Source of the DNA: Anaerolineae bacterium
Lineage (GTDB): Bacteria > Chloroflexota > Anaerolineae > B4-G1 > DUEL01
Reading direction: 5' to 3'
Length of the DNA: 55,933 bases
NCBI GenBank assembly: GCA_050049355.1
Contig: JASFWK010000003.1
Location: forward strand, 1 to 55,933
A program made the translations under genes and the position numbers. This document shows positions 1 to 55,933 of the stretch, piece after piece. How positions within the stretch are numbered: the stretch's first letter is position 1; each line of letters starts with the position of its first letter. The notes beneath the pieces were generated by a model. That model did not search any database, was not told where the DNA came from, and saw only the letters and a program-made list of their open reading frames with translations.

Positions 1-183
1 TCGAGATCAAGCCTCGGCGGTTCAAATCGCTGTTCTTGGTCTCGACGCTGTGCTGAGTGGCTCAGCGCAGCTGAGCGCATCGAAGCATACAGCCCCTTCA
101 GGCGCTACCCTTCGGCAGGCTCAGGCCGACGCTCGACCGGCGAACAGCTCGCCGTATATCAAAGTGTCCGGTGGCTAGATCGG

Positions 184-212
184 TTGACACACTTGTGACT
201 TCGCGGATAATA
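184..212 (+). promoter_or_regulatory. sigma70-type promoter candidate for the lipoprotein gene
   Basis: TTGACA at 184-189, then a 16-17 nt spacer, then GATAAT/ATAATA at 206-212. It lies about 60 nt upstream of the probable start at 272/278. Confidence 0.45.
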
Positions 213-271
213 CATGGTTGTTGGGATTCGAGACTTTTCGCCCAGGCTGGGATGATTGGGAAAGGGAGCAG

Positions 272-1552
272 ATGAGAATGATATCTCGTGCCTCAAGACG
301 GTTCGCGGCCGCGGCCCTGCTGGGCCTGGTTCTGATCGCGTTGCTGACCGCCTGTGGGGAGAAGCCTCTTCTCTCCGAGGTATCCTTCTCTGCGGCCCGC
401 ATTACTCCCAACGCAGACCGCGAAGGCGACATCCTCCGCATCCAGTACCGTCTCTCCCGTTCGGCAGAGCTTTCCATCTACCTGACGGATGAAGCGGGAG
501 ACCGCTACTTCTTCCGTGAAGGCGAGCCACGCGCCCCCTCCGCCGAGGAGCCCTACTCCGTCTACTTCGCTGGCGTAGTGGATGGTTACACCTTGCCCGA
601 AGATAACTTCCAGAGCTTCACCGTCACAAAGCGGGTGCTGCAGGACGGCGTCTATACCTGGGCCGTGGAGGCTACCGAGGAGTCAGGGTACACCGAGCGG
701 GTGACCGGGACTCTCACCGTGGATCAGGCCGATACTGCGCTGCCAGAGCTGCGCAACTTCACCGTCTCGCCGCCCGTCTTCACCCCTAACCGGGATGGCA
801 TCGGCGACCGAGCACGGATGAACCTGTGGCTGACCAAGGCGGTTGACTCTCTGAAGGTGTACTTGCTGGGGGATGCCGGCGTGCGCTACCATGTTGGAGA
901 GGATGAGCTCACGACGGCCCTTGAGGGAGAGCCCGGGCTGTACTCCTACGACTATGACGCGGGGGTAGACGACGGGGCAGAGCCGCCGCCAGATGGCACG
1001 TACATCGTTTGGGCGGAGGCGCAGGATGTTGTTGGTCAGCACACCGTCGCCACCGCCACTCTGACGCTGCGAGACGGCGGTGTCCCCAAGGCCTACATCT
1101 ACAACGGGGAGGTGACCTGGTCATCGGAGAGCGTCCTCTTGACCGAGACCCTATACTTCACACTGACGGTGGAAAACGACAGCGCCACGCCCATCCGCAC
1201 CAGCGGCCCTCCGCCGGGGACGGTCTACGAGAGCGATCAGAACTACGCCACGCTGGGCGAGACGATTCAGTCCGGCGTCTTCCGGGTTGGTATTCACTGT
1301 GAGAACGCCCTGATCAACTATCCGTGGCGCTGGGCGGTGGGAGATAGCAGCGAGTTGGTGGAGGATGAGGAAGGTCACCTCTACCTGCCACCCTTCACGC
1401 GCGCGGTGGTGACAGGCGGAGTCCGCTTCGTGGACGTAGTGGAGGCACGCAATCCCCAATACTGCTGGGCAGGCCTCATCCACGAGGACGTGGAGATCGC
1501 GATGGTGAACGACCGCGTACACCCGGTCTTCTTGTTCATCGAAGCCCCCTAG
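272..1552 (+). CDS. secreted lipoprotein with two FlgD-Ig-like domains (hypothetical)
   Basis: ORF 218..1552. The Met at 272 (or 278) gives a basic N-terminus, a hydrophobic core and the lipobox LIALLTAC. Two copies of the xTPNxDxxGD motif are present (ITPNADREGD, FTPNRDGIGD), typical of FlgD-Ig-like beta-sandwich domains. Confidence 0.7.
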   Translation: MRMISRASRRFAAAALLGLVLIALLTACGEKPLLSEVSFSAARITPNADREGDILRIQYRLSRSAELSIYLTDEAGDRYFFREGEPRAPSAEEPYSVYFAGVVDGYTLPEDNFQSFTVTKRVLQDGVYTWAVEATEESGYTERVTGTLTVDQADTALPELRNFTVSPPVFTPNRDGIGDRARMNLWLTKAVDSLKVYLLGDAGVRYHVGEDELTTALEGEPGLYSYDYDAGVDDGAEPPPDGTYIVWAEAQDVVGQHTVATATLTLRDGGVPKAYIYNGEVTWSSESVLLTETLYFTLTVENDSATPIRTSGPPPGTVYESDQNYATLGETIQSGVFRVGIHCENALINYPWRWAVGDSSELVEDEEGHLYLPPFTRAVVTGGVRFVDVVEARNPQYCWAGLIHEDVEIAMVNDRVHPVFLFIEAP

Positions 1553-1927
1553 GCCGTGTTGATGTCCTGACGAAATGTTGGGGCCATTCCAGAGAGTAGA
1601 GTCCCGCAGGAAGTGTGGGCCTATGGCAATCTCGTCCGGTTCTGCGCCGGGTGGCGTCAACGAGAGAAGCATCCGCTCATACCTATCCTCATGACAATCT
1701 TCTTGCCGAAGCCCGGTGGTCGTACGCGGGTGAGTTTCCTCTGTTCGAATGTTCGAACACTGCAGTAGTTGCCTCCGAGGTTCTTTGGTTCGGGTGGGAC
1801 ACCTCCTCTCCAGATCGAGTAGTTGGCAGGAACACGATTCATCATACGCCACAAACCGCAGCGGCCAAGATGAGTATCCGGTGACCCTCCGGTAGGGGCC
1901 CCAACTAGCTTCCGCCGTCGTCGACGG

Positions 1928-3160
1928 TCACATACTAGCAGCAGAGGGTTTGGGGCGCTCTGGCAGCGCCACCACCATCAGCACCGCCGCCGCTGCCGCC
2001 AGTACAGCGCCGAAGTAGAAGGGAGCCGCCGGCGAAATGTGGTGCCAAAGCAATCCTGCGATTAGCGATGCGGGGAAGTCCAGGATCCCGAGCACGGCAC
2101 TATAGGTGCCGTAGGCAGTGCCCCGCAGGTGGGCCGGCACGATATCGGCAATCATCGCCTTGGTCGTGCCGTGGGCAAGGCCATAGTAGCCACCGTACAG
2201 CCCGTACAGCGCCCAGACCTGCCAGCCAACCTGCGCCAGGGCCATCCCCAGGTAGATCGCGGCGTAGACCAACCATCCAAGCACAATGATCCGCCGCCGC
2301 CCGATGCGATCGGAGAGGGAACCAGCGGGAACAGAGACCAGGGCATAAATCGCATTGAAGGTGACCAGCATTCCCAGCACGCCGACCACCGTCAGTCCTC
2401 GCTCCTGACCGCGCAAATTCAAGAACGCATCAGAGGAGTTGCCCAGGTCGAACAGGCCCACGATGAGCATAAACAGAGCAAACCGCCGGCCCAGCCCATG
2501 GAACGAGACACGAGGCCGATCCTTGTCCGCCTTTGCAGGTACATCCCGCGCCCCCAGTGCCAGAGAGACGACGGCCAGGAAGGCCGGAACGAGGCTGATC
2601 AGAACCACCATCTGGAAGGTCGTCCGGCCGAGCTGAGCTGCTCCCCTCTGGGTGAGCCAGACCACTCCAAGAGCGACGAGCAGCCCGAGCATTGCGCCCC
2701 CTGTGTCGGCGGCGCGATGGAAGCCAAAGGCCAACCCACGCTGCTCCTCAGAGATCGCATCGGCAACGAGCGCATCTCGGGGTGAGGTGCGAATCCCCTT
2801 TCCTACCCGATCGGCCCAACGCACAAGTCCCACCGCTACCCACGAGTTGGCAAGATAGAAGAAGGGCTTGCTGAGGGCAGACAAAGCGTAGCCGGCTACA
2901 GCCAGCCACTTGCGGGCTCGCAGGCGATCCGAGAGCCAGCCGGAGAAGACCTTGAGCAGGCTCGCCGTCGCCTCGGCCACTCCCTCGATGAGGCCGATGA
3001 TGTTGGTCTTGATCCCCAACACGTTGGAGAGGAAGAGCGGGAGGATGTTGATCACCATCTCGCTGGAGATATCCATGAAGAAGCTGGTCAGGCTGACCGC
3101 CCAGACGTTGCGGGGGAGGGAGCGGATTGTGGAGTCAGTTCCTGGTTCAGATGAGGTCAT
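1928..3160 (-). CDS. MFS transporter
   Basis: Polytopic protein with MFS motif A in both halves (GWLSDRLRARK and GSLSDRIGRRR). I start it at the Met at 3160, preceded by CAGGAGGG. The 84-codon N-terminal extension of ORF 1928..3412 looks non-coding. Confidence 0.85.
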   Translation of the reverse strand: MTSSEPGTDSTIRSLPRNVWAVSLTSFFMDISSEMVINILPLFLSNVLGIKTNIIGLIEGVAEATASLLKVFSGWLSDRLRARKWLAVAGYALSALSKPFFYLANSWVAVGLVRWADRVGKGIRTSPRDALVADAISEEQRGLAFGFHRAADTGGAMLGLLVALGVVWLTQRGAAQLGRTTFQMVVLISLVPAFLAVVSLALGARDVPAKADKDRPRVSFHGLGRRFALFMLIVGLFDLGNSSDAFLNLRGQERGLTVVGVLGMLVTFNAIYALVSVPAGSLSDRIGRRRIIVLGWLVYAAIYLGMALAQVGWQVWALYGLYGGYYGLAHGTTKAMIADIVPAHLRGTAYGTYSAVLGILDFPASLIAGLLWHHISPAAPFYFGAVLAAAAAVLMVVALPERPKPSAASM

Positions 3161-3191
3161 CAAGTATGCCCTCCTGGCAAAGCTATGCCAA

Positions 3192-3268
3192 TGGAGAATC
3201 CACCACAAGGGCACAGGGCGGGAGAGGGGAGAAGGCTCTGTGTCCCGGCGGTGGAATTTTACTCTCCA
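3192..3268 (-). promoter_or_regulatory. long imperfect hairpin in the MFS 5' leader (also downstream of the receiver gene)
   Basis: Nested complementary arms on the minus strand: UGGAGA/UCUCCA, UCCACC/GGUGGA and GGGaCACAG/CUGUGCCC. A small UGGCA/UGCCA hairpin follows and abuts the SD AGGAGGG. Confidence 0.4.
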
Positions 3269-3443
3269 GGAACGGGAGGGCAAATCACTATCCAACGAGA
3301 ACCCAATAGAGGAGAGTTCAGAAGTATGACCTACGTGCGCTACACGCAGCGACGCTGCTGAGACCCTGGGGGCAGGTTCCCCTCCCTTGTCGGCCCAGCA
3401 AGAGTTAGCCAATTTTGAGCTGCCGGCGGAAGGGGTAGGGCAA

Positions 3444-3824
3444 TCACTGTCCGTCGACCACCCCGCCGGTGGCCAAGCGCTTCGCCAAATCGCGCAGCTG
3501 GCCGAAGTCTATCGGTTTGATGAGCGTCAGATCAGCACCTTCATACAGAGTCTCAGCCTCACGGGGGTCGGCCGTGACGATGATGACGCGAGTCTCCATC
3601 AGACGCTCCTCGGAGCGGATTTGACGCAAGATATCCGCGCCTGACACACGGGGCAGATGGAGATCCAGGATCACGATCTCGGGCGTCATCGAGGCCAGAC
3701 AGGCCAAGGCCTCATTGCCCCGCCGGGCAATCTCGGTCTCATAATCAGCCGCGTGTAACGCTTCAGCGAAGATGATCGCCAGGTCCCTGTCGTCTTCGAC
3801 GATAAGCGCGAGTCGCCTGCTCAT
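3444..3824 (-). CDS. single-domain response regulator (CheY-like receiver)
   Basis: IVEDD acidic pocket, phospho-acceptor context ILDLHLP, and K in LIKP. It is 126 aa with no output domain. Confidence 0.9.
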   Translation of the reverse strand: MSRRLALIVEDDRDLAIIFAEALHAADYETEIARRGNEALACLASMTPEIVILDLHLPRVSGADILRQIRSEERLMETRVIIVTADPREAETLYEGADLTLIKPIDFGQLRDLAKRLATGGVVDGQ

Positions 3825-4345
3825 AGCGCTCCCTCCCGAATCGGCCAGTGGCCCAAGATCACGGTGAATGCACTTCCCTGTCCAACCTCGCTGCCCGGCA
3901 GAATCTCACTGCTCACCAGTGGTAAGACACTCAAGACCAGTGAGCCCACAACCAGAACCCGCCAGTAGCGACATCTGCCGATGCAGAGCGGTGGATGGCG
4001 CGGCTCCCCACGAGCCATCGGCGTCCCGGTTATCCAGAACCCAGCAGAGAGCGCCATCGGCCAACTCGCTGCCAACGCTCGTGCAGACCATGATCATGTG
4101 TCCAATAGAATAATATGGCAATACGTGTGATTTGTCAAATCATAGCAACTCCAGCCCCCGCACACGACCCGGGAATCGTAGAAACTGTTGGACCGCCGGA
4201 TGGTGGCTATCAAGCCCGGACGGCCAGTGCGCGGATGGGGGAGGAACCGAAAATCGCCATCTAGAAGCGCCAGTGCCCCTCCGATGGTCCCTTGAGAGAT
4301 GAGAAAGGGAGACTGCATATCGCGCCGCTCGGAGGCTTCCGAATC
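3825..4345 (-). pseudogene. decayed histidine-kinase core (HisKA + HATPase_c remnants spread over three frames)
   Basis: The last 25 codons before the receiver start read SEILPGSEVGQGSAFTVIL (HK C-terminal signature) and overlap the receiver ATG as ATGA. A second frame upstream has G1-like VLDNRDADG and G2-like GSGCGLTGL. A third frame has SPFLISQGTIGGALALL (H-box flank-like, with His replaced) and an N-box-like SNSFY. Spacing is HK-like, but no single frame is open. Confidence 0.4.
4110..4138 (-). promoter_or_regulatory. near-consensus sigma70 promoter reading toward the orphan receiver
   Basis: Minus strand reads TTGACA (4138-4133), a 17 nt spacer, then TATTAT (4115-4110), inside a locally AT-rich patch. 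Confidence 0.55.
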
Positions 4346-4454
4346 TCCTGAGGAAAGGATACACTACCACTTGTGCTGCCGGACTGTTCAGCCCTGGCAT
4401 CTTGGAGTATACTTAGGGTGCCTCCCACCACGACCTTTCCATTAGGAGGGCAAT

Positions 4455-4832
4455 GTGATCAACCTACTGGTTCGCTGGGTAATCGTATCCCTGGCGCTCT
4501 TCGTCGCGGCTCGGCTGCTGCCGGGGTTTAAGGTCGAAGGAACGGCGTGGATCGCCTACGCCGTGATGGCCGCTATCTTGGGACTGGTGAACGCTCTGGT
4601 GCGGCCGATTCTCAAGATTCTCACCTGCCCCCTGATTGTCCTGACGATGGGCCTGTTCACCCTGGTTGTCAATGGATTGACCTTCCTACTGGCGGCCAGG
4701 TTGTCGAACGTGATTGCCAGAGGGCTGGCTCTGGACGTGGCCTTCAGCGTGAACGGGTTCGGATGGGCCTTTCTGGGCGCGCTCATCGTGAGCGTCGTTA
4801 CGGTTCTGGTCTCAGCGCTGGTGAGCGAATGA
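4455..4832 (+). CDS. phage-holin-family (superfamily IV / DUF360-like) 4-TM membrane protein
   Basis: GTG start preceded by AGGAGGG. The 125-aa sequence MINLLVRWVIVSLALFVAARLLPGF... is typical of this family. Confidence 0.8.
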   Translation: MINLLVRWVIVSLALFVAARLLPGFKVEGTAWIAYAVMAAILGLVNALVRPILKILTCPLIVLTMGLFTLVVNGLTFLLAARLSNVIARGLALDVAFSVNGFGWAFLGALIVSVVTVLVSALVSE

Positions 4833-5049
4833 GTTGAAAGGGAAACAGGCTACCACTGCAGCCTCAACTCCGAGCAATGAGGTCAGTGCGTCGCGGAACG
4901 TTATCACCCGGCTGGCGACCCTAGTGTATTAGTGGCGGATCTAGCAGTCCGCCACGAGCGTTTCGTGAGGCGCTGACGATGATCCTGGGAACATTTCCCT
5001 CAGTCCGCACTCGACGTGAAAGAAGAACACCAGACGAGGCATTAGACCG

Positions 5050-6399
5050 ATGGAGCAAATAGACATTGACGTCATCTTGGCCGAGGTTCGGGCCGCGCTG
5101 GCCGCTGGGGAGTGGGATCGGGCGATGGCGCTGGTAGAAGCCCTGCGCCCGCCCGATCAGGCTGATCTCTTCGGCGAACTGCCCCCAACCGAGCAGGACC
5201 AACTCCTTCCATACCTGGATCTGGAGCAATCCGCCGACATCCTGGAGGAACTGAAGGAGGAAGAAGCGGCAGAGGTCGCTGTGCGCCTGAATGCAGCAGA
5301 TCTGGCTCGTCTCCTGGACGAGATGGAGCCAGATGAGGCAGCTGACCTCCTGGGCGATATCCCGGCCGAGCAGGCGGCCCAAGCTCTGGCCGCGATGGCG
5401 GAAGCTGAGGAAGTCCGCCCACTACTGGTTCACCCTGATGAGAGCGCTGGCGGCCTTATGACCTCCGCCAGAATCACCCTCCACAGGGAGATGAGGGCCG
5501 AGGAGGCCATCGCCTATCTGCGGACTGTTGCGCCGGACTCCGAGACCTTCTACTATCTCTTCGCTGTGGATGAAGATGTCCGACTGGCCGGCGTCATCTC
5601 GCTGCGTCAACTGGTGGTCGCCCCCCCATCTGCACGTATCGAGGAAATCATGAACCCCGACGTCATCTCTGTTCAGGCCGAGGCCGACCAGGAGGAAGCA
5701 GCCCGCCTAATGTCTCGCTACGACCTGCTCGCCCTGCCTGTGGTAGACACGGAAGGGCATTTGCTGGGGGTCATCACCCACGACGACCTCGTGGAAGTGC
5801 TGGAGGAAGAGGCAACAGAGGACATCTACCGACTGGGCGGTGTGTTGCAGGAGCATCCACCAGACTTGCCGCTGCCCGCTGCGTTGCGTGCTCGGCTCCC
5901 CTGGCTGGTGCTCAACCTATGCATGGCGATGGCTTCCGCTGCCGTCCTCAGCCTGTTCGAAAGCACCATCGCTCAGGTCGCTCTCTTGGCTGCCTTCTTC
6001 CCGGTTGTAGCCGGTGTCAGCGGGAGCGCTGGTACTCAGACCCTGACCGTGATCGTACGCGGATTGGCACTCGGCGAAATCAGCCCCCAGGACGGAATGC
6101 GCGCTCTGGCCCGCGAGATCGCCATCGGCCTATCCAATGGCCTGGCTGTCGGCGGGCTCGTCGCAGTAATCGCGTTCTCATGGAAGGGAACGCCGATGCT
6201 GGGGGCAGTGGTGGGAGGCGCTACGCTCCTTAACATGATCGGTGCAGCCATAGCGGGCGTGTTGGTTCCGCTGGGTATGCAGATCCTGAACTTCGACCCC
6301 GCTCTGGCCTCTCCCATCCTGGTCACCACCGCCACCGACACGTTGGGCTACTTCATCTACCTGGGCCTGGCCACGCTGACCCTAGGAAGTTTGGTATGA
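5050..6399 (+). CDS. mgtE: magnesium transporter MgtE
   Basis: N-terminal MgtE-N acidic helical domain, tandem CBS domains, and a C-terminal 5-TM domain containing GSAGTQ and TDTLG motifs. Confidence 0.95.
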   Translation: MEQIDIDVILAEVRAALAAGEWDRAMALVEALRPPDQADLFGELPPTEQDQLLPYLDLEQSADILEELKEEEAAEVAVRLNAADLARLLDEMEPDEAADLLGDIPAEQAAQALAAMAEAEEVRPLLVHPDESAGGLMTSARITLHREMRAEEAIAYLRTVAPDSETFYYLFAVDEDVRLAGVISLRQLVVAPPSARIEEIMNPDVISVQAEADQEEAARLMSRYDLLALPVVDTEGHLLGVITHDDLVEVLEEEATEDIYRLGGVLQEHPPDLPLPAALRARLPWLVLNLCMAMASAAVLSLFESTIAQVALLAAFFPVVAGVSGSAGTQTLTVIVRGLALGEISPQDGMRALAREIAIGLSNGLAVGGLVAVIAFSWKGTPMLGAVVGGATLLNMIGAAIAGVLVPLGMQILNFDPALASPILVTTATDTLGYFIYLGLATLTLGSLV

Positions 6400-7535
6400 A
6401 CCGACTCCCGCGCCCCTCCGTCATCACCTCCCCCGGAGAACTGAAGACGCTGCTGGACGACCTGTCATCACAGCCCGCCGTCGCCGTGGACACGGAGTCT
6501 AATTCCCTCCATGCCTATCACGAGCGTGTCTGTCTGATCCAGTTCTCGACCGCCAATGGCGACTATATCGTGGATCCTCTGGCAAGCCTGGATATTTCAC
6601 CGCTCGGCGACCTGTTCGCCGACTCGACCATCCAGAAGGTATTTCACGCCGCCGAGCAAGACGTGGGCTGGCTCAAGCGGGACCTCGGTTGCTCGTTCGC
6701 CAGCCTCTTCGACACAATGTGGGCTGCTCGCATCTTGGGCTGGCCACGGGTGGGACTGGCAGACGTGCTGGAGGAGACCTTCGATGTGCACACAAAGAAG
6801 CGCTACCAGCGATACGATTGGGGAAGACGTCCACTGAAGCCCGAGGCGATATCCTACGCCCAGCTGGATACGCACTACCTGCTGCCGCTGCGGGACCTGC
6901 AGATGGAGGCACTGGAGCGAACGAAACGAATCGCGGAGGCCGGCAGGATCTTTTCCCAACTGGAACAGACGCCGCCGGCCGCACCGCCCTTCGGCCCAGA
7001 AGGCTTCTGGCGACTGAAGGAAGCCGACGACCTAAGAGACCGGGAGCGAGCAGTACTTTGGGAGCTGTACCTCTGGCGGGATCAGGTGGCAAGAGAATGG
7101 AATCGTCCACCCTTCAGGGTGATAAGCAGGCGGACGCTGGTGGCATTAGCCCGCGCCCGACCGCGACGAATGGAGGATCTCAGACGGGTGCGCGGCGTGA
7201 AGAGACACCACGTGCGGCGCTACGGCCGAGCCATTCTGGAAGCCGTGTCCCGTGGGAATCGCGGCCCTATCCCCAAACTCCCGCCGTGTCAAAGCCGTGA
7301 GAAAGCGGTGCGGGAGCGCTATCGGGCGCTGCGTGCTTGGCGACGGGGCGTCTCGGAAGGGCGGGGTAGGGAACCCGAAACGATCCTTTCTAACGCCACT
7401 CTTTGGGCGTTGGCGGAGCGCAATCCTGCCGACATGGACGAACTGAAGGACATGGAAGAGCTCAAGGCCTCGAAACTGAGGCCCTACGGCCCCGACATCC
7501 TGCACGTCTTGCGAGACGGCCAATCAGCCAGCTAA
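6396..7535 (+). CDS. rnd: ribonuclease D (DEDD 3'-5' exonuclease + HRDC)
   Basis: Motifs VDTESNSLHAY and HAAEQD are present along with an HRDC-like C-terminus. ATGA overlap with mgtE. Confidence 0.9.
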   Translation: MNRLPRPSVITSPGELKTLLDDLSSQPAVAVDTESNSLHAYHERVCLIQFSTANGDYIVDPLASLDISPLGDLFADSTIQKVFHAAEQDVGWLKRDLGCSFASLFDTMWAARILGWPRVGLADVLEETFDVHTKKRYQRYDWGRRPLKPEAISYAQLDTHYLLPLRDLQMEALERTKRIAEAGRIFSQLEQTPPAAPPFGPEGFWRLKEADDLRDRERAVLWELYLWRDQVAREWNRPPFRVISRRTLVALARARPRRMEDLRRVRGVKRHHVRRYGRAILEAVSRGNRGPIPKLPPCQSREKAVRERYRALRAWRRGVSEGRGREPETILSNATLWALAERNPADMDELKDMEELKASKLRPYGPDILHVLRDGQSAS

Positions 7536-7541
7536 TCAGCT

Positions 7542-8942
7542 ATGGAGATCCAGTTCCACGGTGCAGCGGAGACCGTCACCGGTTCTCAACACCTCATCTC
7601 AGCCAACGGCACCCAGATTCTCCTGGAATGTGGACTCTTCCAGGGAAGACGTCAGGAGAGCTACAAGCGCAACCGCAACCTCCCCTTCGAAGCGGGGGAG
7701 GTGGACGCGGTGATTCTCTCCCATGCTCACATCGACCACTCCGGCAACATCCCCAACCTGGTCCGCAGCGGATTCCGCGGCCCCATCTACTGCACGTTCG
7801 CCACCCGCGACCTCTGCTCAGCGATGCTGCGGGACTCCGCGTACATTCTGGAACAGGACGTCGCATACGTCAACAAGAAGCGAAGAAGACGAGGAGAGCC
7901 ACCCGTTGAGCCGATCTACACCCACGCCGACGCTGTCGCCAGCCTAGAGCAATTCGTCAGCGTGGGGCATAATCGTCCCATACAAGTGGCACCTGGTATC
8001 AACTGCACCTTCTTGGACGCAGGTCACATACTGGGCTCGGCTATCGTTCTGCTGGAGATAGAGGAGCGCGGGAAGCACACTCGTCTGCTCTTCACCGGCG
8101 ACCTGGGCCGACGTGACCTGCTGATCCTGCGCGATCCTGCGCCAGCTCCCGAGGCGGACGTGCTGATCACAGAGTCCACTTACGGGGACCGGCTGCATCC
8201 TGCCCCCCCGGAGGCTGAAGCCGATCTGCGGGACCTGGTGGCCGAGACGTGCTCAGTGGGCGGCAAGGTAGTCATCCCCGCCTTTGCCGTAGGGCGGACG
8301 CAGGAGATCGTCTACAGCCTCCATCGGCTGAGCCTGAGCAAAGAGATTCCCGATGTCCCGATCTTTGTGGACAGCCCCTTGGCGGTGGATGTGACTGAGG
8401 TGTTCCGGCTTCATCCGGAGTGCTACGATCAGGAGCTGCGGGATTTCATTGCTCAGGATCGTCATCCTGATCCCTTCGGCTTTGACCGACTGCGATATAT
8501 CCGCAACACCGAGGACTCGAAGGCGCTCAATGATTTGAAAGGACCAGCGGTGATTATCAGCGCTTCCGGGATGTGCGAAGCTGGCCGCATACTCCACCAT
8601 CTCAAACACACCATCTGGAGCCCGCGCAACGCCGTCCTCATTGTTAGTTGGCAAGCCCCTCACACCCTCGGACGGCGGCTGGTGGAGAGGCGTGAGAAAG
8701 TACGCATATTCGGCGAGGAACATCCGCTGCGGGCACGGGTGGAGGTCATCAATGGCTACAGCGCCCATGCTGACCGGGATGCACTCCTGAACTGGACACG
8801 CCCCATCCTGCCCCGGCTGCGGCAGATCTTCGTCGTTCACGGCGATCCGGAGCCGGCCTCCGCCCTGGCCAGGGGTCTGCGGAAGATGGGAGCGCGTCGG
8901 GTGGAAGTGCCAAAGCGAGGGTCAAAGTACAAGCTTATGTAA
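7542..8942 (+). CDS. MBL-fold beta-CASP ribonuclease-type hydrolase
   Basis: The HAHIDHSG metallo-beta-lactamase motif is followed by beta-CASP and RMMBL-like regions (ISASGM, GYSAHAD). Confidence 0.9.
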   Translation: MEIQFHGAAETVTGSQHLISANGTQILLECGLFQGRRQESYKRNRNLPFEAGEVDAVILSHAHIDHSGNIPNLVRSGFRGPIYCTFATRDLCSAMLRDSAYILEQDVAYVNKKRRRRGEPPVEPIYTHADAVASLEQFVSVGHNRPIQVAPGINCTFLDAGHILGSAIVLLEIEERGKHTRLLFTGDLGRRDLLILRDPAPAPEADVLITESTYGDRLHPAPPEAEADLRDLVAETCSVGGKVVIPAFAVGRTQEIVYSLHRLSLSKEIPDVPIFVDSPLAVDVTEVFRLHPECYDQELRDFIAQDRHPDPFGFDRLRYIRNTEDSKALNDLKGPAVIISASGMCEAGRILHHLKHTIWSPRNAVLIVSWQAPHTLGRRLVERREKVRIFGEEHPLRARVEVINGYSAHADRDALLNWTRPILPRLRQIFVVHGDPEPASALARGLRKMGARRVEVPKRGSKYKLM

Positions 8943-8955
8943 GGAGAAGCAACAC

Positions 8956-9501
8956 ATGCCCACAATGAATCTGTGGAAAGAACTGCCCCCGGGGTCCGAT
9001 GCGCCCAACGTGATCTTTGTGGTAGTAGAGATCCCCAAGCGGTCCCGGAACAAGTACGAGTACGACGAGACAGGAGGCTTCATCAAACTGGACCGCGTAC
9101 TCTACTCCTCACTGCACTATCCCGGCGACTACGGCTTCATCCCCCGCACGCTGCACGAGGATGGCGACCCGCTGGACGTGCTGGTGATGACCAACGAGCC
9201 CACCTTCGCCGGGTGCGTCATCGAAGCCCGTCCACTGGGGATCTTTCACCTGGAGGACAAGGGGCTGTTGGACGACAAGATCTTGGCCGTGCCCCACACC
9301 GATCCCCTCTTCGATAGCTACCGTTCTCTTGACGACGTGCCGCCGCACTTCCTGGAGGAAGTCACACACTTCTTCAACGTCTACAAAGACCTGGAGCGGG
9401 CGGAGGTAACGGCAAAAGGATGGGAGGGGCTCGACCGAGCCCACGAGGAGATCGAGCGGGCCATTCGGATGTACATCGAGACGCTGCGGACAGAGCGATA
9501 G
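8956..9501 (+). CDS. ppa: inorganic pyrophosphatase (family I)
   Basis: Motifs EIPKRSRNKYEYD and DGDPLDVLV are canonical family I PPase signatures. Confidence 0.95.
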   Translation: MPTMNLWKELPPGSDAPNVIFVVVEIPKRSRNKYEYDETGGFIKLDRVLYSSLHYPGDYGFIPRTLHEDGDPLDVLVMTNEPTFAGCVIEARPLGIFHLEDKGLLDDKILAVPHTDPLFDSYRSLDDVPPHFLEEVTHFFNVYKDLERAEVTAKGWEGLDRAHEEIERAIRMYIETLRTER

Positions 9502-9677
9502 GATCCAGAAGCGAACGTGAGCGCCGTGTAGCCCTCACACCCAACACGCAAATGCCGAGTCCAGCGACCGATCCCTGACGCTGCGGCCCCGCTCGCCCTG
9601 GAGAGTTTCGTTAGGCTCGGGAGGGCTCTGCCGGAGATGGAAGAAAACTGTGAGGACCCAAAACCGAGCCGGCAGTG

Positions 9678-11342
9678 CTAGATGGTCATCTGCGGCCGGT
9701 GTTCCCCCCAAACCTGCCGCAGAACCCCACAGATCTCCCCCAGCGTGCAGTCGGCCTCGACCGCGTCGATGAAGAGAGGCATCAGCGGCTCGTCTTTGGT
9801 GCGCGCGGCCGCCTCGATCCGAGAAAGGAGAGTCGAGGTCTGCCCCTCATCTCGCTGCGCACGCAATGCAGCAAGCTGCGCTCGCTGCTTCTCCTCAACG
9901 GCGGGATTCACCACCAGCCGCTCCATGTCCGCGACCTCCTCCTCCATTTGATAGGCATTGACACCCACCACAAGGCACTCCTCTTGCTCCACTGCCCTCT
10001 GATAGCGGTAGGCAGCGTCGGCAATCTCCTGTTGGATGTACCCTTGCTCAATGGCTGCCAGCGCTCCGCCCATAGCGTCGATCTTCTCGATGTACTCCCG
10101 CGCCCGCTGCTCAATCTCGGCGGTCAGATGCTCAATCAAATAGGAGCCAGCCAGGGGATCCACCGTGCTGGTGACGCCCGATTCGTGGGCGATGATCTGC
10201 TGAGTGCGCAGCGCCACCCGCACTGAGTCCTTGGTAGGCAGCCACAGCGCCTCATCTTGAGAGTTAGTGTGAAGGGACTGGGTCCCGCCCAGCACAGCAG
10301 CCAGTGCCTGAAGCGTCACTCGCACCACGTTGATCTCAGGCTGCTGTGCGGTGAGGGTGCAGCCAGCGGTCTGCGTGTGGAAACGCAGTCGCCAGGAGCG
10401 GGGATTCTGAGCCCCGAACCGCCCGCGCATGAGACGCGCCCACAGGTGACGGGCGGCCCGGAACTTGGCAACTTCCTCCAAGAGATCGTTGTGGGCGTTG
10501 AAGAAGAAGGAGAGGCGCGGAGCGAAGGCGTCCACATCTAGCCCCGCCTCAATGGCCGCTTGCACGTAGGCGATGCCATTGGCGAGGGTGAAGGCAACCT
10601 CCTGGACAGCGGTCGAGCCAGCCTCGCGGATATGGTAACCGCTGATACTGATAGTGTTCCACTTGGGGACCTCCGCGGCGCAGTAGCGGAAGAGATCGGT
10701 CACCAAGCGCATGGAAGGGCGGGGTGGGAAGATGTAAGTGCCGCGGGCGACATACTCCTTGAGGATGTCGTTCTGCACTGTACCGCGCAGGCTGCTGGGA
10801 TCCACACCCTGTTCCTTCGCCACGGCGATGTACATCGCAAGGAGGATGGCCGCCGGAGCGTTGATGGTCATAGAGGTACTGACCTTGTCCAGAGGAATGC
10901 CCTCAAAGAGGGTGCGCATATCTTCCAGGCAGCTGATAGAAACGCCGACCTTCCCCACCTCTCCCTCAGCCAAGGGATCATCTGCGTCATAGCCGATTTG
11001 GGTTGGAAGATCGAAGGCGACGGAGAGGCCCGTTTGTCCCTGCTCCAGCAGGTACTTGTAGCGGGCATTCGACTCCTCCGCGGTGGCGTAGCCGGCGTAC
11101 TGGCGCATGGTCCAGAGGCGTCCCCGATACATCGTCGGATAAACCCCTCGGGTGAAGGGATACTGACCAGGGAAGCCAAGATCTTCAACGTAGTCCACTT
11201 CCACGTCGGCGGGAGTATAGATCCGATCGAGAGGGATGCCGCTTGGAGTCTCGAATTGCTCCCGCCGCTCAGGAAAGCGATTCAGCGGAGGCCTGGCCGT
11301 ATCCTCTTCCCATTCCCGCCTGGCTCGTCTCAGGTCCTTCAC
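9678..11342 (-). CDS. methylmalonyl-CoA (acyl-CoA) mutase, catalytic large subunit without a B12-binding domain
   Basis: High-identity-looking MCM TIM-barrel sequence ([22 protein letters not shown]..., TAQQPENNVVR-like). It ends before the cobalamin-binding domain. Confidence 0.92.
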
Positions 11343-11400
11343 CGTTTCCTCCTCAGGATTATCAGATACCTCCTGTTGTTACACCTCTGAAGCCGTCAGC

Positions 11401-14400
11401 TCACTCCGGCAAGTCAAACACCATCACCCGGTTGTTGGACGCGTCGGTCACGTAGAGGGAACCCTCTGGACCCAACGCCACCCCCATCGGCAGGCCGAAG
11501 GAGGTATCACCAAAACCATACTGCCCAAATCCGTAGAGGTAGTTGCCCTCAGCATCGAAGACCAGCACCCGGTAGTGACCAGGATCGGTCACGTAGACAC
11601 GCCCCTCGGCGTCTACCGCCACGTAGGGTTTCTCCTCCACCGCCGGGTTATTCCAGCCGGCGATGGGCCAGCTTCGCACCGGATCTCCATCTGGCTCCAG
11701 CACCTGGAGGCGATAGTTCCACGAGTCGGCGACGTAGATTCGACCCTCAGGACCAAAGGCCAATCCTACGGGCTCGTCCAGCTGACCCGGCTCCGACCCG
11801 GCCTGGCCCCACTCTCGCAGAAACTCTCCGTCCGACCCGAACACCTGCACGCGCTTGTGGCCTGTATCCGCCACATAGATCGCGCCCTCAGGACCCACGA
11901 CGATAGCCCGCGGTCCATAGAAGTGACTATGCCCAGAGAAGTCGTAGATGCCACGTTCACCAAAAGAGGTCCACTCGGTAACGAAGGTACCATCAGATGT
12001 GAACTTCTGGACGCGGTCCGCCCAGGTGTCGGCTACGTAGACAAATCCCTCGGGATCGACGGCTACGTCCCAAGGCTCGCAGAAAGTGCCGGGGGCAGGC
12101 TCTGCGTTAGGACAACCTCCGAAGGTCCCCCAGGCGGTCACGAACGCCCCGTCGGTGGTGAACTTCTGAATGCGATGGTTGCGGGAATCGGCCACGTAGA
12201 CGTAGCCATCAGGGGAGACTGCGATGCCTCGGGGGGCCAGGAACTGCCCAGAAGCACTCCCCTCCATCCCCCAAACCAGGCGGGCGCTCATCGACCGCCA
12301 ACCTTCGGCATAGGGAGCGACCTCCGGCTCAGTGGGCTCTGGCACCGGCCCAATGCCGAAGTCCCACAGGCGGTTGGCCACATCCTTGCGGATGTAGAGC
12401 CGGAAGGGAGAATGGAGCGGCCAATCGTCCGGCGTACGGTGCCCATCGGTGATCTCATCATAGAGGCCGTAGTCCATGTTGTAGAAGATCTTCCACAACG
12501 CGGTCAACTTGCGCGGGTTGGTGAGCCAGTCCCTCAGGCGCTTCCAGGTCAATTGACGGTAGTCTTCCACTGGCCACCAGAGGTAGAAGTAGTCGAAGGT
12601 GTAGTAGTCATCCCCCAGATGAGGTTCAACCGCCGCCCACTGTTCTCGTCCGGCAATGACCGCCGTGGCCAGAACTTGCTCTCGGTCGGGCTGTTGGGGA
12701 TAGTAGCGGGCGTTGGGATAGTTCCGCAGGTACCACGTGAAAGGCCAAGAGCCATCGGGACCGTAGGTCACATCTATGAGGCGCGGCCCGCCTCCCACCC
12801 GCAGCGACAGCTCCTCCAGTTGCTCCATCGTCGTCCGCACGTCTGGACCTTCGTGCGCATAGACCAGGAACTCGGCGGGACGGTCGAAGTTGATATACGA
12901 GAGGCGGTAGGCAACACGCGCCGTCAACAGCCCCAGCGTCAGAAAGCCAGTCAGAGCTATCAATAGAAACCCATTGCGTACGCCCACTCGCGCCCAGAGC
13001 AACCCCACCAGCGTTCCCACCAACCCCAGACCGACCAGTCCGCCCAGGAAGGTGCCGGTCACAAGCAGCGCATCCAGCTCCACGCCCTGGAAAGGCCCCT
13101 GGACGCCTGTCGCCACCGTCGCCGCCAGCGCGGCCACCAGCGCGGGCAGGAGCAGTACCAGGGCCCACCCCTTTCGCTCCCACATCCTCCGCCAGTCTAC
13201 CTGCTCCAGCAGCTGACCCAACAACCACCCCGTAAGCAATATCATTGGCAGGGCGATATGGACCACAAGCCAGGGCATCTTCTCGCCGGCATAGGAGTAG
13301 CCGAACCAGGCCAACAGCGCCCAAAAGACGACAAAGGGAATGAACAGGAAACGAGCTTCCCCCCCGGGAACCGCCTCCGCCCGGTCTTGAAGACGATCGG
13401 CTAGCTTTTCCCTCGATGAGTCCACAGCACGACGCACTACCAGGTAGAATGACGTGAGCAGCGCTCCCACCAGGGGAAGGAAATCGTAGAGAGGGAGTAT
13501 GACAAAATAGTAGAACCACGGCTGTCCGCCGCGCTCCACCTCTTGTTGCTCCAACCAATACCCCACGGAACCCACCCACCCACTGGCAATGCCCGAGCCG
13601 TTGGTGAAGACGGTAGTGAACAAGACGAGGAAGATGACAGAATGGATCGCCGCCGCAGTGAGCCACCGCCGTCGGTCCCAGGCTAGGCCTATCGCTATCA
13701 CCGCCAGCAGCACCAGCGCCAGAACCGCGCCGGAGTAATAGATGGAAGGTGCAGCATAATCGGTTGGCTGGACATTCGCGAGGTTCGACCAGAAGGGGGA
13801 TATGAGCTCTGGATTTGGAGAGCGTGCCACGACCAGAGAGCCCAGGCGTGCGACCAGATGGATTGGAATGGGAGACGCAAAGGGGAGGCTCAAGGTGCCG
13901 ATGAGCACTATCAGGTCGAAGGTGCGGAAGGAGCGCAGCTTGCCCCACAGGCCGTAGAGGACAGCGCCAGCGGCGACGACGAAAGCGACGAGGGCGAACA
14001 GGCCTCCACTCAGTCCCCAGAAGGGCAGAGAGGCCTCTCCCCCAGGCTCTGCTGCCCCAGGCGGCGCAGGCTGTTCCGCCGGGGCGCGCGTGCTCAGCCA
14101 GCCCATCGACAACACCACCAGCCCCACAATTATGCCCACCAACGCCGCCAGGAAGACCGTCTCCAACCTCGGGCGCTCCCAGGGCTGTGCCAGCGCCCGC
14201 ACCAGGAAGAGGCCAACCAGAAAGACGGCGATGATCACCGTGTAGATGGGAGCGACCTCCTTGGTGGCATACATCAGCGAAAGCCCGGCCGCCAGGATAT
14301 AGAGATGCTTATCCCGCCCCTTTTCCAGGTAGCGGAAGATCGCCCAGATGACGATCATCGCCCACAGGATCGCAGGGATGTCATGGCGGATGTAGCGGGA

Positions 14401-14817
14401 GTAGTAGGTGATAGAGGGAGAGATGAGAAGCAGCAGCGACGTTATCAGCGCTCCTTTCCTTCCCAAGTACCTGCGGAGAAGATATGGAAACGCCACTAGT
14501 AGAGTACCTATCAGGGCGACCGGGAGACGAGCGGTGAAGTCATTGTCGCCAAAGAGGAAATAGGAGAAGGCCGTGGCGTGGAAGAGAAAGGGGCCGTGCA
14601 TCATCGGATTGTGCTGAAAGCCATATCCTGCATACAGATCCCAGGAGAACTTGCAGTGCAGGCTCTCATCGTGGCTCTGCACCCGGTACCCCAACATCAC
14701 CAACCGAGAGACAAGACAGATCAGGAGAATCAGAATGTACAGCCCCTGCTCCCAGTTCAGTGATGCACCGCTAGCAATCTTTCGATCCAGCCAAGATCCC
14801 GCTTGTCTATCATTCAT
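11401..14817 (-). CDS. TIGR03663-type (Agl23-like, GT-C/PMT-like) polytopic membrane protein fused to a C-terminal NHL-repeat beta-propeller
   Basis: The N-terminal roughly 800 aa carry many TM helices, with an HDESLHCKF first-loop motif resembling the GT39 FDEVHFGK 'DE' motif. The C-terminal roughly 300 aa hold six repeats of the NHL pattern (e.g. PRGIAVSPDGYVYVADSRNHRIQKF). Confidence 0.8.
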   Translation of the reverse strand: MNDRQAGSWLDRKIASGASLNWEQGLYILILLICLVSRLVMLGYRVQSHDESLHCKFSWDLYAGYGFQHNPMMHGPFLFHATAFSYFLFGDNDFTARLPVALIGTLLVAFPYLLRRYLGRKGALITSLLLLISPSITYYSRYIRHDIPAILWAMIVIWAIFRYLEKGRDKHLYILAAGLSLMYATKEVAPIYTVIIAVFLVGLFLVRALAQPWERPRLETVFLAALVGIIVGLVVLSMGWLSTRAPAEQPAPPGAAEPGGEASLPFWGLSGGLFALVAFVVAAGAVLYGLWGKLRSFRTFDLIVLIGTLSLPFASPIPIHLVARLGSLVVARSPNPELISPFWSNLANVQPTDYAAPSIYYSGAVLALVLLAVIAIGLAWDRRRWLTAAAIHSVIFLVLFTTVFTNGSGIASGWVGSVGYWLEQQEVERGGQPWFYYFVILPLYDFLPLVGALLTSFYLVVRRAVDSSREKLADRLQDRAEAVPGGEARFLFIPFVVFWALLAWFGYSYAGEKMPWLVVHIALPMILLTGWLLGQLLEQVDWRRMWERKGWALVLLLPALVAALAATVATGVQGPFQGVELDALLVTGTFLGGLVGLGLVGTLVGLLWARVGVRNGFLLIALTGFLTLGLLTARVAYRLSYINFDRPAEFLVYAHEGPDVRTTMEQLEELSLRVGGGPRLIDVTYGPDGSWPFTWYLRNYPNARYYPQQPDREQVLATAVIAGREQWAAVEPHLGDDYYTFDYFYLWWPVEDYRQLTWKRLRDWLTNPRKLTALWKIFYNMDYGLYDEITDGHRTPDDWPLHSPFRLYIRKDVANRLWDFGIGPVPEPTEPEVAPYAEGWRSMSARLVWGMEGSASGQFLAPRGIAVSPDGYVYVADSRNHRIQKFTTDGAFVTAWGTFGGCPNAEPAPGTFCEPWDVAVDPEGFVYVADTWADRVQKFTSDGTFVTEWTSFGERGIYDFSGHSHFYGPRAIVVGPEGAIYVADTGHKRVQVFGSDGEFLREWGQAGSEPGQLDEPVGLAFGPEGRIYVADSWNYRLQVLEPDGDPVRSWPIAGWNNPAVEEKPYVAVDAEGRVYVTDPGHYRVLVFDAEGNYLYGFGQYGFGDTSFGLPMGVALGPEGSLYVTDASNNRVMVFDLPE

Positions 14818-14823
14818 TATCCA

Positions 14824-16659
14824 TCACTCATCATTGCTCACTATGGGGGCCGCCGTCGCCAAGTCCTCTCGCACCCAGAGGACAATCTCCTCCACAGAGG
14901 GTGGCACGGATGTCTCCCGATACAGCCACCAGCGTACCGCTCTGTAGCCTTCCCAACCGGACTGCCAGGTTCGGCGCAAAGGGAAGGTTTCTCCAAAGTA
15001 GCCCGAGGGCGGATCCACCTGAGCCGAGGCAACCACCAAGAGGGGCCGATCCTCCAGTTCACCCAGCGCCGGGAAGCCAGATTCAATCGCCAATGCCTGC
15101 TGATTGAACCGGCGCAGCTCCCAAGCCAGAACTGGCTCAACGTCGCCGAGAAACGTAATTGGCAGCCGCGCGCCTCCGCCCAGATTGACCCTGCTTGTCC
15201 GCTCTGCCACCTCTACCAGCGTGCGCACCTCCGTGGAGATCGCCTCCGGTACCAACAGCTCCCGTGGGTCGGTCGAACGCAGGTGGGAAAGCCCCCAGCC
15301 GGTGGAGAGGGTGACGAGCAAGAGCACCAGCCCCAGCGACAGCGCGCCACCGCGCAGCGCAGCCGCCATCCCTCGTCGTGCCGCCTTGGCTGGCTCCTCG
15401 TCCGGCTCCGGCGTCGAGACAGCGAATCCGAAGGCAGCAGCCAGCAGAATCTGGAGTACCACCGTCAGGCCAGCCAGGGTCAGATCGGCGGGATCGCTGG
15501 TGCGAACGTACCGGGCGAGGGCCAGACCACCGTGGACCCAAAGGACGAGCGAGATGGGCAGATAGAGCCCCTCGTTCACCCAGCGCCCATGGGCCCTGAT
15601 TGACTGCACCAGCTCCTCCACCGCCAACCCTCCCAGCCCCGAAAGTGGCAGCAGGACCCACAGAAGATCGGCGGGCTCACGGCCGGGCATAAGCACCAGC
15701 TGTACGATTCCGACGGCGGCCCAAAAGGTCCACAGCAGCCCCATTGCGTGTCTTCGCCGCATCGCCAACACCAGCCCGGCCACTCCAGCCAGCAATATCA
15801 AAGGCTCGTAGGCCAGCAGGGGGATGAAAGGAGAAGGCAAAGATGATCCCGCCGCGATACCGAAGCGCGCCAGCCAGACCAAGAACTGTTCGGCAGCGGC
15901 TGAGAGCCCGGCCGGGTTAAGCCCCATACCTGTACCCAGGGCCAGCACGGCCACCCCCGCCACGGCGAGTCCGCGCTTCAGGGGCACGTGGACCATCGGC
16001 CACAACCACGCCGTCTGATCCCACCACACCCAGAGCCCCCCCGCCAGGGCCAACACCAGCCCCGCCAGCAGCCCCACGCCCCCCGGTCCGGCCGTCAGCG
16101 CTATCGCCAGCCCCAGTCCTCCCAGCGTCACCAGGCTCGATCGCCAGGTCTCCAGGAAGCGCGCGACGCAGCCCACCAAGAGCATCACTCCCAGCGCAGC
16201 AGGGGTTGCTCCATCCAGCCTGCGAGAGAAGAAGAGGGTGGTAGGAGAAAGGGTCAGCAGGAGCCCCGCCCCTAGCGCTCCCCATCGGCCCAGGTAGTCC
16301 TGCAGGAGGAGCGGAGTCAGCACCAATCCCACCCCCGCCAGAGCGGGTATCAGGCGCGCCAGCGCGTCCCCCCCATCGAAGAGAACGAAGAGGAGCACAT
16401 TGAAGTTGAAGAGGAGAGGCACAGGCTGGTGCACAGCCAATTGCCGGCCCGTGCCCACTCCCTGGGAGGCCAGGTGCGCGGCCAGGGCCTGCCCTGCCTC
16501 GGCCGAATCCAAGGGGACTGCCCCTAAATGGGCCAGTCGAAGGCCGATCGCTACAAGAGCAAGGATAACCCACAGAAGGGGTATAGCCAACCCCGTCCCC
16601 GCCAAGCTGGGGGGCTTGCTGTCCTCAATAGAATCACGCAGCCGGTGACTCGTCATCAT
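14824..16659 (-). CDS. polytopic membrane protein, apparent GT-C-like paralogue lacking the DE motif
   Basis: 611 aa with more than 10 hydrophobic helices and a C-terminal soluble domain. The first loop reads PLDSAEAGQ rather than DE. It lies 6 nt upstream of the next gene. Confidence 0.6.
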   Translation of the reverse strand: MMTSHRLRDSIEDSKPPSLAGTGLAIPLLWVILALVAIGLRLAHLGAVPLDSAEAGQALAAHLASQGVGTGRQLAVHQPVPLLFNFNVLLFVLFDGGDALARLIPALAGVGLVLTPLLLQDYLGRWGALGAGLLLTLSPTTLFFSRRLDGATPAALGVMLLVGCVARFLETWRSSLVTLGGLGLAIALTAGPGGVGLLAGLVLALAGGLWVWWDQTAWLWPMVHVPLKRGLAVAGVAVLALGTGMGLNPAGLSAAAEQFLVWLARFGIAAGSSLPSPFIPLLAYEPLILLAGVAGLVLAMRRRHAMGLLWTFWAAVGIVQLVLMPGREPADLLWVLLPLSGLGGLAVEELVQSIRAHGRWVNEGLYLPISLVLWVHGGLALARYVRTSDPADLTLAGLTVVLQILLAAAFGFAVSTPEPDEEPAKAARRGMAAALRGGALSLGLVLLLVTLSTGWGLSHLRSTDPRELLVPEAISTEVRTLVEVAERTSRVNLGGGARLPITFLGDVEPVLAWELRRFNQQALAIESGFPALGELEDRPLLVVASAQVDPPSGYFGETFPLRRTWQSGWEGYRAVRWWLYRETSVPPSVEEIVLWVREDLATAAPIVSNDE

Positions 16660-16809
16660 CCTCCACAGCCCACAGCGAATAGCTCATTGAACGACTCCCC
16701 TACGCCTCCCATCACCAGTCGGTTTCGGCGGTGAGCGGCAGGAGACCTCGCCATAGCTCGGATAGGCGGTGGCGTCTCCCCGCCGCTAGCCCACAGACAG
16801 GGCAACCCC

Positions 16810-19338
16810 TCAGGGCCGAGGTACCGCCCCTGGCCGTCGTTGTTCCGACTCCGGTTCACTCGCTGGTGCCTCCGCAGGGCTCGGAACGTATCGGTAGATG
16901 GTCACTCCGCTGGCACTGTAGACGGCCTCCAACGCTTGGTCAAACTTCGCCAGCCCCGGCGCAGGGTAGCGAGATCGCTCCAGGGGGCCAACGTAGACGT
17001 ATCTTATATCATACCGATCCAGCAGCGTCAAGGTCTCCGTCAGCTCCGTGGTCGTATACAACGTCCCAATCTCCGGCTCTCGCCGGGCCGGTTCCTCGTA
17101 GTTGCCGCGCCACTGATGCTGGTGGCCGCCCCATCCCAGCAGAGTCGGCAGGCCAGTGAAGGCGGAAACTCGACCCTCGTAGACATAGGCTTTGAAGTGG
17201 TCGCCGGGCGCCTCAAGGATGATCGGCACGCCACCTACATTCTCGTTAAGCCAGTCAATCGCCGCGAAGTCGGCCGGCCGCGATTGACGCAGATGCGCCA
17301 CCCCATCCAGCGTGGGTGGCCCGCCATACTCCTGTGCCCGGGTGACGACCGCAAGTGGTAAGTAGACCAGGCCCCCCATAATCAGCACCAATCCCGCTGC
17401 CATTGCCCACCATCGCCCTCGCCGCACCAGCCGCGTCAGCCCGTATGCTCCCGCGATCGCCCACATCACCCAGGCCTGGAAATAGAACTTGAAGACCGTG
17501 TTCATTCGCGTGCCGAAGACATCCCGCAGATAGACGAACTCCACTGCCAGCGTGAGAAGCCCGCCAGCAACCACCAAGAGCAACGCATACGCGCCTGCCG
17601 CCGTCAAAGCCTCACGGCTCAGGTTGCCGGCTTCAGCATCGGAGCCCGGAGTCCCAGAGCTTGCAGTTTGAGGCTTCAGGAGAGTGAGCACCGCTGCCGT
17701 CAAGAGCGCCGCCAGAACCAAAGGGGTCCAGGGGCTCAGAAGCCGTCCCCGCAGGCGTTGAGCGATCAACCGGGATGCCTCTGGGATGTGCTCCAGGCTG
17801 GGTATGGGACCGCCACTCCGCCAAGCCTCAAAGTACTGACGGCTGTCCGGCGAGAGCAGGCCAGCCAGCAGGAGAAAGGCAAGAAGCCCAACCAGACCTC
17901 CCACAGCCCAAGCCACCACCTCCCAGCCCTCTACCTTCCGCCGCAGAGCCTCGGCGACCACGAGCCAGCTCACAGGAAAGAAGAGTGGCCCGAACATCAC
18001 CAGGAAATGGGACAACCGGGTGCCGTTGAAGAGGTTGGGCGCTATACCTGCAGCCTGAGATCGGAAGCCCAACCAGAAGGGGAGGTAGAGGAGAAAGCCA
18101 CCGAACGCCAGAGTAAGCACGAGCGCAAACAGGGGGAGAAGAGCGACCTCCGAATTGCGACGGTAGGAGGTCAGGGCGAATGCGGCCACGACAACAAAGA
18201 GGTAGATAGGAAAGTCCCAGGTGTTGAGAAAACCCAGCCCACCCAGGCAGACGGCATAAGTAAGAAGCTCCCAACCTGATAGAGGCAACTCCAGGTTCCA
18301 GATCCTGAGGTTCCGCTCCTTCCATCCGCGGAAGAATAAGGCAAGCGCCAGCGCCAATGCAAGCAAGACGAAGGGGAGCGCCAGCAGGTGGGGATGCATA
18401 TCCCCCAGGAGGAAGGAGAAGGCGGGGAATTCGTCAATGACCTCCCACTCGACTGGATTGGCGCGGGTATGCCAGGGTGCATAGTCGTGCAGCACACGGG
18501 AGGCCTGCCACCACCAAATGAAGCGGGTCGGTACCCACGACCCCTCGGCGAGGGGCGGCGGAGGGGCGTTGATGGAGCGAATATCAAGCCAATTCCAGAA
18601 AGAGGATGAGAACAGCCCTCGGGCGTGGAAGACCTCCAGCAGCCCTTCCAGGTTGCCGGTGAGAGTCACCAGCACCGGTCCCAGGAACCCCGCCCAGTCT
18701 GCCCAGCGCTTCTCCTCGCCCGCCAGCAGCGCATACAGCAGTCCGTAGCTTCCGGTGCAGGTCAAGGCAAAGAGAGCGGCGATGCCCAAGTTGAAAGCAA
18801 TCGTAGATGGGACCGCTGACAGGTGGATCACCATCCCCATCATCAGATAGCCAAAGTAGTAGTACGAGATGGCGAAGCCGGAGAGCCAGGGGTCGTGCGG
18901 GGGAAAGCGCGGCGCGCGCAGGATGGCGTTAACGAAGGCAATCTCCATCCATTTCTCTCCACCTGCGGTCTCAATGCGGGGCATGTGAGCGCGCACCAGA
19001 CACCAGGCGATGAATGCGACGGCGAAAAGCCCTTCAACGATCAGGACATGCCGCCACGGAAGAGAGAAAGCGTCTTCGGAGGAACGGAGCCAAAGCGCCG
19101 TACCGAACGCTGCCAGAAGCCCCAGCGCCACCAGGACTGACCCCGCTGCGTTGGGGAGCCAGCCAAAGACGGAGAAGAGCCAAAACAGCCACCCTCCCGC
19201 CAAGAGCCCAAGCGGACGCGCGAAGGCGTATCCCCGCCCAGGCAGACGGCGGAACAGGCGCAGCGTCAGCGGCAGAGCCGCTAGGCCGAAGAGCTGAAGG
19301 GTAAAGTACCAACGGAGGCCAAGAAGAGCTTGGCTCAC
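16810..19338 (-). CDS. DUF2298 / TIGR03662 'Chlor_Arch_YYY' family membrane protein
   Basis: The signature AISYYYFGY is present (YYY codons at 18856-18864). The GGEKWMEIAFVNA loop and a large C-terminal extracytoplasmic domain are also present. GTG start. Confidence 0.85.
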   Translation of the reverse strand: MSQALLGLRWYFTLQLFGLAALPLTLRLFRRLPGRGYAFARPLGLLAGGWLFWLFSVFGWLPNAAGSVLVALGLLAAFGTALWLRSSEDAFSLPWRHVLIVEGLFAVAFIAWCLVRAHMPRIETAGGEKWMEIAFVNAILRAPRFPPHDPWLSGFAISYYYFGYLMMGMVIHLSAVPSTIAFNLGIAALFALTCTGSYGLLYALLAGEEKRWADWAGFLGPVLVTLTGNLEGLLEVFHARGLFSSSFWNWLDIRSINAPPPPLAEGSWVPTRFIWWWQASRVLHDYAPWHTRANPVEWEVIDEFPAFSFLLGDMHPHLLALPFVLLALALALALFFRGWKERNLRIWNLELPLSGWELLTYAVCLGGLGFLNTWDFPIYLFVVVAAFALTSYRRNSEVALLPLFALVLTLAFGGFLLYLPFWLGFRSQAAGIAPNLFNGTRLSHFLVMFGPLFFPVSWLVVAEALRRKVEGWEVVAWAVGGLVGLLAFLLLAGLLSPDSRQYFEAWRSGGPIPSLEHIPEASRLIAQRLRGRLLSPWTPLVLAALLTAAVLTLLKPQTASSGTPGSDAEAGNLSREALTAAGAYALLLVVAGGLLTLAVEFVYLRDVFGTRMNTVFKFYFQAWVMWAIAGAYGLTRLVRRGRWWAMAAGLVLIMGGLVYLPLAVVTRAQEYGGPPTLDGVAHLRQSRPADFAAIDWLNENVGGVPIILEAPGDHFKAYVYEGRVSAFTGLPTLLGWGGHQHQWRGNYEEPARREPEIGTLYTTTELTETLTLLDRYDIRYVYVGPLERSRYPAPGLAKFDQALEAVYSASGVTIYRYVPSPAEAPASEPESEQRRPGAVPRP

Positions 19339-19389
19339 AATGTCACCCCTTCATAGAACGTGCTGAGGCTCATCCTGGAAGCTCAAGGG

Positions 19390-20907
19390 CTAAACAGCGG
19401 ACTCCTCCAGCAGCCGAGCCGCCGCATCTAGCCGATCCAGGACCCGCTCCTGACCAAGGATGCTCAGAGTACCAAACAGAGGCGGGGAGACCTTCTTGCC
19501 AGTCGTGGCGAGGCGGATGACGCCAAAGACCTGTCCAGTCTTGAGGCCCAATTCCTCCACCAACCCCCGCAGCGGCGGCTCCAGGCCCTCCTTGCTGAAA
19601 TCGGACACCTGCGCCAGCAGTTCTCGCGCACTCCGCAGTATCTCCAGCGTCTGCTCTGGTGTCAGCTTCTTTCGGACCAGCATCTCCGGCGGTGGTGGTT
19701 CGATGTCGACAAAGAAGAAGTCAGTCAGAGGCACCACGTCCGTCAGACGCTTGATTCGCTCTTGAATCAGTGGGACGATGGGCCGTAGTGTCGCTTGTCG
19801 CAAATCCTCCGGGCATGGATCGGGCACCAGCCCCGCCTGCTGCCAGAATGGGATCAACCGCTCCAAGAGGTCATCTAGGGAGAGTTTTCGGATGTAGACG
19901 CCATTCATCCAGTCCAGCTTGTCAAAGGAGAAGGCAGCCGGGGCACGATTGACGCGGAACAGGTCAAACCGCTTGATCAATTCTTCCCGAGCGAAGAGTT
20001 CCTGCTCTTCCCCCTCCCCCGGGGCCCAGCCCAGAAGGGCCAGGAAGTTGAACAGTGCTTCCGGCAGATAGCCGAGTTCGCGAAACTCGGTGATAGAGGT
20101 AGCCCCTTCCCGCTTGGACAACTTCTTACCGCTCGGCATCGTCACCAGCGGGACGTGACAATAGGCAGGGATCTCCCATTCCAGCGCCTGGTAGATCAGG
20201 ATGCGCTTGGGCGTACTGGGGATCCAGTCATCGCCGCGGATGACGTGGGTGATCCTCATGTAATGATCGTCCACCACCACAGCCAGATGGTAAGTGGGGA
20301 AGCCATCGGACTTGAGGAGGATCTGATCGTCTATCCTGGCGTTATCGAAGACCACCCTGCCCCTAATCGCGTCGTCGACCACGGTCTGGCCCGTCAGCGG
20401 GACCTTGAGCCGGATGACATGCGGCTCGTCCGGGGAGATGGCATCCGGAGCGAGGTTGCGGCAGTGCCGATCGTACATAGGCGGCTGCTTGCGAGCCCGT
20501 TGAAGCTTCCGCACGCGCTCCAGTCGCTCCGGCGTGCAGTTGCAGCGGTACGCCCAGCCCCGCTTGAGGAGTTCCTCCGCCGCCTCCCTGTACATCTCCA
20601 ACCGCTCCGACTGGATGTATGGACCGTATGGCCCGCCCACAGCGTATCCATCGGGACTCTCAACGCCTGAGCGCTGCAGTTCTTCATACCCCGGCCCCTC
20701 ATCCCAATCAAGGCCCAACCAACGCAGGCCGTCCATAATGATCGGAATAGATTCGGGCTGATACCGCGTCCGATCGGTGTCCTCGATACGCAGGATGAAC
20801 TTCCCGTCCATCTGGCGTGCGAAGAGCCAGTTGAAGACAACCGTCCGCACGTTGCCGATGTGTGGCTCGCCAGTCGGGCTCGGAGCAAAGCGAACACGAA
20901 CAGTCAT
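19390..20907 (-). CDS. gltX: glutamate--tRNA ligase
   Basis: HIGH-type motif PTGEPHIGNVRT and KMSKS-type motif KLSKR, at class I GluRS length. Confidence 0.95.
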   Translation of the reverse strand: MTVRVRFAPSPTGEPHIGNVRTVVFNWLFARQMDGKFILRIEDTDRTRYQPESIPIIMDGLRWLGLDWDEGPGYEELQRSGVESPDGYAVGGPYGPYIQSERLEMYREAAEELLKRGWAYRCNCTPERLERVRKLQRARKQPPMYDRHCRNLAPDAISPDEPHVIRLKVPLTGQTVVDDAIRGRVVFDNARIDDQILLKSDGFPTYHLAVVVDDHYMRITHVIRGDDWIPSTPKRILIYQALEWEIPAYCHVPLVTMPSGKKLSKREGATSITEFRELGYLPEALFNFLALLGWAPGEGEEQELFAREELIKRFDLFRVNRAPAAFSFDKLDWMNGVYIRKLSLDDLLERLIPFWQQAGLVPDPCPEDLRQATLRPIVPLIQERIKRLTDVVPLTDFFFVDIEPPPPEMLVRKKLTPEQTLEILRSARELLAQVSDFSKEGLEPPLRGLVEELGLKTGQVFGVIRLATTGKKVSPPLFGTLSILGQERVLDRLDAAARLLEESAV

Positions 20908-22023
20908 TCACGCCTCCTCAGTACAACGTCTTAGATACCGCGCGGCACTCGGTAGGTGCCAGCGCCTCTGTTCATCCAAACTTGGGTGGGGTCTGAAGGG
21001 ACGAATCGCCTCCTCCAGGCGCAAGTTCCCCGCTATGCGGATGGCGTCAGGATCAATGGTCCCCAGACCCAGCTGACGGCAGTAGTGGAGGTAGCCGACC
21101 TCGTCGGGCTCGAAGCCCATCAACCGGGCGGCCAGACTGTCCACCGCCAGCGGATCTATCCCTGCCAAGGCAATGTGCCAGGGGACGGAGTCTCCTTGAC
21201 CGGGCCCCTCCCCTTCCATCCCTTCCCACCCATCTATCACCGCCAGGTGGGGCCAGACCACGGGGGCAACCAACGCGAGGTTGAGGTTGATTACCGGGAC
21301 CCCCTGGTGCATGGCCATCTTCTGCGATCCTCCCGGGCCGCCCAACAGGGTCCCCTTGACCCATTCGGCCAAGCCCCGTCGGCCGCTCCAGTCAGGTACG
21401 AGCCGACCAAGCCCTCGCAGAACTCGCTGTGCAACTCCGCCCGCCTCCCTACGTTGGTCGGCATACGGGTTCACCAGTGAACCCATCACCACGTTCTTGA
21501 TGGAAAGGGTGACAATGACCGTGTCGTGGGTCTTGGGCGGGCAGACTGAGACACGGAAATCCGCCTCCGCCACCGTGCGCGCCAGGTGCAGGCGCACCGG
21601 GTGCATCCGGCGGTCGAAGACGGTCACCCCCACTGTTTCATCGGCGTTGAGATCGCGCAGCTCGACCCCGTACTCCGCCACCAGTGCTTGGTAGCCGTAG
21701 TTGTCGAAGGCATCCAGTGTGGGAGCCAGCGCCGATCCCTCGCCCACCACTATTGGTCCGCTGAACCGCCCACGCAGGAAGTCCAGCACTGCCCGCACGG
21801 CGTCCACGTGGGTGGCGGCCAACTGACGGTAGGGAGTGACGAAGTTGGGCTTCACCAGTACCCGTCGGACCTTCTTCAGGTCAACCTCGTCGGCGACCGT
21901 CTCCAGCGCCGCCGCCACGGTCCTCTGTCGGTCGGCTTGCCGCGCCAGCCCTACCGTCGTCTCCTGTCTCAGACTCGGCCCCCAGGCACTGGACTCTCCC
22001 TCATTTCGCCATTCGTGATCCAA
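20908..22023 (-). CDS. DUF362 domain-containing protein
   Basis: The VLVKPNFV motif and overall DUF362 pattern are present. The stop abuts the gltX ATG, and the gltX SD GAGGAGG lies inside its 3' end. Confidence 0.75.
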   Translation of the reverse strand: MDHEWRNEGESSAWGPSLRQETTVGLARQADRQRTVAAALETVADEVDLKKVRRVLVKPNFVTPYRQLAATHVDAVRAVLDFLRGRFSGPIVVGEGSALAPTLDAFDNYGYQALVAEYGVELRDLNADETVGVTVFDRRMHPVRLHLARTVAEADFRVSVCPPKTHDTVIVTLSIKNVVMGSLVNPYADQRREAGGVAQRVLRGLGRLVPDWSGRRGLAEWVKGTLLGGPGGSQKMAMHQGVPVINLNLALVAPVVWPHLAVIDGWEGMEGEGPGQGDSVPWHIALAGIDPLAVDSLAARLMGFEPDEVGYLHYCRQLGLGTIDPDAIRIAGNLRLEEAIRPFRPHPSLDEQRRWHLPSAARYLRRCTEEA

Positions 22024-22029
22024 CCCAGA

Positions 22030-23154
22030 TCACTTGTGCCTCATCGCCACCGCCTCCACCAATCCCAGGCCAGTCAGCAATGTGACCAGGGCGCTGCCGC
22101 CGTAGCTGACAAAAGGCAGGGGCACCCCAGTGACCGGGAGCAGTCCGAGGTTCATGGCGATGTTGACCACCACCTGGGAGAATATCGCGGCCGCCACACC
22201 GACCACCAGCAGCCGTCCGAAGCGATCGGGGGCCAGGAGAGCCGCCCGGAAGACCCGCCAGGCCAGCAGAGCAAAGAGAACAAGAAGAAGCACTGTTCCG
22301 ATAAAACCAAGTTCCTCGCCCACCACCGAGAAGATGAAGTCGGTGTGGCGTACGCGGAGAAAGTGGAGCCGGTTCAAGCTCCCTTCCCCATATCCTTTGC
22401 CCCACAGCGCTCCCGAGCCGATACTGATCAGCGCCTGCTGAACGTTGTACAATGCATCCGGGTCTCGGGAAGGGTTCAGGAAATTCAAGACCCGCTCCCG
22501 CTGATACGGCTGCATCGCTTGCCAGAGAGGAAACAGCGCTCCAACTGCCAGGACAGTCGTTCCCAGTAAGTACCCCACGCGAACCTCGGAGACGAAGGCC
22601 ATCATCGCCCAGATTGCCAAGAAGACGAAGGCCGTGCTCATATCTGGTTCCCGGAAGACCAGCACAGCAGGCACCAGGGCCAGCAGGCCCGAAAGCAGGA
22701 AGAACCTCCCTCTAGGACGCTCCCTCTCTTCGTCTCCCACTCCTGCCAGTCGGTCTCCCTTGGTCGGTTCATAATCAAGGACGACAGCGAGGGCCACGAT
22801 TTGGAAGAGGAAAGCAACGAAGGAGGGCTGCAAGCGGAAATTGCCTATGAAGAACCACCGACGCACGTCGCCGAGTTCGCTCTTACCAACGAAGAGAACC
22901 AATACCAGCAGACCTAGTTCGATAAGATATCCCACCCACCAGAAGTGCCTCAGCCACTCATATGGGATGACAGCGATCGCGAAAAAAAGACCCAGCCCGA
23001 TGATCCCGAAGGTCGTCTGCCTTCGCCACAAATCGGCCAGGTCAGGCGTATCCAGATTGGCACTGCGGATCACCGCCACGCCGAAGGCGCAGAGGGCAAG
23101 CACCACCCCCAACAGGATGAAATCAAACTTTCGCCAGTCCCGCCCAGTACGCAT
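22030..23154 (-). CDS. FtsW/RodA/SpoVE-family SEDS protein (RodA-like)
   Basis: 10-TM SEDS pattern with C-terminal GLLPVTGVPLPFVSYGGSA. Confidence 0.92.
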   Translation of the reverse strand: MRTGRDWRKFDFILLGVVLALCAFGVAVIRSANLDTPDLADLWRRQTTFGIIGLGLFFAIAVIPYEWLRHFWWVGYLIELGLLVLVLFVGKSELGDVRRWFFIGNFRLQPSFVAFLFQIVALAVVLDYEPTKGDRLAGVGDEERERPRGRFFLLSGLLALVPAVLVFREPDMSTAFVFLAIWAMMAFVSEVRVGYLLGTTVLAVGALFPLWQAMQPYQRERVLNFLNPSRDPDALYNVQQALISIGSGALWGKGYGEGSLNRLHFLRVRHTDFIFSVVGEELGFIGTVLLLVLFALLAWRVFRAALLAPDRFGRLLVVGVAAAIFSQVVVNIAMNLGLLPVTGVPLPFVSYGGSALVTLLTGLGLVEAVAMRHK

Positions 23155-23162
23155 CCCGCCTG

Positions 23163-23429
23163 CTAGTCCTGCTTCTTGCGGCTGGTCCGAAGGGGGATAT
23201 GAGCCACCAACCGGTTCTCTCGCGCGCCCCTGCTGAAGCTCACTTCCACGCCATCGGGATCAATAGCTGCATGACGCGAAATAGCAGCGATGATCTCATC
23301 CTTCAACGTCTCCAGAAGACCAGGCGAGATCTGTGCTCGATCGCAGGCCAGGACCAGGCGAAGCCGCTCCCTGGCGATCTCACCGGTGGTCGACTTGCGA
23401 CTACGGCGAAAGCGCTCTAGAATGCCCAT
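23163..23429 (-). CDS. minE: cell division topological specificity factor MinE
   Basis: 88 aa beginning MGILERFRR...ARERLRLVL, immediately downstream of minD. Confidence 0.9.
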   Translation of the reverse strand: MGILERFRRSRKSTTGEIARERLRLVLACDRAQISPGLLETLKDEIIAAISRHAAIDPDGVEVSFSRGARENRLVAHIPLRTSRKKQD

Positions 23430-23432
23430 CGC

Positions 23433-24233
23433 TCACTCCCCCTCTGTACGCATAAGCCGCAGGAGACGTTCAAGAAAGCCAGGCTCGCGCAGGGGGATAA
23501 AGGGAACCTCCTCCCCCAGAAGTCGGCGAGCGACGTTGCGAAAGGCCGCTCCCGCTGAGCTGTTGTCAGAAAGAACAACAGGGTGACCTGTGTTCGTGGC
23601 CGCCACGACCCTCTCATCCTCCGGCACCACGCCGATGAGCTCCACCGCCAGCAACTCGATCACGTCGGCGATATCCAGCATGTCCCCGCGGTGGACCATC
23701 TCCGGCTTGATGCGGTTGACGATCAAGCGAGCGGGTCCCTTCTCCTCGGCCTCGATCAACCCAATCACTCGGTCAGCATCGCGCACCGCTGCCACATCCG
23801 GGTTAGTGACGATCAGCACCTCGTCGGCGGGGGCGATCGCATTGCGGAACCCCTGCTCAATGCCGGCCGGTGAGTCTATGCAAACAAAGTCAAACGACCC
23901 GCGTAGTTCATCGATGATCCGGACTACATCCGCCGTGCTAACAGCGTTCTTGTCTCGCGTCTGGGCAGCGGGGAGGAGAAAGAGCTTAGACAGACGCTTA
24001 TCCCGCACCAGTGCCTGACGGAGGCGGCAACGCCCCTCCGCTGCGTCCACCAAATCGTAGACGATGCGGTTCTCCAACCCCAGCATCATATCCAGGTTGC
24101 GCAATCCGATGTCGGCATCCACGACTACGACCCGCTGGTCCTGCAGGGCCAGGGCCGCACCCAGGTTGGCGGTGGCAGTCGTCTTCCCCACGCCTCCCTT
24201 TCCCGAGGTAATGGTGATGACTCTAGTAGACAT
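23433..24233 (-). CDS. minD: septum site-determining ATPase MinD
   Basis: Deviant Walker A SGKGGVGKTT. I start it at the Met at 24233; the 49-codon upstream extension of ORF 23433..24380 overlaps minC and looks spurious. Confidence 0.93.
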   Translation of the reverse strand: MSTRVITITSGKGGVGKTTATANLGAALALQDQRVVVVDADIGLRNLDMMLGLENRIVYDLVDAAEGRCRLRQALVRDKRLSKLFLLPAAQTRDKNAVSTADVVRIIDELRGSFDFVCIDSPAGIEQGFRNAIAPADEVLIVTNPDVAAVRDADRVIGLIEAEEKGPARLIVNRIKPEMVHRGDMLDIADVIELLAVELIGVVPEDERVVAATNTGHPVVLSDNSSAGAAFRNVARRLLGEEVPFIPLREPGFLERLLRLMRTEGE

Positions 24234-24930
24234 CGCTTCCCTCTCGCTGCTGGTGCCAGGGCACTGCCTCGATCCGACCTTCCCGCATCCGTGCCATCTC
24301 CGGCATCGGGCGATGAGTCTTCTCATCCGGAGAGCGAGCGATACGGCCGGCGATGCGAAGCTGTGTGGGAGCCAAGTCAAGAGCGCAGACCACCGCTCCC
24401 TCGTCTCCCAGCGCCCCGGCGTGGACTAAGCCTTTCAGTTTTCCCCATACGACCACGTGTCCTCCCGCGATCACCTCGGCACCAGCGTGAACATCACCGA
24501 TGACGACGACGTGACCCAGGTGATGCACTCTCTGACCGGACCGGAGAGTTCGTTCCACCAATAATGCCCCGGCAATGGCTTCCTCACTCGAAGCAGCGGA
24601 CTCCCCCATATCATTGTCTGGGCTATCTGCCAGATCAAGGTTGACCGCCAACCCTTGGCGAGCAGCAGCGAGAGCAGTGTCATCGCAGGGGCTGAGTAGC
24701 GCCCACAGCTTGACTTTGTAGCGGGCCAGAAGGACGCGCGCGTGCTCGATCTCGCGGGCGCTCAACTCCCGATCACCTACGTCCAGTACGGCTCGGCCAC
24801 CTCGGAAGAAGTCAGCCCCGAGGCTCAGTCGACGCTCCAGAAGCGCCAACTGATCACCCCAACGTCCCTCTCCCAGGCCGATCAGCAGCCCCTGGCGTAT
24901 CCCCTTGACAGTGATGTCTTCTTGCTGCAT
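24223..24930 (-). CDS. minC: septum site-determining protein MinC
   Basis: C-terminal beta-helix repeats (GDVHAGAEVIAGGHVVVWGKLKGLVHAG). 11-nt overlap with minD. Confidence 0.88.
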   Translation of the reverse strand: MQQEDITVKGIRQGLLIGLGEGRWGDQLALLERRLSLGADFFRGGRAVLDVGDRELSAREIEHARVLLARYKVKLWALLSPCDDTALAAARQGLAVNLDLADSPDNDMGESAASSEEAIAGALLVERTLRSGQRVHHLGHVVVIGDVHAGAEVIAGGHVVVWGKLKGLVHAGALGDEGAVVCALDLAPTQLRIAGRIARSPDEKTHRPMPEMARMREGRIEAVPWHQQREGSDVY

Positions 24931-25146
24931 CGTCCACCTGCCGCACACTGCAACCGATTATAGCACAGAAAATGGAGATACCCAAACTCTCATCACGCAA
25001 TGGGACAGACTTCTGGAGAGCCGAGCCGCCGCCTGCGCCGGTTTGAAACAGAGGAGAGCAAGACAGAGTTGAAGAAGCAAAGAAAGGTGCCAAGCCCATA
25101 CAGTGCCTGGCACCTCTCTGCGCTCCAATTTGCTGGACACTCGCCG

Positions 25147-26988
25147 CTACAGGCTCGAGTGTTCAGCGGTAGGTATGGTGAAGGTGAACGTTGTCCCCTC
25201 CCCGAGCTGGCTCTCTACCTCTATCTCACCTTCGTGCAGTTCAACGAGGTTCTTGGTGATACACAATCCCAGACCAGTACCAGCCCGATCACGTACCTCA
25301 GGCCCATCCGCGCGGAAGAACTTGGTGAATAGCCGCTTCTGATCCTCCTGCGAGATACCGATCCCCGTATCCGAGATGGCACAGTGAACGCACGCGCCGT
25401 CGCTCCACGCTCTGACCTGAATCTCTCCTCCATCTGACGTATACTTGCAGGCATTGCTCAGCAGGTTGATCAGAATCTGAGCGAGCCGTGAGGGGTCCGC
25501 CTGGACCTTAGGAAGATCGGAGGGAACCTCAACGACCAGTTCATGAGCCCTCTTCTCGATACGACCCTTGACGGCCTCCAGTGCACCTTCCAGCACGTCG
25601 TCTATAGCTGTCGGTTCCAGCTCCAGTCGCAACTGTCTCGCTTCGATGCGGGAGATGTCCTGCAGGTCAGATACCAGCAGCTGCATCCGCTCCACGTTTC
25701 GACGTATGGTGCGCACGGGCCTCATCTGCTGGTCCGTCAACGGGCCCATCAGGCCCCTTGTAAGCATATCAGCATACCCACGTATGGCGGTCATCGGTGT
25801 GCGCAGCTCGTGGGCCACAATGGAGACAAACTCCGACTTGGCCTGATTGGCTTGGCGAACCTGCTGATAGAGGCGAGCGTTTTCGATGGCAATGGCAGCG
25901 TGATCGGCCAGGCGGCTGGCGAAGCCAGTGTGATCCGTGGAAAAGGCACCCTCCCCATTCCGACGCAGGTCCAGAAGCCCCAACGTGCGATCCTCGCAGC
26001 GGATGGGGACCAGGATGCGTCGGCTTCCGATAGCGACGGGTTCCTGACTCCGCAGAACGACCTGCAAGACGTCCGGTTCCAACCTCCCCGGCCGCAGGGC
26101 ATCGCCGATGCTGGCCATGACCCGGTCCTCACCCGCCTCCACGAGACTCAACGCGCCTGCGTCCGCCCCGGTCGCACGCACGGCCCAGGAGAGGGTCAGC
26201 TCCAGCACCCGCTGGAAGTCCAGACTGGCATTCAGGTCCCGATCGATGCGCTGCATCGTCGTCAATTCCTCCAGCCGCGCCTCCAACGCCTGATCGGTCA
26301 TCGTGTAGAGCCGGGCATTCTCAATGGCTGCCGCTGCCTGATTAGCAAAGGCGGTCAGCAGGGCCATATCCGACTCCGAGAAGGCCCCCTCTTTGACACG
26401 ATTGTCGAGGTAGAGTGCGCCAGTGACCTGTCTCCTCACCTTGAGCGGCACACAGACAATGGAGCGCAGGTGATAGCCGATGACACTATCTTGAGCTGAG
26501 AAACGGGGATCCACCTGGGCGTTGGTCGTCAGGACCGGTTCGCCCTGTTCGATCGCCTCCCGAACCACCGAGCGGCTCAATTCCAGCTCAGACCGCTCAC
26601 CGAAGTCGCGTGCTATCTGGGTACTGAGTCCCCCATCCTCGTCGAGCAGCATGAGACATCCCCGCTCAGCCCCCGTGAGGTGGATCAACGAATCCATCAC
26701 TGCATTGAGGGTCTCATCGAGGTCTAATGAGGAGTTGATCGCCTGGCTGATCTCGTAAAGAGTGGTCAGCTGATCCGTTTGCTCGACAGATAGCTCTTGA
26801 GCCAGCCGGCTCAATGAGCCACGCCAATCTACCAGTCGGGCCCTCAGCTGATCGGAGGAAAAGCCAGAGGGCTGCGACAGAGCTAGCTGCACAGCCCGCA
26901 TACTCTCCTGGAGCGCGGTCAGGATTACCTTCACGTCCTCCAAGTCGTGATCGCGGTTTCTCTCCAGCTCCATTTCCTTTCGATTCAA
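25147..26988 (-). CDS. cytoplasmic sensor histidine kinase (coiled-coil, GAF-GAF, HisKA, HATPase_c)
   Basis: H-box AHELRTPMTAIRGY, N-box LLSNACKYT, G1 DTGIGI and G2 GTGLGL. Two GAF-like blocks lie upstream, and there are no TM segments. Confidence 0.9.
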   Translation of the reverse strand: MNRKEMELERNRDHDLEDVKVILTALQESMRAVQLALSQPSGFSSDQLRARLVDWRGSLSRLAQELSVEQTDQLTTLYEISQAINSSLDLDETLNAVMDSLIHLTGAERGCLMLLDEDGGLSTQIARDFGERSELELSRSVVREAIEQGEPVLTTNAQVDPRFSAQDSVIGYHLRSIVCVPLKVRRQVTGALYLDNRVKEGAFSESDMALLTAFANQAAAAIENARLYTMTDQALEARLEELTTMQRIDRDLNASLDFQRVLELTLSWAVRATGADAGALSLVEAGEDRVMASIGDALRPGRLEPDVLQVVLRSQEPVAIGSRRILVPIRCEDRTLGLLDLRRNGEGAFSTDHTGFASRLADHAAIAIENARLYQQVRQANQAKSEFVSIVAHELRTPMTAIRGYADMLTRGLMGPLTDQQMRPVRTIRRNVERMQLLVSDLQDISRIEARQLRLELEPTAIDDVLEGALEAVKGRIEKRAHELVVEVPSDLPKVQADPSRLAQILINLLSNACKYTSDGGEIQVRAWSDGACVHCAISDTGIGISQEDQKRLFTKFFRADGPEVRDRAGTGLGLCITKNLVELHEGEIEVESQLGEGTTFTFTIPTAEHSSL

Positions 26989-27222
26989 TCTTGAGGTAAT
27001 ATCCCCGTCTGTGTTGATGCCTGGATCCTACCACCGAGACGCAGAGCTCGCAGAGATTCTCAGGGTTTCTCCGCGCCCTACGCGCCCCTGCGGTGAGGAG
27101 CTGTGCGTGGAGCTGAACCACCTCGGTTGAGAGAGACCACTAACCTTAGCTCCCCTGAAGAGAGCGCGTCCGCTATCTGCAAGTGGGGCAGAACGGGCGA
27201 GAAACGGGCTTCTTCAACGGAG

Positions 27223-28128
27223 TCAACCTTGGATGGTCCAATCCCAGAACCAGTAGGCCAAGCCTTTCCAGGGTCCCCAACGCTCGAAGGCCGTCTCCAC
27301 CTCCTTACGACCGATCGGTTCCCCCTCATACCACTCCTGCGACACCAGCTTCCGTGCCCAAGTATCCACAGGCAGATAGTCATACCGACCCAAGAGCATC
27401 AGCAGCGAAGCGGCAGCGTAGTCCCCAACACCCTTGATCTCCTTCAAGGCCTGACGCACCTCCGGCGTGGGAACTCCGCCGTCCTTGAACCGCTCCAGAT
27501 CCAACCGACCGTCAGCTGTGCGCCGAGCCAATTGTAATATGAAGGGTGCCCGATAACCCAGGCCCGCCTCACGCAAGCCTTCTTCGGTGGAGACAGCCAG
27601 TTGAACGGGCGCGGGAAAGGCATGGCGGGAAGGGTCGGTGGGGAGAGGATCGCCGTATCTGGTCAGAAGTGTTTCGACCATGCGGATTGTCCCTGCCCAC
27701 GAAGTGTTGGTGGTCAGGATGACCTTGACCGCGTCCTCGAAAACGGTCGGCGAGCGAAGCATGCGCCCCAAAGCTCGATGCTCCACATACGCCAGCTTGG
27801 GCTCCTTCCGAGCCAGGGCGTGGAAAGGAGAGAGATCCTGCCCCAGACCGAGCATCCACCAAACCTTGCGACTGACCTCTTCCCGTTCAGCGCCAGTCAG
27901 ACGCTCCCGCGTCTCCACACTGACCCCGCCCCTGGCCTCCTGGATACGCAGTTCGACGACCCGCTCTGTATCCAACCGCTCGACGCGGGTCAGTAGGCAG
28001 CTGTGCATATCGGCTGCAAAGGGCGGGAGCCGCACCCAACCATGGGACTCCAGGACCGCCCGAAATGAGAAGGGTAGACAAGCCGACAGAGTCAGACGCA
28101 CACCGAACCTCCCGCCACAAGATACCAT
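27223..28128 (-). CDS. HhH-GPD DNA glycosylase (AlkA-like 3-methyladenine glycosylase II family)
   Basis: Helix-hairpin-helix IKGVGDYAAASLLML is followed by the catalytic Asp context LPVDTWARK. Confidence 0.8.
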   Translation of the reverse strand: MVSCGGRFGVRLTLSACLPFSFRAVLESHGWVRLPPFAADMHSCLLTRVERLDTERVVELRIQEARGGVSVETRERLTGAEREEVSRKVWWMLGLGQDLSPFHALARKEPKLAYVEHRALGRMLRSPTVFEDAVKVILTTNTSWAGTIRMVETLLTRYGDPLPTDPSRHAFPAPVQLAVSTEEGLREAGLGYRAPFILQLARRTADGRLDLERFKDGGVPTPEVRQALKEIKGVGDYAAASLLMLLGRYDYLPVDTWARKLVSQEWYEGEPIGRKEVETAFERWGPWKGLAYWFWDWTIQG

Positions 28129-28306
28129 AGGTGACGAGAGGCGAAATTGCGATGGGGTTACGATTCCGTTACACCCCAGACTTCCGTCGAACGTCCGCCC
28201 ACATCGGTATCGGTCGGCGGCGAACTTGGCTCGCTGGACAGGATGCGTATACTTGTCGCCAGGAACGTGCCATCAGGGTACTGCGAACTGGGAGAGGAAA
28301 GCAAGA

Positions 28307-29230
28307 ATGAATCAGACGAAAGCGCTCCACTCCGAGATCATCGCCTGGCTACTCGAGCCAGAAGCGCCCTCCGTTCGCTACTGGACTTTGATCCGACTCC
28401 TCGATCGTCCCCTCGATGGTCCTGAGGCGCAGGAGGCCCGTAGGAAGATCGCGCACCGTGGACCGGTGGTCGAAATCCTCAAGCACTACGCGGGGGACGG
28501 TCGTTGGGAAGGAGAGCGCAGCTACTACACGCGCAAGTACACCGCCACTCACTGGCAGCTGCTGCTCTTGGCAGAACTGGCAGCCGATGGCGACGATGAG
28601 CGGATCGCGGCCGCGTGCCGCCGGATGATCCAGGAGGTTGATCAGGAGCAACGCACGCTGATCTACCCGTGTTTCCACGGCAACCTGATCGGCTACCTCC
28701 ACGCGCTGGGGTACGGTGCGGACGAGCGGGTTCGTCAGTTCGAGCTGGAACTGGGCCAAGCCGGTCTGAGAGGGGGGTGGCGGTGCGAGATCAACGAAGG
28801 TCTGGCCTGCGCGTGGGGTGCCGCCAGGGCTCTCTGGGGCTTCAGTTGCATCTCTCCTTCAGAGCGGGCTCCCCACGTGAATGAGGCGATCGAGGCGGGG
28901 GTACACTTCCTGGGCTGCCATGAGCTGCGGGAGGGGAAGTACCCAACGCCCACCAGGCGCCACCGGCTCTGGGATTGGCTGAGCTTCCCGCTCTTCTATC
29001 AGGCCGATGTCCTCTTTATCCTGGAAGTGTTGGCCGACCTGGGAAGGCTCAGCAGGGAATCCACCTTCGGCGAGGCGGTGAAGTGGCTGGAGGAGCACCG
29101 CCGAAACGACGGGCGCTGGAACGGACGCAGCCCCTACCGGCAGCGGATGTGGGCCCCTCTCGAGAAGAGCGGCCGCCCCAGCAAGTGGGTCACGTGGAAG
29201 GCCCTATACGTGCTGAAGACGATCCGTTGA
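28307..29230 (+). CDS. hypothetical alpha/alpha-toroid (prenyltransferase/terpene-cyclase-like repeat) protein
   Basis: Repeated xDGRWxG motifs (GDGRWEG, NDGRWNG). I start it at the ATG at 28307; the upstream part of ORF 27638..29230 is antisense to the glycosylase gene. Confidence 0.55.
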   Translation: MNQTKALHSEIIAWLLEPEAPSVRYWTLIRLLDRPLDGPEAQEARRKIAHRGPVVEILKHYAGDGRWEGERSYYTRKYTATHWQLLLLAELAADGDDERIAAACRRMIQEVDQEQRTLIYPCFHGNLIGYLHALGYGADERVRQFELELGQAGLRGGWRCEINEGLACAWGAARALWGFSCISPSERAPHVNEAIEAGVHFLGCHELREGKYPTPTRRHRLWDWLSFPLFYQADVLFILEVLADLGRLSRESTFGEAVKWLEEHRRNDGRWNGRSPYRQRMWAPLEKSGRPSKWVTWKALYVLKTIR

Positions 29231-29257
29231 AGCAAACGCTGCGGCCGAGATGCACCG

Positions 29258-30481
29258 TCAGGATACGGCCATTCGCTCCGTGTCGGCAGTTCCTTCTCCG
29301 ATCCCCTTGGGCTCTACCGGAACGCGCTCCGCCTGTGCCAGAGCCTCCTCCACCAGACGGTCCATTTCGGTCGCCTGCTCGGCCTCCAACACCTCCTCCA
29401 GTTGAGGATGGGTCACCACGCGGCGGGGCATCAGGAACTGGCAGCAATCATCTCCCTCCATCTGAGAGAGTTGGAAAGTGCCAATCCGATTCGCCCAGTT
29501 GACAATCTCCTGCTTGTCCATGCCGACAAGAGGGCGGAGCACGGGCATTCGGATCGCCTCCTCGACTACTGCCATGCTATCCAGCGTTTGGGAGGCCACC
29601 TGCCCCAGCGACTCACCAGTAACCAGCGCCTTACCCTCCGCCTGATCAGTGAGCACCTCGGACACGCGGACCATCAGCCGGCGGTAGAGAATCACCCGGT
29701 AGGCGACAGGGGCGCGAACGGAGATCTCCCGCTGCTGCCTCCCGATGGGGACGATGTAGAGATACGGTTCCATCTTGTAGGCCTCTAGGGCGCGCACGAT
29801 CTCGCGCGCCCGCGCCTCAGCCCCCATCCAGTTGCCGAAGGGGCGACTGTGGAAATGGATAGGGATCACCCGACAGCCTCGCTTCAAGGCCAGGTAGCCA
29901 GCCACGGGGGAGTCAATCCCACCAGAGAGAAGCAGGCCGACCCGACCGCTCACCCCCACTGGCAGCCCTCCAGGTCCCGCCAGTTGGCCGAAGGAGAGAA
30001 TGACATGATCGCGGAGCACCTCCACGCGAATGACCAGATCCGCCCCCTCAAGCTGCACCGGCCAGCCAGTTCGTTCCTGAACCGCTGTCCCCAGCTCCCG
30101 CTCGATTTCGGGCGAGATCAGGGGAAAGGATTTATCATCGCGGGAAGCGCGGATGCAGAAGGAGTCAACAGAACCTGACGGCAGATGCTCCAATGCGGCT
30201 GCGCGGACATGGTCCATGTCGGGACGCGCCACGTGCGCCGGTGCGAAATTGGCGATACCGAATACAGTGCTCAGCGCCATCTCCCAATCTGATCCATCCA
30301 CCGGACGACTCAAGGTAACCAGAAGGCGTCCCGACAGCCGCTCCACTCGCTCCAGTCCCAGAGGTTTCATCCGCTCGGCGATGTTGTGCGCCAGCTTCCG
30401 TTCGAAAAAGGGGCGGTTTCGCCCCTTGAGACCGACCTCGGCGTAGTGAACGACGGCATGACGGCTTCGTTGCGCCCGCAT
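29258..30481 (-). CDS. thiI: tRNA 4-thiouridine(8) synthase ThiI
   Basis: THUMP-type N-terminus followed by the PP-loop LLSGGIDSPVA. Confidence 0.92.
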   Translation of the reverse strand: MRAQRSRHAVVHYAEVGLKGRNRPFFERKLAHNIAERMKPLGLERVERLSGRLLVTLSRPVDGSDWEMALSTVFGIANFAPAHVARPDMDHVRAAALEHLPSGSVDSFCIRASRDDKSFPLISPEIERELGTAVQERTGWPVQLEGADLVIRVEVLRDHVILSFGQLAGPGGLPVGVSGRVGLLLSGGIDSPVAGYLALKRGCRVIPIHFHSRPFGNWMGAEARAREIVRALEAYKMEPYLYIVPIGRQQREISVRAPVAYRVILYRRLMVRVSEVLTDQAEGKALVTGESLGQVASQTLDSMAVVEEAIRMPVLRPLVGMDKQEIVNWANRIGTFQLSQMEGDDCCQFLMPRRVVTHPQLEEVLEAEQATEMDRLVEEALAQAERVPVEPKGIGEGTADTERMAVS

Positions 30482-30633
30482 CTGTACCTATCTCCCCTCT
30501 ATCCTTGCCTCCGCGGTCAGTGTACCACACCTGCACTCGAACCGCCAGAGGCAGGCCAGGCCTCGCCGCCTCTGTGAGAAGGTGTAGCCCAGTGGCTGGT
30601 TCGAATTGCCTCAGCACCCATGGCCCAGGGGTT

Positions 30634-30662
30634 TTGCCTTCTTCCTCTTTACGGGTTACAAT
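30634..30662 (+). promoter_or_regulatory. sigma70-type promoter candidate for sppA
   Basis: TTGCCT (30634-39), a 17 nt spacer, then TACAAT (30657-62). Confidence 0.45.
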
Positions 30663-30726
30663 TGGATCATCCGCCTCGGGACCATTGATAGAGTCTGATC
30701 CGATCCCCGACCGAAAGGAGAGAGCG

Positions 30727-31719
30727 ATGGCGCAGCCCCAGAAGGAGCCTCCGGCCGATCGACAGCTACGCGAGCGCTCTCTCCTTTACATCTTCATCGC
30801 CTTCGTCCTTGGGTTCGCCCTGCCTATCTGCAGCTGCCTGGGTCTAGGCATAGCGACGACGACGGCATTGGGACGGATGGCATCCCGAGGAGCGGCAACC
30901 TTGCCCCGCGCTACCGGGCCGGCCGTGGTGGTCATCCCGTTGGAGGGGCTGATCGCCACCCAGACCGAGGCCTACGCCGAGACCATCACTCCAGAACAAG
31001 TCAGCGAACTGCTGGAGCGGGCCGAGGCAGATTCCTTGATACAAGCGATAGTCCTACGTATCGAAAGCCCCGGCGGGGGCGTGGTTGCCTCTAACGAGAT
31101 CTACCACATGATTCGGGAGACAGAGAAGCCCGTGGTCGTCTCAATGGGCTCCGTGGCGGCATCTGGGGGCTACTACATCGCCTGTGCCGCGGATCATATC
31201 GTCGCCAATCCAGACACTCTGACCGGCTCCATCGGCGTGATCAGTCAGTTCCCCAACGCCGAGGAGTTGATGGAGAAGATCGGGGTCGAGGTAGTGGTTA
31301 TCGCCAGCGGTTCCGCCAAGGATATCGGCTCTCCCTTCAGGGACATGACCGAGGAGGAACGAGCCATCTGGGAGCGGATCATAAGCGAGACCTACGAGGC
31401 ATTCGTCGCAGTGGTGGCTGAGCGCCGCGATCTATCGCCGGAGAGAGTGCGCGAGCTGGCCGACGGTCGAGTCTACACAGGCCGGCAGGCGCTGGAGACG
31501 GGATTGGTGGATCAATTGGGGACGCTGGAGGACGCGGTGGCGAAGGCAGCAGAACTGGGCGACATCGAAGGGAAACCTGAGGTGCTCGAACTGGAACCGC
31601 CACCCAGTCTCTATGAGCTGCTGACGGATTTTCAGGCCCATTCTTCATTGCCCTCCCTAGAGGAACTCCTGGACTGGGCCGCCGCTCCCTCGCTGGAGTA
31701 TCGCTACGTGGAGCCGTAA
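30727..31719 (+). CDS. sppA: signal peptide peptidase SppA (36K type)
   Basis: Ser nucleophile context GSVAASGGYYIA, an N-terminal TM helix, and the GRVYTGRQALETGLVD motif. The ATG at 30727 is preceded by AAGGAGAGAG. Confidence 0.9.
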   Translation: MAQPQKEPPADRQLRERSLLYIFIAFVLGFALPICSCLGLGIATTTALGRMASRGAATLPRATGPAVVVIPLEGLIATQTEAYAETITPEQVSELLERAEADSLIQAIVLRIESPGGGVVASNEIYHMIRETEKPVVVSMGSVAASGGYYIACAADHIVANPDTLTGSIGVISQFPNAEELMEKIGVEVVVIASGSAKDIGSPFRDMTEEERAIWERIISETYEAFVAVVAERRDLSPERVRELADGRVYTGRQALETGLVDQLGTLEDAVAKAAELGDIEGKPEVLELEPPPSLYELLTDFQAHSSLPSLEELLDWAAAPSLEYRYVEP

Positions 31720-31760
31720 CTCATCGGCCAACGGATAGTCGGATTCGCAGAGGAGGGACT

Positions 31761-32663
31761 ATGTCTTCTTCATCCCCGACTTTTGGCCTGGCTCTCGGCG
31801 GTGGTGGGGTGCGTGGTCTGGCGCACATCGGCGTGCTCAAGGCACTGGAAAGAGAGCAGATTCCCATCCACTTCATAGCAGGCACCAGTATGGGTGGGCT
31901 CATCGCCGCCGCCTACGCTGCCGGTCTCTCGCCCGAAGAGATAGAGGAAGAGGCACTTCGATTGGCTAACCCTCGTCGTCTGATCACCTTCCTCGATCGA
32001 TCCCTGCCTCGGCGAGGCCTGATTCAGGGGCAGAAGGTGATGAAATACCTATCCGAATGGCTTGGTGAAATCACTTTCCAGGATCTGCGAGTGCAGCTGG
32101 CGCTGATCGCTGTGGATCTGAAGAAGGGAGACAAGATAGTCTTGCGCGAAGGGAAGGTGCTGGAGGCAGTTCGCGCCACCATGGCCCTGCCCGGAGTCTT
32201 CGCACCCGTAGAGCGGGACAATCAGTTGTTGGTGGATGGAGGGCTGCTCGACAACATACCCGCCGATGTCGTGCGCCAGATGGGAGCAGACGTGGTTATC
32301 GCCGTAGATACCTCCACAGGCGCGGAGGCTTTGGCGGTGTTGATCGAAGATATGTACCGCCGTCGTTTTCTGCCCGACAGGTTGGTGGGCCTTATGGAAG
32401 TCATATGGCGCTCCGTGACTGTGATGGCAAGTGAGATTAGCTCCCGCTGTCTGGAGGTCGGTCAGCCGGACCTGCTCCTCCGTCCATCCATTCCTCAGGC
32501 AGTGACGACCCTGACCGGCTTCACTCATGCAAGGGAGGTCATTTCCTCAGGGGAGCGGGCGATGGAGGAAGCATTGCCCAGCCTGCGCAAGACGTTGGGC
32601 AAGGATCAGGATCCTCTTGAGCACATGACCAAAGCAACCAAGGAGGCCGCCCCGACAGATTGA
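31761..32663 (+). CDS. patatin-like phospholipase
   Basis: Oxyanion GGGGVRG, the GxSxG motif GTSMGG, and the catalytic DGG (VDGGLLDNIP). Confidence 0.92.
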   Translation: MSSSSPTFGLALGGGGVRGLAHIGVLKALEREQIPIHFIAGTSMGGLIAAAYAAGLSPEEIEEEALRLANPRRLITFLDRSLPRRGLIQGQKVMKYLSEWLGEITFQDLRVQLALIAVDLKKGDKIVLREGKVLEAVRATMALPGVFAPVERDNQLLVDGGLLDNIPADVVRQMGADVVIAVDTSTGAEALAVLIEDMYRRRFLPDRLVGLMEVIWRSVTVMASEISSRCLEVGQPDLLLRPSIPQAVTTLTGFTHAREVISSGERAMEEALPSLRKTLGKDQDPLEHMTKATKEAAPTD

Positions 32664-32863
32664 CCGGAAGACCTCCGGCACGGAGCTGCGAACCCGACGC
32701 GCGGCCCACTTCGATCCATGACAAGAGGTTCGGACTTCAATTGATTTAGTACTTGATCACTGAGTTTCTGGTTTACTAAGAGCCGCCCTTTCCGCCTTCC
32801 TGTGAGGAGTTCGCATATCAGAATCCGTATGATCAAGTGCTAGCTGCGCACCTGTAGTGGTGA

Positions 32864-34558
32864 TTGACCCCTAAGATGATTGGCCTGCCCACCAGAGGAA
32901 TACGTCACCTGCGCCGTTATCGCCAGATCGCCGGCGTCCTCACGCGCTATGGCTTCGGGGCCTTGGTGGAGACACTGGAGGGTCCCCTCCCTCGTTCATT
33001 CCCCCAGCGGTTGCTGCAGCAACTGCGCCCCTCCGCCGACCAGCTGGGCATGCCTCGCCGACTGCGGATGGCGCTCGAAGAGCTGGGGCCCACCTTCATC
33101 AAGATGGGTCAGATACTCAGCACCCGTCCTGATCTGCTCCCTCCCGCCTACATCGCCGAGCTGACCCGCCTCAGGGACGATGTCCCTCCGGGACCATGGG
33201 AGCCCGTGCGGGCCCAGATTGAGGAGGAGCTGGAGGCCCCGCTGAAGGAGCTCTTCGCATCCTTCGACCCGGAGCCCATCGCCGCTGCCTCTCTCGCACA
33301 GGTCCACGTAGCGACCCTAACGGACGGCACCTCCGTGGCGGTGAAGGTTCAGCGACCGGGCATCAAATCGACCATTGAGACAGACCTGGAGATACTCTTC
33401 GACGTGGCGCGGCTGCTCCAGAACCGCACGGCGCTGGGGGAGCTGTACGACCTACCGGGCATTGTGGAGGAGTTCGCAGCGACGCTCCGGGCCGAGCTGG
33501 ACTTCCAGCGAGAGGGGCGCAATGCCGACCGCTTCCGCCGAAACTTCGCCGAGGAGCCCTATCTCTACATCCCGAAGGTCCACTGGGATTACACCACCCG
33601 GCGGGTGCTCGTGCTGGAGCGAATCGAGGGGGTGAAGATAGACGATGTAGAAGCGCTCGACGCTGCCGGGTGCGATCGTCGTCGAGTGGCACTCCACGCC
33701 ACACGGATGATCATTAAGGAGATCCTGGAGGATGGATTCTTCCACGCCGACCCCCATCCGGGCAACTTCGTAGTGATGGAGGACGAAGTCATCGGGGCGA
33801 TGGACTTTGGAATGGTGGGCTACCTCGGCCGAAGGGACCGAGCTGACTTGATCCGTCTCTACATCCATGCGATGCAGTTGGACGAGGAAAGAGTGGTAGA
33901 TCAGCTGATCCGTATGGGAATGGTGGAACGGCGAGCCGACCTGGACCGACTGCGGCGGGATATCGGGCGGCTGCTGCGCAAGTACCAGGGCCTGCCCCTC
34001 AAAGCGATTCGGGCACAGGAAGTGATGAAGGAGGCAACGCCCATCGCCTTCCGCCATCATCTGCGGCTTCCCAGCGAACTATGGCTGCTGGGCAAGACCC
34101 TGACGATGATGGAGGGGGTAGGGTTGAAGCTGTACCCGGACTTCGATCCCTTTGCCGTCTCCGAGCCATACGTTCGGCACTTCATTCAACAGGTGTTCTC
34201 CCCTGCCACATGGGGGCCGGCGCTCCTGGAAAGCGCCGCTGAATGGGGATCGATGATTGAACTGATACCTCGCATCGGCACGCGTCTATTGACCCAGGTG
34301 GAGCGAGGAGAACTGGAAGTGACCATCCGTCACAAAGGACTGGGACAATCGCTGGCCCGTCTGGACCGGTTGGCCAACCGTATCTCCCTCAGCCTGTTGC
34401 TGGCGGCCATGATCGTCGGGTTGGCACTGCTGGTACCGGCCTTTCGCTTGGTGGAGCAGGGGGGAATAGCCATTGCGCTGCTAATCCTCGGCTTCGGCGG
34501 GGTCACCCTTCTGGGAATATGGGTGATAATCTCCATCCTACGTTCGGGGCGGAGATGA
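32864..34558 (+). CDS. ABC1/UbiB-family atypical kinase with C-terminal TM helices
   Basis: Motifs ASLAQVH, DFQREGRNADRF and HADPHPGNF. The start is TTG at 32864 or ATG at 32876. Confidence 0.9.
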   Translation: MTPKMIGLPTRGIRHLRRYRQIAGVLTRYGFGALVETLEGPLPRSFPQRLLQQLRPSADQLGMPRRLRMALEELGPTFIKMGQILSTRPDLLPPAYIAELTRLRDDVPPGPWEPVRAQIEEELEAPLKELFASFDPEPIAAASLAQVHVATLTDGTSVAVKVQRPGIKSTIETDLEILFDVARLLQNRTALGELYDLPGIVEEFAATLRAELDFQREGRNADRFRRNFAEEPYLYIPKVHWDYTTRRVLVLERIEGVKIDDVEALDAAGCDRRRVALHATRMIIKEILEDGFFHADPHPGNFVVMEDEVIGAMDFGMVGYLGRRDRADLIRLYIHAMQLDEERVVDQLIRMGMVERRADLDRLRRDIGRLLRKYQGLPLKAIRAQEVMKEATPIAFRHHLRLPSELWLLGKTLTMMEGVGLKLYPDFDPFAVSEPYVRHFIQQVFSPATWGPALLESAAEWGSMIELIPRIGTRLLTQVERGELEVTIRHKGLGQSLARLDRLANRISLSLLLAAMIVGLALLVPAFRLVEQGGIAIALLILGFGGVTLLGIWVIISILRSGRR

Positions 34559-34762
34559 GATGAGGTTTGATAATGTCCCCAGAGCTGCCAACATCAGTTC
34601 AGAGAATCGCAGGTGCGCTCGCAGACCGTGCGATCTGTATCCAAGACCGGATTTGTCGTGGTATGAAGTCAGCGCTGGAACACACATGGCCACCCAGCAG
34701 CGCAGTGGTCGAGCCAGGCAAGCGGCAGAACGAATTAGCCCCACTTTGTAGCCAACAACCGC

Positions 34763-34791
34763 TTGACAATGAAATGTATCTATGGTAATCT
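34763..34791 (+). promoter_or_regulatory. sigma70-type promoter (extended -10) for the roadblock/V4R cluster
   Basis: TTGACA (34763-68), a 17 nt spacer, then TGgTAATCT (-10 hexamer at 34786-91). Confidence 0.5.
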
Positions 34792-34852
34792 CTGACCCGT
34801 TAGCGGGCGCGTCTGGCGGATTGTGCCACTCTTATCCTGCGAGGAGCGGAGA

Positions 34853-35227
34853 ATGGGAGCGAAATCACGAACCGACCAAATAGTGGAGCGCCTGCGGCAG
34901 CTCCAAATGAGCACCCCTGACATTGAGGCCTCAGCCGTCGTCAGTGTGGACGGGTTGACAATCGCTTCTTCCCTTCCGTCAGGTGTAGAAGAGGACCGCG
35001 TCTCGGCGATGTCGGCCGCAATGCTCTCCCTTGGTGAACGCATCGCCAGCGAGCTGCGACGTGGCACTCTCGACGAAGTATATGTGAGAGGAGCAAATGG
35101 CTATGTGATTCTCAGCGCTGTGGGTCGGGAGGCTGTGCTGACAGTCTTGGCGCGCAGCGGTGCGAAACTGGGGCTGGTCTTCTTGGAGATGCGGCGCGCG
35201 GTCGAAGAACTGGCGGATGCTCTATAG
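34853..35227 (+). CDS. roadblock/LC7 (MglB-like) domain protein
   Basis: The pattern ...ASAVVSVDGLTIAS...VSAMSAAMLSLGE...GYVIL... is typical of Robl/LC7 domains. The ATG at 34853 is preceded by GAGGAG. Confidence 0.85.
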   Translation: MGAKSRTDQIVERLRQLQMSTPDIEASAVVSVDGLTIASSLPSGVEEDRVSAMSAAMLSLGERIASELRRGTLDEVYVRGANGYVILSAVGREAVLTVLARSGAKLGLVFLEMRRAVEELADAL

Positions 35228-35275
35228 GCTCGGCTAGCCCTACACTGCTTTAGGCACAGTTGCAGGAGGAATGAC

Positions 35276-35908
35276 GTGAGACGAATCGAGCCAAGCGGGT
35301 ACTTCTACCCAAACAAGCTGGCCCGTGTCTACATTCTGGCTCTGGAAGATGTTATGGGGAAGAACGGCCTTAACGCCATTCTGAACCTGGCAGGTCTCTC
35401 TCACCTGATTGATAACTATCCCCACGATAATTTCGACAAGCAATTCGAGTTTTCTGACTTCTCGACGCTCAACTGGGCGCTTGAGGAGATGTACGGCCCG
35501 CGCGGAGGGCGTGGGCTGGAGCTGCGAGCTGGGCGGGCTGCCTTTGCACGAGGGTTGCCCGGATTCGGCCCTCTCGCTGGCGTGGGCGATCTGGCCTTCA
35601 AAGTTCTGCCCCTCCAGGCTAAGTTGAGGGCAGGGATCCCTGCGTTGGCCAAGATCTTCACGGAGTTCAGCGACCAGACCAGTAGGGTAGAGGACAAGGG
35701 GGAATACTACACGTACACCATGAATCCCTGCCCCGTATGCTGGGGGCGCCAGGTCGACCGGCCGATCTGCTTTGCGGGAATGGGGGTGATCGAAGAAGGC
35801 CTGCACTGGGTGAGCGGAGGAAAGAAGTTCCGCGTGGACGAGATCGAGTGCGTGGCTGCCGGTGGAGATATCTGCACCTACGCTATCTACAAGGAGCCAA
35901 TCGGCTGA
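35276..35908 (+). CDS. V4R (4-vinyl reductase) domain protein
   Basis: C-terminal V4R Cys pattern NPCPVCWG...PICFAGMGVIEEGL...EIECVAAGGDICTY. The GTG start is preceded by AGGAGGA. Confidence 0.8.
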   Translation: MRRIEPSGYFYPNKLARVYILALEDVMGKNGLNAILNLAGLSHLIDNYPHDNFDKQFEFSDFSTLNWALEEMYGPRGGRGLELRAGRAAFARGLPGFGPLAGVGDLAFKVLPLQAKLRAGIPALAKIFTEFSDQTSRVEDKGEYYTYTMNPCPVCWGRQVDRPICFAGMGVIEEGLHWVSGGKKFRVDEIECVAAGGDICTYAIYKEPIG

Positions 35909-36087
35909 GTGCGTGCCCAAGGAGCCTTTGGAGACATCGCCGACCAAGCCAACCTGACTGGACCTCTATTGGCTCAAGAGCGCCCACCTCAAGAACGCTT
36001 CGAGGGAAGCCTCCGGAGTCCTGTGCCCGGCCGCGAATGTTGGGTTTCGGCTGGACACGGGTGTGAGCCACTCTGATCGACGCGAAT

Positions 36088-36957
36088 ATGGCGTCTCACA
36101 TTCTGGTCGTCGAGGATGAGCCGAATACGGCCGAGATGCTGACGGAGTATCTTGAGTCACAGAACTACCGCGTCACGGCCGTGAGGGAGGGCGAGAAGGC
36201 ACTTGCCTTCGTCCGGGAGACCCTACCCGACCTCGTAGTGCTGGACATTCGTCTCCCCGACATTGACGGCTATGAGGTCTGCCGCCGACTCCGTTCCCAT
36301 CGCCGCTCCGCCCACGTACCGATTATCTTCCTCACGGAGAAGCGAGAGCGGATCGACCGACTCACAGGGTTGGAGCTGGGAGGGACGGACTACGTTACTA
36401 AGCCCTTTGACGTACAGGAACTGCGCCTACGAGTGCGCAACGTCCTCCGGCGATCCACCCTGGAGCCGGTGGCTCACCCGATAACTGGTCTTCCCTTTGC
36501 CGCCCTCGCTGAAGAGCACCTCACCCGCCTTCTGGTGAATGAGGAGAGGGAGTGGGCCGTCGTAGCGGTGAAGTTGAACGGGCTGGACGATTTTGGCGAA
36601 GCCTACGGTTTTGTGGCCCGAGACGACATGTTGCGGGCTGTAGCGCTGATAATTCAGCGCACGGCCGATGAGGAAGCAGGAGAGGAGCCCTTCGTCGGTC
36701 AGTTGGGTGACGGTATGTTCTTTCTCATCACTCCCCCAGCGTGTGCCGCGCAGGTGCGGGAGCGGCTGGAGAGTCGCCTGCAGGAGGCATTGGTCTTCTT
36801 TTACCCACGCGTTGACTGGGAGGCTGGTCAGAGCGAAGGAGGCGGTCCCCTACCGCGGCTCTCGATGGAGGTAGGCACGCTGGCCGGCCCCGGTCCCTGC
36901 CAGAATCTGGCTGACTTGGAGAAAGCGATCAGCGGTTCGCTAACTCCCATTCAATAG
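36088..36957 (+). CDS. response regulator: receiver + degenerate GGDEF-like output domain
   Basis: The REC domain has VVEDE, LDIRLPDIDG and TKP. The C-terminal half aligns like a diguanylate cyclase (ITGLP...LDDFGEAYGF...) but has QLGDGMF in place of GGDEF. Confidence 0.8.
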   Translation: MASHILVVEDEPNTAEMLTEYLESQNYRVTAVREGEKALAFVRETLPDLVVLDIRLPDIDGYEVCRRLRSHRRSAHVPIIFLTEKRERIDRLTGLELGGTDYVTKPFDVQELRLRVRNVLRRSTLEPVAHPITGLPFAALAEEHLTRLLVNEEREWAVVAVKLNGLDDFGEAYGFVARDDMLRAVALIIQRTADEEAGEEPFVGQLGDGMFFLITPPACAAQVRERLESRLQEALVFFYPRVDWEAGQSEGGGPLPRLSMEVGTLAGPGPCQNLADLEKAISGSLTPIQ

Positions 36958-37041
36958 GCTCACTCCTGAGCTGGCACGTTCCCTGGGTTGCGGCTGCCGC
37001 CTTCGTCCAGCCGCACTTTCTTGCTTTGGAGCAAGGCGGAC

Positions 37042-37779
37042 ATGCAGGTAACAGTAGTTATCCCCACCTACAACGAAGCGAAGAACCTCGTTCCGATGGC
37101 GGAGGCGCTGTGGGAAGTGGGACCGCCGGAGCTGAGCATTCTGGTGGTCGATGATGAGTCTCCCGACGGTACCGGAGCCATCGCCCACCAGCTGGCGGCC
37201 GAGAATCCCGGACGCTTAAACGTCCTCCACCGGACTGGCCCTCGCGGCCTGGGGCATGCCTACAAGGATGGTTTCCGGTGGGCGCTAGCGCACGGGGCGG
37301 AAGCCGTGGCTCAGATGGATTGTGATTTTTCCCACGCCCCTGCCGATGTTCCCCGGCTGCTGGCACACGTCCCCGACTACGACGTGGTCGTCGGCTCCCG
37401 CTACGTACAGGGAGGCCAGACCGACGAGGAATGGGGGCTGGGTAGGGTCTTCCTCTCGTGGTGGGCGAACTTCTACGCCGGTTTGATTCTGGGCTCCCGT
37501 GTGCGGGACATCACCGCTGGCTTCAAGGCCTGGCGGCGGGAAGCGCTTGAAGGGATTGACCTGGAGAGCGTCCGCTCCCAAGGCTACGTCTTCCAGGTGG
37601 AAATGGCCTACATCTGCGAGCGACTGGGCTATCGCGTCCTGGAGGTCCCCATCTACTTCGAGGATCGACGCATCGGCCGCTCCAAGATGACCATGCCGGT
37701 CAAGATTGAGGCCGCCCTGCGGGTGTGGGAGGTTCGCTGGCGCCACCGGCATCTGCAGCCCCGCCGTGGAGGCGTATGA
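37042..37779 (+). CDS. GT2 polyprenol-monophosphate sugar synthase (Dpm1/Ppm1-like)
   Basis: Motifs [22 protein letters not shown] and the DxD-type DCDFSH. It is a soluble type of 245 aa from the ATG at 37042. Confidence 0.88.
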
Positions 37780-40700
37780 TCCGCCGACGGCTACCTACAC
37801 TGGCTTCAGCCCTCATACTAATCCTGCTGCCACTGACGCTGTTCGCCCCCGTGGCCCTGGGAGACCGCACGCTCCTACCCGCCGATGTCCTCTTCCTGTT
37901 CGAGCCCTACAGAGCAGCAGCTGACGAGCTGGGGGTTGGCATCCCCCAGAACCCCCTGTTCGGCGACCTGATCCTGGAGAACTACGCCTGGAAGCAATTC
38001 CTGGTGGAGGCAATCCACAATCGCGATCTTCCTCTCTGGGATCCTTACACCTTCGCCGGTCACCCTTTCCTGGCCAACGGGCAGCACTCGGCCCTATATC
38101 CGCTGGCTGTCACCTTCTATCTCATCCCCCTGTGGCGTGCCTATGGCCTCTTCATCTGGCTCCAGCTCGGGCTGGCGGGGTGCTGGGCCTACCTATTCGC
38201 GCGTACATTGGGAGTGCGTCGCCTGGGTGCGCTAATCGGCGGCATCACGTTCCAGCTCAGCGGCTTCATGCTGGTCTCCGTGGTCCATCCGATGATCGTC
38301 GCCGGCGCTTCGTGGCTGCCCTTCATCCTGGCGATGGTGGAGCGGCTGATCCAACAGCGACCAGCGCTGGGCAGACGCCCCTCCAGCCTTCCCTGGACAC
38401 TGCTTGGGGCACTCGGTCTCGGCTGTCAGATGCTTGCCGGTCACGCGGAGAATACATACTTCGTGCTGCTGGTGACGGCGCTCTATGCCGGATGGCGGCT
38501 CGTTCACTCTTCCATCCATTCCTCGCCCGCTGACTCCGCACCTGGTCCAAGCCGCGTCCGCCCTGTCTTGTGGTTGATGGCAATGGTGGGGCTGGGGTTG
38601 GCGCTGGGGGCCGTGCAGTTCATACCGCTGTACGAGGTAGCGGCGAGCAGCTTCCGCGCCGGAGAAGCAGCGCCAACTCTGTCCCAGGTGTTGGGCTGGG
38701 CGTACCCGCCGCGGCGGTTGATCACCTTCGCAATCCCAAACTTCTTCGGCAACCCAGCCCATCACGGCCACTTCGACCTTTTCCAGGGACAAGCAGTCCG
38801 GGCCACCGCGAACGCCCTTGGGGAGGATATCCTGAGCCATGATTGGGGGATCAAGAACTACGTAGAGGGCGGCGCGTACCTGGGGCTGTTGCCGCTGTTG
38901 CTGGCGGTTCTGGCTGTCTTCCGACCCCCGAATCTGCGAGTCCCGAACGGCGAAGGTCGTGGATTCGTACTTCGCAGGATCGGAAACTGGTTTCGCCATC
39001 CGTACGTCCCGTTTTTCACGCTGCTGAGCCTCTTCTCCCTGGGTTGTGTATTCGGCACCCCGCTCTATGCTCCGGTCTACGCGCTTCCTTTCTTCCGTCA
39101 GTCCCACTCCCCCTTCCGCTGGGTCTTCCCTCTCACCCTATCGGTGGCGATGCTGGCAGGCTTCGGGATCGAGGTGGTGCGAAGGAGCAGGGAGAAAAGG
39201 ACCCTCTCGCAACCCACCCGCCGCAGTCTACGATCGCGAATCGGCAGCCTATTCCTCCTCAACACCGCTCCCACCCTGGTCTCTATCGTCGCCGCGCTGG
39301 CCTTCTGGGGTGGGGTAGTGACACTGACGGGGTTGGTTCTCAGTCGGGTTCTGTTCGTCGAAATCGAGCCGTTGGTGAAGCGGGCTTTCTGGAACCTGAC
39401 CCTCGCGCCCAACGCCTTCGCCGATCACCGCGCCTTCTACTCTTACGAGTTCCAATGGATCGCCCTCTTCGGTCTCGTTCTGACCGGCACCGGGATCGTT
39501 CTGAGAGTGAGCCGCTGTCCCATCAGCCTCCGTGGCCGACCCGTATGGGAGCCGCTGGCGGTGGTCCTGCTGGTGGCCGACCTGGCCTCGTTCGGCGCGG
39601 GATTCCATCCGGCCGTGGACCCCGCCCTACTGGACTACACCCCGCCGGTGGTGGAGTTCCTCCAAGAGGACACTTCCCTCTGGCGGTACGCCGCCTTCAC
39701 CCCGCCGGGTTCCACCAAGACGATGAACCCCAACGCGGGGATGTTCTACGATCTCCAGGCGGTGGACGGATATGACTCACTCTTCCCACGCCAGTACGCC
39801 GATTACATGGAGCTCATCGAGGAACAGGATGAGCTCAGGTATAATCTCATCGCCCCCTTTCGCAATTGGTCCAGTCTGGATAGCCCCTTGACGGACCTCC
39901 TCAACGTCAAATACGTTATCACTGAGGCTGAGATTCCCAACCCGGCCAAGTACCGCTTGGCCTACCAGGACGAGGCGGTGCGCGTCTACGAGAACCTGAC
40001 GGTGATGCCCCGGGCCTTCACTCTCCCCATCTCCGCAACCGTCGTCGCCGACGACGTGGCCGAAGCCCTGCGCACCCACGACCCCCATCGCTTCGTCATC
40101 GTGGAGTCACCGCCCTCCCGCGCAGCTTCGAATCTGCAACCCGCTGCCCCAAGCCCACAGCCCGTGACCCACTACACGATCAACGAGGTATTCGTGGATG
40201 CGGCTATTCCCGAGCTCAGCTGGCTCGTGCTGACCGACTCGTTCTTCCCCGGCTGGCGCGCCTTCGTGCGGCCGCACGGCAGTGGGGAAGAGGCGGAGCA
40301 GGAGATCACCATAGCGCGAGTGGATGGGAACTTCAGAGGCGTCTTGTTGGAAGCGGGAGAGTGGACAGTTCGCTTCAAGTACAGCCCGAACAGTGTGAAG
40401 ATAGGCAGCTTCCTCTCCTTCATCGCCGGAATGGTGGTTCTCTTTCTTGCCGGATTCTATCTATGGCGCTTTTTCTATCGGGAGGATGCCGAACCCAGCA
40501 CGGTCCAGCGGGTGGCCAAGAACTCCCTTGCCCCCATTGTGACCAACCTCTTCAACCGAGTCATCGACCTCGCCTTCGCCGCGCTTATGGCCCGCATCTT
40601 GGGACCGGTGGGGAACGGCCGCTACGCCACTGCCATCGCCGTCTTCGGCTGGTTCGACATCCTGACCAACTTCGGCTTGAATATGTACCTCCTGCGGGAA

Positions 40701-41981
40701 GTCGCCCGCGAACGAGATCGGGCCGGCCGGCTTCTCGTCAATACCACCGCCCTGCGGCTCACCCTATTAGGCGTGGGGATACCGCTCCTTTCTTTGTTCT
40801 TGTGGGGACGACAGGCACTGGCAGAGCCGATGGCCGCAGACACGGTCAAGGCGATCCTGCTCCTCTATCTGGGCCTCCTGCCAGGGACCGTGGCGATGGG
40901 GTTGGGGGCATTCTTCCAGGCCTTCGAGAGGCACGAGATTCCCGCCGCCATCCAGACCTTCACCACAATCATCAAGGTGACCTTGGGTGTATTGCTGCTC
41001 GTGGGGGGGCTGGGGATCGTGGGCTTGGCCGGCGCCTCTATCGTGACCAATCTCGCCACATTGGCGATATTGGCAATTCTGGCTCACCGACTCATCTTCA
41101 GGGGGGAGCGCGCGCTGCCGCTGGGGTTGGATCGCCAATTGCTACGGCGGATGGTGCGGGATAGCTGGGCGTTGATGCTCGTCCACCTCCTGCAGTCCCT
41201 CTTCTTCAAGGTGGACGTAGTACTCCTGCAGGGAATGCAGGGAGACGCCGTGGCGGGCTGGTACGACGCAGCCTACAAATGGGTGAACGCGCTCAACATC
41301 ATTCCCTCGTTCTTCACCTTCGCCGTATTCCCCGTAATGTCCCGCCAGGCGGCACAGGACCGTGCCGCACTTCTCCGCTCCTACCGCCTTTCGGTCAAGC
41401 TGCTGGTGGTGGTGGCCCTTCCGGCAGCGGTGATCTGCACCCTGACGGCCCGCGGTCTGGTGGGCGTCTTGAGCGGGCCAGCCTTCCTGCCCGACGGAGC
41501 GATCGCCTTGCAGCTTGTGATCTGGTCAATCCCCATTGGCTGGATCAACAGCCTGACCAATTACGTACTCATTGCCTTGAACCGGCAGCGACACGTGGCA
41601 GTCGCCTCGGCGGTGGGGCTGGCCTTCAACCTGACAGCCAACGCACTGCTGATCCCCCGCTACAGTTACGCCGCCTCGGCGGTAGTGACGATCCTCAGCG
41701 AAGCAGTGCTGCTCGGGGCCTTCTACATCCTACTGCGGCGCGACCTGAGGCCCGTTGGATGGGTGCAAGTCCTGGGCCGGCCCGCCCTGGCCGGACTGAC
41801 GATGGCGGCAGCTGCCTGGGCGGTGGCTCCCTTCAACCGGCCACTGGCCGTCATGGCGGGTTTGGGGATCTACCTGACGGGACTGGTCCTCCTGCGGGTC
41901 CTCACACCGGAGGAACTGGGGATGTTGACGCCCTTAATCCCCTGGAAGAGACGCGAGCGCTCCGTTCCCACTCCTCGGTAG
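37776..41981 (+). CDS. fusion protein: YfhO-family GT-C-like membrane protein (N-terminal, about 900 aa) + MOP/Wzx-type polysaccharide flippase (C-terminal, about 490 aa)
   Basis: N-terminus reads [10 protein letters not shown]...[23 protein letters not shown] (YfhO-like). From about nt 40500 the pattern is Polysacc_synt-like ([22 protein letters not shown]...GWYDAAYKW...). The ATG at 37776 overlaps the GT2 stop as ATGA. Confidence 0.8.
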
Positions 41982-42037
41982 ACGCAGCGCCTCCATCTGG
42001 ACTCCCAGTGGGCTCATGGACTGCAGGACGGAGCCAA

Positions 42038-42463
42038 TCACTGGCTCAGTTGCTCCACCGTCGCCACGATCTCCGCCCGGTCTGGCATCCCACCCTTCCC
42101 ATAGATCACCTCTCCCGTCCCGTCGAAAACCAGCATAGTGGGCACGCCGCGTACGCCATAGCGTACGGCCAGCCCACGTCCCACGGATGACAAGAGGCTA
42201 ATTCGCATCACCTCCGCCCGGCCCTCAAGTTCCGCCTCCAACCCGTCCACGACGGGCTTGGCCGTCAGGCAGGGAGCTCAAGTGTTGGAGTAGATTTCCA
42301 CCACAATCGGCCGACCGGACCGCACACGTTGGTCGAACTCCTCGATCGAGGAGAGAGCAGTGCCCTGCGTGCGCAAGATCAGCCAGGCCGCCGCCAGCCC
42401 CCCGATCAGAATCAGGATCAGCCAGTTCTCTCTCAGAAACTGTGCAATGAACATGATCTCCAT
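42038..42463 (-). CDS. membrane-anchored thioredoxin-fold protein with in-frame TGA at the CXXC position (candidate selenoprotein, or a nonsense pseudogene)
   Basis: ORFs 42278..42463 and 42038..42250 share one frame, separated by the TGA at 42278-42280 and 9 sense codons. Read-through gives ...RPIVVEIYSNT-U-APCLTAKP...GVRGVPTMLVFDG..., which is thioredoxin-like. An alternative start lies at 42454. Confidence 0.6.
42238..42261 (-). other. SECIS-like hairpin downstream of the in-frame UGA
   Basis: CCAAgCCCGUC-GUG-GACGGGUUGG forms 10 bp with one bulged G. It begins 16 nt after the UGA, and the G-containing apical loop lies about 27 nt from the UGA. Confidence 0.4.
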
Positions 42464-42616
42464 CCCTCACTTCAGACTCATTCCCACATCTGTCGCTGGC
42501 TTGAGCGACTTGCCAACGTCAAGCCCTCGGCACCCCGTCTCGTTGGCGAAGCGCCCAGGGCCTGATGACGTAGCGAAAACCCCGCTTGTCTCAGTCAGTC
42601 AGCTGAGCCAGCAATC

Positions 42617-43033
42617 TCAGCGACAGCTACACTCCTCCGGCGAATCGCAGTCGCAGGCCTCCGCGACCGCCTCGATCTCCACACGCGCCCCCAGCGGCAG
42701 CGCCGCCACCTGCACCGCCGACCGGGCGGGCGGTTCCTCTGGAAAGAACTCAGCATAGACGCCATTCATCCGGGCGAATTCCCCGATATCCTGCAAGAAC
42801 ACGGTCGTCTTGACCACATGCCGCATGCAGGAACCGGCCGCCTCCAAGACCGCCTCGACGTTCTTCAGCGCCTGGCGGGTCTGGGCCTCAATGTCGGGTC
42901 CTACGAACTCCTTCGAACCAGGCGCAATGCCCAACTGGCCGGCGGTGTAGATGAGACCGCCCACCCGAACTGCCTGGGAGTAGGGTCCCACGGCAGCGGG
43001 GGCTTCGTCGGTAGTGATGACTTCCTTGTTCAC
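42617..43033 (-). CDS. ridA: RidA/YjgF-family reactive intermediate deaminase with a Cys-rich C-terminal tail
   Basis: Motifs PAAVGPYSQAV and ARVEIEAVA. The GTG start is preceded by GAGAGGAGG. An extra tail EACDCDSPEECSCR follows. Confidence 0.88.
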   Translation of the reverse strand: MNKEVITTDEAPAAVGPYSQAVRVGGLIYTAGQLGIAPGSKEFVGPDIEAQTRQALKNVEAVLEAAGSCMRHVVKTTVFLQDIGEFARMNGVYAEFFPEEPPARSAVQVAALPLGARVEIEAVAEACDCDSPEECSCR

Positions 43034-43063
43034 GATCGCCTCCTCTCAGCAGCATACAACCCT

Positions 43064-43091
43064 ATTGTAGACTATCCTGGGAGGAGTGCAA
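43064..43091 (-). promoter_or_regulatory. sigma70-type promoter candidate for ridA
   Basis: Minus strand reads TTGCAC (43091-86), a 16 nt spacer, then TACAAT (43069-64). Confidence 0.45.
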
Positions 43092-43129
43092 GTAGGGACT
43101 TGCGCGAACTGCGCTCCCCCCAAAGCTCT

Positions 43130-43158
43130 TTGACATATTCGCAAAAACACCGTATACT
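43130..43158 (+). promoter_or_regulatory. near-consensus promoter-like sequence facing antisense into 43170..43646
   Basis: TTGACA (43130-35), a 17 nt spacer, then TATACT (43153-58) on the plus strand. No plus-strand CDS with an SD follows. Confidence 0.3.
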
Positions 43159-43169
43159 CTTACCTCGCT

Positions 43170-43646
43170 CTACAACAGAAACGAGAGGAATCGGTCCAGC
43201 AGATTCGCGTTGCTGGTGCGAGCGGACCTGCTGGTTGGCGGCGCAGAGCCGGGGAGGTGTCTCAGTCCGTGGAGACGGTTAGCGGGATTGAACGGGCGAC
43301 TGCAGACCGGAATACCTCTTCGCCACAGCAGGTACTCGGCCCAGTTGGCCTGTCGCCGCTTGACGCGGAAGGTCAGGTATTCTCGCGTGAAGCCGCGATC
43401 CCAGATTCTGACTCCATAGCGGGCCAGGAACCTCTCGATATCAATACCTCGCCATGGGCAGTCGCGCGGTACGTAGATTGGCCATGTGTTGCGAAAAGTG
43501 ACACAGTCAACAACCTCACCGAGTACCCCGAGGACTCCGCTGCGTTGCGCGGCACCTCGCCAATCTGCGTTTAGGAACGTCGAGACGAACCCTTCAACCC
43601 GGCTGATCAGATCCAGGTGTGCGAGCCACTCCAGTGGGTCGCCCAT
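43170..43646 (-). CDS. hypothetical protein (158 aa), candidate SOS-regulated
   Basis: Strong SD AGGAGGTGGAAG directly precedes the ATG. It has its own TTGCCA-17-TATAAT promoter with a LexA-type box at the transcription start. I recognise no family. Confidence 0.7.
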   Translation of the reverse strand: MGDPLEWLAHLDLISRVEGFVSTFLNADWRGAAQRSGVLGVLGEVVDCVTFRNTWPIYVPRDCPWRGIDIERFLARYGVRIWDRGFTREYLTFRVKRRQANWAEYLLWRRGIPVCSRPFNPANRLHGLRHLPGSAPPTSRSARTSNANLLDRFLSFLL

Positions 43647-43668
43647 CTTCCACCTCCTAGCAGGCTTC

Positions 43669-43684
43669 TAGAACGCATGTTCTA
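43669..43684. promoter_or_regulatory. LexA (Cheo-type) box candidate in a divergent promoter region
   Basis: TAGAAC-GCAT-GTTCTA is a perfect 6+6 inverted repeat matching GAAC-N4-GTTC. Confidence 0.6.
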
Positions 43685-43712
43685 TTATACATGACTTAGT
43701 GCACCTTGGCAA
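43684..43712 (-). promoter_or_regulatory. sigma70-type promoter for 43170..43646
   Basis: Minus strand reads TTGCCA (43712-07), a 17 nt spacer, then TATAAT (43689-84). Confidence 0.55.
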
Positions 43713-43730
43713 GTGTCCTGAGGGCGGGCA

Positions 43731-44066
43731 ATGGACATACGACAGCAGTTGTTGGAACTACTGAGCGAATGGCTTGCCGAGTCCCGCGCCATGGCCGGCT
43801 TTGAGCGGGGTTTGTGCGCAGGGTGCGCGGGAGCTTTGATCCTCTCCTTTGGCGCCTTCATGGTTCGCATCTGGTGGGGAAAGGTCACAGCTCCCTACAG
43901 ACCCCAGAAGGTGACCCTCACCACCGCCAAGACCCCTGCACAGGTCCAGCGCGATAGCTGCCTTTGGCTCCTGATTGCCCTTCTCGGCTGCCTGGTCCTG
44001 ACAATCGTCTTTCCGGAGGCACCTGGGGAAGTCTGGCAGGTACTGCTGAATGTGCTATTCGGTTAG
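43731..44066 (+). CDS. hypothetical small membrane protein (111 aa, two predicted TM helices)
   Basis: The ATG is preceded by GAGGGCGGGCA. Hydrophobic segments are LCAGCAGALILSFGAFMVRIWW and CLWLLIALLGCLVLTIVF. It sits between a LexA-type box and uvrB. Confidence 0.6.
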   Translation: MDIRQQLLELLSEWLAESRAMAGFERGLCAGCAGALILSFGAFMVRIWWGKVTAPYRPQKVTLTTAKTPAQVQRDSCLWLLIALLGCLVLTIVFPEAPGEVWQVLLNVLFG

Positions 44067-44150
44067 ACCAAGAACCGTTTCTCTCCTGTCCTTCAGGCAT
44101 CCCCTGGTCAGTGCAGGGATCCGCTCCTGGCCGAATCGCCGGCGCGACCC

Positions 44151-44179
44151 TTGCTGGTAGGGGAATCCCAGAGTATAAT
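44151..44179 (+). promoter_or_regulatory. sigma70-type promoter for uvrB
   Basis: TTGCTG (44151-56), a 17 nt spacer, then TATAAT (44174-79). Confidence 0.55.
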
Positions 44180-44185
44180 GAATGC

Positions 44186-44199
44186 CGAACTGACGTTCT
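44186..44199. promoter_or_regulatory. LexA (Cheo-type) box candidate immediately downstream of the uvrB -10
   Basis: CGAAC-TGAC-GTTCT matches GAAC-N4-GTTC. uvrB is a classical SOS gene. Confidence 0.65.
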
Positions 44200-44221
44200 A
44201 TCAACTGCAAGATGATTGTCG

Positions 44222-46261
44222 ATGCCCAAGTTTGAACTTGTCTCCGAATTCAGACCCACAGGCGACCAACCGCAGGCCATAGCAGCGCTGGTGGATGGCA
44301 TTCGCAAGGGGGACAAACACCAGACCTTGCTGGGGGCCACCGGCACGGGCAAGACTTACACCCTGGCCTGCGTCATCGAAGAGGTCCAGAAGCCCACGCT
44401 GGTCATCGCCCACAACAAGACCCTGGCGGCCCAACTCTACTCCGAGTTTCGCGACTTCTTCCCTCGCAACGCCGTCGAGTACTTTGTCTCCTACTATGAC
44501 TACTACCAGCCGGAGGCCTACCTGCCTCAGTACGATCTCTACATCGAGAAGGACGCTGACATCAACGAGGAGATCGACCGGCTGCGCTTGGCTGCGACAA
44601 CTGCTCTCTTCTCCCGTCGCGACGTGGTTATCGTCGCCTCTGTCTCCTGCATCTACGCCCTGGGCGATCCGCAGGAGTGGGGCCGCGTAGTGGTTGAGCT
44701 GACTCGCGGAGAGCGCCATCGGCGCAGCACACTTCTTCGCCACTTGGTGAGCATCTACTACGAACGCACCAACATGGATCTGCAGCGAGGCAGCTTCCGC
44801 GTGCGAGGGGATACGCTGGAGATCCTGCCGGCCTACGCCGAGACCGCCTACCGCGTCGGCTTCTGGGGAGACGAGGTCGAGCGCATCACGAAGATAGACC
44901 CGCTCACCGGTGAGGTCCTGGCGGAGCTGGACCAGGCAAAGATCTTCCCCGCCAAGCACTTCGTCACCCCCGATCAGAAGCGAGAGAAGGCTCTGAGCGA
45001 CATCGAGGCCGAGTTGGAGGAGCAGCTGGCTCAGATGAAGTCAGCGGGGAAACTCCTGGAGGCGCAGCGGCTGGAGCAGCGCACCCGCTACGACCTGGAG
45101 ATGATCAAAGAGATCGGTTACTGTGCCGGAATAGAGAACTACTCGCGCCACCTCCAGCAGCGCCCACCGGGGTCGCCCCCCTGGACCCTGATCGACTACT
45201 TCCCAGCGGACTACCTGCTGATCGTGGACGAATCTCACATGACCGTCCCGCAGATCCGAGGAATGTACCGCGGCGACCGCAGCCGCAAGGAGGTCCTCGT
45301 ACAACACGGCTTCCGACTCCCCTCGGCGCTCGACAACCGTCCCCTCAGATTCAAGGAGTTTGAGGAGCGGGTCAACCAGGCCATCTACACCTCTGCTACC
45401 CCCGGGCCCTACGAGCAAGAGAAGAGCCAGCAGATCGCCGAACAGATCATCCGCCCCACCGGCGTCATAGATCCCAAGATCATCGTCAAACCGGTGCACG
45501 GGCAGGTGGACGATCTGGTGGGACAGATCAACGAGCGGGTGGGACGAGGAGAGCGGGTGTTGGTGACCACGCTGACGAAGCGCATGGCGGAGGATCTCTC
45601 CGACTACCTGCGAGAGCTAGGCATCAAGGTCCACTACCTCCACAGCGAGATCGAAACCATCGAGCGCGTGGAGATCCTTCGGGCCCTGCGGCTTGGAGCA
45701 TACGACGTCGTGGTGGGGATCAACCTCTTGCGTGAGGGATTGGATCTACCGGAGGTCAGCCTGGTGGCGATCCTGGACGCGGACAAGGAGGGATTCCTGC
45801 GCTCAGATACCGCCCTCATCCAGACCGTCGGGCGGGCGGCGCGGCACGTCAACGGGACCGCCATCCTGTACGCTGACAAGATCACAGACTCGATGCGACG
45901 CGCTATCGACGAGACAGAACGCCGCCGCAACGTTCAGATCGAGTACAACCAAGAGCACGACATCGTGCCTACCACCATCGTCAAAGAGGTGCGCGATCTG
46001 ACCGACCGGGTGCGCCGCCAGGCCGCCCCCGAGGCCGAACCGGATCTGACGCCGGCGCAGTTGCCCAAGGATGAGCTCACCCGCTTGATCCGGGAGCTTG
46101 AGAAGCAGATGAAGCACGCCGCGAAGGAGCTGGAGTTCGAGAAGGCAGCCCTCCTGCGCGATCAAATCTTTGAGCTGCGGGACGCGCTGGAGGCAAAGGA
46201 AGACCTCCCCGCCTGGGAGCGGGAGCGCCGAAGAGCGCGGGCGGGATCAAGGGTCAGCTAG
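44222..46261 (+). CDS. uvrB: excinuclease ABC subunit B
   Basis: Walker A GATGTGKT, the DESH box, and a C-terminal UVR motif ([18 protein letters not shown]). I prefer the ATG at 44222 over the TTG at 44216. Confidence 0.96.
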
Positions 46262-46275
46262 CGAGGAGGTGTCCC

Positions 46276-47337
46276 TTGCAGATCACGAACGTCGAAGTCA
46301 TCCCGGTCGAGTTGAAACTGCGCCTCCCCTTCCGGACGGCCTACCAGGCGGAGATCGACAAGGTGACGGTCGTGTTTGTGCGCGTCGACACACGCCAGGG
46401 GCGGGTCGCCTGGGGGTGCGCCGCCTTCGACGAGGGCCTCACCGGCGAAAAGTTGGAGGACGTCGTCCAGGGCTGTCAGGCCTGTGCCGAATGCGCCCAC
46501 GACTTGAACCCGCTCAACATCGAGTACGCCCTGGACAGACTGGCCCAACTGACGGAGGGGACACCGTCGGCCCTGTGCGCTTTCGATCTCGCTTTCCACG
46601 ACCTACTGGGCCTGGTCGCCGACATGCCCCTCCATCGGCTGCTGGGAGGCTATCGGAGCCGTATCCAGACATCCGTCACCATCAGCGTCGCCTCGGTCAG
46701 GGAGACTGTGGAGCTGGCCCTCGACCGTGCCCGGCAAGGCTTCCGCATCCTCAAGATCAAGGGCGGGCTCGACCCGGAGGAGGACGTGCTGCGGGTCCGG
46801 GCCGTCCGTGAGGCTCTCCCCCAGTTCACCCTTCGCCTGGATGCCGACCAAGCATACACCGTTCAGGAGGCTCTCGACGTGGCCCGCGCGCTGGAGGGGA
46901 AACTGGAGATGTTGGAGCAGCCCACCCCCGCCGACGACCTGGACGCGCTGTTTGAGGTCACCAAACGGAGTCCAGTCCTGATCCTGGCCGACGAGAGTGT
47001 GTTGGGACCGACCTCGGCGCTGGACATAGCTGCCCGCCGGGCCGCCCATGGGGTTAGCGTGAAGCTGGCGACGTGCGGGGGACTGCGCCACGCGCGTCAG
47101 GTGGACACCATCGCCCGCGCCGCTCAGATGGCCACGATGGTCAGCTGCGTCAACGAGCCGGCATTGCTTACCGCTGCCGGCTTAAGCTTCGCCCTCAGCA
47201 GTCCCAACGTCCGCTACGGCGATCTCGACGGCCACTTCGATCTGGTGAACGACCCCACCGTGCCGGGCTTCCTCTTGGACGAGGGGTGGCTCGTGGCAAC
47301 CGATGTACCTGGCCTGGGATGCACCGTTGAGATATGA
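46276..47337 (+). CDS. enolase-superfamily dipeptide (L-Ala-D/L-Glu-type) epimerase
   Basis: Mandelate racemase/muconate lactonizing enzyme pattern (KIKGG, LRLDADQAY, LEQP, ADES). The TTG start is preceded by GAGGAGG. Confidence 0.82.
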   Translation: MQITNVEVIPVELKLRLPFRTAYQAEIDKVTVVFVRVDTRQGRVAWGCAAFDEGLTGEKLEDVVQGCQACAECAHDLNPLNIEYALDRLAQLTEGTPSALCAFDLAFHDLLGLVADMPLHRLLGGYRSRIQTSVTISVASVRETVELALDRARQGFRILKIKGGLDPEEDVLRVRAVREALPQFTLRLDADQAYTVQEALDVARALEGKLEMLEQPTPADDLDALFEVTKRSPVLILADESVLGPTSALDIAARRAAHGVSVKLATCGGLRHARQVDTIARAAQMATMVSCVNEPALLTAAGLSFALSSPNVRYGDLDGHFDLVNDPTVPGFLLDEGWLVATDVPGLGCTVEI

Positions 47338-47559
47338 GCAGCGAGCTTCGGTCCGCACAGATAAGGGTCGCAGCAGATCTTCTCAGCACCAGGCGGGGTA
47401 TGCGGCAGAGTGGTGGGAGCCCATCTAGATCGGGCGATTGGAGGTCCGCCGAACTTCAGTTGGGGCGTATGGCACAACTTGAGCTGAGCGCTCAGGAGAT
47501 TGGCAATCGCCTAGAAGTGACTCTCCACAGCTCCCAATGAGATTCGGCTCTGGGCAATC

Positions 47560-48018
47560 ATGAGAAAGAAGAACCTTGTTGCTCTATTCCATGCACTCTC
47601 TGGCGCTGCAGGTATCCTCGTCAGTCTCTTCTCAAAGGGCCAGATCAGACTCCCGGAGCAACCAGTCAAGTCTGTAGGATTCACCATCTTCGGATTGGGC
47701 GGATTGCTCTTTGCCTATGCGGTTGCCTATCTTCGTGGTGGATTCGAGGGGAACGTCGACCCAGTCACGGAAGATCTGGTGACAGAGGGTCCGTACCGAT
47801 TTGTCCGTCACCCTCTCTATCTTGCTATGCTGGTGATGTGCATGGGCCTTGCCATAGGTCTTCGGAGCATTTGTGGATTGGCTATGACCGTCCTCGTCTT
47901 CTTCCCGCTGTGCATATATCGAGCGAGATTGGAGGAGGAAGCTCTGGAATTGAGATTCGGGAAGGAGTGGCGAGATTACTCTGATCGTACAGATTTCATC
48001 ATTCCTTTTGTCTACTAG
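47560..48018 (+). CDS. isoprenylcysteine carboxyl / phospholipid methyltransferase-family membrane protein
   Basis: The GPYRFVRHPLYLAMLV motif and 4 TM helices are present. Confidence 0.8.
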   Translation: MRKKNLVALFHALSGAAGILVSLFSKGQIRLPEQPVKSVGFTIFGLGGLLFAYAVAYLRGGFEGNVDPVTEDLVTEGPYRFVRHPLYLAMLVMCMGLAIGLRSICGLAMTVLVFFPLCIYRARLEEEALELRFGKEWRDYSDRTDFIIPFVY

Positions 48019-48078
48019 TGCGCCTTGGCCGCATGCTCCCTAGGCAGTACTCCGGAACGCCCTCTTGAGGATACGCAC

Positions 48079-48957
48079 GTGTATGAGATTCTGGTCAAGA
48101 AGGATCTGACTCCAGTCACCAAGTTGTTTGAGACACAGGCACGTGCGGTGGCGCACAAGGCTCACCCCGGTCAGTTCGTCATCATCCGCATCCATGAGAA
48201 GGGGGAGCGTATCCCACTGACGATCGCTGACTACGACCGTGAGCGAGGGACCATCACCCTTGTAGTCCAGGAAGTGGGCAAGACGACGATGGAGATGGGG
48301 GCTATGAAAGCAGGCGAGCATCTGGCCAGCCTGGCCGGCCCTCTGGGCAACCCCACCAAGATTGAGAAATACGGCACGGTGCTTTGCATAGGCGGCGGCT
48401 TTGCGATTGCTCCTGTCTATCCCATTGCCCGTGCCCTGAAAGAGGCAGGAAATACCATACTCTCCGTCATCGGTGTCAGGAACAAAGACCTCCTCTTTTG
48501 GGAAGAGAAGATGCGCTCAGTCAGCGATGAGTTGATCGTCTGCACCAATGACGGTTCATACGGACGCGAGGGGGTGGTCACCCTCCCTATGAAAGGGATA
48601 TTGGAGGCGGGGCGGCCGGTTGATCGCATTTGGGCTATTGGCCCAGCGATTATGATGAAGTTCTGCGCTCTCACCAGTCAACCATTCGGTACACCAACGA
48701 TTGTCAACCTCAATCCGATCATGGTTGATGGCACCGGTATGTGCGGTGCGTGTCGCGTGAAGGTAGATGGCCAAACGCGCTTTGCGTGCGTGGACGGTCC
48801 TGAGTTCGACGGGCATCAGGTGGATTGGGACCTGCTCATGGCGCGGCAACGCGTCTACCTCGAACAGGAGGAGCTGGCGGTCGAGGAATGGAAACAGGAA
48901 TGTGAACCCCTACATCGCCCCACTGCCTCCCAAGTAGATGGCCCAGCCTCCTGTTGA
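48079..48957 (+). CDS. sulfide/dihydroorotate dehydrogenase-like FAD/NAD-binding subunit (NfnA/SudB-like)
   Basis: Motifs PGQFVIIR and ERIPLTIAD, plus the C-terminal 2Fe-2S motif DGTGMCGACRV...FACVDGPEF. The GTG at 48079 is a likely start (the ORF opens at 48025). Confidence 0.85.
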   Translation: MYEILVKKDLTPVTKLFETQARAVAHKAHPGQFVIIRIHEKGERIPLTIADYDRERGTITLVVQEVGKTTMEMGAMKAGEHLASLAGPLGNPTKIEKYGTVLCIGGGFAIAPVYPIARALKEAGNTILSVIGVRNKDLLFWEEKMRSVSDELIVCTNDGSYGREGVVTLPMKGILEAGRPVDRIWAIGPAIMMKFCALTSQPFGTPTIVNLNPIMVDGTGMCGACRVKVDGQTRFACVDGPEFDGHQVDWDLLMARQRVYLEQEELAVEEWKQECEPLHRPTASQVDGPASC

Positions 48958-49126
48958 AGCAGTTGTGTCGTGAGACACAAGAGCGATTGACTGCTCGCTG
49001 ACACTGTGCTGTACCTATCTGGTGCGGGACAGGTGCTCCACGAAGAGGGGTAACCGCAGTTCAATCCGTTCTCGCCAGTAGCTTGGTGAGGCTTGCCAAG
49101 CTCCACATGACAAGGAGTACTGAGAC

Positions 49127-49867
49127 ATGAGACGCTTCGGCTGGCAGACACTTCTGGGTGCGGCCCTGGTTGTGCTCTCTGTGATCTTCTACCTGCTCCA
49201 CTACTTGATCTTCCGGGACCCCCACCACATCTTCACCTTTCTGGTAGGGGATGTAGCCTTCGTCTTCATCGAGGTCTTGATGGTGACGCTGATCATACAC
49301 CGCCTGCTTGGTGAACGAGAGAAGCAAGCGCGGCTGGAGAAGCTGAATATGGTCATCGGCACCTTCTTCAGCGAAGTAGGGACCAGGCTATTGGGCGGCC
49401 TCTCCCAGCTAGATCCAAAGCTGGATAGGCTTAGGGGAGAGCTTGTGGTTGGCGAGGGCTGGTCTGAGCGGCAGTTCTCGAAGAGGGGGCAATGGCTGCG
49501 AGACTACGACTATGAGGTTGAGCCGGAGAGAGCCGACTTGAAGGGATTGAAGCATCTCCTAGTAGCCAGAAGGGACTTCTTGCTGAGATTGCTGGAGAAT
49601 CCCAATCTACTGGAGCATGAATCCTTCACCGAGCTCCTTCGGGCAGTCTTCCATCTAATGGAGGAACTGGACGCCAGGAGGAGCCTGGAAGAGCTGCCGA
49701 CCACAGACTATGCACATCTCGCCGGTGACATGGAAAGGGTATATGTCCTGCTTGTCCGCGAGTGGTTGGAGTACATGCAGTACCTGAAGAGCAGCTACCC
49801 GTATCTCTTCTCCCTGGCCCTGAGGACGAATCCGTTTGATGCGGATGCGTCACCGGTAGTGGGGTAA
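49127..49867 (+). CDS. hypothetical membrane protein (two N-terminal TM helices + helical cytoplasmic domain)
   Basis: The ATG is preceded by AAGGAGTACTGAGAC. The composition looks coding, but I recognise no family. Confidence 0.6.
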   Translation: MRRFGWQTLLGAALVVLSVIFYLLHYLIFRDPHHIFTFLVGDVAFVFIEVLMVTLIIHRLLGEREKQARLEKLNMVIGTFFSEVGTRLLGGLSQLDPKLDRLRGELVVGEGWSERQFSKRGQWLRDYDYEVEPERADLKGLKHLLVARRDFLLRLLENPNLLEHESFTELLRAVFHLMEELDARRSLEELPTTDYAHLAGDMERVYVLLVREWLEYMQYLKSSYPYLFSLALRTNPFDADASPVVG

Positions 49868-50033
49868 GGAAGGGTTGACCGTTGAGCAGCCGCCAAGCTG
49901 CCCCTCTCAGCTCGCTCCAAGTCCTGTACCCATCCCGCACACACGCCAGACATCGCCGCGCATCCAAGTGGGCTTGCTGAGGGATACATCTCGAGTGTCC
50001 AGCGCGGCGGTACCGGTCTGGTGAGAAGGCCTG

Positions 50034-52394
50034 CTAGGAAGGAAGCAGCTTGGCGATGGTGACGCCGGCGCCGCCCTCTCCACGCTTCCCCGGTCGGTAC
50101 GACTCGACCAGCGGGTGAGTGCGCAGGAAATCGCGCACCGCCCGGCGCAGCGCTCCCGTCCCCTTACCGTGCACGATGTGGATCCAGGGCAGATTCGCCA
50201 GCGACGCCGCGTCCAAGTGACGGTCCAGCAGTTCGAGGGCGTCCTCCACGGTACTCCCCCGCATATCGATGCGAGCATCGACGGAGGGGACCTCATAGTG
50301 AGTCGATCCCGTGGCCTCTGGCTCAGGTGCGACACCGCGCAGCTCCAACTGTAGCAACGGCGCCTGGACGCGAGCCGGGCCCACCTGCACCTCCGCTTCC
50401 TCGCCCGTTATCTTCAAGATCTCCCCCTCCGCTCCCAGTGGGGCCACCCACACGAGGTCGCCGGCCCTGAGGGGACGAGGCGGGGGCGAGAGCGACGGAA
50501 CGGGTTCGGGCTCCGGCTCCCCCATGATCTCCGCTTCCAGCTCCTCCAGTTCCTCTTCCACGGCAGTCACCGCCGTCTGCGGCACGGCAGCGGCCTGTAG
50601 TCGCTGCTGCAGCGCGCGCATCTCCTCCCGCAGCACTTCCAGCTCGGCGGCCGCTTCATCTCTTGCCGCCCGAAGGACATCCTGGCGTTCTTCCTCGATC
50701 TTGGCCAGCCGCTGGCGTAGCTCCTCCGTCAGCTGCTCCGCTTCGCGCCGGGCAGCGTGGGCCGTATCCCGCTCTCGGGCCTCCTGAAGCCGCAGCTTGT
50801 GAATATCCGCCAGCATATCCTCCGTCTGCCGGTCCTCCTGGGAGACCAATGCCTCGGCATCATGGACAACCGCATCCGACATCCCCAGGCGCCTGGCGAT
50901 AGCGAAGGCGTTGGAGCGACCTGGCAGGCCGATGCTCAGATGGTAGGTTGGCTGGAGCGTCTGCGCGTCGAACTCGACGCAGGCGTTCTTGACGCCACGT
51001 GTCAGCTGCGCGTAGGCCTTCAGTTCTGGGTAGTGGGTGGCGACAAGGGTGGTCGCTCCCTGTTGGCGGAAGCGGTCCAGCAGTGCCCGCGCCAACGCCG
51101 AGCCCTCAGCTGGATCCGTGCCGGCCCCCAGTTCGTCCAGAAGGACCAACGAGCGTTCGTGCGCCCTGTCGATAAACGAGAGAATGTTGGTCAGGTGAGA
51201 GGAGAAGGTGGAGAGGGACTGCTCGATGGATTGCTCATCGCCGATGTCGGCATACACCGCCTCAAAAGGAGAGAGCGCAGAGCCAGGGGCGATGGGGATG
51301 TGCAGCCCCCCCTGAGCCATCAGCGTCAGCAAACCCACTGTCTTCAGCGTCACCGTCTTGCCGCCAGTGTTGGGGCCAGTGATGACCAAGACGTGGGTCT
51401 CGTCATCCAACACCACGTCGACGGGGACGACCGTCTCGGGGTCGAGAAGCGGGTGACGGGCCTGAAAGAGCTGGATGGTGGAGTTCGGGGCTTGAGTCTC
51501 CTTAAGAGGCACCAGGTTGGGAGCGGTGGCATCCAAAGTCTCAGCATATCGGGCCTTGGCAAAGGCCAGATCCAGGTCAGCCACGGCCTCCACTGTGTGC
51601 TCTATCTCATCTCCGCATGACGAGACGTGAGCGGAGAGGTCAGCCAGGATGCGCTGGATCTCCTGCTCCTCCCGGATTTGGAGTTCCCGCAAGGTGTTGT
51701 TCAGTTCAACAGAGGCGAGGGGCTCTATGAAGAGCGTCGCACCGGAGACGGATCGGTCGTGCACAACGCCCCGGATGCGGCCCTTGAATTCAGCCTTGAG
51801 CGGAATGACGTACCGCCCTTCCCGCTGAGTGATGAGGATCTCCTGAAGAAAGGGCGCGTTCCTGGGCGAGTCTATGATGTGCCGAAGCTTCTCCAGCAGC
51901 CGGCTCCGGGTCACGCGCAGTTCTCGTCGTATGCGCGCCAGTTCATGCGAGGCATCGTCCTTCAACTCGCCCCGTTCGTCTATGCATCGACCGATGGCCT
52001 CGATCAGATCTGGGCAAGGAGCGATCCGACCAGCGATGTCGGCCAAGTGGGGGAAATCCCGCTTGAGCCGGGTCAGGGCCCGCTGAAGGGTCCGGGCCGC
52101 GACCAGGGTCCCTTGCACGTCCAACAGGTCAGATGGGGAGAGCGCCACGCCACGCCGGGATACCTTGATCTTTGGACGGACGTCACGCGCGCCGCCCACG
52201 GTGATCTGAGGATGATCCTCCAGCAGCGCGCGAGCCTCGGTCGTCGTCTCCAGGCGTTCCTTGACCTCCTCGAAGAGAGGGCTGGGGGATAAGCTGCGGG
52301 CCCTCTCCGCCCCAGCGGAGAATGCGGTGTACGAGGCGAGCTGTTCCAGGATCTTGGGAAGCTCAAGCGTCTGGCAGTGCTTGGGGTCCATCAC
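50034..52394 (-). CDS. mutS2: endonuclease MutS2 (MutS domain + C-terminal Smr)
   Basis: Walker A GPNTGGKT, the DELGAGTDP motif, a coiled-coil linker, and the Smr motif HIVHGKGTGALR. Confidence 0.95.
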   Translation of the reverse strand: MMDPKHCQTLELPKILEQLASYTAFSAGAERARSLSPSPLFEEVKERLETTTEARALLEDHPQITVGGARDVRPKIKVSRRGVALSPSDLLDVQGTLVAARTLQRALTRLKRDFPHLADIAGRIAPCPDLIEAIGRCIDERGELKDDASHELARIRRELRVTRSRLLEKLRHIIDSPRNAPFLQEILITQREGRYVIPLKAEFKGRIRGVVHDRSVSGATLFIEPLASVELNNTLRELQIREEQEIQRILADLSAHVSSCGDEIEHTVEAVADLDLAFAKARYAETLDATAPNLVPLKETQAPNSTIQLFQARHPLLDPETVVPVDVVLDDETHVLVITGPNTGGKTVTLKTVGLLTLMAQGGLHIPIAPGSALSPFEAVYADIGDEQSIEQSLSTFSSHLTNILSFIDRAHERSLVLLDELGAGTDPAEGSALARALLDRFRQQGATTLVATHYPELKAYAQLTRGVKNACVEFDAQTLQPTYHLSIGLPGRSNAFAIARRLGMSDAVVHDAEALVSQEDRQTEDMLADIHKLRLQEARERDTAHAARREAEQLTEELRQRLAKIEEERQDVLRAARDEAAAELEVLREEMRALQQRLQAAAVPQTAVTAVEEELEELEAEIMGEPEPEPVPSLSPPPRPLRAGDLVWVAPLGAEGEILKITGEEAEVQVGPARVQAPLLQLELRGVAPEPEATGSTHYEVPSVDARIDMRGSTVEDALELLDRHLDAASLANLPWIHIVHGKGTGALRRAVRDFLRTHPLVESYRPGKRGEGGAGVTIAKLLPS

Positions 52395-52939
52395 CGCAAG
52401 AGGTAAGCCAGAACAGGCGGTGGCTGGCGGAACCAGGGGTGTATCAAGAGATAGAGACGCAGGAACTGACTCAGATAAGGGCGACCAGAGGCGTCTCGGC
52501 AGGCCCGAGCCAGGTTCGTCCTGCTCTCACTCGGCCCATCCCCCCACTCTTCGAGGGTGGAGTGACCAAGCGAGGAGAGGAGAAGGCTGACGATAACAAG
52601 GGCAGAGAGTATGCCAGGGGCCAGCGCCAGTAGATTATCCATAAATCCCAACACCGGCAGCCGTGTGTCGGGGAATCCTCCCCGCAGCAGGAACTCCATC
52701 GCGACGGTCGCAAGTAGGAAGAGGACCCAGAACATGACTGTCTCAGTCAGCGTGGGGGATTCCCCCCCGATGGCCGTCACGTAGGTCGCAGCGTATGGGT
52801 AGAAGAGACCGGCCACGGCGGTAGCGAAGTAGAACACCCCAAGGCTCATCAATTGCCTGAGGAGCCCTTGAGTGAAGGCCCATATGCAGATGGCAACAGC
52901 AATCAGCGCCAACAGGCCGTCCAGAAAAGTGATAGACAT
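52391..52939 (-). CDS. cvpA: CvpA-family membrane protein
   Basis: Its 4-TM N-terminus is MSITFLDGLLALIAVAICIWAFTQGLLRQL. The stop overlaps the mutS2 start by 4 nt. Confidence 0.8.
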   Translation of the reverse strand: MSITFLDGLLALIAVAICIWAFTQGLLRQLMSLGVFYFATAVAGLFYPYAATYVTAIGGESPTLTETVMFWVLFLLATVAMEFLLRGGFPDTRLPVLGFMDNLLALAPGILSALVIVSLLLSSLGHSTLEEWGDGPSESRTNLARACRDASGRPYLSQFLRLYLLIHPWFRQPPPVLAYLLR

Positions 52940-52945
52940 ATCGGC

Positions 52946-52970
52946 CTCCAGTTACCCGTTCGGACTGGAG
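52946..52970 (-). promoter_or_regulatory. SD-sequestering hairpin in the cvpA-mutS2 leader
   Basis: The mRNA reads CUCCAGU-ccgaacgggua-ACUGGAG-gccgau-AUG. The 3' arm contains the SD GGAG. Confidence 0.4.
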
Positions 52971-52972
52971 TT

Positions 52973-53000
52973 ACTATACCACAATTGAATCGGAGAGCAA
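52973..53000 (-). promoter_or_regulatory. extended -10 promoter candidate for cvpA-mutS2
   Basis: Minus strand reads TTGCTC (53000-52995), a 16 nt spacer, then TGgTATAGT (-10 hexamer at 52978-73). Confidence 0.45.
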
Positions 53001-53120
53001 GCAGAAGAAGAATCTCCACCCCAGGCGCGAGCTCTTCCGTCCTCTGGCCGCTCGCCTCCAATCGAGGGGCTGGATCGCCCGCACAGCAAGAAGCACTCAA
53101 AGAGCCCCGCGAATTGCCGC

Positions 53121-53149
53121 TTGCACCCACCCCACTTATGTGGTATAAC
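53121..53149 (+). promoter_or_regulatory. extended -10 promoter candidate for the aminopeptidase gene
   Basis: TTGCAC (53121-26), a 17 nt spacer, then TGgTATAAC (-10 hexamer at 53144-49). Confidence 0.45.
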
Positions 53150-53232
53150 TCCCCACAAATCCGAACCACGTATCGGCTTTTGCGGTCGACTTCGCGCAAT
53201 CACGAAATCATGAAACCGTAAGGAGTCATTCG

Positions 53233-54336
53233 ATGAGAGAGCCCCGTGTTGAGAGACTTGCAGACGTACTGGTCCGCTACTCCACCGACATCCAGCCAGG
53301 CGACCTGGTCATCATCCAGGGGATGCCAGAGGCAGCGCCACTGCTTATGGCGGTCTACGAAGAGGTGCTCAAGGCAGGTGGACACGCTCACCTGATTGCA
53401 GGTCTGCCGGGAGCGCTGGAGGCATTCTACCGTCTGGCATCCGACGAGCAGCTGGAGTTCATTTCTCCACTCAATCGTCTGATCGTTGAACAGGCGGATG
53501 CTTCAATCAGGATCCGTTCCAACGCAAACACCCGCGAACTGAGCGGCGTGGCCCCCGCCCGCCAACGTCTTCACAGCAGAGCGATGAAGCCGCTGACGAA
53601 GATCTACCTGGAGCGGGGAGCCTCTGGCGACCTGAAGTGGGTTGGCACCCAGTATCCCACCAACGCCTATGCGCAGGAAGCGGATATGAGTTTGCGAGAG
53701 TATCAGGACTTCGTCTATGCCGCCTGCTTCTGCGATCAGGAGGACCCGGTCGCCCGTTGGATGGAGATCCATGATCAACAGGAGCGGCTCGTGGAGTGGC
53801 TCAAGGGGAAGGAAGAGGTACGTATCAAAGGCCCCAACGCCGATCTGACGCTCTCCATCAAGGACCGTCTTTTCATCAACTCAGACGGCAAACACAACAT
53901 GCCCAGCGGTGAGATCTTCACGGGCCCCGTCGAAGAGAGTACCGAGGGATGGGCTCGGTTCACCTACCCGGCCATCGCCGGCGGACGGGAGGTGGAGGGC
54001 ATCGAACTCTGGTTCGAGGAAGGACGCGTGGTCAAGGCGACAGCAAAGAAGAACGAGGAGTACCTCCTGGAGATGCTGGACACCGACGACGGCTCCCGCT
54101 ATCTGGGGGAATTCGCCATCGGCACCAACGATGGCATCCAGCACTTCACCAAGAACATTCTCTTCGATGAAAAGATCGGAGGCTCCTTCCATATGGCAGT
54201 GGGCGCTGGCTACCCAGAGACCGGAAGCAAGAACGAATCCGCCATCCATTGGGATATGATCTGCGACATGCGAGACGGCGGGGAAATCCATGTGGATGGT
54301 GAACTGTTCTACCAAGATGGCAAGTTCGCGATCTGA
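53233..54336 (+). CDS. M29-family (AmpS/PepS-type) aminopeptidase
   Basis: The full-length pattern is typical of thermophilic metalloaminopeptidases (NMPSGEIFTGP, HMAVGAGYPETG, HWDMI). The start is preceded by SD AAGGAG. Confidence 0.9.
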   Translation: MREPRVERLADVLVRYSTDIQPGDLVIIQGMPEAAPLLMAVYEEVLKAGGHAHLIAGLPGALEAFYRLASDEQLEFISPLNRLIVEQADASIRIRSNANTRELSGVAPARQRLHSRAMKPLTKIYLERGASGDLKWVGTQYPTNAYAQEADMSLREYQDFVYAACFCDQEDPVARWMEIHDQQERLVEWLKGKEEVRIKGPNADLTLSIKDRLFINSDGKHNMPSGEIFTGPVEESTEGWARFTYPAIAGGREVEGIELWFEEGRVVKATAKKNEEYLLEMLDTDDGSRYLGEFAIGTNDGIQHFTKNILFDEKIGGSFHMAVGAGYPETGSKNESAIHWDMICDMRDGGEIHVDGELFYQDGKFAI

Positions 54337-54354
54337 GGTCCGCTGACCTACCCA

Positions 54355-54387
54355 GGGCCCCCGTCTAGACGGGGGCCCTTTTTCTTT
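54355..54387 (+). terminator. intrinsic terminator
   Basis: A perfect 24-nt palindrome GGGCCCCCGTCTAGACGGGGGCCC is followed by TTTTTCTTT. Confidence 0.85.
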
Positions 54388-54413
54388 CTGTTACCTCCCT
54401 ATCACCTCGTCTA

Positions 54414-55388
54414 TCACCTCATCCACGGATACGGCGTCGGCGTGGGGGTGGGGGTCTGGCAGATCATCGCCTGCCCAATCAGCGTGTGGTATTCCTGCCG
54501 ATCGGGTCCCATCGCCAGGGCATGATTGAGCATCGTCTGGGCATCAGTGCAGCGCCCTGAGTGGAAGTAGGCGGTGCCCAGTGCGCCGAACAGGTCGGCC
54601 GCAGGGGTGTCGGAGACATGGCTCAATGAATCGTCTCCGGTCTCAGCCAAGGCGCGAGCCCCCTCATAGCAGGTGACGGCGTGGACCCATGCTCCTTCAG
54701 TGGAGTAAGCATCCCCCAGCGCAAACCAGAGAGCCGCCGGCCCTCCGCCCTCCAGCGCCTCCGACAAGGTTCGGATAGCGGCGGAGGAGTTGCCCAGCGC
54801 GCTGAGGGCCTCGCCCCGGTAGTAAGCTTCCAGGGGATCATCTGGATTGGCGTTGAGATACTCGTTGGCCAGAGCGATCATCCGGCCCGCTTGCCCCCCT
54901 TCTACCGCTGCTCGCCAGCGAATCAAGAAGGTCGCCTCCCCCAAGTCCGGATCCAGCCGGACCGCCTTCTGGTAAGCGATCAAGCCTTGTACGGGATCGC
55001 CAAAGCCCTGTAGAAGCACCTCACCCAAAAGAGCATGAGCGGCAGCATCCTCGGGATCGACAGCCAGCGCCGCCTGGGCGTCCGTCAGAGCAGCGTCGGG
55101 GTTTCCCAACGCCAAATAGGCAGCCCCCCGCTCCACATAGGCCGATCCAAGCGTCGGGTCGAGCGCCAGCGCTTGGGAGAACGCCTCCAAAGCCCGCGCC
55201 GTGTTGCCGGCAGCTCGATGGGCCAAGCCGACCTCATAGTAGAAACCGGCGCTGGGTGAGGTGGGGTTGGGGGTGGATGGGATGCGCGTCGGCAGCCGCA
55301 GCGGGGAGACGGTGGGGTCGGGGGAAGCACAGGCTGCCAGCGTCGCCAACGCCACCACCGACAACATCAGGGACAGAGTTGATTTCAT
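54414..55388 (-). CDS. TPR-repeat lipoprotein
   Basis: The Met at 55388 gives the signal peptide and lipobox MKSTLSLMLSVVALATLAAC. Multiple 34-residue TPR-like repeats follow. Confidence 0.8.
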   Translation of the reverse strand: MKSTLSLMLSVVALATLAACASPDPTVSPLRLPTRIPSTPNPTSPSAGFYYEVGLAHRAAGNTARALEAFSQALALDPTLGSAYVERGAAYLALGNPDAALTDAQAALAVDPEDAAAHALLGEVLLQGFGDPVQGLIAYQKAVRLDPDLGEATFLIRWRAAVEGGQAGRMIALANEYLNANPDDPLEAYYRGEALSALGNSSAAIRTLSEALEGGGPAALWFALGDAYSTEGAWVHAVTCYEGARALAETGDDSLSHVSDTPAADLFGALGTAYFHSGRCTDAQTMLNHALAMGPDRQEYHTLIGQAMICQTPTPTPTPYPWMR

Positions 55389-55419
55389 CGGTTGTCTTTG
55401 CTCGGGCAAGCCGCGGCTC

Positions 55420-55899
55420 CTACGTGATGGAGACAACGCGGCCTCCGCTCATCTTTGTGAGGTCTGCAGGGTCAAGACTGAACACAGCATTCGGCGTACC
55501 GGCGGCGGCCCAGACCCTCTCGTACTCCAGCAAATCCTCGTCGATGAAGGTCTCCAACCGCTGGCGATGGCCCACCGGCGGAACGCCGCCGATAGCAAAG
55601 CCGGTTCGCTCACGGACGAAATCGGCATCTGCCATCGCAACAGGCTCAGAGAGAAACTCAGCGATCTTCTCCTCGTTGACGCGATTGGGACCGCTGGCGA
55701 TCACCAATATCGGTCGATGCGAGCTCTCGGTCTTGAAGACAAGCGATTTTACGATCTGACCGACCTGGCAGCCGACGGCCCGAGCTGCATCGGTGGCGGT
55801 GCGCGTGGTCTGCGGCAGCTCCGTCACCTCGTACGAGAAGCCGAGCTCTCTCAGTGCCTCCTGGACTTTGCGTGCGCTTGGACTCAGAGCTGCAGGCAT
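55420..55899 (-). CDS. YbaK/EbsC-family aminoacyl-tRNA editing deacylase
   Basis: The pattern IVKSLVFK...ILVIASG...VGGVPPVGH is typical of the YbaK/ProX family. Confidence 0.85.
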   Translation of the reverse strand: MPAALSPSARKVQEALRELGFSYEVTELPQTTRTATDAARAVGCQVGQIVKSLVFKTESSHRPILVIASGPNRVNEEKIAEFLSEPVAMADADFVRERTGFAIGGVPPVGHRQRLETFIDEDLLEYERVWAAAGTPNAVFSLDPADLTKMSGGRVVSIT

Positions 55900-55933
55900 C
55901 CGAACGACTCCTTCTCTGGGCTCAGGGTTCTCT

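Follow-up and report, generated by a model that had tools for sequence, protein, structure and literature searches.

The window analysed here (the whole stretch of 55,933 nt) carried three co-directional genes on its minus strand: gene 1 (YYY; 16810–19338, 842 aa, GTG start), gene 2 (P611; 14824–16659, 611 aa, ATG start) and gene 3 (P1138; 11401–14817, 1138 aa, ATG start), separated by gaps of 150 nt (genes 1 and 2) and 6 nt (genes 2 and 3). The ORF list agreed with the preliminary description of this DNA in the direction, codon numbers (842, 611 and 1138) and spacing of the trio. The GC3 values of the three genes (0.73–0.75) were similar to those of other genes in the window. In the public protein set gene 3 starts at Met41, giving a product of 1098 aa; since its homologues align along the entire 1138-aa ORF and residues 10–27 are conserved, the long form was retained and, with it, the gap of 6 nt. 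Inspection of the gene 1/gene 2 spacer (16660–16809, minus strand, 150 nt) by consensus scans revealed no outstanding promoter or terminator: terminator-like sites stayed at chance level, and neither the spacer nor the junctions between the genes had one. Scanning the window for Rfam families and tRNAs gave no match, leaving the spacer without an Rfam element. RNA contigs from a wetland metatranscriptome mapped to all three genes and to the spacer, which was transcribed: one RNA-run contig corresponded to positions 16574–16782 and another to 16841–16984.

Gene 1 encodes a full-length TIGR03662/DUF2298 'YYY' protein. It scored 531.9 bits with TIGR03662 (cut-off 300.25), covering profile positions 6–725 out of 727, and 372.9 bits with Pfam DUF2298 (PF10060) against 27.8. 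This is the family to which it had been assigned earlier from the AISYYYFGY signature, and the translation does encode this motif at residues 156–164 (18847–18873, minus strand). According to the TIGRFAMs description, a YYYxG motif is a defining feature of TIGR03662; in 36 homologues S158, Y159, Y160, Y161, G163 and Y164 of gene 1 were invariant. The signature lies within a long conserved loop after TM4, which also holds GGEKWME (126–132) and PPHDPW (146–151) and, by the positive-inside rule applied to the AF2 helices, is predicted to face outside. The model suggested approximately 16 transmembrane helices followed by a C-terminal outside domain. The invariant acidic residues E128, E132 and D149, candidates for the catalytic acidic residue expected of a GT-C enzyme in its first long outside loop, belong to the same predicted-outside loop, and D313-x-H315 is placed in the next long loop; every invariant motif of gene 1 mapped to predicted outside loops. 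The C-terminal domain, putatively extracytoplasmic and of alpha/beta type (residues 672–842; 16813–17325, minus strand; delimited by AF2 secondary structure), carried the invariant motif TGLP..GW..H..QWRG in the homologue alignment.

The AF2 model of gene 1 had a pLDDT of 78 and a pTM of 0.85, with several conserved loops below a pLDDT of 50. A Foldseek search against the PDB returned AglB (7e9s) and DPY19 (7zlh, 7zli and 7zlg) as the top four matches with E-values from 8e-6 to 1.5e-4 and a probability of 1.00; only these were significant, the next matches being unrelated transporters with more than 90-fold higher E-values and probabilities of 0.21 or less. The global TM-scores of the model against AglB and DPY19 were low (0.30–0.41). 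A separate match linked the C-terminal domain to the C-terminal globular part of AglB-S2 (3vu0_B; TM-score 0.48 on target, probability 1.00). This resemblance of the modelled fold to AglB and DPY19 supports the placement of gene 1 among the GT-C fold proteins. Similarly to the STT3/AglB/PglB group (GT66), of which AglB gave the best fold match, gene 1 has many helices in its membrane part and, in addition, a predicted outside domain of alpha/beta type that matches the AglB globular domain independently. However, it differed from this group in the low TM-score (0.30), in having approximately 16 predicted helices, three of them before the long conserved loop, and in sequence: the sequence/profile search matched neither STT3 nor a chain of the PDB, a permissive Pfam scan (E ≤ 10) recovered DUF2298 only, without even a weak STT3 or DPY19 match, and the WWDYG motif was absent from the C-terminal domain, which contained GW-GH-QWRG instead. 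Membership of gene 1 in GT66 was consequently rejected, the likeness being at the fold level only. DPY19, a GT98 C-mannosyltransferase, was the second-best fold match (TM-score 0.37–0.41 on target); in contrast to gene 1, it has no comparable C-terminal domain, and no sequence similarity between the two was detectable.

Gene 3 encodes a TIGR03663 protein (Agl23 family, PMT_2) fused to a six-bladed NHL beta-propeller. The TIGR03663 assignment, already proposed from the sequence, was confirmed with 248.4 bits against a curated cut-off of 126.25, although the match was split into three stretches, the best of which covered profile positions 4–182 of 435; Pfam PMT_2 matched residues 74–236 with 60.9 bits (gathering score 26.1). 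The membrane domain (residues 1–645; 12883–14817, minus strand), defined by TIGR03663 and PMT_2, was modelled with approximately 17 transmembrane helices and the N-terminus inside. The TIGR03663 family is characterized in its TIGRFAMs description by invariant DE and HGP motifs and a pair of Arg close to the N-terminus, and these hallmark residues were all present in gene 3: H49/D50/E51, H74-G75-P76, R38, R45, R97, R115 and R120 were invariant in 34 homologues and the HDE motif (14665–14673, minus strand, from the translation) was found in all 31 species orthologues. Both HDE and HGP are located in predicted outside loops, the former where outer loop 1 begins. In PMTs the catalytic residue is an Asp of outer loop 1 (PMC12331936), and the HDE motif of gene 3 is presumed to be its catalytic centre. 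The combination of the Pfam PMT_2 match with an invariant HDE in the first outer loop supports a GT-C reading of gene 3 from sequence, and the proposal of the preliminary description that these proteins are GT-C-like was thus supported by two different routes, through Foldseek for gene 1 and through PMT_2 and HDE for gene 3.

The membrane domain of gene 3 is followed by a putative extracytoplasmic alpha/beta domain (residues 646–830; 12328–12882, minus strand; from AF2 secondary structure) and by the C-terminal NHL propeller (Pfam NHL; residues 831–1138 with the stop codon; 11401–12327, minus strand). NHL (PF01436) scored 158.4 bits in five stretches, the PDB profile matches of the propeller included Thin NHL (E 1.8e-63), TRIM71 and the PknD sensor domain, and its Foldseek match to 6xg7 reached a TM-score of 0.90 on target. 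Among the 50 Foldseek matches listed for full-length gene 3 all were beta-propellers, nearly all of the NHL type, which masked the membrane domain; the sequence profile of the latter matched no solved GT-C structure in the PDB. Helix parity predicts that the propeller is outside the cell, where it is a candidate acceptor-binding module. Compared to the PMT/ArnT enzymes (Pmt1-Pmt2, MtPMT), gene 3 shares PMT_2 above the gathering score and an acidic motif at the position of the PMT catalytic Asp, and its outside domain could engage an acceptor as MIR does; it differs in lacking a sequence match to a solved PMT or ArnT, in having NHL in place of MIR, and in its approximately 17 predicted helices with a four-helix insertion.

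Gene 2 proved to be related to gene 3 and not to gene 1. In hhalign it matched the gene 3 family with a probability of 99.9 over 521 columns, and its residues 455–560 paired with residues 637–739 of gene 3, so that the first part of the alpha/beta domain is common to both. The description of this 611-aa protein as a paralogue was therefore correct with respect to gene 3, while a kinship with gene 1 was rejected, DUF2298 and TIGR03663 showing no relationship (hhalign probability 0.4). Gene 2 scored only 74.2 bits with TIGR03663, missing the cut-off of 126.25 as well as the DE and HGP motifs of the family; it had no Pfam match even at E ≤ 10, and a PDB sequence/profile search gave nothing useful. 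It was the least conserved member of the trio in 25 out of 25 loci, and these comparisons identify it as a truncated and rapidly diverging version of the membrane domain of its paralogue, gene 3. Among 55 orthologues Glu54 was retained and the His-Asp of HDE was lost together with the HGP motif; the residue before Glu54 was Asp in eight of the 55, with the His and HGP still absent. Because of this loss gene 2 is likely to be a non-catalytic or accessory subunit. Heterodimers of paralogues have precedents in Pmt1-Pmt2 and EmbA-EmbB, and the gene 2/gene 3 pair recalls the former. A precedent for the proposed non-catalytic role is PIG-U, a GT-C fold subunit of the GPI transamidase which has lost catalysis and has a lipid-binding or scaffold role (PMC7801869); any homology with gene 2 would be at the superfamily level, and for gene 2 the loss of activity is suggested by the motifs only.

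A scan of the genome collection, from which the best 80 loci were taken, all of Chloroflexota, demonstrated that the arrangement recurs. The order YYY, short paralogue, TIGR03663-NHL was found in 26 of the 45 Chloroflexota species loci whose flanks were long enough, and in 46 out of 66 species loci a short paralogue followed YYY at a distance of less than 1 kb. The trio was incomplete in approximately 40% of the species loci. Three loci of Thermoflexus, a cultivable thermophile, were among its carriers. Conservation of gene order, which had been suggested as a check, thus extended across Chloroflexota species at YYY identities of 37–70%. With recurrence in dozens of species and flanking genes differing between the loci, the adjacency is far beyond chance. 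Moreover, in 35 out of 50 loci PMT_2-DUF2298 fusion proteins of 1500–1950 aa were encoded upstream, and larger proteins elsewhere joined a pair of DUF2298 copies to either PMT_2 or TPR; DUF2298 and PMT_2 also occurred side by side in unrelated contigs. These natural fusions strengthened the earlier suggestion that the genes serve one machine. Given the recurring order in different surroundings and the fusions in relatives, the trio is a real functional module conserved across Anaerolineae.

Most likely, this module is an extracytoplasmic lipid-linked glycosylation complex. In the form which we favor with moderate confidence, the three genes would constitute a single extracytoplasmic glycosylation module using polyprenyl-phosphate-linked sugars, which are passed from the lipid to an extracellular target. 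Gene 1 would be an enzyme with a GT-C fold, structurally in the STT3/DPY19 class, whose conserved loops face outward together with the C-terminal domain that resembles AglB, and gene 3 a PMT/ArnT-like GT-C enzyme with HDE at the start of the first outer loop as the catalytic centre and the outward NHL propeller holding the acceptor, perhaps a glycan of the wall or a protein of the surface. Lacking the presumed catalytic Asp, gene 2 would be a non-catalytic partner of either gene 3 or gene 1, serving as a scaffold of the complex or in donor presentation or flipping. The same logic, a lipid-linked monosaccharide used outside by a GT-C enzyme with a C-terminal substrate-binding module, operates in the GT136-type three-component systems consisting of a GT2 synthase, a flippase and a GT-C enzyme (PMC11127046), in contrast to which the trio has no linked synthase or flippase and consists of three tandem GT-C-type proteins.

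The best surviving alternative, albeit an unlikely one, assigns transfer to DUF2298 alone, while one or both of the TIGR03663-type proteins (genes 2 and 3) would flip lipid-linked glycans without ATP. Agl23 purified from Haloarcula hispanica reportedly flips M5GN2-PP-dolichol in liposomes and rescues yeast rft1-delta (PMC11182771), and this flipping, not transfer, is the sole experimental activity reported for this namesake of the TIGR03663 family; the NCBIfam title of TIGR03663 is 'flippase activity-associated protein Agl23'. Gene 3 is above the cut-off of this NCBIfam model, and it and Agl23 are both polytopic PMT_2-like proteins tied to the handling of lipid-phosphate-bound glycans. Direct uptake of the flipped donor by DUF2298 would account for the PMT_2-DUF2298 fusions, and gene 2 has kept the membrane core without the presumed catalytic Asp. 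However, the invariant outside-loop HDE and HGP of gene 3, kept in 31 of 31 species, would be superfluous for a flippase, as would its approximately 490 predicted outside residues including a putative ligand-binding propeller; PMT_2, furthermore, is a glycosyltransferase family. Gene 3 also resembles the Agl23 model in patches only. It has 1138 aa against 435 model positions and carries sizeable insertions, an additional outside domain and the propeller; gene 2 is below the model cut-off, and in a bacterium the carrier would be polyprenol and not dolichol.

Somewhat more doubtful is an action of the three proteins as separate GT-C enzymes, working sequentially on one polymer without forming a complex, in the synthesis or decoration of a secondary cell-wall polysaccharide or a glycolipid and not in protein glycosylation; the mycobacterial Emb/Aft arabinosyltransferases would be its analogue. 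Relatives had as many as six consecutive GT-C-type modules, accompanied by a GT4 enzyme and a methyltransferase, which resembles a polymer assembly line, and in another Chloroflexi genome the PMT_2 gene adjoining DUF2298 has PA14 in place of NHL (PMC8756737). In the window itself the relatives' PMT_2-DUF2298 fusion, 700-aa PMT_2 gene, GT4 gene and methyltransferase were looked for and were all absent. Against sequential action, the covalent fusions and the 6-nt gap favor physical coupling, the presumed catalytic Asp is missing from gene 2, and no conserved polymer or sugar-nucleotide pathway genes were found beside the trio. Finally, it is highly improbable that the trio is a chance product of operon packing with housekeeping genes (gltX, ftsW/rodA, a minD-like gene and methylmalonyl-CoA mutase) and has unrelated roles such as division or peptidoglycan synthesis: between 24380 and 9678 every gene has the same direction and the intervals are short, but these flanks are shared with the closest relative, L001, only, all other loci keeping the trio in different surroundings, and the fusions join the DUF2298 and PMT_2 families; a division/peptidoglycan role deduced from the ftsW and minD neighbors was rejected for the same lack of flank conservation.

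Both families have already been catalogued and the trio adds new members to them; the literature gives no substrate or product for a bacterial representative. DUF2298 comprises 9168 clusters (50% identity, E ≤ 0.001), a large family with a near-absent literature, in which only incidental mentions were found and no enzymatic activity, donor or acceptor. The AglB/DPY19-like modelled fold with invariant motifs predicted to face outward, the obligate pairing, often as a fusion, with Agl23/PMT_2-type proteins, and the conserved split into an intact and a degenerate paralogue each offer a handle on its function. A bolder proposal, which we regard as speculative and rather improbable, is that DUF2298 represents an unrecognized OST-like GT-C family, AglB-like in structure and unrelated in sequence, which in Chloroflexota would form a fixed or fused complex with a catalytic propeller-bearing and a dead, donor-flipping or donor-presenting Agl23-type partner, coupling the flipping of lipid-linked glycans to their transfer, with the surface proteins or the wall polymers of a monoderm envelope as acceptors. 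A defined activity of the trio would bear on whether proteins of the Agl23 type flip glycans, transfer them or do both. Sediments, wetlands and wastewater are rich in Anaerolineae, and Chloroflexota envelopes are little understood; for a surface filament of this phylum a likely O-glycosylation has been reported with no enzyme assigned (PMC12488501).

No polyprenyl-phosphate sugar synthase linked to the trio was found, and synteny gave no evidence tying to it two possible donor-supply genes located 18 kb away on the plus strand. The first of these (36988–37779; Pfam Glycos_transf_2) resembles GT2 polyprenyl-phosphate glycosyltransferases and the second (37725–41981; Pfam YfhO and Polysacc_synt) encodes a YfhO/Wzx-flippase fusion of 1418 aa. 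Both had weak NCBIfam matches below the cut-offs, which included AglJ, a dolichyl-phosphate hexose transferase and a Wzx-type flippase.

The trio was encoded on the minus strand in the order of gene 1 (16810–19338; 842 aa, GTG start with GAAGGGG 5' of it), gene 2 (14824–16659; 611 aa) and gene 3 (11401–14817; 1138 aa), with intergenic gaps of 150 nt (genes 1/2) and 6 nt (genes 2/3), in exact agreement with the three co-directional ORFs of the preliminary description. The AISYYYFGY signature ascribed there to the first gene was located at 18847–18873 (-), and the GC3 of the trio (0.73–0.75) was in line with the rest of the window's genes. The public call of gene 3 starts at Met41 (1098 aa), thereby missing the conserved N-terminus and most of transmembrane helix 1; since the homologues' alignment spans all 1138 residues and positions 10–27 are conserved, the longer ORF is the right one, and with it the 6-nt gap.

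The placement of genes 1 and 3 in TIGR03662 and TIGR03663, originally proposed from the sequence, held in HMM searches, both proteins scoring over the cut-offs: gene 1 reached 531.9 bits against TIGR03662 (cut-off 300.25) with near-complete model coverage and 372.9 bits against Pfam DUF2298; gene 3 reached 248.4 bits against TIGR03663 (cut-off 126.25), 60.9 bits against Pfam PMT_2 and 158.4 bits against NHL repeats. The current NCBI name of TIGR03663 is 'flippase activity-associated protein Agl23'. Gene 2 scored 74.2 bits against TIGR03663, which is below its cut-off, and the Pfam scan gave no match to it even at E ≤ 10. Both families are already catalogued under these names, as is their association in genomes, and such genes are routinely annotated by NCBI's pipeline. 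The nearest homologues of genes 1–3 came from Anaerolineae/Thermoflexia metagenome bins (identity up to 72%), which identifies the source as a Chloroflexota bacterium that is uncultured; wetland metagenomes contained the same sequence.

Profile-profile comparison related the gene 2 family to that of gene 3 (probability 99.9, 521 columns), compared with which gene 2 is missing some 190 residues, equivalent to about four helices, as well as the NHL domain. Paralogy of gene 2 with gene 1 was ruled out, because no relationship was found in the comparison of DUF2298 with TIGR03663. In gene 3, His-Asp-Glu (HDE) opens the first outside loop and is followed by an invariant HGP in 31/31 species orthologues; in gene 2, just the Glu of HDE is retained across 55 orthologues, HGP is lost, and the position matching the presumably catalytic Asp is occupied by Asp in 8 of the 55. 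As the catalytic residue of protein O-mannosyltransferases is an Asp in outer loop 1 (PMC12331936), catalysis in gene 2 has probably been lost or changed. Gene 2 was also the least conserved of the trio in 25/25 loci, its median identity being 32%, where gene 1 has 44%, the membrane domain of gene 3 has 39% and NHL has 47%. Judged by its sequence, the middle gene is a paralogue of gene 3 that has degenerated, and its recognition as a conserved, motif-deficient protein is new. Non-catalytic proteins with the GT-C fold exist, for example PIG-U (PMC7801869).

The PDB fold search with the AlphaFold model of gene 1 (pLDDT 78, pTM 0.85) returned four significant matches, all of them GT-C: the archaeal oligosaccharyltransferase AglB (7e9s, E 8e-6) and the C-mannosyltransferase DPY19 (7zlh/i/g), beyond which the E-values were >90-fold higher and belonged to unrelated transporters of low probability. 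The C-terminal domain separately matched the AglB-S2 globular domain 3vu0_B with probability 1.00, and the global TM-scores to the GT-C matches were only 0.30–0.41. Sequence searches found no link to STT3 nor to any solved chain; gene 1 thus resembles AglB in its modelled fold without belonging to the STT3 family. The AglB/DPY19-like fold is a new assignment for DUF2298 and bears out, at the level of predicted structure, the GT-C-like character anticipated for gene 1. In the gene 3 model (pLDDT 81), a membrane domain of many helices was accompanied by an alpha/beta domain on the outside and by a six-bladed NHL propeller similar to Thin/TRIM71 NHL (TM-score 0.90 on target) and to the PknD sensor domain. 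Because propellers took up the matches listed for the full-length protein, the GT-C-like fold also anticipated for its membrane part is suggested by the Pfam PMT_2 match and motifs.

With the positive-inside rule applied to the modelled helices, gene 1 is predicted to have about 16 helices and both termini outside, which would place all its invariant motifs in outside loops or the outside domain: GGEKWME, PPHDPW..ISYYYFGY, WWW, IDEFPxFSF-LGDMHPH, the E600/D606/R611-N-TVFKFY region and, in the C-terminal domain, TGLP..GW..H..QWRG. For gene 3, about 17 helices and an inside N-terminus are predicted, with HDE/HGP, SRYIRHD, KE, GEK and the C-terminal domains including NHL outside. GT-C enzymes form their active sites from outside loops, and the outward placement of motifs in both proteins is as expected of such enzymes.

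On balance, we slightly favor the trio as one extracytoplasmic module acting on polyprenyl-phosphate-linked sugars, in which gene 1 would be a GT-C enzyme of the AglB/DPY19 class, gene 3 a PMT-like GT-C enzyme binding the acceptor through its NHL propeller, and gene 2 a non-catalytic partner serving as complex scaffold or in donor handling. A more speculative possibility is that DUF2298 represents a new family of oligosaccharyltransferase-like proteins that cooperate with partners of the Agl23 type. Three-component systems (lipid-sugar synthase, flippase and GT-C enzyme) are a general route of extramembrane glycosylation, their GT-C enzyme having a substrate-binding C-terminal module (PMC11127046), and a Chloroflexota surface filament likely carries O-glycans whose enzyme is unassigned (PMC12488501). 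A split into flipping and transfer, with TIGR03663-type proteins as flippases, seems rather unlikely; on its side, Haloarcula hispanica Agl23 is described as a putative hexose-P-dolichol flippase, which in purified form translocated M5GN2-PP-dolichol in liposomes and which also rescued yeast rft1-delta (PMC11182771).

Relatives of gene 1 (YYY) were scanned in one genome per GTDB species, giving at least 581 encoding stretches, the best 80 of which were examined; all were Chloroflexota bins except one labelled 'Proteobacteria bacterium' (L077, JAEZBH010000242.1). This label is probably a binning error, because the upstream gene groups with its counterpart in L075, an Anaerolineaceae locus. Among these 80, a PMT_2-TIGR03662 fusion protein of 1500–1950 aa, composed of an N-terminal PMT_2 module and a full TIGR03662/DUF2298 domain (e.g., L053:4828–9843), was encoded upstream of YYY in 35 of the 50 loci with ≥6 kb upstream, with an HPDE motif in the PMT_2 module in 33/35. 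The fusion gene was often preceded by another PMT_2 protein (700 aa), a methyltransferase and a GT4 enzyme; the window has neither the fusion nor these three genes. Larger fusions (2400–2750 aa) occurred among the representative homologues (P0353, P0375, P0403 and similar); of those scanned, one has PMT/PMT_2 together with a pair of DUF2298 copies, whereas another has two DUF2298 copies and C-terminal TPR repeats. That the trio proteins work independently of one another, as enzymes for successive steps on a wall polymer, appears still less likely than the flipping scheme, the PMT_2-DUF2298 fusions being evidence of coupling, newly used as such here.

Within the same best 80 of at least 581 loci, a gene 2-type gene followed YYY on the same strand within 1 kb in 46 of the 66 loci whose sequence extended far enough, and the complete order of YYY, short paralogue and TIGR03663+NHL was kept in 26 of 45 loci with ≥8 kb downstream, so that the gene order expected from the initial reading recurs in this Chloroflexota-dominated set, and a chance juxtaposition, contradicted by this synteny, is highly improbable. 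The window's flanks (minD-like, ftsW/rodA, DUF362 and gltX upstream, methylmalonyl-CoA mutase downstream) were common to the closest relative only; the conserved unit is the trio, not the flanks. TIGRFAMs curators reportedly noted that TIGR03663 shares its genomes with TIGR03662 and is often close to it, so this linkage was already on record and is extended here by quantified synteny. DUF2298 mentions in the literature were incidental, one of them beside PMT_2 genes of another Chloroflexi genome, one of which encodes a PA14 domain.

On distant contigs, a DUF2298 gene again immediately preceded a PMT_2 gene. In L082 (5563–12744), such a pair (814 and 882 aa) is flanked by two identical 922-nt direct IS copies with DUF4096 and DDE_Tnp_1 ORFs and terminal inverted repeats, resembling a composite transposon; in L081, with the same pair, the DUF2298 gene is split (501 + 305 aa). 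In several relatives (L006:8786–9987, L030, L040, L057, L083:5799–7255), though not in the window, an ECF sigma and putative anti-sigma pair lies between the fusion gene and YYY, which hints at envelope-stress control of their cluster. The window's gltX (19390–20907, -) sits 51 nt upstream of YYY, and three other species have a GlnRS-like gene directly downstream of YYY (L012:12627–14375, L014, L022), followed by an APH-type kinase-like gene; the occurrence of a class I Glu/Gln-type aminoacyl-tRNA synthetase beside YYY in two arrangements may be coincidence.

A wetland metatranscriptome contained low-depth contigs (99–100% identity) on genes 3 and 2, one contig joining the gene 2 start to most of the spacer (16574–16782) and another covering the 3' end of gene 1 (16841–16984). 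No metatranscriptome contig spans the gene 1 stop codon, and promoter, terminator and Rfam scans of the gene junctions and spacer gave nothing. The contigs, unstranded and with DNA carry-over possible, are compatible with co-transcription of the trio.

Two other ORFs of the window with a gene-like GC3 were a 530-aa one (27638–29230, +; GC3 0.74) with no Pfam or NCBIfam match and a 235-aa one (35240–35947, -; GC3 0.60) with no Pfam match. The end of a GT2 gene (36988–37779) overlaps by 55 nt a 1418-aa ORF (37725–41981, +), which combines a YfhO-like match (residues 668–766) with a Wzx/Polysacc_synt flippase domain (931–1254), an unusual transferase-flippase fusion.

Follow-up and report, generated by a model that had tools for sequence, protein, structure and literature searches.

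A probable membrane-anchored selenocysteine thioredoxin, with an in-frame UGA and a co-varying downstream hairpin, split into two open reading frames in an Anaerolineae contig

Thioredoxins of the UxxC type (Sec-Trx; PF00085) constitute an experimentally verified family of selenocysteine (Sec) proteins, with an example from Treponema denticola (PMC13188914, Table 1), and further members have been predicted in Geobacter, Anaeromyxobacter and Carboxydothermus (PMC1794560). Organisms that use Sec are found among the Chloroflexi, Acidobacteria and delta-proteobacteria/myxobacteria, with thioredoxin among the verified UxxC families (PMC1794560, PMC13188914, PMC13326102). In bacterial SECIS elements such as those of E. 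coli fdhF and Moorella thermoacetica fdhA, a stem-loop lies directly 3' of the UGA and inside the ORF, and SECIS elements with a stem of 6-8 bp and a conserved loop G have been described (PMC4605307). The locus reported here shares most of these features. Like the Sec-Trx family, it encodes a PF00085 fold with the predicted Sec at the N-terminal nucleophilic Cys position, the resolving Cys and cis-Pro are present, the putative SECIS follows immediately 3' within the coding region, and Cys homologues exist. It differs in that the subfamily to which it belongs carries an N-terminal transmembrane (TM) anchor of one or two helices, in its active-site context (YSN[TFY]-U-x-x-C-L rather than W-U-G-P-C), in having the Sec form as its majority state, and in its range, which takes in the Anaerolineae and other Chloroflexota, Myxococcota and Acidobacteriota.

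The gene lies on the minus strand of a 55,933-nt stretch of DNA from an Anaerolineae bacterium (the window), which is the whole contig. Two minus-strand ORFs, 42278-42463 and 42038-42250, called as products of 61 and 70 amino acids, share a frame and are separated by only the TGA at 42278-42280 and nine sense codons. Reading through this TGA gives 141 residues (...RPIVVEIYSNT-[TGA]-APCLTAKPVVDGLE...), and the full-length gene occupies 42038-42463, with 141 codons and a terminal TGA at 42038-42040. Every public record examined splits it in two, as unnamed halves. Comparison with relatives shows this ORF pair to be one gene, and we regard it as very likely that it encodes a membrane-anchored thioredoxin-family oxidoreductase with a Sec-x-x-Cys (U-A-P-C) centre, with its UGA (residue 62) recoded via the downstream hairpin. 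The preliminary description had likewise treated the two ORFs as a single interrupted gene, with an N-terminal TM helix and with the TGA at the nucleophilic Cys of a thioredoxin core (WCGPC); all three points hold on the common frame, the conservation of both halves among relatives, and the domain and TM assignments given below.

By default, an in-frame stop would be read as a nonsense mutation that makes a pseudogene of an ordinary Cys-thioredoxin gene, or as an error of sequencing or assembly in such a gene, and the two small ORFs given by gene callers and public records fit that reading. The relatives make it extremely improbable. In a first set of 33 relatives, drawn from genomes and metagenomes and covering three phyla, the codon was TGA and never TAA or TAG, and after a metagenome scan the same held for 104 of 104 unique TGA-type relatives, with TAA and TAG at zero. 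These relatives come from Chloroflexota, Myxococcota, Acidobacteriota and metagenomes, with 35-60% protein identity, a divergence that excludes a shared-assembly artefact; confirmed metagenomic relatives number at least 412. The 50 codons 5' of the TGA are open in frame in all 104 unique sequences, and both halves of the gene are under purifying selection. A search with the half-ORFs returned a Logan contig of identical sequence, and an independently made assembly of a different sample (L047) agrees at 100%, the TGA included. Both checks that the preliminary description had called for, of the codon in orthologues and of a base-call or assembly error, therefore come out in favor of a genuine TGA. 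Genome-wide reassignment of TGA was ruled out as well, because TGA is the normal stop of 25 of the 44 genes in the window; all other in-frame TGA candidates there proved to be normal gene ends or to lie off frame, as artefacts of high GC content.

Since relatives were gathered in part by peptide patterns that include the hairpin-encoded peptide, conservation at the peptide level is subject to ascertainment bias, and that of the AKPVVDGL peptide, through which loci were retrieved, was set aside as evidence. Codon-level covariation and a phmmer search independent of the hairpin peptide are free of this bias. Among the best 150 cluster representatives in the phmmer search, 126 were C-terminal halves cut at the TGA and about 9 were full-length Cys (CxxC) forms; roughly 90% of the family's sequence clusters have Sec, and not Cys, as their default state. 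The rare Cys forms, such as three homologues with TGC at the Sec codon (L013, L017 and L018), have no hairpin, and the corresponding RNA adopts unrelated folds at -1.3 to -7.4 kcal/mol.

With Cys in place of Sec, the protein matches PF00085 at 40.9 bits against a cutoff of 23.5 (E 2.1e-10; profile positions 7-102 of 103), and the thioredoxin-fold domain spans residues 40-137 (42053-42346, minus strand). Alignment with PDB thioredoxins (E 1.5e-12) places the TGA opposite the first of the two CGPC cysteines, with U-A-P-C on C-G-P-C and G-V-P-T on G-I-P-T, and the cis-Pro is retained (motif VPT, P108, 42140-42142, minus strand). The resolving Cys codon (Cys65, 42269-42271, minus strand) is TGC in 99 of 99 distinct TGA-type sequences, and YGVRGVP is invariant among relatives. 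Scores for the TrxA/TrxC equivalogs TIGR01068, NF006898 and NF008229 fell below cutoff (44.9 versus 96.8, 39.2 versus 138 and 40.1 versus 125 bits, respectively); by sequence, the protein is a member of the thioredoxin family and not a TrxA/TrxC orthologue. Among the curated NCBIfam models for thioredoxin-like selenoproteins, only TsoB was matched, at 19.1 bits against 805; the others, SaoT and the HUIPC-motif family among them, were absent at E values up to 0.01. The protein apparently belongs to a new subfamily of the known UxxC thioredoxin selenoproteins, one that the NCBIfam models do not cover.

In its architecture, in which an N-terminal anchor leads into a thioredoxin-fold domain that carries an xxC motif and probably faces outward, the protein resembles TlpA, ResA and CcmG/DsbE, and the same likeness holds for the predicted selenoproteins termed 'thiol:disulfide interchange protein' (PF13098) and 'thiol-disulfide isomerase-like' (cd02966). 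Its sequence, however, is nearer that of classical thioredoxin than those of the TlpA/Redoxin/AhpC-TSA type, and it presumably has no counterpart of the central insertion that marks TlpA-like proteins. DsbE (18.5 versus 123.15 bits) and TlpA (15.8 versus 230 bits) were both below cutoff, Redoxin and AhpC-TSA gave no Pfam match, and PF13098, at 25.9 bits, stayed slightly under its cutoff of 27.

Downstream of the UGA, the mRNA can form a core hairpin, the putative SECIS element (42240-42258, minus strand), in which an 8-bp stem joins the 5' arm AGCCCGUC (42251-42258) to the 3' arm GACGGGUU (42240-42247) across a GUG loop (42248-42250). This core, which codes for K-P-V-V-D-G-L, is kept across the family, with a loop of the pattern G-U-N that begins 27 nt past the UGA. 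The preliminary description had proposed a 10-bp bulged hairpin, CCAAgCCCGUC-GUG-GACGGGUUGG (42238-42261, minus strand), beginning 16 nt past the UGA. Its sequence, spacing and G-containing loop were borne out; a 29-nt fold and the alignments show, however, that the outer CC/GG pairs with the bulge occur in the window and in only part of the family, and that the conserved core is the 8-bp stem. The accompanying claim that the geometry lies within the range of bacterial SECIS elements is upheld. [quoted passage not shown]

Folding energies in the window are less telling. The minimal 20-nt hairpin (-11.1 kcal/mol, z = -3.5) and the 29-nt hairpin (-14.2 kcal/mol, z = -2.2) contrast with the surrounding 71-nt stretch, the stability of which is no better than that of shuffles (z = 0.01) and which was rejected as evidence. 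Because only the minimal hairpin exceeds shuffles and the 71-nt stretch does not, the hairpin is weak evidence on the window sequence alone, and its significance comes from the comparative data. Neither a gathering-threshold Rfam scan of the window nor a permissive scan of 42150-42330 returned anything relevant. Although the element agrees with the bSECIS consensus (bSECISearch model) in its 8-bp upper stem, small loop opening with G and then U, 27-nt spacing and MFE, it thus differs from described SECIS elements in matching no Rfam model; it also lacks primary-sequence similarity to them, has a triloop (5 nt if the closing C-G opens) and a core without a conserved bulged U, and is preceded on its 5' side by extra fixed positions, a TGC and a G in third position of codon +5.

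Across 99 distinct sequences, the arms pair at 98.4% of positions, compared with 22-44% when the partners are slid. Three of the eight stem pairs have compensatory changes (3 compensatory pairs in 64 cells), and the observed covariation score was reached by 0 of 500 shuffles, so the test of co-variation suggested in the preliminary description is passed. In two of the three compensatory pairs, an amino-acid change on one arm is matched by a synonymous change on the other: GGG becomes AGG (Gly to Arg) only alongside CCC to CCT (Fisher p = 3e-27), and GTC becomes ATC (Val to Ile) only alongside GAC to GAT (p = 2e-15), with at least 8 state changes on the family tree for each. The counts at one stem pair are CG 59, UA 43, UG 2 and CA 0, and at another GC 80, AU 18, GU 6 and AC 0. 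Codon usage is similarly constrained, with the stem Pro being CCC in 32 of 33 relatives and the stem Gly GGG in 33 of 33, against an entropy of 1.2-1.8 for other conserved Pro and Gly codons; wobble positions are invariant within the stem and free within the loop, where the Val codon varies freely. The comparative data establish an RNA hairpin that is conserved, co-varies and is lost in Cys forms. Because the putative SECIS lies inside the coding region, it would dictate the peptide K-P-V/I-V-D-G/R-L that follows the active site, and the hairpin may serve as a teaching example of how an in-ORF SECIS constrains a protein, with Gly-to-Arg and Val-to-Ile replacements tied to silent changes on the opposite arm.

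A hairpin at this position could instead be regulatory or cause pausing, with termination at the UGA as the main or intended outcome, yielding a 61-aa membrane peptide and possibly a separate C-terminal fragment. Bacterial Sec insertion is generally inefficient, and therefore some truncated product is likely; gene callers, moreover, place start codons shortly past the TGA. These starts, however, vary among relatives in both position and type (MSC, VC, VAKP, MAKP, MDGL, VDRL, MNGI and others), and, since the junction falls within the UxxC motif, one half by itself would not make a functional thioredoxin fold. The full-length Cys homologues indicate that the ancestral unit was one protein, and the strict 27-nt spacing and G-U loop fit the SECIS model, so that we consider intended termination very improbable.

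Were the UGA to be read through, the residue inserted might still be something other than Sec. In the selC*/SelB* system, which would depend on the same kind of signal, a SECIS-like hairpin together with a UGA in frame at a redox Cys/Sec site, a selC* tRNA-Cys with a UCA anticodon can translate Sec-UGA as Cys (PMC5389517); Cys-tRNA(Sec), or near-cognate read-through (Trp/Cys) stimulated by the hairpin, would be further routes, and Sec and Cys at residue 62 are indistinguishable from sequence. The tRNA complement bears on this question. Within the window, a tRNA scan, Pfam searches of 30 ORFs and tblastn found no selA, selB, selD or tRNA-Sec, and when the SelA, SelB and SelD proteins of E. coli were used as tblastn queries on the window plus all loci (874 kb), only weak matches in distant Cys-type loci came up, so that none of the three was recognized there. 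tRNA scans of 94 loci revealed a single tRNA-Sec, which shares a contig with the family member L023 and is flanked by an ABC transporter and a quinone oxidoreductase and by no sel genes; it was found by ARAGORN and scores 79.2 bits with Rfam RF01852 against a gathering score of 47. It counts in favor of Sec decoding as the nearest stand-in for the machinery of the window's own genome. This tRNA has the G73 discriminator of true tRNA-Sec (Sec/Ser identity) and not the U73 of selC*. In addition, selC* has been reported in Firmicutes, Thermodesulfobacteria, Nitrospirae and delta-proteobacteria but not in Chloroflexi, and always accompanies a full Sec system (PMC5389517). If Cys were the residue required, TGC would suffice, as it does in the rare Cys forms, and would spare the gene a costly SECIS; a thioredoxin with Trp or Gly in place of its nucleophile would be inactive. 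Recoding to a residue other than Sec is accordingly judged very improbable.

With Sec as the preferred reading, the following sequence of events can be proposed. While the ribosome approaches the UGA (42278-42280), the downstream mRNA would fold into the 8-bp hairpin with its apical loop opening G-U. From established bacterial Sec biology we infer that SelB·GTP·Sec-tRNA(Sec) would bind the apical hairpin via the C-terminal winged-helix domains of SelB, and that SelB would pass Sec-tRNA(Sec) to the A site, where UGA would be decoded as selenocysteine instead of stop. In the protein, Sec would make the nucleophilic attack and Cys65 would be its resolving partner, the reaction being a thiol/selenol-disulfide exchange carried out by a membrane-tethered domain that probably faces outward.

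It is possible, though we put this forward tentatively and at somewhat under an even chance, that the gene is the founding example of an uncatalogued and widespread subfamily of membrane-anchored, probably outward-facing Sec-thioredoxins with their own SECIS class and fixed 5' element (TGC ... G-GC). This would extend a well-known class without overturning current understanding, the gene itself being a sound but unsurprising member. The public collections searched show it, like hundreds of its relatives, as a pair of unnamed fragments; many annotations in Chloroflexota, Myxococcota and Acidobacteriota would be mended, and the selenoproteomes of these phyla enlarged, by a family model that allows for a Sec exception. 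A Sec-majority, membrane-tethered and probably extracytoplasmic thioredoxin would also offer a case for studying what favors Sec over Cys in certain redox niches.

The predicted N-terminal TM anchor comprises residues about 14-30 (WLILILIGGLAAAWLIL; 42374-42424, minus strand), and TM prediction places a segment in the N-terminal half of all 101 evaluable relatives, with one helix in 91 and two in 10. In the two-helix forms, a basic loop precedes the last helix, and on this basis the thioredoxin domain probably faces outward; one-helix forms display a weak positive-inside signal (K+R 1.88 versus 1.35). No CcdA/DsbD partner was seen near the gene. In many Anaerolineae relatives, its neighbors encode a TrxB-like flavoprotein, a Grx/Trx_3-like protein, OsmC, a canonical thioredoxin and a CsoR-like repressor, a neighborhood of thiol-redox and oxidative-stress functions which suggests that the protein takes part in redox defence or repair.

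Two minus-strand ORFs, encoding 61 aa (42278..42463) and 70 aa (42038..42250), lie in a single frame and, just as the preliminary description reported, are separated only by a TGA (42278-42280) and nine sense codons. Translation across the TGA yields a 141-residue product, MEIMFIAQFLRENWLILILIGGLAAAWLILRTQG...RPIVVEIYSNT-[TGA]-APCLTAKPVVDGLEAELEG...YGVRGVPTMLVFDGTGEVIYGKGGMPDRAEIVATVEQLSQ, which, with Cys placed at the TGA, matches the Pfam thioredoxin (Trx) model PF00085 with 40.9 bits (threshold 23.5) over profile positions 7-102 of 103. Solved thioredoxins match the read-through protein at E ~1e-12, and the alignments place VVEIYSNT-x-APC over LVDFWAEW-C-GPC and GVPT over GIPT of the cis-Pro loop. 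Because of this register, the TGA falls exactly on the nucleophilic Cys of a thioredoxin core, where it had been proposed to lie.

Only eight homologues came from a word-indexed protein search, and each is a C-terminal half of 77-80 aa that starts just past the motif; on the contigs of all eight there is a small abutting ORF in the same frame, with TGA at the equivalent codon and junctions including YSNT-TGA-MSC, YSNT-TGA-SVC and YSNF-TGA-STC. A scan of species-representative genomes gave 41 loci, which, pooled with this first set, include 33 sequences with TGA at this codon and none with TAA or TAG, from Chloroflexota (Anaerolineae, Thermoflexia), Myxococcota and Acidobacteriota metagenome-assembled genomes. 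Scanning metagenomes with a widened pattern brought 412 confirmed relatives, the best 80 of which were retained. The comparison of orthologues suggested earlier for this codon thus comprises 104 unique TGA-type sequences, in which TGA is present in 104/104 and the 50 codons 5' of it are likewise stop-free in 104/104, and three Anaerolineales loci with TGC instead (L013, L017 and L018; L-numbers denote loci of relatives outside the window), which keep the transmembrane (TM) anchor and continue downstream with SKP[KR]VDR[LM]. The conservation of TGA excludes a pseudogene and the nonsense mutation or base-call error that had been put forward as the alternative, as do a 100% identical independent assembly of the same locus (L047, Logan SRR11696424) and a JGI contig carrying the identical two ORF calls. 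Genome-wide reassignment of TGA is also excluded, because TGA terminates 25 of the 44 likely genes in the window. Were termination at the UGA the intended outcome, it would yield two fragments, neither of them a thioredoxin fold.

The TGA-type loci were found via peptide patterns containing the peptide encoded by the putative hairpin downstream of the TGA (AKPVVDGL; KP[VIS]V[DN][GR][LI]E), and conservation of that peptide was therefore not counted as evidence. Three kinds of evidence escape this bias: a phmmer search, codon choice, which the degenerate patterns leave unfixed, and covariation, which compares arm with arm within each sequence. The phmmer query, restricted to the C-terminal 70 aa and beginning past the hairpin peptide, gave 219 matches among 1.84 billion cluster representatives. 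The best 150 of these 219 comprise 126 proteins of ≤110 aa matched from residue 1-11 (that is, C-terminal halves), ~9 TM-anchored CxxC proteins of full length (134-168 aa) and 14 long multidomain proteins. Start codons called for the halves are scattered (MSC, VAKP, MAKP, MDGL, VDRL, MNGI and others), which argues against a genuine internal start.

The position proposed for a SECIS-like hairpin (42238-42261) holds, with a 5' arm CCAAGCCCGUC (42251-42261), a GUG loop (42248-42250) that starts 27 nt past the UGA, and a 3' arm GACGGGUUGG (42238-42247), all on the minus strand. Judged from the window alone, the hairpin is poor evidence: over 71 nt the fold is no more stable than those of dinucleotide shuffles (z = 0.01), although the minimal 20-nt hairpin does stand out (-11.1 kcal/mol, z = -3.5).

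Comparison across relatives indicates that the hairpin is under selection at the RNA level. Among the first 33 sequences, codons in the stem are nearly invariant (Pro CCC 32/33, Gly GGG 33/33), codon entropy being 1.2-1.8 bits at other conserved Pro and Gly codons of the gene, and the loop Val codon varies freely (GTG 20, GTC 11, GTT 1, GTA 1; n = 33). Three of the eight pairs co-vary in the 104-sequence set: Pro third base with Gly-Arg first base (C-G 59, U-A 43, U·G 2, C·A 0; Fisher p 3e-27), Val-Ile first base with Asp third base (G-C 80, A-U 18, G·U 6, A·C 0; p 2e-15) and Lys third base with Leu first base (G-C 75, G·U 13, A-U 7, unpaired 9; p 1e-3). Strikingly, in the first two pairs a residue is replaced on one arm, Gly by Arg (GGG to AGG) or Val by Ile (GTC to ATC), only alongside a silent change on the other, and nothing at the protein level accounts for this coupling. 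Among the 99 distinct rows, 98.4% of cells are paired, versus 22-44% with the 3' partners slid; 64 cells are doubly changed, and none of 500 column shuffles reached the observed covariation score, so that the covariation named beforehand as a check is present and compensatory. By Fitch parsimony on a flanking-protein tree, noisy as it is for such short sequences, each main pair (the first two) must have changed state at least eight times, and the covariation is thus not one inherited event. Over the equivalent stretch, the Cys forms fold into unrelated structures of -1.3 to -7.4 kcal/mol and the Sec forms reach -9.6 to -16.6 kcal/mol.

Between the UGA and the hairpin there are further fixed positions (42261-42271, minus strand; columns 13-23 of alignment A5). 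The codon of the resolving Cys is TGC in 99/99 sequences, and codon +5 ends in G in 95/99 although it encodes 8 different amino acids; both positions are fixed at the RNA level, without a protein reason. For this stretch RNAalifold proposes a mini-helix (G14-C23, C15-G22), where there is no covariation by which to test it.

In the published consensus for the bacterial SECIS, the apical loop has 3-9 nt with G within the first two positions (usually N1-G-[G|U]-N-N2), the upper stem has 4-16 bp, the loop lies 16-37 nt from the UGA, and the minimum free energy (MFE) is ≤ -7.5 kcal/mol (PMC13188914); stems of 6-8 bp with a conserved loop G have also been described (PMC4605307). The family hairpin has a G-U-N loop (C-GUN-G if the closing pair opens), an 8-bp stem, an MFE within the cut-off and a spacing of exactly 27 nt in every member; it agrees with the consensus on all of these points, and the geometry is within the bacterial range, as had been suggested. 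No Rfam family matched the hairpin in scans of the window and of the hairpin region, which means only that curated models do not cover this element.

The Sec machinery is where the case is weakest. The window, which is the entire contig, holds no tRNA and no SelA, SelB or SelD gene. Searches across ~874 kb of family loci found no sel protein genes and one tRNA-Sec, in L023 (9355-9451, minus strand), 8 kb from the selenoprotein gene; it was called by ARAGORN and by Rfam RF01852 (79.2 bits versus 47), has anticodon UCA, G73 and an unencoded CCA, and stands alone between ABC-transporter ATPase and quinone oxidoreductase genes, with selA and selB not adjacent. ARAGORN also reported a 'tRNA-???' with a two-base anticodon at L023 1056-1140, where the N-terminal half of the selenoprotein should be encoded; this call is probably spurious. 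Use of Sec is established for Chloroflexi, Acidobacteria and delta-proteobacteria, myxobacteria among them, with 46-49 selenoprotein genes in some Dehalococcoidia (PMC1794560, PMC13326102). Recoding of UGA to Cys by a selC* tRNA-Cys does exist, but it has been reported from other phyla and always together with a full Sec system (PMC5389517), and the sole tRNA found near a family member, that of L023, has G73 and not the U73 of selC*. On the sequence evidence, 42038-42463 is very probably a true selenoprotein gene whose SECIS is functional.

An N-terminal TM anchor is present in 101/101 evaluable relatives, with one helix in 91 and two in 10. In the two-helix forms, a strongly basic loop precedes the last helix (4.0 K+R versus 1.5 after it), and the one-helix forms show the same direction weakly (1.88 versus 1.35); from this bias, we infer that the Trx domain would lie outside the cytoplasmic membrane. 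Many Anaerolineae loci carry the gene amid redox and stress genes, and its product is most likely a membrane-tethered, Sec-dependent thiol-disulfide oxidoreductase of redox defence or repair. Within 5 kb upstream in L001, L002, L006-L010, L012-L014, L017-L019 and L021, the recurrent genes encode a TrxB-like Pyr_redox_2 flavoprotein, a ~217-aa Thioredoxin_3/Grx-like CxxC protein, OsmC, AP endonuclease 2, a UbiE-like methyltransferase and a cupin. In a further set of loci, which shares L021 with the first, a canonical 112-aa Trx gene lies directly upstream (L003 483-1003, L004 1822-2342, L005 2923-3443; also L011, L020 and L021), and its stop overlaps the selenoprotein gene start, suggesting translational coupling; downstream, these Trx-linked loci have genes for a Zn-ribbon protein and for a metal-sensing repressor of CsoR-like type. 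Around the window gene this redox/stress synteny is absent, the neighbours being RidA (42617-43033) and a convergent 1418-aa YfhO/Polysacc_synt membrane protein (37725-41981, plus strand).

Thioredoxin (PF00085) with UxxC (U, Sec) is a listed, experimentally verified selenoprotein family, and several other Trx-fold UxxC families are predicted (PMC13188914 Table 1). The window protein likewise belongs to PF00085 by Pfam, falls outside the TrxA/TrxC equivalogs and is in none of the curated NCBIfam selenoprotein, DsbE or TlpA models; in public records the two halves appear either as distinct ORFs without a name or under the label 'thioredoxin-related protein'. Measured against the curated models, it is an apparently new subfamily within the known Trx selenoprotein class. 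The outcome is a clean, well-supported annotation correction together with this subfamily, and one that should not surprise the field.

The 1418-aa neighbour is one of three very large membrane proteins in this 56-kb contig, the others being a PMT_2 protein with an NHL-repeat propeller (1138 aa, 11401-14817, minus strand) and a DUF2298 protein (842 aa, 16810-19338, minus strand), which together suggest extensive envelope glycosylation or polysaccharide functions. The RodA/FtsW-family gene at 22030-23154 (minus strand), whose TGA (22030-22032) is followed in frame by a DUF362 gene (20908-22023), was not treated as a recoding candidate because this is an ordinary gene junction without a redox motif. 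Six sizeable ORFs with coding-like GC3 (218-1552, 14824-16659, 27638-29230, 43170-43646, 43731-44066 and 49127-49867) match no Pfam family at E ≤ 1e-5. A 125-aa protein (4455-4832, plus strand) matches Phage_holin_4_2 with 97 bits in an otherwise housekeeping setting, adjoining MgtE, RNase D-like and beta-CASP genes.
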